Assembly: GCA_032718475.1 (NCBI GenBank)
Contig: JAUCBJ010002550.1
Span: 22,653 to 86,652 of the forward strand
Length of the DNA: 64,000 nt
Reading direction: 5' to 3'
From: Nemertoderma westbladi
Lineage: Eukaryota > Animalia > Xenacoelomorpha
Made by a program: the position numbers and the translations under genes. Below are positions 1 through 64,000 of the stretch, piece after piece. Each line of letters starts with the position of its first letter. Positions within the stretch are counted from its first letter, which is position 1. Below the pieces are notes generated by a model, which worked only from the letters and a program-made list of their open reading frames with translations, made no database searches and was not told the origin of the DNA.

Positions 1-754
1 CCGCCAACGCCCTAATAGGAAGTTACCTGGACTACCTGGGTGACTAAAATTCTAGATAGGAGCCAGGATAGCTATTAGTACCCGTACGCCTACAGTAGTA
101 AACTAACACATCTCTTCTTAGTATCAGGGACCTGGTACCTAAAATTGCCGAATTCTGGGCGTAGTATTAACCTTATGCCTGAATTTGAGTCCTGGAAATA
201 CGCAAGAGGGGAAGGAACCTTATCATTCGTGAGTATTGGACCTACAAGTTACAAAATTAGAATATTCGTAAAATGCACACCGTACCCAGTAATTATATAT
301 GTGAAGGAGCAAAACTGTTTTGACCGTTCAGAATTAACACACGCGCGTTAGAAATTATTTACACCTCGAAATATATAAAATTAACTTAGTCCGTACTGTG
401 CTTTGCCCGCTAGTTAGACATCTCCAAATCTCTGCCTGTACCTAGCTAGCGTCCCTTCGCCCAACCATATAAATCACACCGCGGCAAAGTATACGAGCCT
501 CTTAGTCCGTCAGTGAGTCAGCCTGATTTTAGGATTCGCTGCGCGGGATTTTGTTTTATCGAAGTTTGTCTGCTCGTAGACTGTTTTCTGCCTCACCGGT
601 TATAAGAGATCGATACTGCAATATATTCGCTTACTTAGGGTTTACTGTTTTGGTGAGAAGGTCGGATTTATGATTTGATTTACAAACTTTACAGTAGGAT
701 ATTGCAGGTATTGTTACCGTCTCTTCCGATAGTAGGAATAGGCGTATCTCTTCA
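1..754 (+). repeat. 5' LTR (partial) of BEL-1
   Basis: Identical to 18415-19168 apart from one mismatch I could see (T28 vs C18442). It ends in ..TTCA, with homology continuing 4 more nt (ATTA). TATA-like CATATAAA at ~466. Confidence 0.85.
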
Positions 755-1360
755 ATTAGTAGGAATGTGTTTTACTGAACTACGGTTCGGTAGGACTAAA
801 GTTTTTTGAAAAATTTGTATTTTGAGGTAAAATTTTGTATTTGATTAGCTAAGTGCTAATTTTTTGAAATAAAATTTGATTTGAACCGCGTGTAAAATAT
901 TTTTGGAATTGAATACCGGTGTTTAAAAGGGTTTAAATACCATATTGTACCGGTACAAAATTTTCGTAAAGTAAAACCTAACTCTTTTGTTTTTCAGGAT
1001 TCAGAACTCATTTCTAGACTGTAACGGGAGCAAGACCGTGTTTAGCAAGTTTGGGAGATAGATAACTCAACAACTTTGGTTGGGAAAATCGCGTTTCGTC
1101 CGCAACGTTAAAAACGGAAAGGTTCACGTTCGGTTTGTATCTGGGAATCTGTTTTTCTGGAGAATTATTGGAGTGGGTGAGTTCGAAAAGTTGCATAAAT
1201 AAGTTAGGCATTACCGTATTAGTTAAAATTATTGTGGGTTCCACTGTCTCAAGTATTTATGCATTCCGTACGATTTCTTTGTTCATTGCTGAATTAGTCC
1301 GTATTATTGTATTTAATTTACCTTTTGATAACGCATATCGTTATCCGATTTATTTGTTGT

Positions 1361-1483
1361 AAAATTGGCCGCTAGGCTAATTTTATTATATACTTATTCC
1401 GTGACATTTATTTGCTGTAAAATTGGCCGTTTAGGCTAATTTTATCCATCTGCTATAAAATCGGCCGGTAGGCTAATTTTATA
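1361..1483 (+). promoter_or_regulatory. Three tandem stem-loops in the BEL-1 leader (candidate packaging/dimerisation signal)
   Basis: AAAATTGGCC-loop-GGCTAATTTT at 1361-1384, 1419-1443 and (variant) 1457-1480, just upstream of the gag ATG. Confidence 0.5.
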
Positions 1484-1566
1484 AGACTGTAATTAGTACC
1501 GTTTTGTATAAATACGGTAAAACTCGATACTTTGACACTCACTTTACTTGACTTACAACTACCGAA

Positions 1567-4500
1567 ATGAGTGACAAACAAGACTATACGAAGAACACAC
1601 AAACCGACTATGACTCGTGTGACGGAGATAAGTCAGCAGCGGAAGAACAACAGGGGAAGACTCGCGAGCCTACCGAACCTACACCGTGTGCGTCACCAGT
1701 ACATCCAACGGGAGTACCGGATGCCGTAGTACGAGGCGACGGCAGGACCGAGGACTTTCTAACTGTTCCGCAACCTAGATATAGGGAAACGGAAATGGTA
1801 AGTTCAGCAGGAAGCACAGAAAGTGTGGTTAGAAGCGTCGGTGGATACATGGCGCATATTACCAGGAGTATTGGAGAAGGCCAACGCATATTAGACGGGT
1901 TGACCGCTCCGATGTCTCGATTCGAGTTCTACACCCTCCAGGTTAGAGTACAGAGTAAAGTATATAAGTCCGTAGATAATCTAGTTGGCCTACAAGATCT
2001 AGCTAGACAGAGACAGGACATGGATACTCAACTTAGAATCCTCGAGAAACTAATGATCACTAGAGAGAAACTGATTCAGTTTAAGTCGACGATTAGACAG
2101 ATACAACAGGAACAAGCGGACCAGTTGTTAGGTGAGTCAGTTTCGGACGAATTATTGCAACCCGAGGAAGAACAGGAACTGTACCGACTGGATGGACAAT
2201 TGAAACATCTGACGGACCACTTACGTATGTGCGGCGAAGACGTCGGCGATTTGGAAACCGTGCCGGAATATACGAAAGAAACTTCACCCGTACGAATTGA
2301 ATCGGCACCGGGAATACTGGACCAATCGTTGGTAAGTATTCGTAGCGAAATCTGCGAGGGAAGTATAGTCACGTCAGAAGTTGCTCGACAACAGCAAGAA
2401 TTCCACCGACAACGACAAGAAATGGAAGAACAAGCTCAACTTCTAGTGATGCAAGCAGCAGTAGAGGAAGAGAAGCTACGCGTTGCGAATATAGCAAGAA
2501 TCTCTCATCTACAGGAACAAGCTGAATTAGAAGCAGCTGAAGTAGAAAGGTTAGAGTTAGACATTGCCCGACAAGCGGCAGCGGCAGCGGCAGAGTCAGA
2601 GCGACAAGCGGCAGCGGCAGCGGCAGAGTCAGAGCGACAAGCGGCAGCGGCAGCGGCAGAGTCAGAGCGACAAGCGGCAGCGGCAGCGGCGGAATTAGAA
2701 CGAGACAGGTTAGTTTCGGAGGCGCGGGCCGAAATGAAAACACGGCAAATAAAGGCTCAATCCGCTATACGACAAGCGGAGTTTGAGGCGCAACGACAAC
2801 AAACGGAACAACGAGAGAAGACAGCTAAACTTCATTTCGAACTTGAGAAGAAGGCGAGAGAATTAGCGAACGCTGAGGAAGATCTGGATCAAAGGGCCCG
2901 CGATCGTTCGATGAGATCTCGTGACGGACATGATTTGGACCAGTTAGAGGTAAGACATCGCCAAATTCAGGAACGGAAGAAGGAAGGAAGCGTAGGAGCA
3001 CCCGGACGGGAACGACAATTAGTAAAGGACGTGTGTCAACGATTCCCACAGGTAACTCATATGTTTGCACCGGTTACGACTAAGGAACCTGTTTCGATTG
3101 CGGGTAGTAGTGATATTTCTCCTATCCATGGTGCGACGGAACACAGGTTTGTTATTCCGGACGAGTTTATACCGCCAAGAGCAACGTCGTCGCCCATTCC
3201 GAAAGTCAAGGTAAGTAACCCACCGATTACGGATCGTAGTAGTTTATTAACCGGACCCGCACTACTGACGACAAAACAGGTGAGTCCACCTTTGACACCT
3301 AAACCCGTTACACATTACGCTTATCCAATGACGTTTCGACCTACAAGGCCAGTTGTTTCAAATGCTGTCATTCGCCCACCGAACCAGTTTACATCGCAAT
3401 CTACGACTTCGAGGAAGACTTGTGAGCCTACCGAACAACGAAGAACAGTGGAGACGCGACCATTCAACCAGTTTACATCGCAATCTACGACTTCGAGGAA
3501 GACTTGTGAGCCTACCGAACAACGGAGATCAGTGGACGATGTTCCGAAACGAACCGTTAGAATTCGTACGACGCAACGAACGCGAGCACGTCGACCACCA
3601 TATCCAGATGATAGTAGTACTTCGAGCGAATCGGATTACCCGAAACGCGAGGTATTTAGAACAGGGGCGGCCGATGAATATAAACGCGAGCGTTCAGACA
3701 ACTCTTTTGCAGACAATCCTCCACAGAATACACCGACACAGAAGGCGTTACCACCAGCGGGCGCGATCGGTGCACAACAGTTCGCCGACATTGTCAACAA
3801 GTTGGCCCGGATTGAGGAACGTCTGGAGGAAGGTTACACCGACAGTTCGAGAAATTCCGAATTCGAACACAATAGACACCCGAAGGGACCACAAAGACCA
3901 GTACCTTCAAACCCCACAAGCGATCAGGGAAAAGCGCCAAGAAGGGAGAACATCAACCAGACTACCAACCAAGGACGCGAAACTCTGAACGTTGCCGAGG
4001 AGATAGCGAAATTCGCAGCCAGACAAGGATTGCCGGTACAACAACCACCGAAGTTTTCCGGTAGCTCAAAACACTGGCATACCTTCGTAGACTATATCGA
4101 ATCCCAGATCGCCGTGTGCGCCTTTACATCACGGGAGAAGTTCAATTACCTGCTCCAAACGTTGTCAGGAGAACCTAAACGTTTGGCGGAGACCTTCGTC
4201 GGTGTACCAGACGCTTTCGAACTAGCGTACGATCGTTTGACTTCGATATACGGAGGTACAGTGAGTATGGCCAGGTCAGTAATAGAAGAACTCTGTAAGG
4301 GAGGGGCTATCACTAAACCCGTCGACTTACTAAAACTGGCTGACGAGATTAAGAACGCTATCACTACCTTAAGATCAATTGGACAACTTGATTACGGGAA
4401 TACCCCTACAGTTCTATTAAAGATAATAGGACGACTCCACCATCGACTCCGTCGGGAGTGGAGGAAGGTCGAATACCAGCGGGAGGAGCGGGGAGGATTC

Positions 4501-6378
4501 TTAAAATTAGAAGATGTGTACCTTTTAATATCCAGGGAGGCGGTAGTAGAAACTCGATCTAACTATACCGACCAGCACATCGTGGCAGAAGGGATCACAC
4601 TGCCATCCTCCAACCGACAAAAACCCCAGACAACATCCACAAAGACGGCCACTTACGCCACACCGACGGAATCACGACAATTCTCAGACGGTAATAGAGT
4701 ATCTGCGCCCATTGGGACGAAACAGACGAGACAGCAACTCAGCACCGACTTCAACGGCTGCCAATACTGCGAACATCTAGGTAAGCGGTATATTGGTCAC
4801 AAGTTACGAGGTTGTCGACAATTTCGCGAGTTGAACTCGGAAGAACGACGGCTGCAGATACGGCCACTGGACTCTTGTTGGCGGTGTACGCGACACGGAC
4901 ACGTCCGTAAGGATTGCCCAAATACCGACACTTGTCCATCCTGTGGACGCAACCACGACATTCTGCTCCACACAGACAGCCACACGCCGACGAAACGCTT
5001 CGCCAGGGAACACCCAGAAGCAGCAGCGAGATGTGATGCGGCTTACCGAAAACGAGAATCGAAAACGACTCCAACCTTCGTGACCCATATTGAGGATTGC
5101 TTCTCAGAACAATCCGGATCGTCGGACGAAGAATCAGAAGACGACGATGTATATTCCAATGGAGACGAACAACCGTCGATCGCGCTTCTAACCACTGACC
5201 AACTGAAGGGATTCAGTGTAATCCCGATTAAGATCACTGGCACAAAAGGGAGTAAGAGGATTTACGCGATTCTAGACTCAGCCTCATCTCACAGTTACGT
5301 GGATGAAAAGATAGCTGACGTCGTAACGGATCTCAGACAAGGTAAACACGTCAGTTATACAGTAAGTAGTATGCACGGCCAGCGTGCAATACCAGTGACA
5401 CGAGTTAAGTTGGACTTAGACTCTCTTCTTCCAAAATCGCAACACAGCGAGAGGGAGAGGTCTTTGTTACCCTTTAGAGATCTAACCTTTGCGGCCACGA
5501 AGGACTTTAGTAACCTACTAGGTCCAGTGCCGGAACAATCTCTGGAGGACCGTAAGTATTTCAGACACCTTGGTGTACCTGAATGTCCTGTCAATTATAG
5601 ATCGGTAGCAATGCTGATCGGGACGGACCAATTCAACCTACATCAGGTGTGGGAAACCAGACCATCGGCAGTTGTAGCGGGAAACGCATACGCCTGCAGA
5701 ACGCCGATAGGGTGGTATACTCGAGCGCCTGTGCGCACACTAGACGTAAGTGACGAGGAAGACGATGTACAGAGTACATGTAGTTTATTAACTACAAATT
5801 CAATTCATTCCTTTTCACACGACGTGAACCATACTACACTACAGTCGACAAAACACGACAGACGTGTAACTAGTATGATAAGTCACAAGGAGCAGCTAAC
5901 CCACAAGGTGAGTTTAGAACTTGGGGAGAAGACGAGTCAGCTGGAGATTCCATCGACGACAGATGATAGGCTTGCGAGTCTACCTACCCCAATAACCTCA
6001 ACAGTGCCCGTCGATATCGATGATGACGCGTTGAGAAATCATCAGTTGGAACAAGCCGCCTTGGACAAAGAATTAACGGAGAAGACTATCAGGTGGTTAG
6101 AACAAGATACAGCTGAACCTGGTAGCTACGAACCTTGTATGTCGGAACAGGAGAAACAATCTCTGAAGATCATGGAAGATACTATCCGCCAGACGAAAGA
6201 CGGACATTATGAGGTAGGGATGTTATGGCGTAGCCAAAGTCCTAAACTTATAAACAACTATCCACTGGCTTTAAGACGTCTACACTCAATCCGACAACGT
6301 CTATTAAAAGACGAGAAAGCCCATCTGCAGTACAACACTCAGATGGAGACGTATTTGACGAAGGGATACGCTATCTGA
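1567..6378 (+). CDS. BEL-1 Gag + aspartic protease + start of RT region (ends at an in-frame TGA)
   Basis: 1603-aa ORF with a coiled-coil N-terminus, BEL gag core (PPKFSG...KFNYL), Zn knuckles CQYC..H..C, CWRCTRHGHVRKDC and CPSCGRNHDILLH, and protease YAILDSASSHSYV. Confidence 0.92.
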   Translation: MSDKQDYTKNTQTDYDSCDGDKSAAEEQQGKTREPTEPTPCASPVHPTGVPDAVVRGDGRTEDFLTVPQPRYRETEMVSSAGSTESVVRSVGGYMAHITRSIGEGQRILDGLTAPMSRFEFYTLQVRVQSKVYKSVDNLVGLQDLARQRQDMDTQLRILEKLMITREKLIQFKSTIRQIQQEQADQLLGESVSDELLQPEEEQELYRLDGQLKHLTDHLRMCGEDVGDLETVPEYTKETSPVRIESAPGILDQSLVSIRSEICEGSIVTSEVARQQQEFHRQRQEMEEQAQLLVMQAAVEEEKLRVANIARISHLQEQAELEAAEVERLELDIARQAAAAAAESERQAAAAAAESERQAAAAAAESERQAAAAAAELERDRLVSEARAEMKTRQIKAQSAIRQAEFEAQRQQTEQREKTAKLHFELEKKARELANAEEDLDQRARDRSMRSRDGHDLDQLEVRHRQIQERKKEGSVGAPGRERQLVKDVCQRFPQVTHMFAPVTTKEPVSIAGSSDISPIHGATEHRFVIPDEFIPPRATSSPIPKVKVSNPPITDRSSLLTGPALLTTKQVSPPLTPKPVTHYAYPMTFRPTRPVVSNAVIRPPNQFTSQSTTSRKTCEPTEQRRTVETRPFNQFTSQSTTSRKTCEPTEQRRSVDDVPKRTVRIRTTQRTRARRPPYPDDSSTSSESDYPKREVFRTGAADEYKRERSDNSFADNPPQNTPTQKALPPAGAIGAQQFADIVNKLARIEERLEEGYTDSSRNSEFEHNRHPKGPQRPVPSNPTSDQGKAPRRENINQTTNQGRETLNVAEEIAKFAARQGLPVQQPPKFSGSSKHWHTFVDYIESQIAVCAFTSREKFNYLLQTLSGEPKRLAETFVGVPDAFELAYDRLTSIYGGTVSMARSVIEELCKGGAITKPVDLLKLADEIKNAITTLRSIGQLDYGNTPTVLLKIIGRLHHRLRREWRKVEYQREERGGFLKLEDVYLLISREAVVETRSNYTDQHIVAEGITLPSSNRQKPQTTSTKTATYATPTESRQFSDGNRVSAPIGTKQTRQQLSTDFNGCQYCEHLGKRYIGHKLRGCRQFRELNSEERRLQIRPLDSCWRCTRHGHVRKDCPNTDTCPSCGRNHDILLHTDSHTPTKRFAREHPEAAARCDAAYRKRESKTTPTFVTHIEDCFSEQSGSSDEESEDDDVYSNGDEQPSIALLTTDQLKGFSVIPIKITGTKGSKRIYAILDSASSHSYVDEKIADVVTDLRQGKHVSYTVSSMHGQRAIPVTRVKLDLDSLLPKSQHSERERSLLPFRDLTFAATKDFSNLLGPVPEQSLEDRKYFRHLGVPECPVNYRSVAMLIGTDQFNLHQVWETRPSAVVAGNAYACRTPIGWYTRAPVRTLDVSDEEDDVQSTCSLLTTNSIHSFSHDVNHTTLQSTKHDRRVTSMISHKEQLTHKVSLELGEKTSQLEIPSTTDDRLASLPTPITSTVPVDIDDDALRNHQLEQAALDKELTEKTIRWLEQDTAEPGSYEPCMSEQEKQSLKIMEDTIRQTKDGHYEVGMLWRSQSPKLINNYPLALRRLHSIRQRLLKDEKAHLQYNTQMETYLTKGYAI
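2569..2694 (+). repeat. 33-bp coding tandem repeat (RQAAAAAAESE) x~4 in gag
   Basis: Directly visible in DNA and protein; an 84-bp duplication is also present at ~3382-3524. Confidence 0.9.
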
Positions 6379-9300
6379 ATGACTAACCCGGAGCGAGTGA
6401 CCGACCAAACGTATTACTTGCCACATCACTACGTGAGACACCCCGACAAACCAGACAAAGTACGTGTAGTCAATGACTGTGCGGCTCTGTTTGAGGGAAT
6501 GTCCCTCAATAGTGAGTTGATGGATGGACCGAACATGAATAATTATCTTATGGGGGTGATTATGCGCTTCCGTCAGCGTCAAGTAGCCTTTACTTGCGAC
6601 GTTGAAGCGATGTTTCACCAAGTAAAAGCGTTAGAGCGAGACAGAGACAGTTTGCGGTTCCTCTGGTATCCGGAAGGAGATTTAAGTCTACCACCGGCGA
6701 CTTACCAAATGCAAGTTCGCGTTTTCGGTGCCAGAGACAGCCCAAATTGTACGATGTACGCCCTAAAGCAGGCCGCTAGGGATCAGAAACATCTATATGA
6801 CCCAGAGATAATTAGAATTGTGGAGCGTGACTTTTACGTTGATGACGGATTACAGAGTTGCGACACAGTAGAACGTGCTACAACAGTAGCACATCAATTA
6901 CGGGACTGCTTGGCGGGCGGAGGTTTTAACCTCACCAAATTCGCCTCAAACAGTGCCGAATTAGTAGACTCATTCGGAACTACTGAGCGTGGAGGTGGTG
7001 ACATAGACCTAGAGTTCGAACCACTACCGACGACCAAGGTGTTGGGGCTCTTTTGGGACCCAAACACAGACAACTTTCGAGTGAAGGTGAGACTGGACAG
7101 TCAAGGGAACACACTGACAAAGAGATCATGCTTGTCAAAGTTGAGCCGATTGTTCGATCCGTTAGGATTCATCAGTCCAGTGATACTGCAAGCCCGCATT
7201 TATATGCGCAGTATATGGAAGGATGGACTAACTTGGGACGAGCCGATCTCATCAGACCAAGTGGACTTATGGAAGACCTGGGAGGCGGAATTATCTTCGC
7301 TAGAGGATTATTCCATACCCAGGGTTTACTTTCCATTGCAAAGTACATTTCCTGACAACTTGGAACTACACTGTTTTTCTGACGCCAGTGACAACGGTTT
7401 TGGTGTGGCAGCGTACCTGCGCAGACAAGTAGAATCAGACGAGTTCGATGTTTCGCTCATTACTTCTAAGGCTAAGACCATGCCTACTAAGTATATGACG
7501 ACACCACGAGCCGAGCTACAAGCCGCAACCCTGTCAACCACCATCGTGAACCTCATACAGACAGAACTACAGTCGAGTTTACAGATATTTTATTGGACTG
7601 ACGCGACGTTGGTTTTATTTTACATAAACAACGACACACTCGAATTCAAGACATTCGTTGCTAACCGTCGCGCGGAAATTCTAGACCGTTCAATAAAAGG
7701 GGATTGGCGACATTGTCCCGGACCACAAAACCCAGCTGATATTGCGTCGCGAGGAATGATGCCTGAGGAATTCTGTAAACCGGAGAACAAAGAGTTTTGG
7801 CAACACGGACCCCAGTTCTTGCAGAAATCGACACAAGATTGGCCTCCGTTATACGACAACAAGTCCAACACTATTCCCAAGGACGCCGAAATCAAGAAAC
7901 CAAAAAAGGGGAAGACAAAGAAAAAGACGACGGCGGCGAAACTCAAGAAAAAACCGAAGGCGAAATGGAAAGATATAACTTCAAAGGTCAAGAGAGGAAG
8001 ACTTGCGAGCCTTTCTACACCAGACATATCGCCAGACGGTCAACCAGACACGTTACCAGACGGTCAACCAGACACGTTACTAGACAGCCAACCAGACATT
8101 TTGCCAGACATATCACAAAATGTTCCACCAGACGCTAGTAACACACTGACAAACAGTAAAGCCGCAGTTTCCCTATTGGAGCGGCCTTCTATTGACAAAC
8201 AACCAGATACGTTACTAGACGTATCGCCAGACACATTACTAGACAGTCGACTAGACACTAGTAATGTATTGACTAACAATAAAGCCGCAGTTTCCCTATT
8301 GGAGCGGCCTTGTATTGACAAACTACCAATTTTGACACACTTGAGCAACCATAAGCACGGTGAAACCTCATGTATTACAGATGTGGGTAGTACCTACGCT
8401 AATGTAAATACAGGTGTTACTTTGCGCTCAAGAGACATACCGAACTTGCAACCTATGTTGAAACCTGGGATTAATGTCGGCAGGAAAATAAGTTTACCGA
8501 AACCTGCTGACCCCATAGAGTTCAAACCACCATTAACGATCGACTTACAAAGTACCGACAATCAAGGTAAGAAGACAAAGAAGGACAAATTACTTGTAGA
8601 CCCCGACGGATCAACAGTCAACAAGGGAATACTTACCGGCGGACCCGTGGGCCCTTCTAGTAATTCAAAACCTTCCAAGTTCTCCATTGACTTACCTGAT
8701 GACGTCACAAATACTTACGTCGACCGTATCGTAAACTTAACAGACTCTTGGTCAAACGCTTGCCGAAAATTAGCGTGGATTGTACGTTTTGTACAATACG
8801 TTAAAGGCAAACGTGACTTTACACGTCGACTTACATTGGCTGAGATTGACAGGTGTGAGATTAAATTAATTCGCCATTACCAACTGCGATATTTCGCGCG
8901 CGAATTCACATCTATAAATCAAGGTCAACCAATCAAGTCACCGATACTGAGTTGGAGTCCGATTATTTATAATGGCTTGATTTGTCATAAATCTCGGCTT
9001 CAAAACATTGACTTTAACACAAACTTTAGGTACCCAATAATAATACCGCAACATCACGAACTACAACGTGCAATGATACTGGACGCACATTTACATCTGA
9101 AACACGCTGGAAGACACCACTGTCTTTCCTACTTACGTACTAGATTTGTATTAATTAGACCCAGTAAAGCATTAAGTTCAGTGACACGTACGTGTATTAT
9201 TTGTAAAAAGGTACATTCTAGAATAGGTACCCAAGAAATGAGTGAACTACCACAAGCACGACTTCAAGCATTCAGACCACCTTTTACAGAGACTGGAATT

Positions 9301-9732
9301 GATTGCTTTGGTCCCATACATACGAAACGTGGACGTATACTAGTAAAACGCTGGGGACTGATTTTCACATGTATGTCCAGTAGGGCAGTTCACATTGAAC
9401 GTGTGATGGATCTTTCCACCAACGCGTTTATACTAGCACTGCGGCGATTTATCGCTAGACGCGGACTAGTAAAATGCTTGTACTCAGACCAAGGGACAAA
9501 CTTTGTTGGTGCTCGGAATGAGATTGCTAGAGCCTTTAAGAAATTAGATCATGATCAAATCTCGAACGAACTGCAACCTCACAAGATTGTTTGGAAGTTC
9601 AATCCTCCAGATAGTCCTTGGAGAGGCGGAGTCTGGGAGAGACTGATTAGATCTATCAAAGACAGCAATGGCAAAGGTCATTCCAGTAAACCACATATTA
9701 ACAGACGACCAACTGACAACATTGTTTGTTGA
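6379..9732 (+). CDS. BEL-1 reverse transcriptase-RNase H-integrase (same frame as gag, after the stop)
   Basis: YYLPHH, DVEAMFHQV, DFYVDDG, FDPLG, FSDAS, NPADIASRG, HHCC zinc finger, GIDCFGP, SDQGTNFVGA. Confidence 0.93.
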   Translation: MTNPERVTDQTYYLPHHYVRHPDKPDKVRVVNDCAALFEGMSLNSELMDGPNMNNYLMGVIMRFRQRQVAFTCDVEAMFHQVKALERDRDSLRFLWYPEGDLSLPPATYQMQVRVFGARDSPNCTMYALKQAARDQKHLYDPEIIRIVERDFYVDDGLQSCDTVERATTVAHQLRDCLAGGGFNLTKFASNSAELVDSFGTTERGGGDIDLEFEPLPTTKVLGLFWDPNTDNFRVKVRLDSQGNTLTKRSCLSKLSRLFDPLGFISPVILQARIYMRSIWKDGLTWDEPISSDQVDLWKTWEAELSSLEDYSIPRVYFPLQSTFPDNLELHCFSDASDNGFGVAAYLRRQVESDEFDVSLITSKAKTMPTKYMTTPRAELQAATLSTTIVNLIQTELQSSLQIFYWTDATLVLFYINNDTLEFKTFVANRRAEILDRSIKGDWRHCPGPQNPADIASRGMMPEEFCKPENKEFWQHGPQFLQKSTQDWPPLYDNKSNTIPKDAEIKKPKKGKTKKKTTAAKLKKKPKAKWKDITSKVKRGRLASLSTPDISPDGQPDTLPDGQPDTLLDSQPDILPDISQNVPPDASNTLTNSKAAVSLLERPSIDKQPDTLLDVSPDTLLDSRLDTSNVLTNNKAAVSLLERPCIDKLPILTHLSNHKHGETSCITDVGSTYANVNTGVTLRSRDIPNLQPMLKPGINVGRKISLPKPADPIEFKPPLTIDLQSTDNQGKKTKKDKLLVDPDGSTVNKGILTGGPVGPSSNSKPSKFSIDLPDDVTNTYVDRIVNLTDSWSNACRKLAWIVRFVQYVKGKRDFTRRLTLAEIDRCEIKLIRHYQLRYFAREFTSINQGQPIKSPILSWSPIIYNGLICHKSRLQNIDFNTNFRYPIIIPQHHELQRAMILDAHLHLKHAGRHHCLSYLRTRFVLIRPSKALSSVTRTCIICKKVHSRIGTQEMSELPQARLQAFRPPFTETGIDCFGPIHTKRGRILVKRWGLIFTCMSSRAVHIERVMDLSTNAFILALRRFIARRGLVKCLYSDQGTNFVGARNEIARAFKKLDHDQISNELQPHKIVWKFNPPDSPWRGGVWERLIRSIKDSNGKGHSSKPHINRRPTDNIVC

Positions 9733-10225
9733 AATCGAGGCAATACTAAATACTAGACCAATAGTATTAGTACCCGATGACAAACAATCTCAGTTTGCTT
9801 TAACACCAGCACACCTGCTTATGCAGGCACCGACCACATTGACGCCGATTTCCACTCCAATGGAAAGCGATAGCTACGGTAGAAAAGCGTGGAAAATCAC
9901 GCAACTACTAGCTAACAAATTCTGGGAAATATGGCAAAACCATTATTTGCCCTCTATTTCTGCCAGAACAAACTGGTACAATAACACCCGCGCATTAAAG
10001 CCGGGAGATCACGTGCTGTTGGCAGAAGTGAATCTAAAAAGACGCTTCTGGATAACAGGTGTCATTTTAGCCACACATCCATCTATGGATGGAGTGACAA
10101 GAACTGTGACGGTACGGACAATTGACGGTCGTACAGTAGACAGACCGACTCAACGTCTCGTACTTCTTGAAGAGACTCGTAACGAGTCTGGAGACTACAA
10201 ATCTCCACCTAATACTAGTAAATAA
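9668..10225 (+). CDS. BEL-1 integrase C-terminal part (frameshifted continuation)
   Basis: EIEAILNTRP, LTPAHLL, FWEIWQNHYL and DGVTRTVTV are typical BEL integrase C-terminal motifs. An extra A in ATCAAAGACAGCAATG (~9660) explains the shift. Confidence 0.9.
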   Translation: MAKVIPVNHILTDDQLTTLFVEIEAILNTRPIVLVPDDKQSQFALTPAHLLMQAPTTLTPISTPMESDSYGRKAWKITQLLANKFWEIWQNHYLPSISARTNWYNNTRALKPGDHVLLAEVNLKRRFWITGVILATHPSMDGVTRTVTVRTIDGRTVDRPTQRLVLLEETRNESGDYKSPPNTSK

Positions 10226-10886
10226 TTAGGAGTTTACAAATAGATTTCCACGTACCTGTACACCGTAGTAAGGACAGCGGTAGAATTCCATTGTCTTTAT
10301 ATGTGAACATTGAGGGTAGTACCCTTATGTGTCACATAGGAGCGGGATTTGTAGGTATAAGAAATGGAATTCTACTTGGAACTCACAATATTGAGACATT
10401 TTCGAAATTTTAGACAATCCATTTGGATTTGAAAAAATTTTAAAATTTTCTCCAGTGAATAGATTTCAGGGTACAGTCGGGTGGAACTTAAAATTAGAGA
10501 AACAAGAGGAAGACTTGCGAGCCTTTCTTAAAATTTAATTAAAATTTTACACGGTCTTGTTTCAATAAGTTACATCAAATAAATAGACTCCCCTATATTT
10601 ATTACTAATTCTTGACTGCTTATTTTCTGATAATAGTTTGGGATCAAAAAGTGAGTATTTTAGACTCACAGCCAGTTTAGCCCAAATTCGTTTTTATTTC
10701 GGCAAAAAATTTTAGATAAGAAGCAGCGTGTCATTAAAGAAACCCTAGATCTTAGGCTATGGGTAGGAGGTTAGAGCGTTGTCGAAGCCCAAAAGGCAGA
10801 CGAAACTCTCACGTCTCCTCACAACTAACCACAAACTCTGTTGTATTCCCTCTAGTAGTAATGATTATGTAACTACACCTCTAATT

Positions 10887-12589
10887 ATGGAGAAAGGGAT
10901 ACAAAGAGAGCCGAGATGGGGATATGATATCCAAGAGGAGGCGGCAGCTTCATTCGAACGATTTGGAGCAAAAGACTACACTATATTTGGTATAAAGGAA
11001 TTATCAGAAAGTACAGCGAAGCTCGCAAAGACAGCAATGCCTTTACTCGAGCAGGATTTAGTATATTTCGAGACGTGTATCTTCGCTGTGCGGGATCTCT
11101 TATCGAAAGACCATCTATGTTTACATTGTTACCCTATGAAGGAGAACGTATCGTGGAGATTACGGATGAATCACGGCAGACGCGTGCGCCTATCGGTCAC
11201 CTTGGTGATGAATTCGAAGTAACTACTACGATCGCCGACGATCCTTTAGAGGAACTTCTTGAGATTGAAAGGAACCTCCCGAAGAAATCTCAGACGGAGA
11301 TTCGACAACTTGAAGCAACAGATGCTATAGTTTGTATACAACCTTCAGAAACCTACCAACCCATAGACCCAGATGATTACGATTATAGTATGGGAGGAAG
11401 CGCTCGACCGATTGGAGATTTTATATACGAACGAGTGTGGTACCCTGCCAATACGATGTGTAGTAAATGTGGCGTCGCTGGACATCATATGACAAAGTGC
11501 AGTGGAAAGCACATTACTACGACTCAGCTAATCTGTGGATGGTGTGGGGATCAAGGGTCTCATACCTTTTATACTTGCTGGAGATTTATGGCTCAATGTA
11601 CTTACTGCAATATAAAGGGACATCGAGCATCTGAATGCCAACTGAGAGACATACCTTATGAACACGAATCTGTAAAACTCGTGAGGAAGTTATTTGATGA
11701 GTGGGAAGATTTAGCCGACGAACATGTATCGGCACAGAGAAGACGGTTTCCGATGAGAGCGCATCTCGGATTTTGGGCGGTAAATCCCCAGACGATGATG
11801 TCGGAAGGATACATCTCCGCTATGCCTCAATATGACGAACTTATCGAGGTTGTCGATATTTTGCCCCACGACAGCGGATTCCGAGTGGTGCGCGAGTATC
11901 TGTTACAAATTCACCCGGATAACAAAAACACGTGGAATTTTCAGAAAGTCGTTAATCGGATTACGTATGGTGAATTCGATCGTTTCCGAACTGAAAGGCG
12001 GAACAAGGGAGCTTGGTTAACCGTCGCATGGGCGTACCGAGCCGCGTTTTACCACAAACGTATACGAGCGAGCGTATTCGAGGAAGAAGAGGTCCTAGAG
12101 GCGACGAACATATCAGCCACTCCGGTTGCGCCGTCTGCACGTCACCCTCGGGAGGACGGGCAGGGTAGGATCATACGGGTCCAGAAAGTGGGCCAACAAT
12201 TGAAGAAAATTATTAATGTAGAAGAACGCAAGGGAGTTGAGCCGACCATTCGAGTTACTCGGGATACGGTATCACTTCCAAGAGAACCAGTAGGAGGATC
12301 GGGACATACACCAGCTGATCAACAGGGGGCGCAAGCTACTCTCGGGTCTGCGTCGTCCGCTTCTCACGCGTTCCCAGACGTTCTACCAACTGTAGTGACG
12401 ACTGATCGGTCACGAGGAATTGGTCGAGGTTTTGGGATGCCAAATAGACGAATTTGCGAGGAAATAGTCGCACCGTCTCTCAACGTCCCAAGTAAACCAG
12501 TGACTCGCCCCACGAGTCCCATATCGCGAGCAAAGTCACCTGTGCGCAGTTTTCGAGGACGCGGCAGGGCTCGATCAACTAAACGATAA
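10887..12589 (+). CDS. Additional 3' ORF (ORF3) of BEL-1: triple CCHC zinc-knuckle protein with RG-rich tail, likely one frameshift near the 5' end
   Basis: 504-aa frame 11075-12589 has CSKCGVAGHHMTKC, CGWCGDQGSHTFYTC, CTYCNIKGHRASEC and C-terminal RGIGRG/RGRGRAR. An overlapping upstream frame starts at ATG 10887. No evident signal peptide or TM helix. Confidence 0.75.
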
Positions 12590-12689
12590 AAGGGAGGGCA
12601 AGGGTGGACGGAAGACTCGTGAGCCTTTCTTATGATTTGTGATTTATTTGAATTATATGTTTTATATTTAGAAAGTTTGTATTCTGAAA

Positions 12690-13270
12690 GGGACTCATAT
12701 TTAGTAAAAACTTATATTTTATATTTGTGCTTATTCCAAACTTATGCAATTTGTATTGTTCCGAATTTATGAAATTTAGAAAGTTTAGAAGGAACTTATA
12801 TTTGAAAGATTTATGTTTCATATTTGAGATGCAAAGGTTTATATTATTCTAAACTTATGCAGTTTATATCTATATTTAGTAAGACTACCCAAAAGAGAGT
12901 TTATATTTGTAAGAATTTATATTTATATTTGTAATTATTTCGAACTTATACAATTTATATTATTCCAAACTTATGCAATTTGTATTGTTCCGAATATTAT
13001 GCAATTTATATTTTATAAGCAGTATTTGTACCTAAAGAGAAAGTTTTATAGACAGAAAATTTTGTGCTCAGAAAGACTCATATTTGTAATTATTCCAAAC
13101 TTATGCAATCTACATTTAGGTACGAAAGTATTTGTAATTACTTGAATTTATGCAATATTTGGGATGCAATAGTAGATGGAAGACTCGCGAGCCTTTCTTA
13201 TTGTTTTCATTTATTTGTATTTGTAATTGTTTGAATTTATGCAATATCTGAGATGCAATAGATTTATATT
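12690..13270 (+). repeat. Degenerate AT-rich repeats (TTATTCCAAACTTATGCAATTT core) in the BEL-1 3' non-coding region
   Basis: Core visible at ~12731, 12846, 12937, 12960, 13090 with further degenerate copies. Confidence 0.7.
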
Positions 13271-14848
13271 GGTGAATTTAATTTAGATTTATATTGTACT
13301 TACTTAGCAAAGCCTTAAATACGTAAAGTTTGAATTTGTAATTATTTTGTATCGAATCATTACGTAGAAAGGAAGTATTGTTTGAAATTTAATTGTAAAT
13401 ATGTAAGTACGCCCTAAGTATTTTATAGTTTGATTGATTATTGGTGAAAACCGTATATTTTATGCACGATAATATCCTGTTTTCATGGAGCGGTATAGAA
13501 TTATATTCCCTAAATGCCGTGGATTTTCAAAATTTTATTTTATTCGGATTAACTTTGTAAAGATTGCTTTGAGTTCTCATTCGTATTGGTTCTATCTATT
13601 ATGCATCTATCGGTCAAGTGGTTCAGTAGCTCAGCCCAAAAACAGTTGGCCTCGAGGTGCGTCCTAGGTGCGTCCTAGGCTAAGCTGAGGTCCGTCCTAG
13701 GCAGAGGGCTAAGGTACGTCCCAGGCAGAGACAAGTTTGATTGGTTGTTCCACTTGCTAGCTAGGGAATTCCTTCTTGAATCCGTCATAGTAAGCGAGGC
13801 CTGTGATTGGCTAATTCAGAATTAATGTGCTGTTTGTTATTGTAAATTTTCTGGATGCCGAGAATGGATTGTAAAGTAGTATTAATTAAGAATTAATTCA
13901 AATGTAACTAAATATTACGTTACGGAAAAAATTTACAAAAAATATGTGAATGCTCCATTTTATATTTTTTATTTGTATTCTTGTTTAAATCAAACAAACA
14001 GGTAAATAATGAGTTGTGCGGTGTAGTGTAAATTATCATTGTTTGGTTGTGTGGCAACTGGAGTAGCAGGCTGGGTATTTGGGTAGCCCCAGTTGTGCGG
14101 GCCTGGACAGGGTTTCCATCCAATGCTAACATGTATTGCAACTGTATAATGTTTAGAATGCCAGTGAAACAAAATAGGAGGGTCCTTAGTAGTCAACTGG
14201 AGTGGCAGCCAATATCGTAAATATTCATTCCAGAACATGTATTTATTTAACATGGGTTATATGCAGTTCATTAGTTGCACAGAAAAGGAGACACATAGTA
14301 TGTTGAAGGTGGAGTTGATTCTATTGGTTGTCTGACTCGACGGCTGGGATATCCCAGTGAGCGTATACAATAGCAGGGCTTCCCTCTAATAATGGTATCA
14401 CAATGCTACTATAGTATATTATTTTTCATGGCTTGCGTTTATGTGCCTATTAATCAGTAGTATTTAGTATTGTAACTGTAACAACTGTGTTGTTAATAAT
14501 ATTTCTTATAATTGTATATATTTGCTGCTACCTGTAATACATTTTACAACTTTAATTATTTAATTAATTAGTTAACCTAATTTTAACTTATTAATTGGAT
14601 ATTCCTGTTTTGATTTCTACATAAAATAACCGTATATAAATTGCAGGTTTAGTTACATTTTAATTTTATAGTTTCGGTTTGTAATTTTTCACTTTGTCAT
14701 ACAAACTTAAATTTGTAAAAAAAGCTCTGTAAGTTAAATACAGTAATTTTAAAAAATAAGCAATGCATAACACAGATACACAAACAGGGGGGGGGGGGGG
14801 GGGGGCAGTGGAAAAGTGTACCCGGGCCGCTATGTCCTAAATTAGAGA

Positions 14849-14923
14849 TCAAGATGCCATGAAGCAAGTTATTTTGCTATTACGACTCCTAATAGCAAAA
14901 TAACTTGCTTCATGGCATCTTGA
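14849..14923. repeat. Perfect 34-bp inverted repeat with 7-nt loop
   Basis: TCAAGATGCCATGAAGCAAGTTATTTTGCTATTA-CGACTCC-exact reverse complement. Confidence 0.95.
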
Positions 14924-15164
14924 CGCAGTGGATAGCTGCCTTGTATTGTACATAGCCAACCAGTCTCTCTCTCTATCTGGGTAAACCAAGCACATACTGT
15001 AGACTCCATTATGTGGTTTACTTGTGCTAGTAGTAGATGCCACCAGGTCAAGGCTTGGTTATTGGCCTTATTGGTCAAGGCCTGCTTTACTCTGTATACA
15101 TTTGACTTATCACAGCAGACTCAGAAATTAGTCATCAATGTAACATAAATGATATTATATTCAG

Positions 15165-16382
15165 GGTGTTCGGACACTTCCCCCCCGGACACTTCCCCCC
15201 CGGACAGTTCCCCCCCCCGCTCAAGTAGGACACTTCCCCCCCGGACACTTCCCCCCCGGACAGTTCCCCCCCGCTCAAGTAGGACACTTCCCCCCCGGAC
15301 ACTTCCCCCCCAGACACTTCCCCTCCCCCCCGCGGACACTTCCCCCCCGACTGTTCTTAACTTCGCACATTCGTATTTTTCATTTTGTAAGGTAAACGGA
15401 CCGCTTGTATCCAGATAAGTTGTATCCAATTTTCCTTACGTAGCTCAGATAGTGATCTTTTGCATCCTGATTTTACATTTTATATCCAAGTTTTATTTAT
15501 GGGTTTTATCAATGCAATTACATAGTATTGTTTGCTAATCTTTAAACGATTAATTATATTAGATGACCTATAAATTCCATCCACCGAATGATATACTGTT
15601 TTTATTAACTATAGAATTATAATAATTAATTGTTTTAATTATAGGTATTATTATGTAATAGTCTTCTTCAAATTGTAGCAGATGGGGATGAATATTATTG
15701 TTGCAATCAAAATTATACCTCTCTAGGGTAAAATCGACATGCGTCGACCTGTATTCTGTGTTCAGCATTACATACAGTATTAATATACATATTACTACTA
15801 TACATACTATATAGATATTATACACACTACATATTAAATTTCCTGGTTACTTGCGATATTTTTAATAGGATTTTGTTGAATTATATAATATTGTAGTAAT
15901 TTATATATTAAATTGGTTAACATTCAATACAGCTCCTACTTTAGGCTTAGTCAATTTATTATCTGATGATACAAACATGAATTAGTTATTTCAAAGTGGT
16001 CTTAAGTCTTTCACCACGGGCACTCAGCGAAATACCGGGTTATGGGGGCGATAACCCCCAAGAAATGAAGCGGGGGGGTTTGGGGGCGGCAGCCCCCAAG
16101 AAAAGAAGCGGGGGTTTGGGGGCGGCAGCCCCCAACAAAAGAAGCGGGGGTTTGGGGGCGGCAGCCCCCAATTAAAAGAAATTAAAAGAATTAAAGGAAT
16201 TAAAAGAGAAACAAACAAAATTTGACTATAAAAATGTTTCTTTTATAATTTTGAAAAAACTTGTCTAGATACAACTTGTCCTGTAACCATCTTTAACTTT
16301 TGTTTATTGCTTTGATGCACCCAGATTAATTTTAACACTTTAACTGGGGGGGAAGTGTCCGGGGGGCAAGTGTCCTAGATCC
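15165..16382. mobile_element. Non-autonomous Mutator-like (MULE) DNA transposon
   Basis: 9-bp TSD TATATTCAG (15156-15164; 16383-16391); termini GG-N5-GGACACTT with subterminal GGACACTTCCCCCCC repeats inverted at the right end. Confidence 0.8.
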
Positions 16383-17395
16383 TATATTCAGTTATCTGGT
16401 CTTTTGTGGTATTCCACTGTCATTTAATAGCTACTTATTGGTCTTTAAACAATGTCGAAGTCTCACCATTTTAAAGGATTGAAGTTTTACCGCGACAAGT
16501 TCATAGCACTTGCTAACAGCCCGAGTGGGAGTAGAAATCTGTACGTAACTTTACAGCGTTTGATAACATAACTTTACAGTGTTTGAACCCATAACTTCTC
16601 AGTTTTTGATCCCATAACTTTAGGCCTAAAGTACCGTTTATCATTTATTATATTACAATTTTACCGATGTACAATTTTACCGTAATGTAAATAGTTTTTA
16701 TTATATTACAATATAATAATATTCTGTATTTTAGAAAAGACCTACGATTTTATAATAGCTCAATTTATTATAATAGCTAATATGATTTCAATATAATGGT
16801 ATGTATAACGGTATACCTCTTTTTGTGCCATTTTGGTACATTGTTTTAATTACATAAACGTTTCACTGCAGTTCATTTGTGTAATGAGTAATGATTTATT
16901 TAATCAATAAATATTTATCTACTAATTATTAAAAGCAAAGAAATATGTAATATTCAAATTTATATTTTCCCTTAATTTCAAACCCTCTTTTTTATTTTCC
17001 TTCCCTTTCGTCTTTATTATCTTTTTTAACGCAACATGTGGGCGTGGGGTGGGCCTTCGCGCCGCACAAGAGTGAGTTAGTAAGCCTAGATAACAATATA
17101 TTTAGCACCACCTAGTGGCGGGCCAAGGAAATTGTGCGACGCCAGAAACTGCCTCATTTATTTGAGACCAAAGATTAGACCGACTGACGACAGACCGTCA
17201 GACAATCAGACAGACCTACACGAGGTTGAGATAGTGATACTTGTAAACTAAGATCTCTAACTTTCTTGACTTTTTCTTTCCCTACCCTTCTTTTGCTTTT
17301 CTCCTTTCCTTTCTTTTCCCCTTTTCTCTTGCCCCTCTTTTTCCTCCTTTGTTATAATTTTTTCTTCCCCCCTCCGATCAGGCTATCTTACCCCA

Positions 17396-17470
17396 GCCCT
17401 AGCTCAGTTGGTAGAGCGTTGGAAATTATAAGTGTAGTAGGTATCGAGTTCGAATCCTAGTAAGTGCGAA
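17396..17470 (+). pseudogene. tRNA-derived sequence (SINE head or tRNA pseudogene)
   Basis: Pol III A box TAGCTCAGTTGG (17400-17411) and B box GTTCGAATCC (17448-17457); no clean anticodon or acceptor stem. Confidence 0.65.
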
Positions 17471-17921
17471 TTATTTTTTGTGCAGAATTTCAACTCATTT
17501 AAATTAACCGCTACAAATTAATTGCATTTATCTGTACCAATGAGACTGTAGTTATTTGATTGTAACCAATGTCGTGCAAGTTATATATTAGCTGGACCAA
17601 TAGCTATCTTTAAAACCTTGTTAGAACCTATAGAACAATCGAGAATTTTCTCGATTGATTGCAGCACAAATTTGGTATATAAAGGTGCGATTTCGTTCAT
17701 TAGTTCACTACTCAATCACTTCAATATTCACATCATTATTCTGTCGTGCTTAGTTTATTCTCAGATTACATTGTATTATAATTGTATCTTCTGTAATAAA
17801 GTCAGAATATTCCCTCAGTTTTCTATCTGTTTTACTATGGTTTCACTACGGTGAACAAACTCAGGGACAGGATGGCCAGCTAGAGATCGGGCCGCAGCAA
17901 TGAACGGGAACATCACGGGAA

Positions 17922-19168
17922 TGTAGACGAGAGACAACCCGCAATACCTTTAGAGTTATTCGCCCATCGCCTGAAAGGTTAGACAGCGTTTGATCCTTGC
18001 TACCTAAGTGTAAGACCAAAAGATCAACAGGTAGAAGTAGTGACACGCTGTAAGCCCAAAATTACATCATAGGGACTGTACTGTCTTGATTCAGGAAAAC
18101 CCACAGTAGACCTTCACATTCCTACGGGGGGAGAGCGCAGGCAGATACTAGTACGCAGATAGGACGTAGGCACACCGGTACAAGGCATACACATTGGTTA
18201 GGGTGCAGCAAACTGTACGCTTAACTCTTGCTAAGTACAGGTGCGCGTGCGACTATTTGCAGTACGACAGTGTCCATTGCATTAGAACTTGTAGGCTAAG
18301 GGGGTTGCTGTGTTTTCACCTGAATTGGGATTGTACCGTTCAGGCGGTAGGGCAGTTTACACTAGGCGCAAATAAATTGAGGCTATCAGGGATATACTAA
18401 CATCTACCGTGTCCCCGCCAACGCCCTAATAGGAAGTTACCCGGACTACCTGGGTGACTAAAATTCTAGATAGGAGCCAGGATAGCTATTAGTACCCGTA
18501 CGCCTACAGTAGTAAACTAACACATCTCTTCTTAGTATCAGGGACCTGGTACCTAAAATTGCCGAATTCTGGGCGTAGTATTAACCTTATGCCTGAATTT
18601 GAGTCCTGGAAATACGCAAGAGGGGAAGGAACCTTATCATTCGTGAGTATTGGACCTACAAGTTACAAAATTAGAATATTCGTAAAATGCACACCGTACC
18701 CAGTAATTATATATGTGAAGGAGCAAAACTGTTTTGACCGTTCAGAATTAACACACGCGCGTTAGAAATTATTTACACCTCGAAATATATAAAATTAACT
18801 TAGTCCGTACTGTGCTTTGCCCGCTAGTTAGACATCTCCAAATCTCTGCCTGTACCTAGCTAGCGTCCCTTCGCCCAACCATATAAATCACACCGCGGCA
18901 AAGTATACGAGCCTCTTAGTCCGTCAGTGAGTCAGCCTGATTTTAGGATTCGCTGCGCGGGATTTTGTTTTATCGAAGTTTGTCTGCTCGTAGACTGTTT
19001 TCTGCCTCACCGGTTATAAGAGATCGATACTGCAATATATTCGCTTACTTAGGGTTTACTGTTTTGGTGAGAAGGTCGGATTTATGATTTGATTTACAAA
19101 CTTTACAGTAGGATATTGCAGGTATTGTTACCGTCTCTTCCGATAGTAGGAATAGGCGTATCTCTTCA
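17922..19168 (+). repeat. Second LTR copy of BEL-1 (start inferred)
   Basis: 18415-19172 matches window positions 1-758. The start is placed tentatively at TGTAGACG (17922) after purine-rich sequence and cannot be confirmed because the 5' copy is cut by the window. Confidence 0.7.
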
Positions 19169-19173
19169 ATTAA

Positions 19174-19315
19174 TAATACACCCTGTAGTTACCACGTAGA
19201 ACCTATACTATACTATAATACATCCTGTAGTTACCACGTAGAGCCTATACTATACTATAATACATCCTGTAGTTACCACGTAGAGCCTATACTATAATAC
19301 ATCCTGTAGTTACCA
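19174..19315. repeat. ~42-bp tandem repeat x3.5
   Basis: TAATACATCCTGTAGTTACCACGTAGAGCCTATACTATACTA units starting at 19174, 19216, 19258, 19295. Confidence 0.9.
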
Positions 19316-20831
19316 TTTATATTATCACATTTGTTAAAACATCGCGATACTTGTAGTTTTACTTACCCAATAAATTTGATTTCAATCGTACTGTAACAGG
19401 AGTAAATATTTTTCAAGGAATTTTCTCAACTACAGTATTTATAGAATATTATTCAGCTTTGATATCTAAATTTTTTTTTAGTTTTTATTCAAATAGTATC
19501 GTTAGGTTTCAGTAATGGGTAATATTTACTTTGGATAAACAAAATGTCGGAAACTTACTCAACTGCTTTAGCTGGTAAATTAATCACTGCAATATTACCA
19601 ATGATCGATTATCATCTAGACTAGCATAGCTAGGCCCTACTATAAACGTGTGAATTAACCTAATGTGTAACTACAGTATGTACCAGTACATGTGAATTTG
19701 AAAGTATGGTACTTGTTTATGGGGTTATTTGATTTTAATCTTGTTATGTGCTGTACTGTACCTAACGGCAGCGTAAGGCTTGTAAGCTCCACTGGAACAG
19801 TAATTCGTTTGTAGTAAAAGGCGTATGTCGAAAGAAATAATTATAGAATACATCGGTCAACAACATTATTACCTTTTCTTGAGGACTGATTCCGCGTGCC
19901 CCGACAAGCATTGAGTTTAAATACAGTATGCTATGCCTATGGGTGTGTCAATGGCGCAAAATACCCGCAAAAACAAAATGTGTGTTTAGTGGGGTTGAAA
20001 AATTAATTTAATTTAATTTAAAACATTAAGGGAAATGAGTAGGTTACAGTACAAAAACAATAAACGAGACTTTATCTTCCTTGCGGTCAATTTGCGCTGA
20101 AGATCAAAATTTTTACTTGCGGTCAATTTGCGCCATTATATATGCTATCGGTAGGCTACAGTACTTTATACATCTTGTTATTTGCTACACCACACCCGTA
20201 AGGTGGCACTGTTATATGTAGCACTGTATGTATTATCATATATATTTTTAATATTTCAGTATTATGGATCAAAACAATCAAACAATACTGTAGGGTATGT
20301 TGTTGATTATTTTTACTGGTTTCATTTAGACTGTTGTCATGTTAGTTGTACCACTGGTGTTTTGATTGCCTTTCTGGCCCAGTTATTATTAAATAAACGC
20401 AATAATTTTTATTGTCCGTTTAAATCACTCATGATGTCCTTTTTTTTACTTATAATGTCCTCCAGAAATTTACCGTTAGGTTCCATGTTACCATGTCCAC
20501 CGGGTCCATGTCTCAGGCTATCAGTACCGGTATTATGTAGTATATAGAGCACTATATTAGTATTGCTGTATTGTATGTACAGATGTAGGTATAAAGCAGG
20601 TATTTTAGTACCGGTTCCGGCACCGGTATTGCTGTAGGCCTATTGTGTAGCCTACCATTTAAATACGGTAATGGTAGGCCTACCGGCTGACCGGTTGTGC
20701 TAATAAATTTTAAATAATTGATAGGCCAAACTGGATTGTGGAAAATGTGGATATTGTGGATATACCTTTCACATAATTTATCAGTTTTATAATGGATCAT
20801 GACTACTGTCTTCTACTAACCGGCCTGACTA

Positions 20832-22630
20832 CTCCTTTCCCTCAATTAGTTAAGTGATCGTTTATTGTTTTGGTTAGAAAATCCCGTCTCTGTAACCTGC
20901 TCCTTTCCCTCAATTAGTTAAGTGATCGTTTATTGTTTTGGTTAGAAAATCCCGCCTCTGTAACCTGCTCCTTTCCCTCAATTAGTTAAGTGATCGTTTA
21001 TTGTTTTGGTTAGGAAATCCCGCCTCTGTAACCTGCTCCTTTCCCTGAATTTGTAAAGTGACCGTTTATTGTTTTTGTTAGAAAATCCCGCCTCTGTAAC
21101 CTGCTCCTTTCCCTCAATTAGTTAAGTGATCGTTTATTGTTTTTGTTAGAAAATCCCGCCTCTGTAACCTGCTCCTTTCCCTCAATTAGTTAAGTGATCG
21201 TTTATTGTTTTGGTTAGAAAATCCCGCCTCTGTAACCTGCTCCTTTCCCTCGATTAGTTAAGTGATCATTTATTGTTTTGGTTAGAAAATCCCGCCTCTG
21301 TAACCTGCTCCTTTCCTTCATTTAGTAAAGTGACTGTTTATTGTTTTGGTTAGAAAATCCCGCCTCTGTAACCTGCTCCTTTCCCTCAATTAGTTAAGTG
21401 AACGTTTATTGTTTTGGTTAGAAAATCCCGCCTCTGGAACCTGCACCTTTCCCTTTCCCTCAATTAGTTAAGTGATCGTTTATTGTTTTTGTTAGAAAAT
21501 CCCGCCTCTGTAACCTGCTCCTTTCCCTCAATTAGTTAAGTGATCGTTTATTGTTTTTGTTAGAAAATCCCGCCTCTGTAACCTGCTCCTTTCTCTCAAT
21601 TAGTTAAGTGATCGTTTATTGTTTTGGTTAGAAAATCCCGCCTCTGTAACCTGCTCCTTTCCCTCGATTAGTTAAGTGATCATTTATTGTTTTGGTTAGA
21701 AAATCCCGCCTCTGTAACCTGCTCCTTTCCCTCAATTAGTTAAGTGATCGTTTGTTGTTTTTGTTAGGAAATCCCGCCTCTGTAACCTGCTCCTTTCCCT
21801 GAATTGGTAAAGTGACCGTTTATTGTTTTGGTTAGAAAGGACCGCCTCCTTAACCTGCTCCTTTCCTTCATTTAGTAAAGTGACTGTTTATTGTTTTGGT
21901 TAGAAAATCCCGCCTCTCTAACCTGCTCCTTTCCGTCAATTAGTTAAGTGATCGTTTATTGTTTTGGTTAGAAAATCCCGCCTCTGTAAGCTGCTCCTTT
22001 CCCTCAATTAGTTAAGTGATCGTTTATTGTTTTGGTTAGGAAATCCCGCCTCTGTAACCTGCTCCTTTCTCTCAATTGGTAATGTTATCGTTTATTGTTT
22101 TGGTTAGAAAAGACCATCTATGTAACCTGCTCCTTTCCTACATTTGGTAAAGTGATTGTTTATTGTTTTGGTTAGAAAATACCGCCTCTGTAACCTGCTC
22201 CTTTCCCTGATTTTGTAAAGTGACCGTTTATTGTATTGGTTAGAAAGGCTAGCCTCTTTAACCTGCTCCTTTCCTTAATTTGGTAAAGTGACTGTTTATT
22301 GTTTTGGTTAGAAAATCCCGCCTCTAAAACCTGCTCCTTTCCGTCAATTAGTTAAGTGATCGTTTATTGTTTTGGTTAGAAAATCCCGCCTCTGTAAGCT
22401 GCTCCTTTCCCTCAATTAGTTAAGTGATCGTTTTATTGTTTTGGTTAGGAAATCCCGCCTCTGTAACCTGCTCCTTTCCCTGATTTGGTAAAGTGACCGT
22501 TTATTGTTTTGGTTAGAAAGGCTAGCCTCTTTATCCTGCTCCTTTCCTTCATTTGGTAAAGTGACTGTTTATTGTTTTGGTTAGAAAATCCGGTCTTAAC
22601 CTGCTCCTTTCCATCAATTGGTAATTGTTT
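20832..22630. repeat. 68-bp tandem satellite, ~26 copies
   Basis: Unit CTCCTTTCCCTCAATTAGTTAAGTGATCGTTTATTGTTTTGGTTAGAAAATCCCGCCTCTGTAACCTG; period 68 (20832, 20900...). Confidence 0.95.
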
Positions 22631-22956
22631 TTGGCTATTAAATGAGTGTTTTGCTACGTCATGTGGTAATCGACTATCGACAACAACCACAAACTATTAA
22701 ATTTAGAGTCTTTTACCACAGACGCATATGGAAATCTATCTCATCTTCTATACCTATAAATATCAAATTCTGTCTGTCTCTCTCTCTCTCTGTGTTCGAA
22801 CTCCTCCAAAACGGGCGGAGGGATTGCGCTGGAACTTGGCATGTGTGTATAACTTTAACCAGCGGTCGTACTGTACCAGGCCCATTCTCCACTGGTACTG
22901 TAAAAGGCACAAAGTCATAACTAGTTTTCAGATATTGTCTGATTCGGAGGATTATA

Positions 22957-23095
22957 GCTCGCGTGCTCGCTTGCTCGCGTGCTTGCATTCTCGCGTGCTC
23001 TCTTGCTCACGTGCTCGCTTGCTCGCGTGATGGCGTGCTCGCTTGCTGGCGTGCTCACGTGCTGGCGTGCTCGCTTGCTGGCGTGCTCGCGCGCT
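22957..23095. repeat. 8-bp-period low-complexity repeat (GCTCGCGT/GCTCGCTT)
   Basis: Directly visible. Confidence 0.85.
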
Positions 23096-24767
23096 CTATC
23101 TGTCAAAAGATATTTGTTGGCAAATGTAAGAATTATTTACCACCATTTATTACAGTATTACGGATTTGTGAGATTAAGGGGGCTGTACTCCCCCCTTAAT
23201 AACGAAACGAAAATCTTGAGTGATCCAACAGAAACTTATAATATTTACATATAAAATATGGTTAAAACGGAGGAACGAAAAGCAGAACCAAAGGCGTTAC
23301 TAAAATAATAATAAAAAGATTCGCAATATTAGACTACGGTAAACAATGAACAATAATGCTCTCCATTGATATTATACTGTACATATTTGTTGTATTTACC
23401 ACACTCAGGTTGTATCTACTGTATGTAATATTATTACTCTACTGTATATATATTTCTCTCTATTTTATATTTCTCATATTTCACTATATTTCTCTATATT
23501 ATATTTTTCAATAAATAAATATACACCACTCAGCCACTTGGCAGGTTGGGGTCGAAATTCCCTGTATTTTTTTTTATTAACATAGTGACGTCGGTCCAGC
23601 CGACATTATATTATCTTCAAAGTAAAATTGTGTAGTACATCATGCACAAGTAACGGGTAAAACGAGTAAAACGAACGCGCAAATAATTACATGTGCTGCG
23701 TAGTACATCCGGTAAAAGTAGCGAGTAGACCAAACACACAATCACAAACACATAGGTTAAAAAAAATAAAAATACGTACATTGTCGGTAGGACCCTATAA
23801 ACTTATAAAATAAAGAGTTTGTTACGATCGATTTCGAGCTCCTAGGCCCATTCTCAAGTAAATAATTAACAATATGAAATCACATTACAGACTAAATAAT
23901 GAAATGGAGTAGGCCTACATGGAATAGCTGAATACGTAAGAAAATTACAGAAATACACTAAAATAAGTAACGAAATAAACTGCAAAGCCCTGGTAAAACT
24001 CAGAAACCGAACAACAGACTTACAATAAAATAAATACTGATTTAATACAGTTAGATGTTGTACGATAAAACCAAAGATACCGTTACCGGTTTGTAATGCT
24101 GGTTCTGTAGTCTGATAGCCTGGGCTACATGGTGTACGGTGTAGGCCATGGTACGGTAGGCTGTCAGGCAGGGTCAGTACACCAGTACAATTCGTACTAA
24201 CAGTTGACAGATAAAATATTCAGGTGAACCTAAAGATATACAGTACAGTAGTTAAAATAACGGGGCGGGAAAAGTTAATATAGAGCACCATATACCATAG
24301 TAGAACTAAATAAAAGGACATGGCATATAAAATAAGTAGAACAAATAGGGCATGACTAAAAGTAAATAAAGGCACGGCGTATTGGAATAAATTAATTTAA
24401 ACTTGTGCAAAATCTTAAACTACAGTAGTTACGATAGGTTGTGTTAAACATAAAATAAACTAAATTAAAACTGGAATCCAAAATTCCAACAGTTTTTATT
24501 TTCATTCCATTTTTATAATTCCATTTTTTCATACACCGAGATATGGAGGGGACCATTGCCCCCAATGATATATCCCACACAGGGAAAGTCGATGAACCCG
24601 AGAGGCGAAGCACAGCCAGAGAAGCTGCATCCGTACCGTCGAGCGCACTGGAGATTCAAGCGATGGGAATGGCAACACTAATCGACGCGCTAAAATCTAG
24701 AATAGAGCTGCCACCCGTGGAGCCTTTTAAGTTTGATGGTAGCAAGCCGGAAGAATATCTACGTTCC

Positions 24768-25094
24768 TGTGTAAGACTTTAATCATTAATAGGGTTTTGC
24801 AATCAAGGCGTACTATATACAAGGCCAAATATAAAGCGCAGACATAGTTGGTTAATAATAGGAATATTTAATTATTAATATTGCATTATCAGCCGATACA
24901 ATACACTTCTTGTCGAACCCACCACCTTATATTTAGTAATAGTAACTTAAATATGCAAGTGCTGCACGGTACGCTAGGCCTATGTAATAGCTGAAAGCTA
25001 CTAACAGCAATAAACTGCACCGAATGGGAAAAACACAAAGCATTGTATTACAGTGTTGTAAATCACATTACATAAATGGATAACGTATTATACA
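24768..25094 (-). repeat. 3' LTR of BEL-2
   Basis: Direct repeat of 29334-29660. Confidence 0.95.
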
Positions 25095-26154
25095 AATTAT
25101 ACATAACCTTATGTAAATTATTCATAACTACTGGATGAAGGCGCCAAATGGAGGAGCTCTGACTTAAATTGTTCGAATTAGACTTCAGTGACTTGATTTC
25201 TTTTACATAATGGCGATGTTGTTCTATCGAAATAAGGTAGTTCAATGAATAACTATGTTCAGAACCAGACAAAGATCCCTTTGTCATTGATTTTGGATTC
25301 TTTATATTATGTACAAATCGGAATATCCAGGCTAATATCCTAACAGGTTTATTAATGTTTGAATAATCCTCTAGCTTCAGTAAAGAACAGTCTGACAATG
25401 GTTCTATGGCTTCAATGGTTAAAAGTTGAGGAGGGGGTGTAGGCTCAATTGGCCATGATGACTCTGGATATCTGAGAAACTCAGGTCCATTCAAATATAA
25501 GTAATTTACTGCCAACCTAGATAGGCTACACCCACGCGAAGGAATATCTGCGGGATTTTGGGTTGTGGAAACATAACGCCACATTGCTGATTCTGTATTT
25601 TGGTTTATTTCAGAGAGTCTATTATTTACAAAAATATCCTTTTTGGCTGAACCTTTGCGAATCCAGAATAAGGCACAAAGTGAATCAGTCCATAGATGCA
25701 TTCTATAAGGCTTACATATCTCCTTATTAATATGGTTGGCAAATCGACTACCCAGTAGGCAAGCCATAAGCTCAAGGCGGGGTGTTGAAAGACCTGGTTT
25801 GCGTGGGGCAGCTCTAGATTTCCCATAGAACAATATTGGTACTCTATTGGGGTGAGCTATATAGGCCAAAAATGCATAGGCAGAAGAAGAAGCATCGCAG
25901 AATATGTGTATGGAACAATCCTGAGAAAAGTAGACACAGCGTGGGAAATATATTACCATTCCAGCCTCTGACAACCACTTTGACCATTGACATTGCAGAG
26001 GCTCTGAAACTGTCGCATTCCATCCTTCCCCAGATTCCCATGACTTCTGAAGAATTAGACGAATCACTATCGTCCAAGCACATAATAACCCAAGTGGATC
26101 AAATACCTGAGCAGACATCTTTACCAACTCTCGGCGGGTAAAGCTAGTACACAT
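25063..26154 (-). CDS. BEL-2 RT thumb/RNase H region, truncated before integrase
   Basis: FDPLG, FCDAS, TPRLEL, WTDS, NPADIPSRG; the frame runs into the LTR. Confidence 0.9.
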   Translation of the reverse strand: MCTSFTRRELVKMSAQVFDPLGLLCAWTIVIRLILQKSWESGEGWNATVSEPLQCQWSKWLSEAGMVIYFPRCVYFSQDCSIHIFCDASSSAYAFLAYIAHPNRVPILFYGKSRAAPRKPGLSTPRLELMACLLGSRFANHINKEICKPYRMHLWTDSLCALFWIRKGSAKKDIFVNNRLSEINQNTESAMWRYVSTTQNPADIPSRGCSLSRLAVNYLYLNGPEFLRYPESSWPIEPTPPPQLLTIEAIEPLSDCSLLKLEDYSNINKPVRILAWIFRFVHNIKNPKSMTKGSLSGSEHSYSLNYLISIEQHRHYVKEIKSLKSNSNNLSQSSSIWRLHPVVMNNLHKVMYNLYNTLSIYVM

Positions 26155-29117
26155 GATGGTAGTGACACATGAGATGTGTCAACAAATATTACATCTTGGG
26201 TTGAATCCCATGATACACCTAATAATTTTTTAGGGTTAGTGACTGGTTTAAGGTTCATTCCAGCATTTGCCAACATAGAAATAGCATTTCTTAGGAAGTT
26301 TTCAGCCTGTAACTGATTATCATGACTATAAAGTACATCATCACAATATATAGACTCAATAAAACGGTTCTGAAAATCTGGTTGATCTTGTTCTAAGACA
26401 TGAAATAAAACAGTGGAATGTAATAAAAAAGAACTAGGTGCTATACCAAAGGGTAAATATTTAAATTGATAGGCTTTACCATTCCACATTAATTTAACCC
26501 ACTGTCTATCATCCTGATGGATTTCGACCTGATGAAAGGCTGCCTCAATATCAGCAACTACCATATAAGGATGCAATCGAACTCGTAACAGAACATCAAC
26601 CATTGATGCTAGGAGATTTGGACCAGGGTCTAGGCACGAGTTTATACTTTCACCTTCAAAATTACACGCTGATCCGTTAAACACTATACGGTACTTATTT
26701 GAACTGAAAACTAAATGGTGTGGAAGGAAAAATCCGACATCATTATCTGTTGCTGCTGGTTCAATTATATTTTGGGAAATAAGCTTGGCAAACTTTTCAG
26801 TATAAATACTACATTCATTGGAAGAAAGAGATAATAACATTTTCTTTTGTTGTGGCATTACCCTGTTATAATTAGAGGATGGTCGTTTATTACACTTAAA
26901 TGGTAATCTTACTTGATAATGTGGAGGGTTCTCAGTAGAGACCACAGGTGGAGGATAAGGTGCACAGTTAACTTCCTGTTCTTTAATTCCAACTGACTCC
27001 AGATTCCAAAGTTGAGTGACTGACTCCAGGTTCCAAGGTTGTGTCACATTGCTTGGTTCAGTTATTAACAAAGATGGAGAAATGCTGTTAATATTAGAAA
27101 CAGAACCAAAGAATGGACCAGAAAGAACTGTGCCAAAAAATGTTTCAACAACTGTTGGACATTTCGGATACTTATAGGCTTCACCAGTAACGGACCAGAT
27201 CTGATCAGCTCCTATAAGTATGGAAATATCCCTCTCACCTCCATCAAAATCATCAGCAAAGTTTGCAATATTGGTAAGATGGTGAGGGAATTTAATAACC
27301 TTCTCTTGTCTCATTGTCGGACAGAGTTTATTAGTAGTCCATGCACTTAGACATATTGGTTGTTCATGATACTGGCTGAAAAGCTTGAAACTAACATGGT
27401 TTGATTCAATGGTGGAAATATTGTTTCCAAATGACCCAGTTGTTAGTATTGATGATTCTAAAGAAGGAAGAAATAAGTTTGCAGCTAAACTGGATTGGAT
27501 ATAGGATCGTTTTGACCCATCATCTAAATAGATATGAACCCACTTCCCAATAGAATGATCAGGAGAGGTTATATATGCCTTGGCTAACTTAACAAAAATA
27601 ATACCATCTGCATTAGACTGCATCACATTACTAACAGATAATGTATTTGAGGGTTGCATACTTTGACGGTTACTTTGGTTATTACCAACTGCAGATTTGG
27701 TCATTTCTGAGTTAGTTGTATTAGTTGAGTGAGTGAAGGGATTTGATGGTCGAAAGGGATTGGATGTGTGACTTAAAGGCTTACTTCCATTTACACCCTT
27801 TGAATTAGTTGGCCAGGAATTTTGAGAAGTCCTGGGGAACTTATTGTAGCATAGCAGAGTATTATGTCGGCCATTACATTTAAAGCAATTTGTACTGGAT
27901 GGGCATTCATTGAATCGATGCGGACCTGTACAATTTTTACATAAATTAGAAGATTGTACAAGTTTGGCTCTCTGAAATGGTTCACGGGAAATAAAATTAG
28001 GGCAAGTTCTAAGTTTATGCATTGGGTCTTGAGAATGACAAGCTGGACATCCTGTAATAGGTTTCCTACCAGAAACATCTGATATTGGTAAGGCAGATGC
28101 AGATGCAGTGGAACTCTTAGGCCTATGGTAGTAAGGCACAGTAGATGACTCACTGTTACAGCTCTTGATATTAAAAGCAAGTGATTCACGGAACTCCAAC
28201 TCCTGTCGCACAAACTCTAATAAAGCCTTTAAATTAAATCTCTCATGAGAATGCATACGATTCCACACCAATACCACTTCACTAGGTAATTTTTGGAGAA
28301 GTAATGGTGCTAACAATAAGGAGGCTAAATCATTAGAGGCCTCAATAGTGACAGCTTCTGCTGCTGGTTCTCCTGGTGAAGTAAAAATTTCAGTGGCCAA
28401 TTGGCGAATTTCCCGAAGGGATGATTCAAATGTATCCATAATTTTTCGAAACCCATTTAAATCATTTTCTTTAATAGAAGGTAATGCACACAGCTTACTG
28501 GCATATAAACCAATTAACAGGTTAGGGTTCCCATAACGCCTTTTTAGAATGTTAATAGCTGCTTCATAATTAGTAGATGAAACTGCAAGGCCTGATAAAG
28601 ATTCCAAAACTGATTTATCTAAACTACTGCGAAGATATACAAACTTTTGTATATCATCCAACCCTTCTCGAGTGTGAATTAAAGCTTTAAACTGATCCCA
28701 AAAGGGCCTCCAGCATAAAAATTCCCCATTAAAAGTAGGTAAGGTTATTTTAGGTAAACCACTGGTTGGATTTTTAAATCTAGATGAGGAGCTCTCTTCA
28801 CTCTCATGGCATGACTGAGCAGCCAGAAATGGTTTATTGTCAACACGTGACAACATTCGACGGCACTTAAAAATAACTTTATATAAATCCTGGTTATGGG
28901 TTGATTTACTTGTATCTTTGTAACCCAACTCAATAAGTTCTGAGTCTAGTTGATTTAATATCTGGTATTGCTGGTCAGCTAAATCTATATAATAAGCAAA
29001 TTCATCTGATTCTACTTCATTTTCATTCATATTTCTAAAGTGCTCCAAATCTGCTATTAATTTGGTAGACTTACCTCTCTCTGCAGTGCGTCGACCTTTT
29101 ATTTCATCTACTTCCAT
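26121..29117 (-). CDS. BEL-2 Gag-protease-RT
   Basis: LPKITLPTFNG, Zn knuckles CPAC..HKLRTC, CKNCTGPHRFNEC and CFKCNGRHNTLLC, protease YLDDGSKRSYI, FLPHH, ADIEAAFHQV, YCDD; frameshift at ~26150. Confidence 0.92.
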   Translation of the reverse strand: MEVDEIKGRRTAERGKSTKLIADLEHFRNMNENEVESDEFAYYIDLADQQYQILNQLDSELIELGYKDTSKSTHNQDLYKVIFKCRRMLSRVDNKPFLAAQSCHESEESSSSRFKNPTSGLPKITLPTFNGEFLCWRPFWDQFKALIHTREGLDDIQKFVYLRSSLDKSVLESLSGLAVSSTNYEAAINILKRRYGNPNLLIGLYASKLCALPSIKENDLNGFRKIMDTFESSLREIRQLATEIFTSPGEPAAEAVTIEASNDLASLLLAPLLLQKLPSEVVLVWNRMHSHERFNLKALLEFVRQELEFRESLAFNIKSCNSESSTVPYYHRPKSSTASASALPISDVSGRKPITGCPACHSQDPMHKLRTCPNFISREPFQRAKLVQSSNLCKNCTGPHRFNECPSSTNCFKCNGRHNTLLCYNKFPRTSQNSWPTNSKGVNGSKPLSHTSNPFRPSNPFTHSTNTTNSEMTKSAVGNNQSNRQSMQPSNTLSVSNVMQSNADGIIFVKLAKAYITSPDHSIGKWVHIYLDDGSKRSYIQSSLAANLFLPSLESSILTTGSFGNNISTIESNHVSFKLFSQYHEQPICLSAWTTNKLCPTMRQEKVIKFPHHLTNIANFADDFDGGERDISILIGADQIWSVTGEAYKYPKCPTVVETFFGTVLSGPFFGSVSNINSISPSLLITEPSNVTQPWNLESVTQLWNLESVGIKEQEVNCAPYPPPVVSTENPPHYQVRLPFKCNKRPSSNYNRVMPQQKKMLLSLSSNECSIYTEKFAKLISQNIIEPAATDNDVGFFLPHHLVFSSNKYRIVFNGSACNFEGESINSCLDPGPNLLASMVDVLLRVRLHPYMVVADIEAAFHQVEIHQDDRQWVKLMWNGKAYQFKYLPFGIAPSSFLLHSTVLFHVLEQDQPDFQNRFIESIYCDDVLYSHDNQLQAENFLRNAISMLANAGMNLKPVTNPKKLLGVSWDSTQDVIFVDTSHVSLPSCVLALPAESW

Positions 29118-29333
29118 ATTTATATATTATATTATTAAACAAATTCGACTAAGCAAATAGCATGAATAGCCCAACTGAATAGGTATATCGAAATGGAGAA
29201 ATATGTATACTCATAGGCTCATTCATATTCTGATATTGCAGTATTGATAGGCAGATAGGCGATTAGTGTACCAACAGCTGGTAGAACAGCAGAATGTACC
29301 AAAGAAACAACGTCCTTTATCCGGTTCGAAGAT

Positions 29334-29660
29334 TGTGTAAGACTTTAATCATTAATAGGGTTTTGCAATCAAGGCGTACTATATACAAGGCCAAATATAA
29401 AGCGCAGACATAGTTGGTTAATAATAGGAATATTTAATTATTAATATTGCATTATCAGCCGATACAATACACTTCTTGTCGAACCCACCACCTTATATTT
29501 AGTAATAGTAACTTAAATATGCAAGTGCTGCACGGTACGCTAGGCCTATGTAATAGCTGAAAGCTACTAACAGCAATAAACTGCACCGAATGGGAAAAAC
29601 ACAAAGCATTGTATTACAGTGTTGTAAATCACATTACATAAATGGATAACGTATTATACA
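29334..29660 (-). repeat. 5' LTR of BEL-2
   Basis: Direct repeat of 24768-25094, followed on the minus strand by a PBS-like sequence. Confidence 0.95.
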
Positions 29661-30979
29661 GTTCCGGAGGAAGTATAGCAATGAGATTTTAACGAAAAAT
29701 CTCACACAGGCGGAGTGCCTTAAATATCTACAAGTCTATACAGGGGGGGCCAGCCTATGACATCGTGAGGCAATACCAAGGAATTGAAGGAGGATTTACA
29801 ACAGCGAGGAGAGCCCTGGACAGGGAATTTGGCCATCCTGCGAAGATTATCCAACAAACCTTAAGGGGAATTTCATCAGGCGGACTCGCGGATAACCCTG
29901 TCAGTATCAAAGCCTTTGCCAACAAAGAACAAAGTAGAGAAGGCATTGATAGTTTTGAAGACGCTAGTGCATAGTGCAGGCACTACCGATATGGTTGAGG
30001 AATAAATGGAGGAAGATCGATTTCTCCCACTCGAGAAAAGAAGGGTGTGGAGCCGGGGTTGGAAGAGATGTCGAACTTCCTTAACTACGAAGCCGAGTTG
30101 ATAATGGATCCAGTGTACAGTGAGGAGAGTCTGGGCAAGGTACCGAAAGCGGAATATAGCCGACCTAAACCGGAACACAGTGCTGCAGATGCACTTCCGA
30201 GAGTGAGGCAATCGTTGCCATATGCAACCATCGAGGGGACTTCTAGTCCACAGAACAACCATGGTGGCTATAGAGGAAACAACACCCCTAACGCGGGTAT
30301 GTGCAACCAAAACAACAAACCATCCAACTCGGACATGGACGAAATATGCAAGACGCTATACAGAGAGTGTTATAATCCGAACTATAGGTGCCAGCTACAT
30401 AGAAAGCATGTGCATATATGGGAGTCGGCGCATAAGACCATCAATTTCGACCAGTGACAGGCACTGCTGAAAGAAGATTGATTAGTCTATACAGGGAGAT
30501 TTGGGTTATGCCACAGATGTGCGGTGGGAGGACATAAGAAGGATAGAGAACCGATAGATTAGGATAGAGAATGTCTAGAGAACCCACCAAAGTACACTGA
30601 GACTGATGGAACTGGAGGCCACAAGATGGCGACGAGCACCATGGGAGCAAGGAGGAAGGTCCCCTTCCTCCTTGTTCCCATGGTACTACTCGGAGTAGTA
30701 CCAGTGAGAATAAAAGGAGAAAACGGGCTATCAGTCACAACACTAATGTTGGTCGAAAGTGGAGCAGCGTTCACGCTAACGGAGAGTTGGGTGGCAGAGA
30801 AGATAGGGTTGGAGACCAGGCCAAGTAAGATGGCGGTGACCACGATATCGAACAAAGACGAGGTCATGAAGATGAGGATGGATGGTGTGAAATTAGAGCA
30901 ATAACACCAGGGTGCAACTATGGGGCTACCATCGAACCCATCCAAATAATAGAGTCGATCTACATCAACACCAGGCAAC

Positions 30980-33900
30980 CTACAAAGATCGAAAACAGTA
31001 TCTACAAAGATACGGCATCGACTTCTCCGTACCCGAACTAGATGTGACCTTTGAGGAATCCGGGTCATTTCGCCACTCGGCGACTAGAGGGTACCCAGAA
31101 AATCGATCCGAGTAAACTAAGTAGTGGTAACCTCCGAGAGTAAATAAATCCGTAGAAACAGATTCAAAGATTCGAGTAGGTACTGTGTCGAATATAATTT
31201 CTTCCTTTGGTTGACTTGTTTGTCGTTCCTGACATAAGATACAACATTCAACTAGTTGCGTTATTTCATTTGTTATACCTGGCCAATATACCGCACAACG
31301 GGCTCTCTGCTTTGTGCGAACAATACCCTGGTGGGCCGCATGGAGGTGCTGGAGGACTTCTCTCCGTTTATCTTTAGGTATAACGATACGATTTCCATAT
31401 AATACCAGGCCCTTGTCGATAGATAAATAATCCCAAATCGATTTGAATTTCTGTACAAAGGGATGTCGATCACAATTATTTGTAAAAGACGATTGGATGG
31501 CAGTGATTAATGCCTGGTAGTCGTTATCGTTTTGGCCAGATAGTCGTATATCATCCAAAACCGGGTCAATAATTTCATCTGCACAGACGACAATTGCAAT
31601 GGAGTTTACAGCAGTTGAGTTTTGGAAGCTTTCCGGTTCATTATTTTCCTCATCCGGATCGTCCACAGGTGCCCGACTTAAACAGTCTGCTATGCAATGC
31701 TGCTTACCACTACGCCATTTAACGATAAATTGGTAATTTGATTGTAAATCCGCTTTGACTTTTTGCAGTTTAGCATTATCAACCTGGCTAAGAGAATACG
31801 AATTAAATATGTTAATCAATGGTCGGTGGTCTGTAATGACTGTAAATTCTGGAATTCCTGATAAATATAAATGACATTTCTTAACTGCATACCGGATAGC
31901 GAGTGCCTCGAGTTCGATGATGGCGTAACGGCTTTCCGGGTCCGACAGAAATCGACTGCCGCATAGGATTAAACGCCAGTTTCCTTCTTGATATTGCATC
32001 AAGTTGAATCCAAATCCATGTAAACGTGAGGCGTCGGTTTCCAATCGGGTTTCTTTGTTCGGGTCAAAGCGAGCCAATACAGGCGGTCTAGTGAGGGCAC
32101 TTTTAGTATTATTGAACGCCTCAGTGTGGACAGGAAGCCATGTGAAGCTGTTGCGTGTCCGTAATAGATCTCGTAATGGGCCTGCAGTCGCGCTGACATC
32201 CGAACTGAAATGTCGCAGTTGGTTGGCCATTCCCATGAAAGAACGTAAATCGGTAATATTCTGTGGTATGGGAAGGTCGATTATTGCTTTAACAATATTA
32301 GGATTGGCCTCGGTACCATTGCCAGATACAATATAACCAGCATATAATAGTTTATCTACTGCAAAGTTGAATTTATTTGGGTTAAGGGTTATTGAATGTT
32401 TCCGACAGCGTTCTAGAACTTCGCGAACTCGTAATATGTGGTTGTCAAAGTTGTCATCTTCAATTAGTATGTCGTCTACAACCTTTGTGACTCTAGAGAT
32501 GCCTTTCAAGGCCAAATCTCCCCTGAGATTGTATGAATCTCCTGTAGAAATGTATCCCATTGGGGCGCGGCAATACCGGAAGCGGCCCCATGGAGTGAGG
32601 AATGTAGTGAAGTCGCGCGAATTTTCCTCGAGTTCAACTTGCCAGTATCCTTTGGTGGCATCGAGGGATGAAAATATTTTAGCTGAAGGAGTAATATTTG
32701 ATACGGCATCGAAAGGTGTGATAGCATTATGTATGGTGCGGTTAACTTGGGAGTTCAGTTTCGTTAAATCCGCAGTGATTCGAACACCTCCGTTTGGTTT
32801 TTTGGCCACTACCATGGGGTGGCACCAGGGAACTGCGCGGTCTCCAACTCGTTCGATAATATTCTTTTTCACCATATCCTCAATTTCTATTCTTGTTTTC
32901 TCGCGTAAAGGAAATGGAATGGAGCAGGCTGCATATATTGCAAATGGGACAGCGTTTTCACGAAGCTCTATTGCCATTGGTGGGCAGTCCATCATTTTAA
33001 GTTGCTCTGATGAGTCGAAAACGTCATGGAATTCGGAAAGTAATGATTGTTTGATTTCATCCTTAACTTGGTTAACATCATTTACTGGATGTATGGAACG
33101 GGATTGTGGAATTGGGATGGGAAATTCCCAATGCACAATTCCTAGATGACGGCAAGCTGTAAGGCATAGATAAACATCATTGTGTGGTATATCCCTGCAG
33201 ATACCTATATTCTCAGAATATATGTTGCCGGATGTACATTCCATGAGTTTAATTTGAAGAATACCGAGTGTATCGAGACTAGAACCATTTACTCCAATAA
33301 GATTTTTGGTATTCGTACTTAAACTGTCAACATTGATATGTAGTTTGTGTAGTAAACCCATACCGGAAACTGTGATTTCAGCTCCCGTATCGGCGATAAC
33401 TTTGTGTGTGCCGAGGTAAACGTTGTCAGCTTCTCTATAAAACTCAATCTCGACATATGGTTTTGCGGAGTAATTTGTAACTGTAGCAATTAGTACTGCA
33501 TTGTTTTTATGTCCCGAATTTTGAGAATTGGGAGGATTTGTATTTTTAGACCGACAAACTGGCTGTAAGTGTCCCTTTTTGCCGCATGCGTTGCAAGTTG
33601 AATCCTTAGCCTTGCATTGTTTAGATTCCTCGTGTGGCCATTCTCCTCCACAACAGTAGCATCGTCTCCCAGTTCCGGATTTCGATGCGCTCCGATTTCT
33701 ACTCCTATCGCCCCCGGATATATAATTATAATATTTGTTTTTGTATTGGGTGCGACCACGGGTATTCGCGTTTACCGCCAGGCCCTTTGAAGCCGATCGC
33801 AGTTTGGCCTCATCACGCTCTGCTAACTCACGATTACGACATAGAGTGAGAGTATCAATGAGGTTGAGTGCTGGTTTCTTTGAAAGGAGTTCCTGACGGA

Positions 33901-34405
33901 CTTCCTCATTGCGGAGACCGCAGACGATTAGTGTTGCCAACCAATCGTCAGCTGTCATTGTACGCAGCTCTGCATCATCCGCTAACTCGCAAAGTTTTAA
34001 GTAAAAATCATCGATGGGCTCCTTATCTTGCTGGCATCTACGAACTAGTTGGCACCTGTCAACCGCCACATTACGCTGTGACTTTAAGTACTGTCGGATC
34101 TGGGTTAACACCTCATTGACAGATTGGTTTGTATCCTGTGGAATTCCAACTATTCGATCGATTCGCTGTAAGAATTCTGGAGTGCAGAATGTCCAGAATG
34201 TAGATATCTGGTCTCGGCGGGGTTTCTCTTCGAGTTTAACGACTCGTTGGTAATTAGTCCAGCCGGTTTCCCATCTTTTAAACCCATTGTAATCTATGCT
34301 ATCATCTAGCGGATCAGGGGGTCGCACTGTAATGCGGATCGCGTCCCTGGTAGTCGACGGATGGTTAAGTATGTGTAGCATGAGTACCTGTAGTAGGTGA
34401 GGCAT
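30980..34405 (-). CDS. Gypsy Gag-protease-RT-RNase H-partial integrase
   Basis: CYCCGGEWPH..C, CNACGKKGHLQPVC, ADTGA, LDATKGYWQ, VVDDIL, TDAS, HAAHQG..C..C, STDLF; the last ~20 aa are read-through into flank. Confidence 0.92.
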   Translation of the reverse strand: MPHLLQVLMLHILNHPSTTRDAIRITVRPPDPLDDSIDYNGFKRWETGWTNYQRVVKLEEKPRRDQISTFWTFCTPEFLQRIDRIVGIPQDTNQSVNEVLTQIRQYLKSQRNVAVDRCQLVRRCQQDKEPIDDFYLKLCELADDAELRTMTADDWLATLIVCGLRNEEVRQELLSKKPALNLIDTLTLCRNRELAERDEAKLRSASKGLAVNANTRGRTQYKNKYYNYISGGDRSRNRSASKSGTGRRCYCCGGEWPHEESKQCKAKDSTCNACGKKGHLQPVCRSKNTNPPNSQNSGHKNNAVLIATVTNYSAKPYVEIEFYREADNVYLGTHKVIADTGAEITVSGMGLLHKLHINVDSLSTNTKNLIGVNGSSLDTLGILQIKLMECTSGNIYSENIGICRDIPHNDVYLCLTACRHLGIVHWEFPIPIPQSRSIHPVNDVNQVKDEIKQSLLSEFHDVFDSSEQLKMMDCPPMAIELRENAVPFAIYAACSIPFPLREKTRIEIEDMVKKNIIERVGDRAVPWCHPMVVAKKPNGGVRITADLTKLNSQVNRTIHNAITPFDAVSNITPSAKIFSSLDATKGYWQVELEENSRDFTTFLTPWGRFRYCRAPMGYISTGDSYNLRGDLALKGISRVTKVVDDILIEDDNFDNHILRVREVLERCRKHSITLNPNKFNFAVDKLLYAGYIVSGNGTEANPNIVKAIIDLPIPQNITDLRSFMGMANQLRHFSSDVSATAGPLRDLLRTRNSFTWLPVHTEAFNNTKSALTRPPVLARFDPNKETRLETDASRLHGFGFNLMQYQEGNWRLILCGSRFLSDPESRYAIIELEALAIRYAVKKCHLYLSGIPEFTVITDHRPLINIFNSYSLSQVDNAKLQKVKADLQSNYQFIVKWRSGKQHCIADCLSRAPVDDPDEENNEPESFQNSTAVNSIAIVVCADEIIDPVLDDIRLSGQNDNDYQALITAIQSSFTNNCDRHPFVQKFKSIWDYLSIDKGLVLYGNRIVIPKDKRREVLQHLHAAHQGIVRTKQRARCAVYWPGITNEITQLVECCILCQERQTSQPKEEIIFDTVPTRIFESVSTDLFTLGGYHYLVYSDRFSGYPLVAEWRNDPDSSKVTSSSGTEKSMPYLCRYCFRSL

Positions 34406-34781
34406 TGTTGCCCAACGCCCCGAGTATGCGTGTCAACTCCAAATCATGGAGGCGTCGTTCCTCCTCTCGCTCAATCCGTCGCTCCACTTCCCGTACTTCT
34501 TCCTTTGCGGTCATCATAGAGAATAATTGGTTAATGTAAGTAGCAGTATCCAAGGGTGGCTGTGTATCCACACCCGGAGGTTGGGTTTCATTATCTTCGT
34601 GTTCTGGATCGGATCGGATCGCATCCCACAGTAATTTCCGGAGTCGCACTGTAGACGATTTCACGTCGTAAGGGATGTTCAATGCCGTGAAATAGGCTTT
34701 GACATTGTCCCTGCTTAATAGGGGGAGTTCGTCGTATGTGAGTTGAAAAACTTCCTCGCGTAAGGGAATTGGCGACGCCAT
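34365..34781 (-). CDS. Gypsy Gag N-terminal segment (separate frame, probably frameshifted)
   Basis: 138-aa ORF from the first ATG after the PBS, overlapping the start of the long ORF. Confidence 0.65.
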   Translation of the reverse strand: MASPIPLREEVFQLTYDELPLLSRDNVKAYFTALNIPYDVKSSTVRLRKLLWDAIRSDPEHEDNETQPPGVDTQPPLDTATYINQLFSMMTAKEEVREVERRIEREEERRLHDLELTRILGALGNNASPTTGTHATHT

Positions 34782-34907
34782 ACCGAATCGCAGTACCGGT
34801 AGGTTGACGGATAACAGGATAGAGCAATACGATACCGGTACCCATCCGTTTATTACAGTATTAATTATGTATCTGCGATGCTGAAAATAATCCTACACAC
34901 TGCGCCA

Positions 34908-35118
34908 TGATGTGTTTCCCAACCATATATGTAATATAATATATGAGGTCATAATATATATAATGTATAATATAATATCAGTCATCAGTGGGTCCAGTGC
35001 TAGTGTTGCTAGCCTGGTACAGATACAATAGCTATGCAGATATATCAGTACTGCTGTACATACATAGTCCAACCCGTCACCCAAGACAGTATCCAGCATG
35101 GCCTATAAGGATATAACA
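34908..35118 (-). repeat. Gypsy 5' LTR (~211 bp)
   Basis: TG...CA termini adjacent to the TGGCGCAG PBS. Confidence 0.75.
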
Positions 35119-35409
35119 GTGAGGTGAGGAGGAGTGAGGAGATTGGACGATAGTGTCCAGGTGAGAAAAATTGTGTGAGGAGAAAGGGCGATCGTCTAAA
35201 ACAGAGATGCCAGATGACTTGGTACAGCTTAACTCGCAGATGTACCAAGGATGGGTAGTAAGAACAAGCCCATGGGGACTAGTCTGGAAAACTAGTCCCA
35301 AGAAAAATATACCACCCCACATCCAATACTAGATTGGATTCCAGCGGAATTGTAGCGCTCTTTAGGTTGATGCTATCTTCTCACCAGGAAGATAGCATGG
35401 GGGGGGGAG

Positions 35410-36156
35410 TGTGAGCGGATTCAATTCCCTGCACCACCCAGCGGAAAATTGGGAAAGTGGCGTTTTACCAATTATGGTTGATTAGGTGACATTACCAATA
35501 TAATGTCACCTAACAACCAAAGGGGGCAATATACATTCCCAGCTACGAGAAGAGATAACAGGCTACAAGCCATCTCAGGGAAAGCTAGCACGTGCGCACA
35601 GAGAATAGGGAGTGCCAGGGGAAAGAGTAGCCAATGGTGGGGCAGATAGCCACTGTGATTGGAGCGCATCCATTGGTTAGACCAAAGTAGATAGAAGTTT
35701 ATTGTGTGTATTCATATATTAACCGTTGCCATATTGATTGTGCCTTTAGTTGGTTTGTACAGTTTAGAGGTCGAATGGTTTTCAACCGTCGTCGCCAGTA
35801 CTGCTATTCCTATTGTACTGTATTACCGGTACATACTGACATATCTGAGATTAACAACATTAACATCAGAACTCAGCTTATTCTACCGGCCTTTGGCCTT
35901 TCAGCCCCACAGCATTTTAGTCACCAGGAACACGGCGACGCATATCAAACCACGACAAAACCCGATCGGGATTCCTTTGCCAACTCAGGGAATCCCATCA
36001 CAATTTGCTGTACCAGTATCAACATTATTTCCTGTAAGAAAGGTATTTTCATCAGTATTTAAATTATCAACTACGTTATTATTAATATTAACGTTCCTAC
36101 TAAACGTATTGTCATTACCCCCCCCCCCCCCCCCCTCCCCCATACGCCCGGTCACA
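35410..36156 (+). repeat. 3' LTR of BEL-3 (~747 bp)
   Basis: Preceded by PPT GGGGGGGGGAG; terminal inverted repeats TGTGAGCGG / CCGGTCACA. Confidence 0.7.
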
Positions 36157-36319
36157 CCAGTTCTGTGTTTGTTGCCCAGTACCTGTAACTGGAGTATTGA
36201 CAAAGGTTTCCATCACCCCTGGTTCCTCATAAATACTTCCCGAACCAGCTTCGCTCTCTGTTAAACCCATTTTTGCCAGTTCAAATCGGCGCTTTTGTTT
36301 CGCCTACTACTACTAGGAT

Positions 36320-36600
36320 CGGCATGCTGCATTGCAGCTGCATTTTTAAGAATGCTGTGCCGGCTTATCGACAAAATTGCACCGCCACAACTCCCTATCA
36401 CCCATGACATTTGCTAGATCATCCGCATCTTCAAGGCCAGTGTCCTTTAAGATGCGTCTCAAGAAAGTCATGGGCTGTCCACCATGCTTATTCACTCCAT
36501 GAGGCTGCCAAAGTACAAGATTATGCACTGGCTGGTCCTCACGGCGAAAGCAATTTCCTGCAAAGTGGAGGCGATTTTGTTCCAGTGTCAAGCTCGGGGG
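36320..36600 (-). mobile_element. RTE-like LINE 3' fragment (related pieces at ~43880-44010, 46845-47010, 47265-47350)
   Basis: RLHFAGNCFRR...LVLWQP, typical of the RTE RT C-terminus; repeated elsewhere in the window. Confidence 0.7.
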
Positions 36601-37590
36601 AACCAAGAATTGAACACTGGGGAACCCCATTAACTTTAGTTATACAACTTGAGCGCGTTTCACCTATGGCGACATATTGCTCTCTGTCAGACAGTGAGAA
36701 CCAATTGCAGGTACTCTGAGTGGCCCCCATAGCCCCAAGCTTTTGGATTACGGTTTGGTGATCTACGCAATCAAATGCTTTACGCAGGTCAATTAGCACC
36801 ATTCATGTGAGTTGTCCATTATCAATAGACCACGCGTATATGGTTGTCCAATAGCATAATAGATGACTATGTTGAACATCCTTGCCGGTAACTAGACTGC
36901 AGAGGGTTCATAATGTTGTTTGATACCAAGTGGTACACCCATTGGTCGAATACGATGCGTTCTAGAATCTTTGATAGAATTGGTAATAATGAAATTGGCC
37001 GAAAGTTTCCACGAACCAGATTGGATCCTTTTTTCTTGTAAATAGGGTTTAAGCGAGCAGTTTTGTAGATCTGTGGAAATGTTGATGTTTCTATGGATAA
37101 GTTAACAATGTGTGTGAAAGGCTTTACTAGCGAGTCCAGGCCATCCCTAATAACTCTAGCGGGGATTAGGTCAGGGCCAGTTGCTTTGTTGACATCTACT
37201 GTATATTCTGGAATATTTTACCGACTTCAGCTTGTCACCGGGTGAAGTGAGAATGAATTTGTAATAACCCCTTGGACGGAGTAGTAAGCTGGTACTGTAG
37301 CATTGTCGTTATAGAGCCCAGATGGAGTAGGTAACTGGGAAACCAGGTCATTGGCAATATTTGCGTAGTATTTGTTGAACTCATCGCATATAGTCTTGGT
37401 ATCGTGACACACATTATCTTGAATTATTAGTCGATTAATTTGTTTGCCAGAAGCTCCCTATGTCTTTTTGTTGTCGGTCCAATTGTCTTTTAAGCCTTCC
37501 AGAGTTTCTTGGTATCGCCATTTGTATCTTCGAGTGTTTTCCTTATATGACACTTTTTTGGTTTTAATCATGTTATTTATTCTATTCATT
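36590..37590 (-). mobile_element. Decayed CR1/L2-group LINE RT fragment
   Basis: NFRPISLLPILSKILER, VLIDLRKAFDCVDH, NGVPQ; stops and frameshifts. Confidence 0.8.
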
Positions 37591-37669
37591 TAATTTAATT
37601 TAATTTAATATTTCATTTATTATTGTAAAGATGGTTTGGTTTATTATTTTGGTTAGGGTTAGTTGGTCA

Positions 37670-37814
37670 GGCCTCAACCATAACTAAAACCACAACTGTC
37701 ATGTAACCCTAACCCTAAGTCATACATAATCTAAGAAATTCCACTAAATTTCATAGATTATGACTTAGGGTTAGGGTTACTTACAACATGACAGTTTTAA
37801 TTATGGTTGAGGCC
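37670..37814. mobile_element. Short palindromic MITE-like element with TTAGGG-type motifs
   Basis: GGCCTCAACCATAA...TTATGGTTGAGGCC; internal AACCCTAACCCTAA / TTAGGGTTAGGGTT inverted. Confidence 0.6.
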
Positions 37815-37849
37815 GCCACTACTGTAAACCAGCGAGTTTCATACAGTAT

Positions 37850-40263
37850 AAAAATCCAATGGCCGTGTGGGTACCCCAAACTGCATATTCCCACATAATA
37901 ACATACTGGTAACATCAACATTTTTGTAATACAGTTAATGACTATGACTTAAATTTTAGTGATGTTTTAAAAGAAGGGATTAACCTGTTTGTACCGTTCA
38001 GAACACCAAAAAATACTAGTAAAAAAGTTATCCAATTTATGTAAAACGTCTACAACGTGTCAAAAAGCTGCTGTGGAGACACCGCCACACAGCATCTGGT
38101 ATGCGAGAATATAAGAATGCGGCGCAAGCCGCCTCTAAAGCGGCCTACCGGGCAACCTGCGAGAAAGAAACCAAAATATTGAATTCTGGTGACAGAAATC
38201 ACATATTTAAGTACCTAAACTCGAAACGCAAAAACAAATCCGGTGTTGGTCCGTTGAATTACAAGGGCGACACGATTGTAGACGATAAAATTAAAGCCAA
38301 AATTCTAAGTGAAGTTCTCTCCGAAAACTTCACTGAAGATAATAACTCGGTTCCAATATTTACACGTAAAGTTGGTAACAATGTTAATTTGTCTAGTGTT
38401 GGTTTCAGCCCAGTTAATGTGTTAGTTATGCTAAATAAGCTCGCGTCTAAAAAGAGTAGGACCCCTGATGGATTGCCAGCAATTTTATTTGTTAAACTAG
38501 CGTGTTGTATAGCAGCCCCATTATCAGCAATCTTTCGAGTATCATTCGAAACGCACGCATTACCATCTGTCTGGCTGACGGCCAACATAATACCAACGTT
38601 CAAAAAAGGCGATCCGTCAGATCCTTATAACTATCGGCCTATATCCCTTATCTGTATTGCTTGTAAACTCATGGAAATGCGCATTAAACAGGTTTTAATA
38701 GATTATTTATTTTCTCATAAATTAATAAGTAGGGCACAACACGGTTTTTTACATCGTAAATCCACCTGTACTCAAATGCTAGAATGTGTTACTGATTGGT
38801 TCAATTTAATTGATAAACGACAGAACCTGGACATTATATATATAGACTTTGCAAAAGCCTTTGATTCGGTAGTTCACTCTAAATTACTACCAAAGCTCAC
38901 TAGCTACGGTGTATACGGAGATCTGTTTTTATGGATACGTGCATTTCTATGTAATAGAACCCAAAATGTACTTGTAGGTACCGAATCATCGGACTACTGT
39001 GTAGTTACATCGGGAACTATTCAGGGCAGTGTCTTGGGCCAGTATTGTTTCTTTTATTTATTAATGATTTACCTGATGCATTGTTACCTGTATGTAATAA
39101 ACTATTTGCTGATGACCTTAAGCTTTATGCACCGGAGGAAGATTGTGATTCTCTAGCCTCAGCCCTTCAAAACTTGGAAGACTGGACTAGAAAATGGCAA
39201 CTAACAGTAGCGGCGCACAAATGCTCGGTTGTTTACGTAGGTGGAAATAATAATAAATTTGTTTATAATTTAAATGGTGCAGTGCTTAAATCAGTTACCT
39301 ACTGTAAGGATCTAGGTTTAATCGTGTGTACGGACCTCAAATTTGATAAATACTGTAGGGAACAAGTTGCAAAAGCGTACAAAATACTGAACTGGATATT
39401 TCGTAGTGTACTGACAGCTAATATTAAAGCCCTGCTAACAGCATACAAGACTCTGGTAAGACCGTTGCTGGAATATTGCACACCCATATGGTCCGGTCCC
39501 CTTTCACAAAAAAAAGTATTGACCTTGTTGAGAAAGTACAACGGTACTTTACCAGACGATTGTACGCTCGCTGCAAACTGCCGTATGTCAGTTACCTCAA
39601 TCGCATACAGTATCTATCTGTGCAACCGTTAGAGGTGCGTAGAATTATTTTCGACCTCAAAATGTTGTATCGTATAAAGCATGGTTTAGTAGATATAGAT
39701 TTCAATAAGATGTTCACAAGTGCCCCAAGTGCTGGTCTACGTGGTCATAATCATAAACTGTATGTTCCCCAATGTAGACTTCAAATCTGTAAGCATTCAT
39801 TTTCTCACCGTGTTGTGCCCGTATGGAACTGTTGATGCCAAAAGTATAAATATTTTCTCCGTGCAATTATTAAAAACGGACTTACTTACCCACGCAAAAT
39901 TCACTCGTTGATTCCAGTTTTTTTGCTTTACTTTTTTTTATTTTTATTTCATTTTCGATCATCACCATTTTTTATATTAATCACTATGTATACAATTATT
40001 CACACCCATAAGTGCCCTGAGCCTGGGTGGTTCTCTCCCACGACCACTTGTTTTAGCTACCGACAACTACAGTACATTACTTTTTACATGTCCGTGTTTT
40101 ATTTTTATTCGTTTTGCTGTTTACCTTATGTACAAGTTACTTAACTAATGTTGTGTTTGTTTGACCGATTGTTTTATTCGTGTATTGTGTATTGTATTGT
40201 GTAATGTTCTGTTTTTAACTACTTGATCCCTCGTGTAAATAAATAAATAAATAAATAAATAAA
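37850..40263 (+). mobile_element. CR1-clade LINE, 5' truncated, frameshifted ORF2
   Basis: NYRPISL, YIDFAKAFDSV, QGSVLG, LFADDLK, RPLLEYC, LRGH across ORFs 38101-39835; (TAAA)n tail at ~40237-40263. Confidence 0.9.
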
Positions 40264-40787
40264 CATACAGACTGACAGACTTACCAGACAGCCAGAATCA
40301 GAGATTGTACCGGTACCGTATTGTAATATTAATATTTAATGTACTGATGTAGGCCTAGGCCTAATTCTGTAATATCATAATAATGCTGGAATGTTGTACC
40401 TAATTATTAACTACTGAAATAACAATAGGCCTATCTTAATAGATTGCATATTAGGCTTGACTGTCAGACTGTTGATCGAAGGTTGGATTGGAATTGGTGA
40501 TAGCAGGATAGGGGAAGCCACTATCTGACTATACAGCTATACCTTTATACGGTACGTCTGTACGTCAGTACGTTGATTCTCATCCAGTCATCGTGCATTT
40601 ACAGATTTATTTGTGTATGCTGCAGTGCTGCAGTGCTGATAGTTGCGTTACCAGGTTCCCGTTTGCCGTTCCCAGTGCCCAGCTCAGCACCCAGTCCAGT
40701 AATTACCAGGGTCGCGTCTACACTGACGTGACAGGAATGGCTAAATTGTAATAATAAATATAAACGATTATTTCTGCATTTACAAAT

Positions 40788-40922
40788 ATGCCGGGTTTAG
40801 AGGAACAAGCCATTGTTTGGGCTCCACATCAAACAGATGGATATCAGCTTGGAAAAGTCACTGATATTGGAACAAACACCATCACTGTGGATCCTTTCGA
40901 GATGCCAGGAGGAATATATTGT
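40788..40922 (+). CDS. MYO6: Myosin VI, first coding exon
   Basis: MPGLEEQAIVWAPHQTDGYQLGKVTDIGTNTITVDPFEMPGGIYC resembles the myosin VI N-terminus as I recall it (VWAPHPTDGFQMGNIVDIG); phase-0 GTAAGT donor at 40923. Confidence 0.88.
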
Positions 40923-42131
40923 GTAAGTTTACAGTTTAACGCATAACGGGATATACCGGTACCAGTCATCCAGTATACTGATATCTGGATGACAGTCAGA
41001 GTTTATGGTTTATATTGCCTGATTGCTGTATCAGTGTGTTGCATGGTGCATGGTGTTAGAATCTGGAATCCTGGAATCAGAAGGTACCGGTACGATCAGA
41101 CGATTAGGGAGTAAGTAAGATGTTTAATGTTTAATGTTTAATAGTTTGGGTATAAGAAAGCTAATGCTTATGGAACCCGTACACACCAAAAGAAAGTCCA
41201 ACTGAAAGTAATTATAACAGTACCGGTAAGTAATTAAGTATTGCGACCAATACCGACCATGTTTACGAAACAATGACAAAAACATATATAAAACAATTGG
41301 AACATAAAAGGACACAGTTAAATTAAAATAGTGTTCTTATAAAAATGGTTACTAATAAAATGTCTTGCTTGCTAAAGGGTTAAAGTGACGTCTGTAAAAT
41401 CACGAGTATACACAGCAAATTACATAACAGTCGATAAAGTCAGATACATACACTAAAAATTACAAATATACATTAGAATTACTAAACAAATTCAATAAAA
41501 TGACAGTCTATATAGTATCACGAGTATACACAGAAAGTTACATATCAGTCGATAAAATCGGATACAAGTATATCGGTTAGGGCTAATATCGATAGTTTAA
41601 GGGTTGGAAATAAAATATAAAATTAATTTAAAATATCAGATAATCCATAGCTATAAAAACAGTACGGTATGTAAAATAGATCAAGACATTTGAACACTTA
41701 AATTTACATGGATTAGCTAACACTACACGATGAGAAAATAAGTACACAGTTTAAGCTTTAAGGGTTAAAATAAAATATAAAATAAAATTAAAATATTCGA
41801 TAAAATCGTTGTATAGAAACAGTTTGGTATGTAGAACTGATGGATTTAATTAAAATAAAATATTGCATATGAATTGGATTATTTAAGAAATAACAAATAA
41901 CAGTTGCACCATTTGGGTCTATTTAAAAATACGAGCGATTGGTAAGAGATTATACTGTAAGTTACATAAAAATAAGTAGATCAAGTGAAAAATAAGTAGA
42001 TAAGTAAAATAAGATAAAATGGAATGAAAGTTGGTGTTGTAATTAAAAAAAATTTTAAAATATATGATAGATAAAACAACGTTAATGTGATGAAAAAAAG
42101 TTGGTGATTATTAATGCAGGTAATAAGTGGA

Positions 42132-42890
42132 TTATGTGAGGTTCCACCACGAGGGGGTGAATTTCAGGGGTAAATGTTTATAATGAGTGTTCAGCCTGGA
42201 TTTGAAGGTGTTTAGCGAGGGTGAGGTGACTATATTATCGGTCAGTGCATTCCATGGGTCAATGACCCGGAAGTGGAAGGTAGAGTTCCGTTGGAGTAAT
42301 CTCGCACGTGGTTTCTGGAGTTTTAGGGAATGGCCGCGAGTACTGCTGGAGGAGAGAGTAAATAGATGGTCGACTGACTCCAGACCCGACAGATACCGAT
42401 AGACCTGGACGAGGTCAGCGCGGTGGCGACGATACTCGAGGGTCGGGAGGCCCAGTTGCCGCAAACGAAGAGGGTACGGTGTGTCTCGCAGGTTGGCTAC
42501 TAACCGAGTAGCTCGCCGTTGGACTGATTCAATCAGCCGTGTCTCTCCGATCCGATGTGGCGACCAGACAGTGGAGGCATACTCCAGTGTTGGTCGTACG
42601 AGGGCTTTGTAGAGATTGATGAAGATATCCCCATCCAGGTGCTTGAATGTCCGATATATTAATCCAAGAGTTCGGTTTGCTTTTTTCACGATCGTTGCAA
42701 TATGGTGGCCGAATGAAAGGTCATTTTGAAATATAACACCAAGGTCTTTTTCTTTGGATGTCCGTTCTAGAATGTGATCACCAAGTTGATATGGAAGGCA
42801 AGGGTTGTCGTATCCTATATGCATAATTTTACATTTTGTAAAGTTGAAACTCAACTGCCACGTCAAACTCCAGTTGTAAAGAATATCTAA
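42132..42890 (-). mobile_element. CR1-clade LINE 3' fragment
   Basis: WQLSFN..KC, EKDLGV, LYKALVRPTLEYAS.VWSP, TRGHSLKL, SLNTFKSRL. Confidence 0.9.
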
Positions 42891-44078
42891 GTCCTATCTA
42901 AGATAACGGTTAGGATTCGACCGGAGCTGATTTGTTGCTGGAGCTGGTCCCGGACCTGCCTCAAAAGTGCCGGAGCCGGACGCCGGACCTACAGTAATAC
43001 CAATACAATAAACGGTGTCATTACCATTCTGCCATTTAGCAATTGTGGAAAAGGAGCAGTTTCAGAGGTTACACTGTTACACTACTACACTACATGCTAC
43101 AGAGATGGGCATTTCTTACCAAAACAATAAACTGTATCATTAGTCATTACCAATTGAGGGAAAGGAGCAGGTTACAGAGATGGGCATTTCTAACCAAAAC
43201 AATAAACGGTATCATTACCAATTGGAATATGAGCTTCCGATTATGTTATTCCATTTGTCTGATAATCAGATACCTGACATATACCGATATTTGCCTAACA
43301 ACTCCCTGAACTCAACCCTACCGGACCTGAAATGAAAAATCATTGTTATCAGAACTGCTACGCGTAGTTTCAAAATACCTACGTGTAGTTTTAACCTATG
43401 CGTAGTTGTTAAAAAGGCAGTAAGTCTGGCTCTACCGGCAAATGACAGGAATGGAAGTTACAAACTACGCGTAGGTCGAAAAGATTTACCCGGCTGGTGG
43501 GTCTAGGTACTGTCACTGTCTGACTGTGATATAGCCTAGCTACAAAGGACAGGACTACCGGTAGGCGGTAGGTACCTCCTGAGCTGAAGTAGTGAGTCTG
43601 TTACCGGTAGTCCTTGATACAGCAAATACGTTTTCCCATAATACTGTAATAGTAATAAGCGCACTAATTGGTTTGCGTAAGTTATAACATAGTTTGGCTC
43701 CTGAACATCAACTTGCCGGAGCCGGACAAGCTTGTCCGGCCCGGAGCCGGAGCTGATTGTTTTATATGCTGAGATTTCATTCTGTAATTTTACGAAATAT
43801 TTTTTCATTAATATGTGGTGCCTTTGTTTAGTTACGTAATATTTACTTATTTACTACATACATTCAGTACTTCTACGATCGGCATGCTGCATTGCAGCTG
43901 CATTATATATATATATTACCGTACATATATATTTAGAATGCTGTTCCGGCTTGTCGACAACATTGCGCCGCCACAACTCCCTATCACCCATGACATTTGC
44001 CAGATCATCAAGAAATCTTAATGAGATTGCATGAAATTTGAAATATATATTGTTCTACCTCCCTCATCCATACTGGGT

Positions 44079-45146
44079 GCGTCAGAATATTTATTTTCGC
44101 TTTCAATCCTTAACTACAAGCGTTTGAAAAGTAATTAAATAGCCTCGAGACAATGCTAAAAAAAACTGGCCACTTCCGAATCTAATATTCCACTCAATTT
44201 CATTAAGATTCAGATGGGGGTGGGATTGCACTGAATTAAGGCATAACAAATATCTTGTATTTTTGATATTATTTTTTGTTATTTATACTAGCTAGTGTTT
44301 TCTATCTATTGTAAATGGAATTAGCTGCTGTAAATTGAGATTTTTGGTCAAAAAAATCGAGCAAAAAAACATCTCGCAGCTCCAATCCCTGATTATAGAA
44401 AATATCGACGTTGATGAAGTTTTATCAAGTGAGCCAGAAAATGATTACGAATCAATTTGCATTGCTGCTGAAAGTCGAAATGAAATTGTTTTGGGTTTTC
44501 TTACCCACAAAATTATCAACAGAAAAGGTAGTAAGAGGTGCCTTCTCATACCGAACTAATTACAATAATTATTGTTCGCTCTCTCGTAAACATATTTGCC
44601 AAGAATCGATCCAAAGCCCACTCCCAGACAGTGAGAGAATCTGCTGTAAAAGAATTCAAACTGCGTCAGCGTCATGTAAATAATAGCTAAATTATAGAAC
44701 TGTTGTTTACCGGTACTCATCATCATTATTGAAAACATTATAAACAATAAACATTCCACAAGATTAACCAATTATCAACTATTTATTTTCTATTGTCCTT
44801 CTTCATTAATTTGCTAGTAAAAACACAATGTTTAAAAAAACACTGGGGGGGGGGGGGGGGGGAACTGGACGCAAAAAAAATTCATCCCTCTCCAGGGGAA
44901 ATTCAACGCAAATAACAAATGATTACTCTCAAAAATAAATAATAAGTGTTTAGTTTATTGTTTTGGTTAAAATTACATGCCACTGTAACCTGTTCCTTTC
45001 CCTAAATTGTGAATTTAACTTTGAGGCGGGATATTAATTCGCCAAGGCGGGGTTTGCATCCAGTTTTCCCCCTGTCTCCCTAATAGATAGTAATTAAATA
45101 GACGCTTGTAGTTAAGGATTGAAAGCGAAAATAAATATTCTGACGC
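44079..45146. mobile_element. Segment bounded by 45-bp inverted repeats (decayed DNA transposon or inversion)
   Basis: GCGTCAGAATATTTATTTTCGCTTTCAATCCTTAACTACAAGCGT (44079-44123) is inverted at 45102-45146; no TSD found. Confidence 0.55.
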
Positions 45147-45859
45147 GTTAAGATTTGTAGAATAATAATTGGTGGCAAAGTCACTGAATTAAGACACAAT
45201 ATTCCAGATGGCGTAGGTACGCACCAACGAAGTGGAACTGGCATTTACCGATAAAATATAAAAATAGCATACAAATAAGTTGTTTCAAAATTATAATACT
45301 TACTATTGAAATGAATCATAAAAAAATGTTCTATAAGACTTTTATTATAAAATTCTTCAAATATATGAAAAATGATTTAAAAAACGTGTGCCTACTAAAT
45401 TGAGTAGGTAGAATGCAGCTTTCATGGTTGTATATATAGTAGATCATGGTCACAATTCTACAATACTCTAAGTAGTAGGACCTATCTCACCTCCCCCCAA
45501 AACCTGAGATTTTGACTACAGCTTTTCGATACAATAGTGAGATGGGAATGTTGCTTAGCAACACCTGACACTATAATCAGCTTATCTAACAGCGCTGACC
45601 GACGATAATAATAATACAGCTATTCACTGAATAAGTTAAAATAAAATTAATATGTTAAAGACATTATAATTTGTTACAATATGTCGGTTGTATTGTCGGC
45701 CTAAGTTAAAGTACGTCGATATTAACAGAGCGCGTTCAGCCATTGATAATAGTATTTTCAACCAATAATGCCATCAACAAATGCTGTAGATTGAATTGAA
45801 AATCCCGCTAAAAAGGTTGTACTTTTATTACCAGTATTATTTAGCCAATCAAAGTAAAG

Positions 45860-46041
45860 TTAGTAAGTCGTTCGCACGAGTTAGTATGTCGTTCGCACGA
45901 GTTAGTTAAGTCGTTCGCGCGACTTAGTAAGTCGTTCGCACGACTTAGTAAGTCGTTCGCACGACTTAGTAAGTCGTTCGCACGACTTAGTAAGTCGTTC
46001 GCACGAGTTAGCAAAAATATTTTGTCCCTTTAGGGGCTCCA
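45860..46041. repeat. 21-bp tandem repeat x~7 ending in an IS3EU-like terminus
   Basis: CTTAGTAAGTCGTTCGCACGA units followed by TGTCCCTTTAGGGGCTCCAT. Confidence 0.7.
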
Positions 46042-48659
46042 TTGCTTTCCCAAATAATTTAACACGATATCACAATCTTCTTACTACTAATAGTACTTAA
46101 CTAATTATGTTTATGCTAATTATTTATCAACCTATTATTGCCACATGGGTGGGTGGGTGGATGGGAATGTGGGAAGGTGCCTGCTGGTTGTTTATTGTTT
46201 TGGTTAGAAAAGTCAGCCGAGGTAACATTCTCCTTTCCCTCAATTGGTAGGTAACAAAATCGTTTATTGTTTTGGTTAGAAAACCCTGTCTCTGTAACCT
46301 GCTCCTTTCCCTCAATTTGTAGGCAATAACGTCGTTTATTGTTTTGGTTAGAAATTACAGCCGCTGTAACCAGCTCTTTTCCTTCAATTGGAAGGTAACA
46401 ACAGCGTTTATTAATTCCCACATTCCCACCCACCTTCCCATATTCCTTTAACATCTGGGTATACTGTAAACTCCACCGTATCAGCTGGCAATATGGGGCA
46501 TGTTAAGTGTTTCTTCATATACACACTACACAGTAGGCCTAGAGAGATACCCCTTCCTGCCTTCCCTTTAGCTGTTTAGCGTAACAAAACTTAATCCTAT
46601 ATCGCATTTTTAATATATAATAATATGCCTTTGTGCATTAGATGCATACCGGTATGCCTGTACTGCTACGTCATATGATGATATTGATACGTAACAGGGC
46701 AACGTGAAACGTGATCCCCTATTCAGTATTGGCTATTTACCTAACAGACAGTTAGGTAAATATTATATCTCTGTCTCCTGATTGGTTATAGGATCAGATG
46801 CTGTCAGATCAGATCAGATAAGGACAGACGTTTTATTCTACATCCTCCTTTAAGATGCGTCTCACGAAAGTCATAGGCTGTCCACCATGCTTATTCACTC
46901 CATGATGCTGCCAAAGCACAAGATTATGCACTGGCTGGTCCTCACGGCGAAAGCAATGTCCTGCAAAGCGGAGGCAGCTTTGTTCTAGTGTCAAGCTTTG
47001 GGGGGACTAATGAGACACCTCCAATGTTATATAGTGCCTGGTTGGGGCTGTGCATTGTATGCATGTATCTCACCCACTTGTCAGTGGGTGAGAACTTTGA
47101 ACCACGTTTGTTGTATTAAATTAACCATCCTCACCTTACATATAACTGTATAATGTTATTTAAATACATTCAATTAAGAAGAAATGTTTCCATGCACTCA
47201 TCTCCAACCAGATGCCAGATCCTGGTTGGATGGCAATTGTATTGTAACACATCCAATACATCCCCCCAGGCTTGACACTGTAACAAAGCTGCCTCCGCTT
47301 TACAGCACATTGTGAATACCAGGCAGTGCACGATCTTGTTCTGTTGGGACGCCTCTTGAAGTACTAGGGCCTTGGGGATGTGTGAGTCATGGGTGAAGCG
47401 AGTTATGGCGCAATTTTGTTGATAAACCTGCACTGCACACCATTCTTAATGTAGTTGCAATGCAGCATCCTGATTATAGGTGGAGTTAAGTTTGAGCGCT
47501 TCACTTATAAATCTCATAGTATATTTGATACCAATAGCTACTTCTCCACCTACCTAAACAACATTCATAGTTCGTTGATAATGCGTAAAGGTCATTGTAA
47601 AGCTCTCGGCATCACAATGAGATAATCACAATGTGTTTATTTCTACATCCAGAATCTACTCTGTCGTCTGCTAATCCGCAAATCAATCATATCATAATCC
47701 TACCAAGAAGGATTATGAGACGGCTTACTATAATGACGTCATTCTAATTGTTTGCTACTATAATAATATTTAATATTGAAACTCCCCCAACTATCGCCGC
47801 TCCTATTCAGCCTTTTTGTCGCCGATCTACCCAATATAATATTTGCAACCAGCTGTCTAATGTTCATGTATGCAGATGATGTTGCTATCACGGGAAATTC
47901 CATCAAATAGCTCCGGGTCTGTCTAGATAAACTTGAAACATACTGTAAAGATCTAATCTACTACTATCTAATAGTAAACAAGTCTAAAACGAAAGCAATG
48001 AAATTCCGCCGTGGTGGCAGATTGTGTCGAGATCTTACTTACCAATGGACCCAAATAGAGTTTGTAAATTCTTTTGAGTATCTTGGGGTAGTTCTGACCC
48101 CAACCCAACAATCTCAGCATCTGGCCACTATCGCCACCTACACAAATGTGGTTCATCTGCCTGCATGATGAAATCATCCAATCTAATGTAAATCTCAACA
48201 TTATAGCCTTATCTACAGCCGAGAGATTATGGAAACAGGTAATTCTCTCGGCGTCGACTTATGGATGCAGTGTCTACGGTGTGGAACCAGAGATTGTCAG
48301 CTGTCTACCACACGTACAATTAGTAGGGATGTGGCGAATGTCCGCATCCGCATCCACGGATATCCGCATGATTTTTCGCATCCGCATCCGCACCCATGAC
48401 ATGCGGATGTTACATGCACTATTCAACCATCCCGTCTGAAGGCCCAGCAACCACTCAATTAAATTTGCAATAATAATTAGTTTTTCCCTTATGAAATTAT
48501 TTTTATTTTATCTTAAAATTACACTAAATACTAAAAATACACTAACACTCGACGGGAACAATATAAAAAATGTTTGGTGTATTGTTGTTTTGTTATATTA
48601 TGTCCCGTTCTGTTCTATAACCTTAGACTCTTGTTAGTTTATTAATATAAGATTAGAAT

Positions 48660-50270
48660 ACTACTACTAGGTCGAGCGAACTCGGACAGTGGAAATGAGA
48701 TCCTTCCAGGCTTCCCGATTCTCCATAGTTGTCGCAATTTCGTTTCTCCCAAGTTCAGTATCCCTTTCAAGTTGATCTATATATGTTATGGCAGGTCGTC
48801 CACGACTACGCTTTCCATGAGTTGGTTGCCAGAGAAGTAGATCTGGTATGACCTTGTCTTTACTTCGCCAGCAGTGCCCACTGAATCTTAATCTGCGTTC
48901 ATGGAGGGTGGTTGATACAGGTGGTAGTGTACCATAATGCTCGGCGTTTGCCATGTGTTGTCTCCAGCTGATGTTTAGGGCTGCCCTTAGTAGTCTTGTG
49001 TAGCAACCATCAATTCGTTGTTCAAGTGATTTAGTCAGTGTCCAGGTCTCACCCCCGTATAAAAATACACTTTCCACTGTGGCTCGAAAGAACTTAGTCT
49101 TCAGGTGCCTGGAGAGATCTGATTTCTACGGAACCCATAAGGGTCACCCTTTCGCGTGTGCATGTGCATTCCTAAAAAATTGCTAAAGCTGTCTATGTGA
49201 GTGTTTACCTCTGTGTGTGAGTGTATAGCTCTGTGTGTGAGTGTTTACCTCTGTGTGTGAGTGTATACCTCTGTGTGTGAGTGTATACCTCTGTGTGTGA
49301 GTGTATACCTCTGTGTGTGAGTGTATAGGCCCATAAGGGTCTCCCTTTACGTGCGTGCACACAAATGACATTTGATTATTGGAGGGTAATTTAAATATCT
49401 TGTTTTTACCTACTACTGAATTAACTGTACCGGTACCTACTGCAGTACTGACTTATTGGATATTACTGTATTACACTAATACTATTACACTAATACAGAT
49501 TAATACTGCAGTACCTGAGTCCTGTATGGAATCCAATAGGTCAGTCTGTCAGTAGGTATTAGTTATAGTTACAGTTAATTCAGTATCAGTACAGCAATAC
49601 GAAGGCCCTGGTAGTAGGTAAAAACAAGATAGGCCTATTTAAATTACCCTCCAATAATCAAATTTCATTTGTTTGCACGCACGTAAAGGGTGACCCTTAT
49701 GGGCCTATACACTCACACACAGAGGTATACACTCACACAGACAGCTTTAGCCATTTTTTAGGAAAGAACACGCAGACGCGAAAGGGTGACCCTTTTGGGC
49801 CTATACACTCACACACAGAGGTAAACACTCACACACAGAGCTATACACTCACACACAGAGGTAAACAGTAAACACTCACATAGACAGCTTTAGCAATTTT
49901 TTAGGAATGCACACGCACACGCGAAAGGGTGACCCTTATGGGCTTCCGTAGATTTCCAGATGGTATCCATTTTTGATAGAGCTACCCAAGCCTTTGCTTT
50001 CCTAACTTCTATGTCCTTTTTGCTACTCTCTATCCATGATCCAAGGTACTGGAAGTCATCGACCTTCCTTATTATCAATGGTTGTCAAGTTTCCATCAAC
50101 ATTAAAGGTCATGAATTCGGTCTTGGTAGCATTTATATGCAATCCAACCTCCTTGGCAGCCCTCTCCACTTTATTTAGTAGAAGCTGTGCATCTGCTAGC
50201 GTATTAGAGAGCAGTCTGTAGACAGCAATCTGTGACTGTAGTTGCCAGATATCTACTACTGGGCGGGGCT
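48660..50270 (-). mobile_element. RTE-clade LINE 3' fragment nested in the hAT element
   Basis: DDFQYLGSWI, IWK|SDLSRHLK, ESVFLYGGETWTL, RRLRFSGHCWR, RSRGRP. Confidence 0.88.
49127..49950. mobile_element. Non-autonomous IS3EU-like foldback element
   Basis: Termini TACGG...CCGTA, 6-bp TSD GATTTC (49121-49126; 49951-49956), long inverted arms with 20-bp GTGTGAGTGTATACCTCTGT repeats. Confidence 0.82.
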
Positions 50271-50912
50271 TGTATCATCTCTAATGCAGATGCGTATCAA
50301 GCCTTTGCCTTCAATGGTGCCCTAGGCGCTATAGCCCTCAATGACTTATTTAGTTGACGGGGCTGAACCAACCCACTCTTGATCAACTAAATAATGAATA
50401 GGCTATGCTTATCGGGCCTGCCCTACTGGGCTGACAGCTACAGGTAGTACCACATTACTGCCATAGTGGTAGCAGGATCTGGGGACCTGACCTGACCTGA
50501 AGATTAGAATATAATATTAAAATGCTGGTATAACCTTGATGTAAAAGGGAGACCCGGCAAAAATATGTGTTTTAATAGACATCCGCATCCGTGCGAATGT
50601 CACCTCAGACATCTGCATCCGCATCTGCATCCGCGGATGTTAAAAATATGACATTCGCAACATCCCTAACAATTAGTAAGAAGTTTCTTCTGGAAACTGT
50701 GGTGTGGTATAAGCAAATACGCCTCTACCTCTGCTATACTAGATGCCATTGACCGCCAGCCCGATATTAGCGATACAACTATCTCACTAGGCCCCCTACC
50801 CGGATATAGACGCAGGGCCGCAGTTCAGATCTCTCCAATGGATCTCATCACAAGATCAGGCCAGGCGTCAGACAAGGATCCCACCACAACCTGTGCCGAA
50901 ATTCCAATCTCT

Positions 50913-53900
50913 GCGTCAACCTTTAAACGTCCACTATATTTATATGCACTCCGTCAACCTTTAAACGTCCACTATATTTATATGCACTCCGTCAACCTTT
51001 AAACGTCCACTATATTTATATGCACTCCGTCAACCTTTAAACGTCCACTATATTTATATGCACTCCGTCAACCTTTAAACGTCCACTATATTTATATGCA
51101 CTCCGTCAACCTTTAAACGTCCACTATATTTATATGCACTCCGTCAACCTTTAAACGTGCACTTTATTTATATGCACTCCGTCAACCTTTAAACGTGCAC
51201 TTTATTTATATGCACTCCGTCAACCTTTAAACGTCCACTATATTTATATGCACTCCGTCAACCTTTAAACGTCCACTATATTTATATGCACTCCATCAAC
51301 CTTTAAACGTCCACTATATTTATATGCACTCCGTCAACCTTTAAACGTGCACTTTATTTATATGCACTCCGTCAACCTTTAAACGTCCACTATATTTATA
51401 TGCACTCCGTCAACCTTTAAACGTCCACTATATTTATATGCACTCCGTCAACCTTTAAACGTCCACTATATTTATATGCACTCCGTCAACCTTTAAACGT
51501 GCACTTTATTTATATGCACTCCGTCAACCTTTAAACGTCCACTATATTTATATGCACTCCGTCAACCTTTAAACGTCCACTATATTTATATGCACTCCGT
51601 CAACCTTTAAACGTGCACTTTATTTATATGCACTCCGTCAACCTTTAAACGTGCACTTTATTTATATGCACTCCGTCAACCTTTAAACGTGCACTTTATT
51701 TATATGCACTCCGTCAACCTTTAAACGTGCACTTTATTTATATGCACTCCGTCAACCTTTAAACGTGCACTTTATTTATATGCACTCCGTCAACCTTTAA
51801 ACGTCCACTATATTTATATGCACTCCGTCAACCTTTAAACGTCCACTATATTTATATGCACTCCGTCAACCTTTAAACGTGCACTTTATTTATATGCACT
51901 CCGTCAACCTTTAAACGTCCACTATATTTATATGCACTCCGTCAACCTTTAAACGTGCACTTTATTTATATGCACTCCGTCAACCTTTAAACGTGCACTT
52001 TATTTATATGCACTCCGTCAACCTTTAAACGTCCACTATATTTATATGCACTCCGTCAACCTTTAAACGTCCACTATATTTATATGCACTCCGTCAACCT
52101 TTAAACGTCCACTATATTTATATGCACTCCGTCAACCTTTAAACGTCCACTATATTTATATGCACTCCGTCAACCTTTAAACGTCCACTATATTTATATG
52201 CACTCCGTCAACCTTTAAACGTGCACTTTATTTATATGCACTCCGTCAACCTTTAAACGTGCACTTTATTTATATGCACTCCGTCAACCTTTAAACGTCC
52301 ACTATATTTATATGCACTCCGTCAACCTTTAAACGTGCACTTTATTTATATGCACTCCGTCAACCTTTAAACGTGCACTTTATTTATATGCACTCCGTCA
52401 ACCTTTAAACGTGCACTTTATTTATATGCACTCCGTCAACCTTTAAACGTGCACTTTATTTATATGCACTCCGTCAACCTTTAAACGTGCACTTTATTTA
52501 TATGCACTCCGTCAACCTTTAAACGTGCACTTTATTTATATGCACTCCGTCAACCTTTAAACGTGCACTTTATTTATATGCACTCCGTCAACCTTTAAAC
52601 GTGCACTTTATTTATATGCACTCCGTCAACCTTTAAACGTGCACTTTATTTATATGCACTCCGTCAACCTTTAAACGTGCACTTTATTTATATGCACTCC
52701 GTCAACCTTTAAACGTGCACTTTATTTATATGCACTCCGTCAACCTTTAAACGTGCACTTTATTTATATGCACTCCGTCAACCTTTAAACGTGCACTTTA
52801 TTTATATGCACTCCGTCAACCTTTAAACGTGCACTTTATTTATATGCACTCCGTCAACCTTTAAACGTGCACTTTATTTATATGCACTCCGTCAACCTTT
52901 AAACGTCCACTATATTTATATGCACTCCGTCAACCTTTAAACGTGCACTTTATTTATATGCACTCCGTCAACCTTTAAACGTGCACTTTATTTATATGCA
53001 CTCCGTCAACCTTTAAACGTGCACTTTATTTATATGCACTCCGTCAACCTTTAAACGTGCACTTTATTTATATGCACTCCGTCAACCTTTAAACGTGCAC
53101 TTTATTTATATGCACTCCGTCAACCTTTAAACGTGCACTTTATTTATATGCACTCCGTCAACCTTTAAACGTGCACTTTATTTATATGCACTCCGTCAAC
53201 CTTTAAACGTCCACTATATTTATATGCACTCCGTCAACCTTTAAACGTCCACTATATTTATATGCACTCCGTCAACCTTTAAACGTGCACTTTATTTATA
53301 TGCACTCCGTCAACCTTTAAACGTGCACTTTATTTATATGCACTCCGTCAACCTTTAAACGTGCACTTTATTTATATGCACTCCGTCAACCTTTAAACGT
53401 GCACTTTATTTATATGCACTCCGTCAACCTTTAAACGTGCACTTTATTTATATGCACTCCGTCAACCTTTAAACGTGCACTTTATTTATATGCACTCCGT
53501 CAACCTTTAAACGTCCACTATATTTATATGCACTCCGTCAACCTTTAAACGTGCACTTTATTTATATGCACTCCGTCAACCTTTAAACGTCCACTATATT
53601 TATATGCACTCCGTCAACCTTTAAACGTGCACTTTATTTATATGCACTCCGTCAACCTTTAAACGTGCACTTTATTTATATGCACTCCGTCAACCTTTAA
53701 ACGTGCACTTTATTTATATGCACTCCGTCAACCTTTAAACGTGCACTTTATTTATATGCACTCCGTCAACCTTTAAACGTGCACTTTATTTATATGCACT
53801 CCGTCAACCTTTAAACGTCCACTATATTTATATGCACTCCGTCAACCTTTAAACGTCCACTATATTTATATGCACTCCGTCAACCTTTAAACGTGCACTT

Positions 53901-56900
53901 TATTTATATGCACTCCGTCAACCTTTAAACGTGCACTTTATTTATATGCACTCCGTCAACCTTTAAACGTGCACTTTATTTATATGCACTCCGTCAACCT
54001 TTAAACGTGCACTTTATTTATATGCACTCCGTCAACCTTTAAACGTGCACTTTATTTATATGCACTCCGTCAACCTTTAAACGTCCACTATATTTATATG
54101 CACTCCGTCAACCTTTAAACGTCCACTATATTTATATGCACTCCGTCAACCTTTAAACGTGCACTTTATTTATATGCACTCCGTCAACCTTTAAACGTCC
54201 ACTATATTTATATGCACTCCGTCAACCTTTAAACGTCCACTTTATTTATATGCACTCCGTCAACCTTTAAACGTCCACTATATTTATATGCACTCCGTCA
54301 ACCTTTAAACGTGCACTTTATTTATATGCACTCCGTCAACCTTTAAACGTGCACTTTATTTATATGCACTCCGTCAACCTTTAAACGTCCACTATATTTA
54401 TATGCACTCCGTCAACCTTTAAACGTGCACTTTATTTATATGCACTCCGTCAACCTTTAAACGTGCACTTTATTTATATGCACTCCGTCAACCTTTAAAC
54501 GTCCACTATATTTATATGCACTCCGTCAACCTTTAAACGTCCACTATATTTATATGCACTCCGTCAACCTTTAAACGTCCACTATATTTATATGCACTCC
54601 GTCAACCTTTAAACGTCCACTATATTTATATGCACTCCGTCAACCTTTAAACGTCCACTATATTTATATGCACTCCGTCAACCTTTAAACGTGCACTTTA
54701 TTTATATGCACTCCGTCAACCTTTAAACGTGCACTTTATTTATATGCACTCCGTCAACCTTTAAACGTGCACTTTATTTATATGCACTCCGTCAACCTTT
54801 AAACGTGCACTTTATTTATATGCACTCCGTCAACCTTTAAACGTGCACTTTATTTATATGCACTCCGTCAACCTTTAAACGTGCACTTTATTTATATGCA
54901 CTCCGTCAACCTTTAAACGTGCACTTTATTTATATGCACTCCGTCAACCTTTAAACGTGCACTTTATTTATATGCACTCCGTCAACCTTTAAACGTGCAC
55001 TTTATTTATATGCACTCCGTCAACCTTTAAACGTGCACTTTATTTATATGCACTCCGTCAACCTTTAAACGTGCACTTTATTTATATGCACTCCGTCAAC
55101 CTTTAAACGTGCACTTTATTTATATGCACTCCGTCAACCTTTAAACGTGCACTTTATTTATATGCACTCCGTCAACCTTTAAACGTCCACTATATTTATA
55201 TGCACTCCGTCAACCTTTAAACGTCCACTATATTTATATGCACTCCGTCAACCTTTAAACGTGCACTTTATTTATATGCACTCCGTCAACCTTTAAACGT
55301 GCACTTTATTTATATGCACTCCGTCAACCTTTAAACGTGCACTTTATTTATATGCACTCCGTCAACCTTTAAACGTGCACTTTATTTATATGCACTCCGT
55401 CAACCTTTAAACGTGCACTTTATTTATATGCACTCCGTCAACCTTTAAACGTCCACTATATTTATATGCACTCCGTCAACCTTTAAACGTCCACTATATT
55501 TATATGCACTCCGTCAACCTTTAAACGTGCACTTTATTTATATGCACTCCGTCAACCTTTAAACGTCCACTATATTTATATGCACTCCGTCAACCTTTAA
55601 ACGTGCACTTTATTTATATGCACTCCGTCAACCTTTAAACGTGCACTTTATTTATATGCACTCCGTCAACCTTTAAACGTCCACTATATTTATATGCACT
55701 CCGTCAACCTTTAAACGTCCACTATATTTATATGCACTCCGTCAACCTTTAAACGTCCACTATATTTATATGCACTCCGTCAACCTTTAAACGTCCACTA
55801 TATTTATATGCACTCCGTCAACCTTTAAACGTCCACTATATTTATATGCACTCCGTCAACCTTTAAACGTCCACTATATTTATATGCACTCCGTCAACCT
55901 TTAAACGTCCACTATATTTATATGCACTCCGTCAACCTTTAAACGTGCACTTTATTTATATGCACTCCGTCAACCTTTAAACGTGCACTTTATTTATATG
56001 CACTCCGTCAACCTTTAAACGTCCACTATATTTATATGCACTCCGTCAACCTTTAAACGTCCACTATATTTATATGCACTCCGTCAACCTTTAAACGTCC
56101 ACTATATTTATATGCACTCCGTCAACCTTTAAACGTGCACTTTATTTATATGCACTCCGTCAACCTTTAAACGTCCACTATATTTATATGCACTCCGTCA
56201 ACCTTTAAACGTCCACTATATTTATATGCACTCCGTCAACCTTTAAACGTGCACTTTATTTATATGCACTCCGTCAACCTTTAAACGTGCACTTTATTTA
56301 TATGCACTCCGTCAACCTTTAAACGTCCACTATATTTATATGCACTCCGTCAACCTTTAAACGTCCACTATATTTATATGCACTCCGTCAACCTTTAAAC
56401 GTGCACTTTATTTATATGCACTCCGTCAACCTTTAAACGTGCACTTTATTTATATGCACTCCGTCAACCTTTAAACGTCCACTATATTTATATGCACTCC
56501 GTCAACCTTTAAACGTCCACTATATTTATATGCACTCCGTCAACCTTTAAACGTGCACTTTATTTATATGCACTCCGTCAACCTTTAAACGTGCACTTTA
56601 TTTATATGCACTCCGTCAACCTTTAAACGTGCACTTTATTTATATGCACTCCGTCAACCTTTAAACGTCCACTATATTTATATGCACTCCGTCAACCTTT
56701 AAACGTGCACTTTATTTATATGCACTCCGTCAACCTTTAAACGTCCACTATATTTATATGCACTCCGTCAACCTTTAAACGTCCACTATATTTATATGCA
56801 CTCCGTCAACCTTTAAACGTCCACTATATTTATATGCACTCCGTCAACCTTTAAACGTCCACTATATTTATATGCACTCCGTCAACCTTTAAACGTGCAC

Positions 56901-58745
56901 TTTATTTATATGCACTCCGTCAACCTTTAAACGTCCACTATATTTATATGCACTCCGTCAACCTTTAAACGTCCACTATATTTATATGCACTCCGTCAAC
57001 CTTTAAACGTGCACTTTATTTATATGCACTCCGTCAACCTTTAAACGTCCACTATATTTATATGCACTCCGTCAACCTTTAAACGTCCACTATATTTATA
57101 TGCACTCCGTCAACCTTTAAACGTGCACTTTATTTATATGCACTCCGTCAACCTTTAAACGTCCACTATATTTATATGCACTCCGTCAACCTTTAAACGT
57201 CCACTATATTTATATGCACTCCGTCAACCTTTAAACGTCCACTATATTTATATGCACTCCGTCAACCTTTAAACGTCCACTATATTTATATGCACTCCGT
57301 CAACCTTTAAACGTCCACTATATTTATATGCACTCCGTCAACCTTTAAACGTCCACTATATTTATATGCACTCCGTCAACCTTTAAACGTGCACTTTATT
57401 TATATGCACTCCGTCAACCTTTAAACGTCCACTATATTTATATGCACTCCGTCAACCTTTAAACGTCCACTATATTTATATGCACTCCGTCAACCTTTAA
57501 ACGTCCACTATATTTATATGCACTCCGTCAACCTTTAAACGTCCACTATATTTATATGCACTCCGTCAACCTTTAAACGTCCACTATATTTATATGCACT
57601 CCGTCAACCTTTAAACGTCCACTATATTTATATGCACTCCGTCAACCTTTAAACGTGCACTTTATTTATATGCACTCCGTCAACCTTTAAACGTCCACTA
57701 TATTTATATGCACTCCGTCAACCTTTAAACGTCCACTATATTTATATGCACTCCGTCAACCTTTAAACGTCCACTATATTTATATGCACTCCGTCAACCT
57801 TTAAACGTCCACTATATTTATATGCACTCCGTCAACCTTTAAACGTCCACTATATTTATATGCACTCCGTCAACCTTTAAACGTCCACTATATTTATATG
57901 CACTCCGTCAACCTTTAAACGTCCACTATATTTATATGCACTCCGTCAACCTTTAAACGTCCACTATATTTATATGCACTCCGTCAACCTTTAAACGTGC
58001 ACTTTATTTATATGCACTCCGTCAACCTTTAAACGTGCACTTTATTTATATGCACTCCGTCAACCTTTAAACGTGCACTTTATTTATATGCACTCCGTCA
58101 ACCTTTAAACGTGCACTTTATTTATATGCACTCCGTCAACCTTTAAACGTCCACTATATTTATATGCACTCCGTCAACCTTTAAACGTCCACTATATTTA
58201 TATGCACTCCGTCAACCTTTAAACGTCCACTATATTTATATGCACTCCGTCAACCTTTAAACGTCCACTATATTTATATGCACTCCGTCAACCTTTAAAC
58301 GTCCACTATATTTATATGCACTCCGTCAACCTTTAAACGTGCACTTTATTTATATGCACTCCGTCAACCTTTAAACGTCCACTATATTTATATGCACTCC
58401 GTCAACCTTTAAACGTCCACTATATTTATATGCACTCCGTCAACCTTTAAACGTGCACTTTATTTATATGCACTCCGTCAACCTTTAAACGTGCACTTTA
58501 TTTATATGCACTCCGTCAACCTTTAAACGTCCACTATATTTATATGCACTCCGTCAACCTTTAAACGTCCACTATATTTATATGCACTCCGTCAACCTTT
58601 AAACGTGCACTATATTTATATGCACTCCGTCAACCTTTAAACGTGCACTTTATTTATATGCACTCCGTCAACCTTTAAACCTGCACTATATTTATATGCA
58701 CTCCGTCAACCTTTAAACGTCCACTATATTTATATGCACTCCGTA
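50913..58745. repeat. 38-bp tandem satellite, ~206 copies, two variant units
   Basis: CCGTCAACCTTTAAACGT[C/G]CACT[A/T]TATTTATATGCACT; the pattern recurs every 1140 bp = 30 units. Confidence 0.98.
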
Positions 58746-60295
58746 ACTCTATTTTACGTAACTCTTATTTTACTAAATCGCTCATTTTAATCAATTTCCA
58801 TATATATTTTATGTTTTAAAATCCTACTTAACTTACCTAGTATATTTGGGTCCTATCTATTTATTATTTTATGTGGTACAGTAGAAACCTTAACCCAGGG
58901 TGGTAAAATAAACGTCCTTATATTTCATAATATTAAATATTATTAACTTTGGTTGGGTGCCCTATCTAAGTCGCAGATGATAAGAATATAGAATACAATG
59001 GTACTCTACTCAGTCAGCTACCTGTATGTGGAAGAGCCTTCTGATATTGATTGACCTTTAATATTACTGAAATTAATTAATTATATAACCAGTAGTATAA
59101 ACCCTGTCGACTTAACAGGATGCTCCATTGCACAATATGATATAGTGTATAATTTTTGGTGACCTATTAATATTATACCCAACTTTTATGCAACTGCAAC
59201 TTTTAAGGGGTTGGGACAATGCAACAGTTCTACAAATTAATAAGTGGATCGGTGATGATGCGGTATAATTCCTATAATCTGAATGATAATCACCACCATC
59301 GAATATGAAAATTGGGTTGATACCTGGTTATTTACTTCGTAAGCTGAACCAAAGTCCATTAATATGGTAATATTATTAATAGCATGAATTGCATATATCT
59401 TTGTTACTCTTACTTTATGGTTCCTTCGTAATTATATGTGATATGTTTATTGTTTCCTCTCTCCGCCGTAAGAATGCTTCGTATTATTGAGGATATTGAC
59501 CACGCCCTTGTGCCCACTAGCACTGCACTGTGGTGGATCTCTGGTATTTCACCCTCAATAATCGAATGAATGCTTCCCCATCGCCGCATCCTATTTCTGT
59601 AAAGTGACAGCTTTCCGTCCACGGGGTTGCCGGTATCCCATTAAAGTTTCATTAACAATTCACGCTCTTCTAATTCCCTCGTTGTTTTCTTAGGTAAACA
59701 TTATTAACGACTAAGAACGTCTCGTTTTCTCCGGATTTTGCCGCGCCCAGTTAGTTATCGCTATCGTAGGCCGTTGCAAACGCAATTAACTCCTATAGTA
59801 CACCACCATGTCTACCATATAGATAACTAGAAAATGAATAACATTCAAAATATAAGGCATTTGGTCCCCTTGTGGCGGCCTATTGAAATTGAACACGTAA
59901 AATTTAGTACCTCATATTTTGTTTAAGATTATTCCCTAAGGTTTTAGCAGGAGTAGGTGTCGGAGTGGATACTGCGCCTGAACTGCTCCCGCAGTAGTAT
60001 TTAGCGGCACAGGGGTGTGAAGAGCTAAGGGTGTGAAGAGCGGGTTGGGTACTTGTGGAGTGTTCAACCTTGGCAGTCAGTACGGTACCCTATCCGCCTT
60101 AAAAAGGTAACTGCCAAGAGAGAGGTGCCTTCGGGTTGCCTCCGGTTTTCGTGCCTCTCACATTTACCGATACTTTTTTTAGCAGATAAATTAACTTTTA
60201 ACACAGACTGTTTGTGGTTTGAAATATCCTGAACCGGTCAATTCGTGCCATATAATTCCTACTCATAATAAAATTATGTTAATTGTTTATATTCA

Positions 60296-60632
60296 GACCC
60301 GTACAATTCCGACCCGGGCAACGCCGACCCGGGCAACTCCGACCCGTACAATTCCGACCCGGGCAACTTTAAACGGAAAAAGTTTAGTCCCACTGATAAT
60401 AGGATGACGACATTTTCATGGGTCGGAAATGCCACAATCTTTATTTATCTGTATGTGAGACAATGTATCGGTGTGGTTTAACAATCACTTACTGATGGAT
60501 ATAATGCCACAATCTTTATTTATCTGTATGTGAATGGTGTGGTTTAACAATCACTTACTGATGGATATAATGCCACAATCTTTATTTATCTGTATGTGAA
60601 TGGTGTGGTTTAACAATCACTTACTGATGGAT
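60296..60632. repeat. 15-bp repeats (CCGACCCGGGCAACT; MITE-terminus-like) followed by a 66-bp tandem repeat x3
   Basis: Directly visible; ATGCCACAATC period of 66 (60504, 60570). Confidence 0.75.
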
Positions 60633-61287
60633 ACAAACAATAATAAATCCATAATTAATACTTAAGACAATGCCACTCAACCGCACAGACTTTAAATGTT
60701 TGAAAAATCCGCAAATCCGCATTGCGTCTGAATCCTAGTGAAGTCAATAATGTTGTGAATATTGTAAAAACATGTTTTTCATGTACAATTTCATTCGAAT
60801 AATATATTTGATGTCCCTTTGTATCTCAATGGGCCGCGGGGCGGTGGCTGTATTGCGTGGTTGTAGCAGCTCTGTTGGCCGCGTGGTTGTAGCAGCTCTG
60901 TTGGCCTGCCAGCTTACTTGGTGGTAATGGTTTATTTGTATTCAATCCTTTGTTACTGCGTCACGTTCCCTATTAAACATTGTATTTTCTGTTTGTTATT
61001 CGTTTGCTATTAATAGGAACTTCCGTAGTTTATTGAATTGCGATAAAGGATAACATAGTTGATTTCCTTTCCTCTGTAAATCGTTCAGTCTAGTTCCAAT
61101 CTCAACTTCAGATTAATTTCCAATCTTACTTCAATCATCCTTCGCATACTATAGGTGAAATTAAATAAATTAAGTTTACAGAATGAAGTAATACAGGGTG
61201 GTGGCTAATAGCAAGGCTAGTGGTTGCATCACCCAATAAGAGGGCTGAGAAGTTGGTGTTAAAGTAATCAATATGTAATTTAATTGA

Positions 61288-62945
61288 GGGGGGGGGGGGG
61301 GGGGGGGGGGGGTAGTCGAATTTGGTGAAAAAAAATCATTTTTTTTTATTATTTCATTAAGACCGAAATTTTATGTAGATTTCAAATCTTGACGCGGTTT
61401 CGCAATATCACTTTTCGTTTTCGAGATATTTGGCTTTTTTCACTACTTGCACTTTTCGTACCATAATAAATTTCAAAATCACACAGATTTGTCTTATTAC
61501 ACCAATTATAATTCTTGTGGGGTTTTTTAGGTCGCTGAATCCGATGGTGGCACTTATTAAAATATCTGACCAAGTCTTGGCTGTTTTTTTTTTTCACTAC
61601 TTGCACTTTTCGGACCATACAAAATTTCAAAATCTCAGAGATTTGTCTTATAACGCCAATTATAATTCTTGTGGGGTTTTTCAGGTCGCTGAATCCGATG
61701 GTGGCACTTATTAAAAAATCTGACCAAGTCTTGGCTGTTTTTTTTACACTAATTGCACTTTTCGTTCTATATGACATATTTGATTTAGCTGATTCCATCA
61801 AATGATATTTCCTGCAGCCTTAGTTCAACTGAAGTATCCAAATTCAGTTTTAAGCTCTGCCACGACGTCAACGTGTTGCAGGAAGGGCACGAGGGATTGG
61901 CTTTCTTGACTGTTTACTGCGACACATAACAATAAACATATAAATTGACATCGGAAATGAAATGCCCGACCCAGAAAACCCCCACAATGGAAATTTTAGG
62001 TATCTTGTGTGATTTATTCAAATTGGACAGACAACTAGCAGACAGACAGACAGACAGACAGCCTAGACTCTATCAAACATAAAAATTGATATTGGAAATG
62101 AAATGCCCGACCCCGAAAACCCCCACAATGGAAATTTTAGCTAGCTGGTGTGATTTATTAAAATTAGACGGACAACTGATGGACAAACAGACAGACATAC
62201 AGACCGACAGACAGACAGTCTAGATTCTACCAAACATAAAAATTAACATCAGAAATGAAATCTCCGACCCCGAAAACCCCATATCGAAATTTCTTGTTAG
62301 TTTATCATTCTAACTGACGGACATTATTAAACTGACATTCTTTGATATTCACAGACAGTTTTCGCGGTAAGGTTCAAAAAAGGACATTTTGTTTTTGTCA
62401 TTTACTCCTATTTCATTTTTTGGACACTTTTAGTCACTAAAAATGTATCTCCTCCTTCAATCTTTATCCGATTTGGCTAATTTTTTTTTGTTTGAAAGCC
62501 CTGTCTCTCCTGAACAGAACCCTTAGATGGATTTTTGAATTTCGCTCTAGTTTTCGAGAAAAGTTAGATTAAAGCTTATGTAGTCTATAAAAATGAAAAT
62601 TTGATGACTTCGTGTCACAAAAAGTGCAATAAAATCATTTTGAAAACGAAATTCAAAAATTCCTCTAAGGATTCTGTAAAGGGATAGTCAGTGCACGTAC
62701 TCACCAATTTTCAGACCAAAATACTCAAAATTGTAGGAGGAGATACATTTTAAGAACGGACCAATCAAAATTTCGTTTAATTGGCTATTAGCCAATCAGA
62801 AGCGAGTATTTTAGATGTGTGACCACAGAAATGGAAAGCCCGTCCAATTACCTTTCAGAATATATATATATGTCTTAGTATCCAATGATATACTATGGTG
62901 TATTTTAAACATTACCAAAAGGTTGCCAAATCCGACTACCCCCCC
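61288..62945. mobile_element. Non-autonomous TIR element, Kolobok-like
   Basis: G-run TIR GGGGGGTAGTCGAATTTGG / CCAAATCCGACTACCCCCCC; right flank TTAA, left TTGA; internal duplications at 61430-61745 and 61940-62285. Confidence 0.6.
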
Positions 62946-63214
62946 TTAATTATATTGATTAATTATATACACAACTGATTAGTCAGCTGTATAGTAGGAG
63001 ATAATTGTATGTTACACAGCTGTGCAGTTAGCGGTTGAAGGACAGTATGCAAAACGATGAGGAAGGATTATTAATATATTAACTATTACAGTAAACTACA
63101 GTTGTTATATTCTGTGAGTAATCCTCACAGTTGGCAAGGCAAAAAGGTTTCATTTGGAGTTGGGAATGGAGGCCCTGCATATTGAATATGATTTCCTCCT
63201 TGTTGTTGTATCAT

Positions 63215-63290
63215 TCCAAACCCGGCTGTATTTTAATATATTTTCGCGCTTACGAGACCCAGTAAGGTCGAAACGCGTCCCTGGTTTGGA
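63215..63290 (+). ncRNA. Type I minimal hammerhead ribozyme with interrupted catalytic core
   Basis: Helix I TCCAAACCCGG / CCTGGTTTGGA; CTG-[23 nt]-ACGA; helix II GACC-CAGTAA-GGTC; GAAAC; GTC cleavage triplet. Confidence 0.65.
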
Positions 63291-63520
63291 GAGATGTGAA
63301 ATATTAATTTCGCTATAAAATTACGCGATTCCTAAATTTGTAACCATTTTAATTTATTGTAGGACTAATCAATCCCATTGTACAATTGCGCCAATAAAAT
63401 ATAAGTTATTTTCGGTAAAATAAATTCATCTTTCGAGGTTAAGACCGCGTGATCAGTTCCTATAGTAAATGTATAAAAAATACATGTATTAGTTATTATT
63501 ATCACCTGATTTTATTTCAG

Positions 63521-63590
63521 CCAATCACAGCGAGCTACTCCGAAGTGTTTCCTGCGGAAGAAGATAATTCCAAGGATGTTGATGACAATT
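63521..63590 (+). CDS. MYO6: Myosin VI, second coding exon (70 bp)
   Basis: TTTTATTTCAG acceptor; PITASYSEVFPAEEDNSKDVDDN(C) resembles myosin VI VFPAEEDSKKDVEDNC; GTTAGT donor; in frame with the exon at 40788. Confidence 0.92.
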
Positions 63591-64000
63591 GTTAGTGTAC
63601 TGATGTAAACAAGTCTATGTAAATCTAATAATGTATACGAAATAATTCATACAAGAAATATTAGTTTTACTCAAATTTTATGTAAAAATAACGATATTAA
63701 TATTTGTTTAGTACGTCTTGGCTGTTACTTCTTTTTCCCCGGGAAGAAAAATAAGATTTATTTCGACCAAAAATTAACAGTACAATAACTCACTGACCCC
63801 GCCAGTCGTTGATATTAAATCCCGCGTCTCCCCTATAATTCGGATAGGGGGAATTTAACGAATATATTATTTTTATTATGATTTCGGAACTGTTGTGTGG
63901 CCCATCCAGCCTATAATTATTATGTTATATCATATTTATATAATAGAAAACCTAATACAATATCGGTATACAAAATAGTAACCATATAAAGTAAACTAAG

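Follow-up and report, generated by a model that had tools for sequence, protein, structure and literature searches.

A BEL/Pao retrotransposon of Nemertoderma westbladi carries behind pol two overlapping open reading frames, ORF-A and ORF-B, the second of which encodes three CCHC zinc knuckles; one public contig shows the pair spliced onto the element's own leader. The element was analysed in a window of 64,000 nucleotides (the whole stretch of DNA under study, whose numbering is used throughout), and the stretch was present in five of the nine public sequencing runs listed. It is very likely that ORF-B together with ORF-A represents a real accessory gene encoded by the element. The first-pass annotation had assigned a non-env gene to the BEL/Pao element itself, and this assignment is borne out by the splice from the leader, the cover in four runs, the depletion of gaps and the motifs shared with the rest of the element.

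The main parts of the element were located as follows:

1–761, + strand: 3' part of the probable 5' LTR (start outside the window), 99.7% identical to 18415–19175
1567–10225, + strand: BEL/Pao gag-pro-RT-RH-IN (Pfam domains, motifs, homologs)
13635–17399, no strand assigned: insertion of 3.77 kb in the 3' region, bordered by an 8-nt duplication
17560–19175, + strand: probable 3' LTR (direct repeat; depth in run X2)

The gag ATG lies at 1567 and pol ends at 10225, both on the + strand. The Pfam domains DUF1759, Peptidase_A17, Integrase_H2C2 and DUF5641 were found in gag-pol, which has the Pao-type order PR-RT-RH-IN together with the LDS/LIG protease, YVDD and DAS motifs. Gag has a triple Cys-His box (boxes at 4759, 4876 and 4933) ending in CCHH, which agrees with the earlier observation that Gag already has its own knuckles. 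In the accessible text of PMC554778 the LDS/LIG, YVDD and DAS motifs and the triple box are given as BEL/Pao features; the spacer of the first box is longer here than in the BEL/Pao elements described there. The best 120 of 1,999 pol homologs are 39–45% identical, those with names being mostly from marine invertebrates, and no pol relative was found in viral contigs. The copy in the window is interrupted twice, by an in-frame stop near 6.38 kb and, near 9.65–9.7 kb, by a change of frame. The linker between RNase H and integrase (about 7860–8750) measures 295 aa compared to a median of 35 aa in 29 homologs, and contains short tandem repeats.

The 761-nt direct repeat probably represents the LTRs, the 5' start lying beyond the edge of the window. 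The summed contig depth in run X2, which gives no copy number, was 83,000–131,000 over 17560–19175 versus 29,000–68,000 inside the element. The start of the presumed LTR holds a compact TG...CA unit (17562–17857), which has TATA-like and AATAAA signals and could be either a solo LTR nested there or the true promoter/poly(A) part. The insertion at 13635–17399 is absent from most family copies: a joint in X2 connects 13634 to 17438, with low cover inside, and an X5 contig with a loose end at 13634 continues as 17408, skipping the insertion. It splits a tRNA/SINE-like A-box/B-box sequence of the 3' region (13627–13634 plus 17400–17480), at which ARAGORN called no tRNA, and holds a poly-G run, a 37-nt inverted repeat (14849–14923) and a high-copy unit with inverted ends (around 15150–16380). 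Elsewhere in the window we observed a second, unrelated BEL/Pao element (24768–29660, − strand; 327-nt repeats at 100% identity) without an ORF3, a Gypsy-type gag-pol (30980–34432, − strand), LINE-like RT fragments (38023–39632, 42132–42893 and 48667–49125), a 68-nt tandem array (20693–22636) with scattered relatives at 43–46 kb, and a long, strongly C-skewed stretch around 51000–59000 that is probably another array.

The accessory region consists of the following features:

10887–11222, + strand: ORF-A, 111 aa, no known domain, first long ORF on the spliced RNA (from the ORF list)
11117–12589, + strand: ORF-B, 490 aa from its first ATG, in a frame open from 10928
11459–11638, + strand: three zinc knuckles (X4, X5, X4) with spacers of 11 and 6 aa

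The + strand frame of ORF-B begins 660 nt past the pol stop and is open for 553 codons (10928–12589), for which the chance expectation at the local composition is about 2e-14. The earlier description of a frame of about 500 aa with three knuckles of given spacing proved accurate: CX2CX4HX4C at 11459, CX2CX5HX4C at 11534 and CX2CX4HX4C at 11597. ORF-B is laid out as an acidic N-terminal part, the three CCHC knuckles, an orphan central region and a low-complexity basic tail. A basic, RG-rich end had also been described; the tail is indeed basic (11 K/R and no D/E in the last 40 aa), whereas 'RG-rich' is generous for four RG pairs and no RGG in the last 70 aa. No hydrophobic segment was found in ORF-B, the best 19-residue Kyte-Doolittle mean being 0.75 (1.07 for ORF-A), as expected from the earlier statement that a TM helix is lacking; by the same hydropathy scan neither ORF shows an env-like signal peptide or transmembrane anchor. 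A simple pattern for a leucine-rich NES gave no match in ORF-A or ORF-B, and a scan for an NLS returned two short basic runs in ORF-B (residues 314 and 480). Two single-sequence fold predictions yielded low-confidence models (pLDDT 36 and 39).

ORF-B is without a homolog beyond generic knuckles, by sequence comparison. A protein search gave no hit at E≤0.01 among 7,998 candidates and none among 13 short candidates; against 1.84 billion proteins three generic knuckle arrays were matched, one of them by look a copia-type polyprotein; and no relative was found in metagenome contigs. Pfam returned weak zf-CCHC matches below cut-off for ORF-B, with no fusogen family among them, and nothing above cut-off for ORF-A and the flanking parts. 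The best Atlas score was 0.89 (fungal DUF8363), a lead only; shuffled proteins also reach scores under 0.9. A cluster at rank 9 (score 0.81) has AIR2-like_ZnK4 on 38% of its members, and residues 176–325 gave no usable match. The nearest PDB structures are retroviral nucleocapsids, which are RNA binders, at weak E-values of 0.025–0.8, and no Air2 chain occurs among the 13 PDB matches at E≤1. The proposed likeness to Air1/Air2 thus found no significant match in the Pfam, PDB, Atlas or protein searches. ORF-B showed no likeness to the element's own Gag (best E 1.4), and its third knuckle is CCHC versus CCHH in the third box of BEL Gag in the accessible part of PMC554778.

For comparison, the best 80 of 516 BEL loci were taken (32–47% identical); 67 extend to the end of integrase, and an LTR-like pair was recognised in 28. 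In 26 of the latter the repeat begins within 1 kb of integrase, leaving no room for a gene like ORF-A/B. A linkage of such an ORF3 to BEL pol elsewhere, which had been named as a point to check, was not recovered, as none of the 80 loci matched ORF-A or ORF-B at E≤0.01; these loci are distant, so that the absence means no more than that the gene is not general. Sixteen of the 40 listed downstream ORFs were scanned, among them all four with a knuckle, and these four were Gag.

The connection of the ORFs to the leader is given by one joint:

1177–10855, + strand: 9,679-nt intron, from a joint in run X4 (donor GG|GTGAGT, branch-like CTAAC, pyrimidine tract, AG)

One contig of X4 (depth 210.9) joins 1175 to 10855 (cut +1) with GT..AG ends, that is, leader donor 1176/1177 to acceptor 10855/10856, and shows that ORF-A/ORF-B are spliced onto the element's own leader; the short side of the joint is 29 letters, below the 31-letter threshold, and the run itself was guessed as 'DNA?'. 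The joint is absent from X2 and X5 among the joints listed (15 of 55). The contig may stem from spliced RNA or from a reverse-transcribed spliced copy, and the sites at 1177 and 10855 have been used either way. A position behind pol reached by a splice from the leader is that of an env gene (one contig). As in Rev- or CERV-type systems, the product comes from a spliced RNA and the genomic RNA retains the intron (one contig, side 29); with a strong intron of 9.7 kb, the genomic RNA must exit the nucleus unspliced. The leader also has a second donor-like site at 827 and a strong acceptor at 997, which suggest a short leader intron; no joint of 827 to 997 was found among the contig joints listed. 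The summed contig depth in X4 rises to about 7.6 kb, falls at 8.2 kb and rises again from the acceptor (ranges 5124–8233 and 10722–18185), and is flat in X2. This pattern would be compatible with two 3' ends of RNA should X4 be an RNA run; contigs by their nature do not show ends or levels.

The spliced RNA does not present a single long protein. A frame of about 560 aa starting at ATG 10887 had been proposed, and two overlapping ORFs were found instead, A at 10887–11222 and B with its ATG at 11117. The context of ATG 10887 is strong; that of ATG 11117 is weak and lies behind five upstream ATGs. Codon scores, of which only the differences between frames count since non-coding controls are also positive, point to frame A as far as about 11110 and to frame B beyond, with the switch at 11110–11155. 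The offset looks family-wide rather than a lesion of the copy in the window, as no gap is listed in 10887–12589 and an X5 contig crosses 11039–11188 without one. A single 560-aa ORF broken by a lesion is not supported: no listed gap in the other runs removes the offset, and a product of that length would need recoding. No internal intron joining ORF-A to ORF-B was seen among the joints listed (15 of 31 and 15 of 55). Viral slippery sites have a form that G GAT TTA at 11054 resembles, and no stable structure was found 3' of this site (z +0.8 and +1.0 versus shuffles). The sequence scan also gave two candidate acceptors at 11054 and 11141. Leaky scanning, a −1 shift or one of these further acceptors are candidates for entry into frame B. 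In a minor variant of X2, 118 nt at 11029–11148 within ORF-A give way to 19 nt; the net loss of 99 nt is a multiple of 3, and ATG 11117 is lost with it.

Other family copies carry the gene. Over 9300–13700, X1, X2 and X4 cover all 30 bins and X5 covers 27. Absence of ORF3 from other copies had been named as a ground for abandoning the gene; the region is covered in all four runs compared. Contigs link the pol end to the spacer (9875–10436 and 10025–10364) and the spacer to ORF-A (10442–10908 and 10600–10894), and no single contig across the whole region from pol end through spacer to the ORFs was found. Among the gaps listed for 9300–13700 (12 of 16), one falls in pol, 11 in spacers and none in 10887–12589, which is also free of gaps among those listed in a second comparison (12 of 45). 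The pol gap sits at the integrase break of the copy in the window, so that a frame break private to one copy would have shown up in the list. Of the non-pol gaps, 0 of 11 lie in the 1,703-nt coding span versus 11 in 1,772 nt of spacers (p=0.0006 by length, a value overstated because the spacers are AT-rich and gap-prone). Diverged contigs over the knuckles are likewise gap-free, with 60 differences in 288 nt at 11374–11661 (X1 and X2), 36 in 216 nt and 26 in 170 nt; diverged spacer contigs have 6–12 gaps. Sister families are 79–87% alike over the knuckles.

Substitutions were scored in coding frames for 27 variants, from the 40 best supported of 161 substitutions. For ORF-B 6 of 12 are synonymous versus 0.29 expected (p=0.10), and for the listed variants of ORF-A and ORF-B together 9 of 17 (0.29 expected, p=0.03); ORF-A variants before 11117 account for three synonymous out of five. 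Among the variants listed, 8 of 10 in pol and 25 of 32 in gag are synonymous, which is stronger than in ORF-B, and ORF-B is probably under constraint, weaker than that on gag-pol. Neutral evolution, another case that had been held against the gene, is opposed by the depletion of gaps; the synonymous excess in ORF-B taken alone is weak. A joint from 10530 to 13218 (depth 42 in X1 and 16 in X2, side 21) may represent rare copies without the ORF-A/B cassette. The reading of the frame as gag/ORF1 of a nested element is not supported: no own termini, target duplication, RT, or capsid or RRM domain were found, and the ORFs are spliced to the BEL/Pao leader. The same results (no own termini, duplication or RT, and a splice that joins the BEL/Pao element) speak against the concern, raised beforehand, that an independently inserted element had been taken for an accessory gene.

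A short motif recurs along the element. A 17-nt word has seven exact + strand copies, all within the BEL/Pao element, and a scan with the 14-nt pattern n-G-R-C-n-YGYG-n-G-Y-C-n, which makes no demand on pairing, gave ten + strand matches from 1658 to 13181 and none elsewhere in the window:

1658–1671, + strand: copy 1, gag N-terminal region
3416–3513, + strand: copies 2 and 3, in an 84-nt gag duplication (one event)
5968–5981, + strand: copy 4, between protease and RT
7999–8012, + strand: copy 5, RH-IN insert
8641–8654, + strand: copy 6, both bases changed in each of the two variable pairs
10511–10524, + strand: copy 7, spacer inside the intron
11178–11191, + strand: copy 8, overlap of ORF-A and ORF-B, both bases of the closing pair changed
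12613–12626, + strand: copy 9, 23 nt past the ORF-B stop
13181–13194, + strand: copy 10, 3' UTR

All ten matches are Watson-Crick paired at both free positions versus 0.06 expected (300 shuffles), and two copies (8641 and 11178) change three pairs on both sides. The pattern was picked after the copies had been seen. A de novo word count serves as the unbiased control; it gave six dispersed copies compared to at most three in the 80 BEL loci and in the second BEL element of the window, the element with ORF-B being longer than most of the loci compared. The copies stand in different reading phases, which places the signal in the nucleic acid; the 295-aa RH-IN insert contains two of them. On the − strand the pattern matches only the two self-complementary CGCG copies. 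The loops vary between C and T only on the + strand, whereas changes across the family are symmetric (X1: C>T 27, G>A 27), and the sole listed loop variant (11185) keeps YGYG. Seven copies lie in the intron and three in the spliced RNA, evenly spaced at one every 0.6–2.5 kb. Taken alone, the hairpins fold weakly (z −1.0 to +0.8 for the six segments with a copy), and the − strand folds better in seven of ten copies as RNA and in nine of ten as DNA, so that the motif may act on either strand. Rfam returned three weak matches, all short of the gathering score and none of them placed at the motif. The motif is a candidate target of the ORF-B protein.

Given its position, splicing, knuckles and basic tail, a role like that of Rev or CERV is the best fit for ORF-B. 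The likeness is one of analogy at best, and without an NES match ORF-B is not classed among these factors. RNA binding is predicted from the knuckles, and we hold it possible, as a tentative proposal, that ORF-B would bind the ten motifs and aid export of the unspliced RNA. Removal of the 9.7-kb GT..AG intron, seen in one contig, takes out gag-pol and leaves ORF-A/B, whose frames are kept across the family copies; the element has the ten co-oriented, self-complementary motifs with their compensating changes. ORF-B might then be translated after leaky scanning as far as 11117, or through a −1 shift near 11110–11155, its knuckles may read the YGYG loops and its basic tail may target the nucleus; by analogy, the unspliced RNA would be exported or stabilised and escape nuclear retention. 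Counted against this proposal are the lack of an NES match, the presence of three of the ten motifs in the spliced RNA, the single contig with a short side of 29 at the splice joint, the weak folds of the hairpins, often better on the − strand, the p of 0.10 for synonymous changes in ORF-B, the poor context of ATG 11117, the lack of a stable structure 3' of 11054 and the joint occurrence of motif and ORF-B in no more than one family; Gag's own knuckles could also be the reader of the motif. A fuller version, in which a spliced, possibly frameshift-joined knuckle protein coats the full-length RNA through a response element of ten mini-hairpins, six of them in polyprotein linkers, as the element's own Rev/RRE-like switch, is doubtful; if true, BEL/Pao would gain a 'complex' member whose RNA carries a distributed address code.

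The motifs could instead be dispersed packaging or dimer signals, read by the Gag nucleocapsid or by ORF-B as a cytoplasmic, nucleocapsid-like chaperone. Their even spread (0.6–2.5 kb) fits the dispersed packaging signals of RNA viruses (PMC6281560); any two YGYG loops can pair if G-U is allowed, and ORF-B has knuckles like those of retroviral NC and no NES. Packaging of the spliced RNA is not expected, however, and three motifs are on it; the 80 BEL loci lack such a repeat though they package RNA with a similar Gag, and we regard this reading as unlikely. We give the same low weight to ORF-B as an anti-silencing factor, either by decoying host knuckle adaptors that serve RNA decay, or by binding the motif in the form of CpG-bearing double-stranded DNA or of − strand nucleic acid. 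Plant VANC proteins offer a comparison for such a binder. The motif core has CpG/TpG and is nearly palindromic, its − strand folds are often better, and the AIR2-like_ZnK4 cluster was reached at rank 9 with a score of 0.81; but the two-sided pair changes at 8641 and 11178 fit pairing rather than base reading in duplex DNA, Atlas scores below 0.9 are within the shuffled range, and Air2 is not among the 13 PDB matches.

Least probable, and rather improbable in our view, is that ORF-B is a captured gag/ORF1 or a fragment of a host knuckle gene with little function, or an independent insertion, the motifs serving another role. The weak synonymous excess in ORF-B (p=0.10) and the awkward translation start would fit a passenger, as would the hint of rare copies without the cassette from the joint between 10530 and 13218 and the protein matches restricted to generic knuckle arrays, one by look a copia-type polyprotein. 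Set against this are the splice to the BEL/Pao leader, the lack of an own RT, termini or duplication around ORF-B, the absence of likeness to Gag (E 1.4; third knuckle CCHC versus CCHH in BEL Gag), the gaps that avoid the cassette, and the element's motifs both within it and on its two flanks.

The yeast proteins Air1/Air2 have serial knuckles, one with X5 spacing. ORF-B shares these traits; kinship with Air1/Air2 is not supported, and no significant homology over the knuckle array was found in the Pfam, PDB, Atlas or protein searches. Rev of HIV-1 has an arginine-rich helix, an NES and one compact response element, whereas ORF-B has knuckles, no NES match and ten separate 14-nt motifs. What would connect the two is the principle of a product of spliced RNA for structured sites of the unspliced RNA, as put for Rev/RRE in the accessible text of PMC10309623.

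Env identity was rejected as well, as ORF-B has neither a signal peptide-like or membrane segment nor a fusogen match. Env-bearing BEL/Pao elements comprise roo, Tas, Cer7 and a mosquito BEL with a chuvirus-like glycoprotein, and the extra BEL/Pao ORFs named are glycoproteins (both from the available sections of PMC554778 and PMC13524379). Like them, the present element has an extra gene, and ORF-B takes the place of env and is accessed through a splice; unlike them, ORF-B is without signal peptide-like or membrane segment and without a fusogen family match. ORFs behind pol are known more widely, according to the parts available of PMC5408684 and PMC6431247, and accessory genes are named for Retroviridae, Caulimoviridae and some Gypsy clades in those of PMC2774666. 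In bdelloid LTR elements the non-env ORF3s are a DEDDy exonuclease and a GDSL esterase, typically on spliced messages; they are family-specific, non-env and spliced like ORF-B, and unlike it they are enzymes or membrane proteins, with no knuckle ORF3 in the accessible text of PMC5408684.

In the literature searched, with subscription papers, Repbase and supplements outside its scope, neither a BEL/Pao knuckle ORF3 nor a dispersed hairpin set in an LTR element was found. Within that literature, a knuckle ORF3 with a splice and a dispersed motif would be new for BEL/Pao; extra spliced ORFs are already known in Gypsy, and CERV is the closest precedent. In Cer1 of C. elegans (Gypsy/Ty3), CERV is an orphan, cysteine-bearing spliced product required for exit of the unspliced RNA; it has an N-terminal half from gag exons, a C4-type loop and a candidate NES, and its RNA binding was left to be tested (accessible text of PMC10309623). 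ORF-A/B differ in superfamily, in a splice that leaves before the gag ATG, and in having three CCHC knuckles, two overlapping ORFs, no NES match and a candidate cis-element. The protein searches with ORF-B gave no CERV match. The function of CERV is shown; that of ORF-B, compared with CERV by description only, is putative. Descriptions of BEL/Pao elements give gag-pol, with env present or absent, and a spliced non-env knuckle gene would add a regulation like that of complex retroviruses, in parallel to CERV. If Gag reads the hairpins, an LTR retrotransposon would have dispersed packaging signals, a case absent from the literature searched. Overall, a candidate protein and a candidate 14-nt target in one element bear on how an LTR element marks its unspliced RNA.
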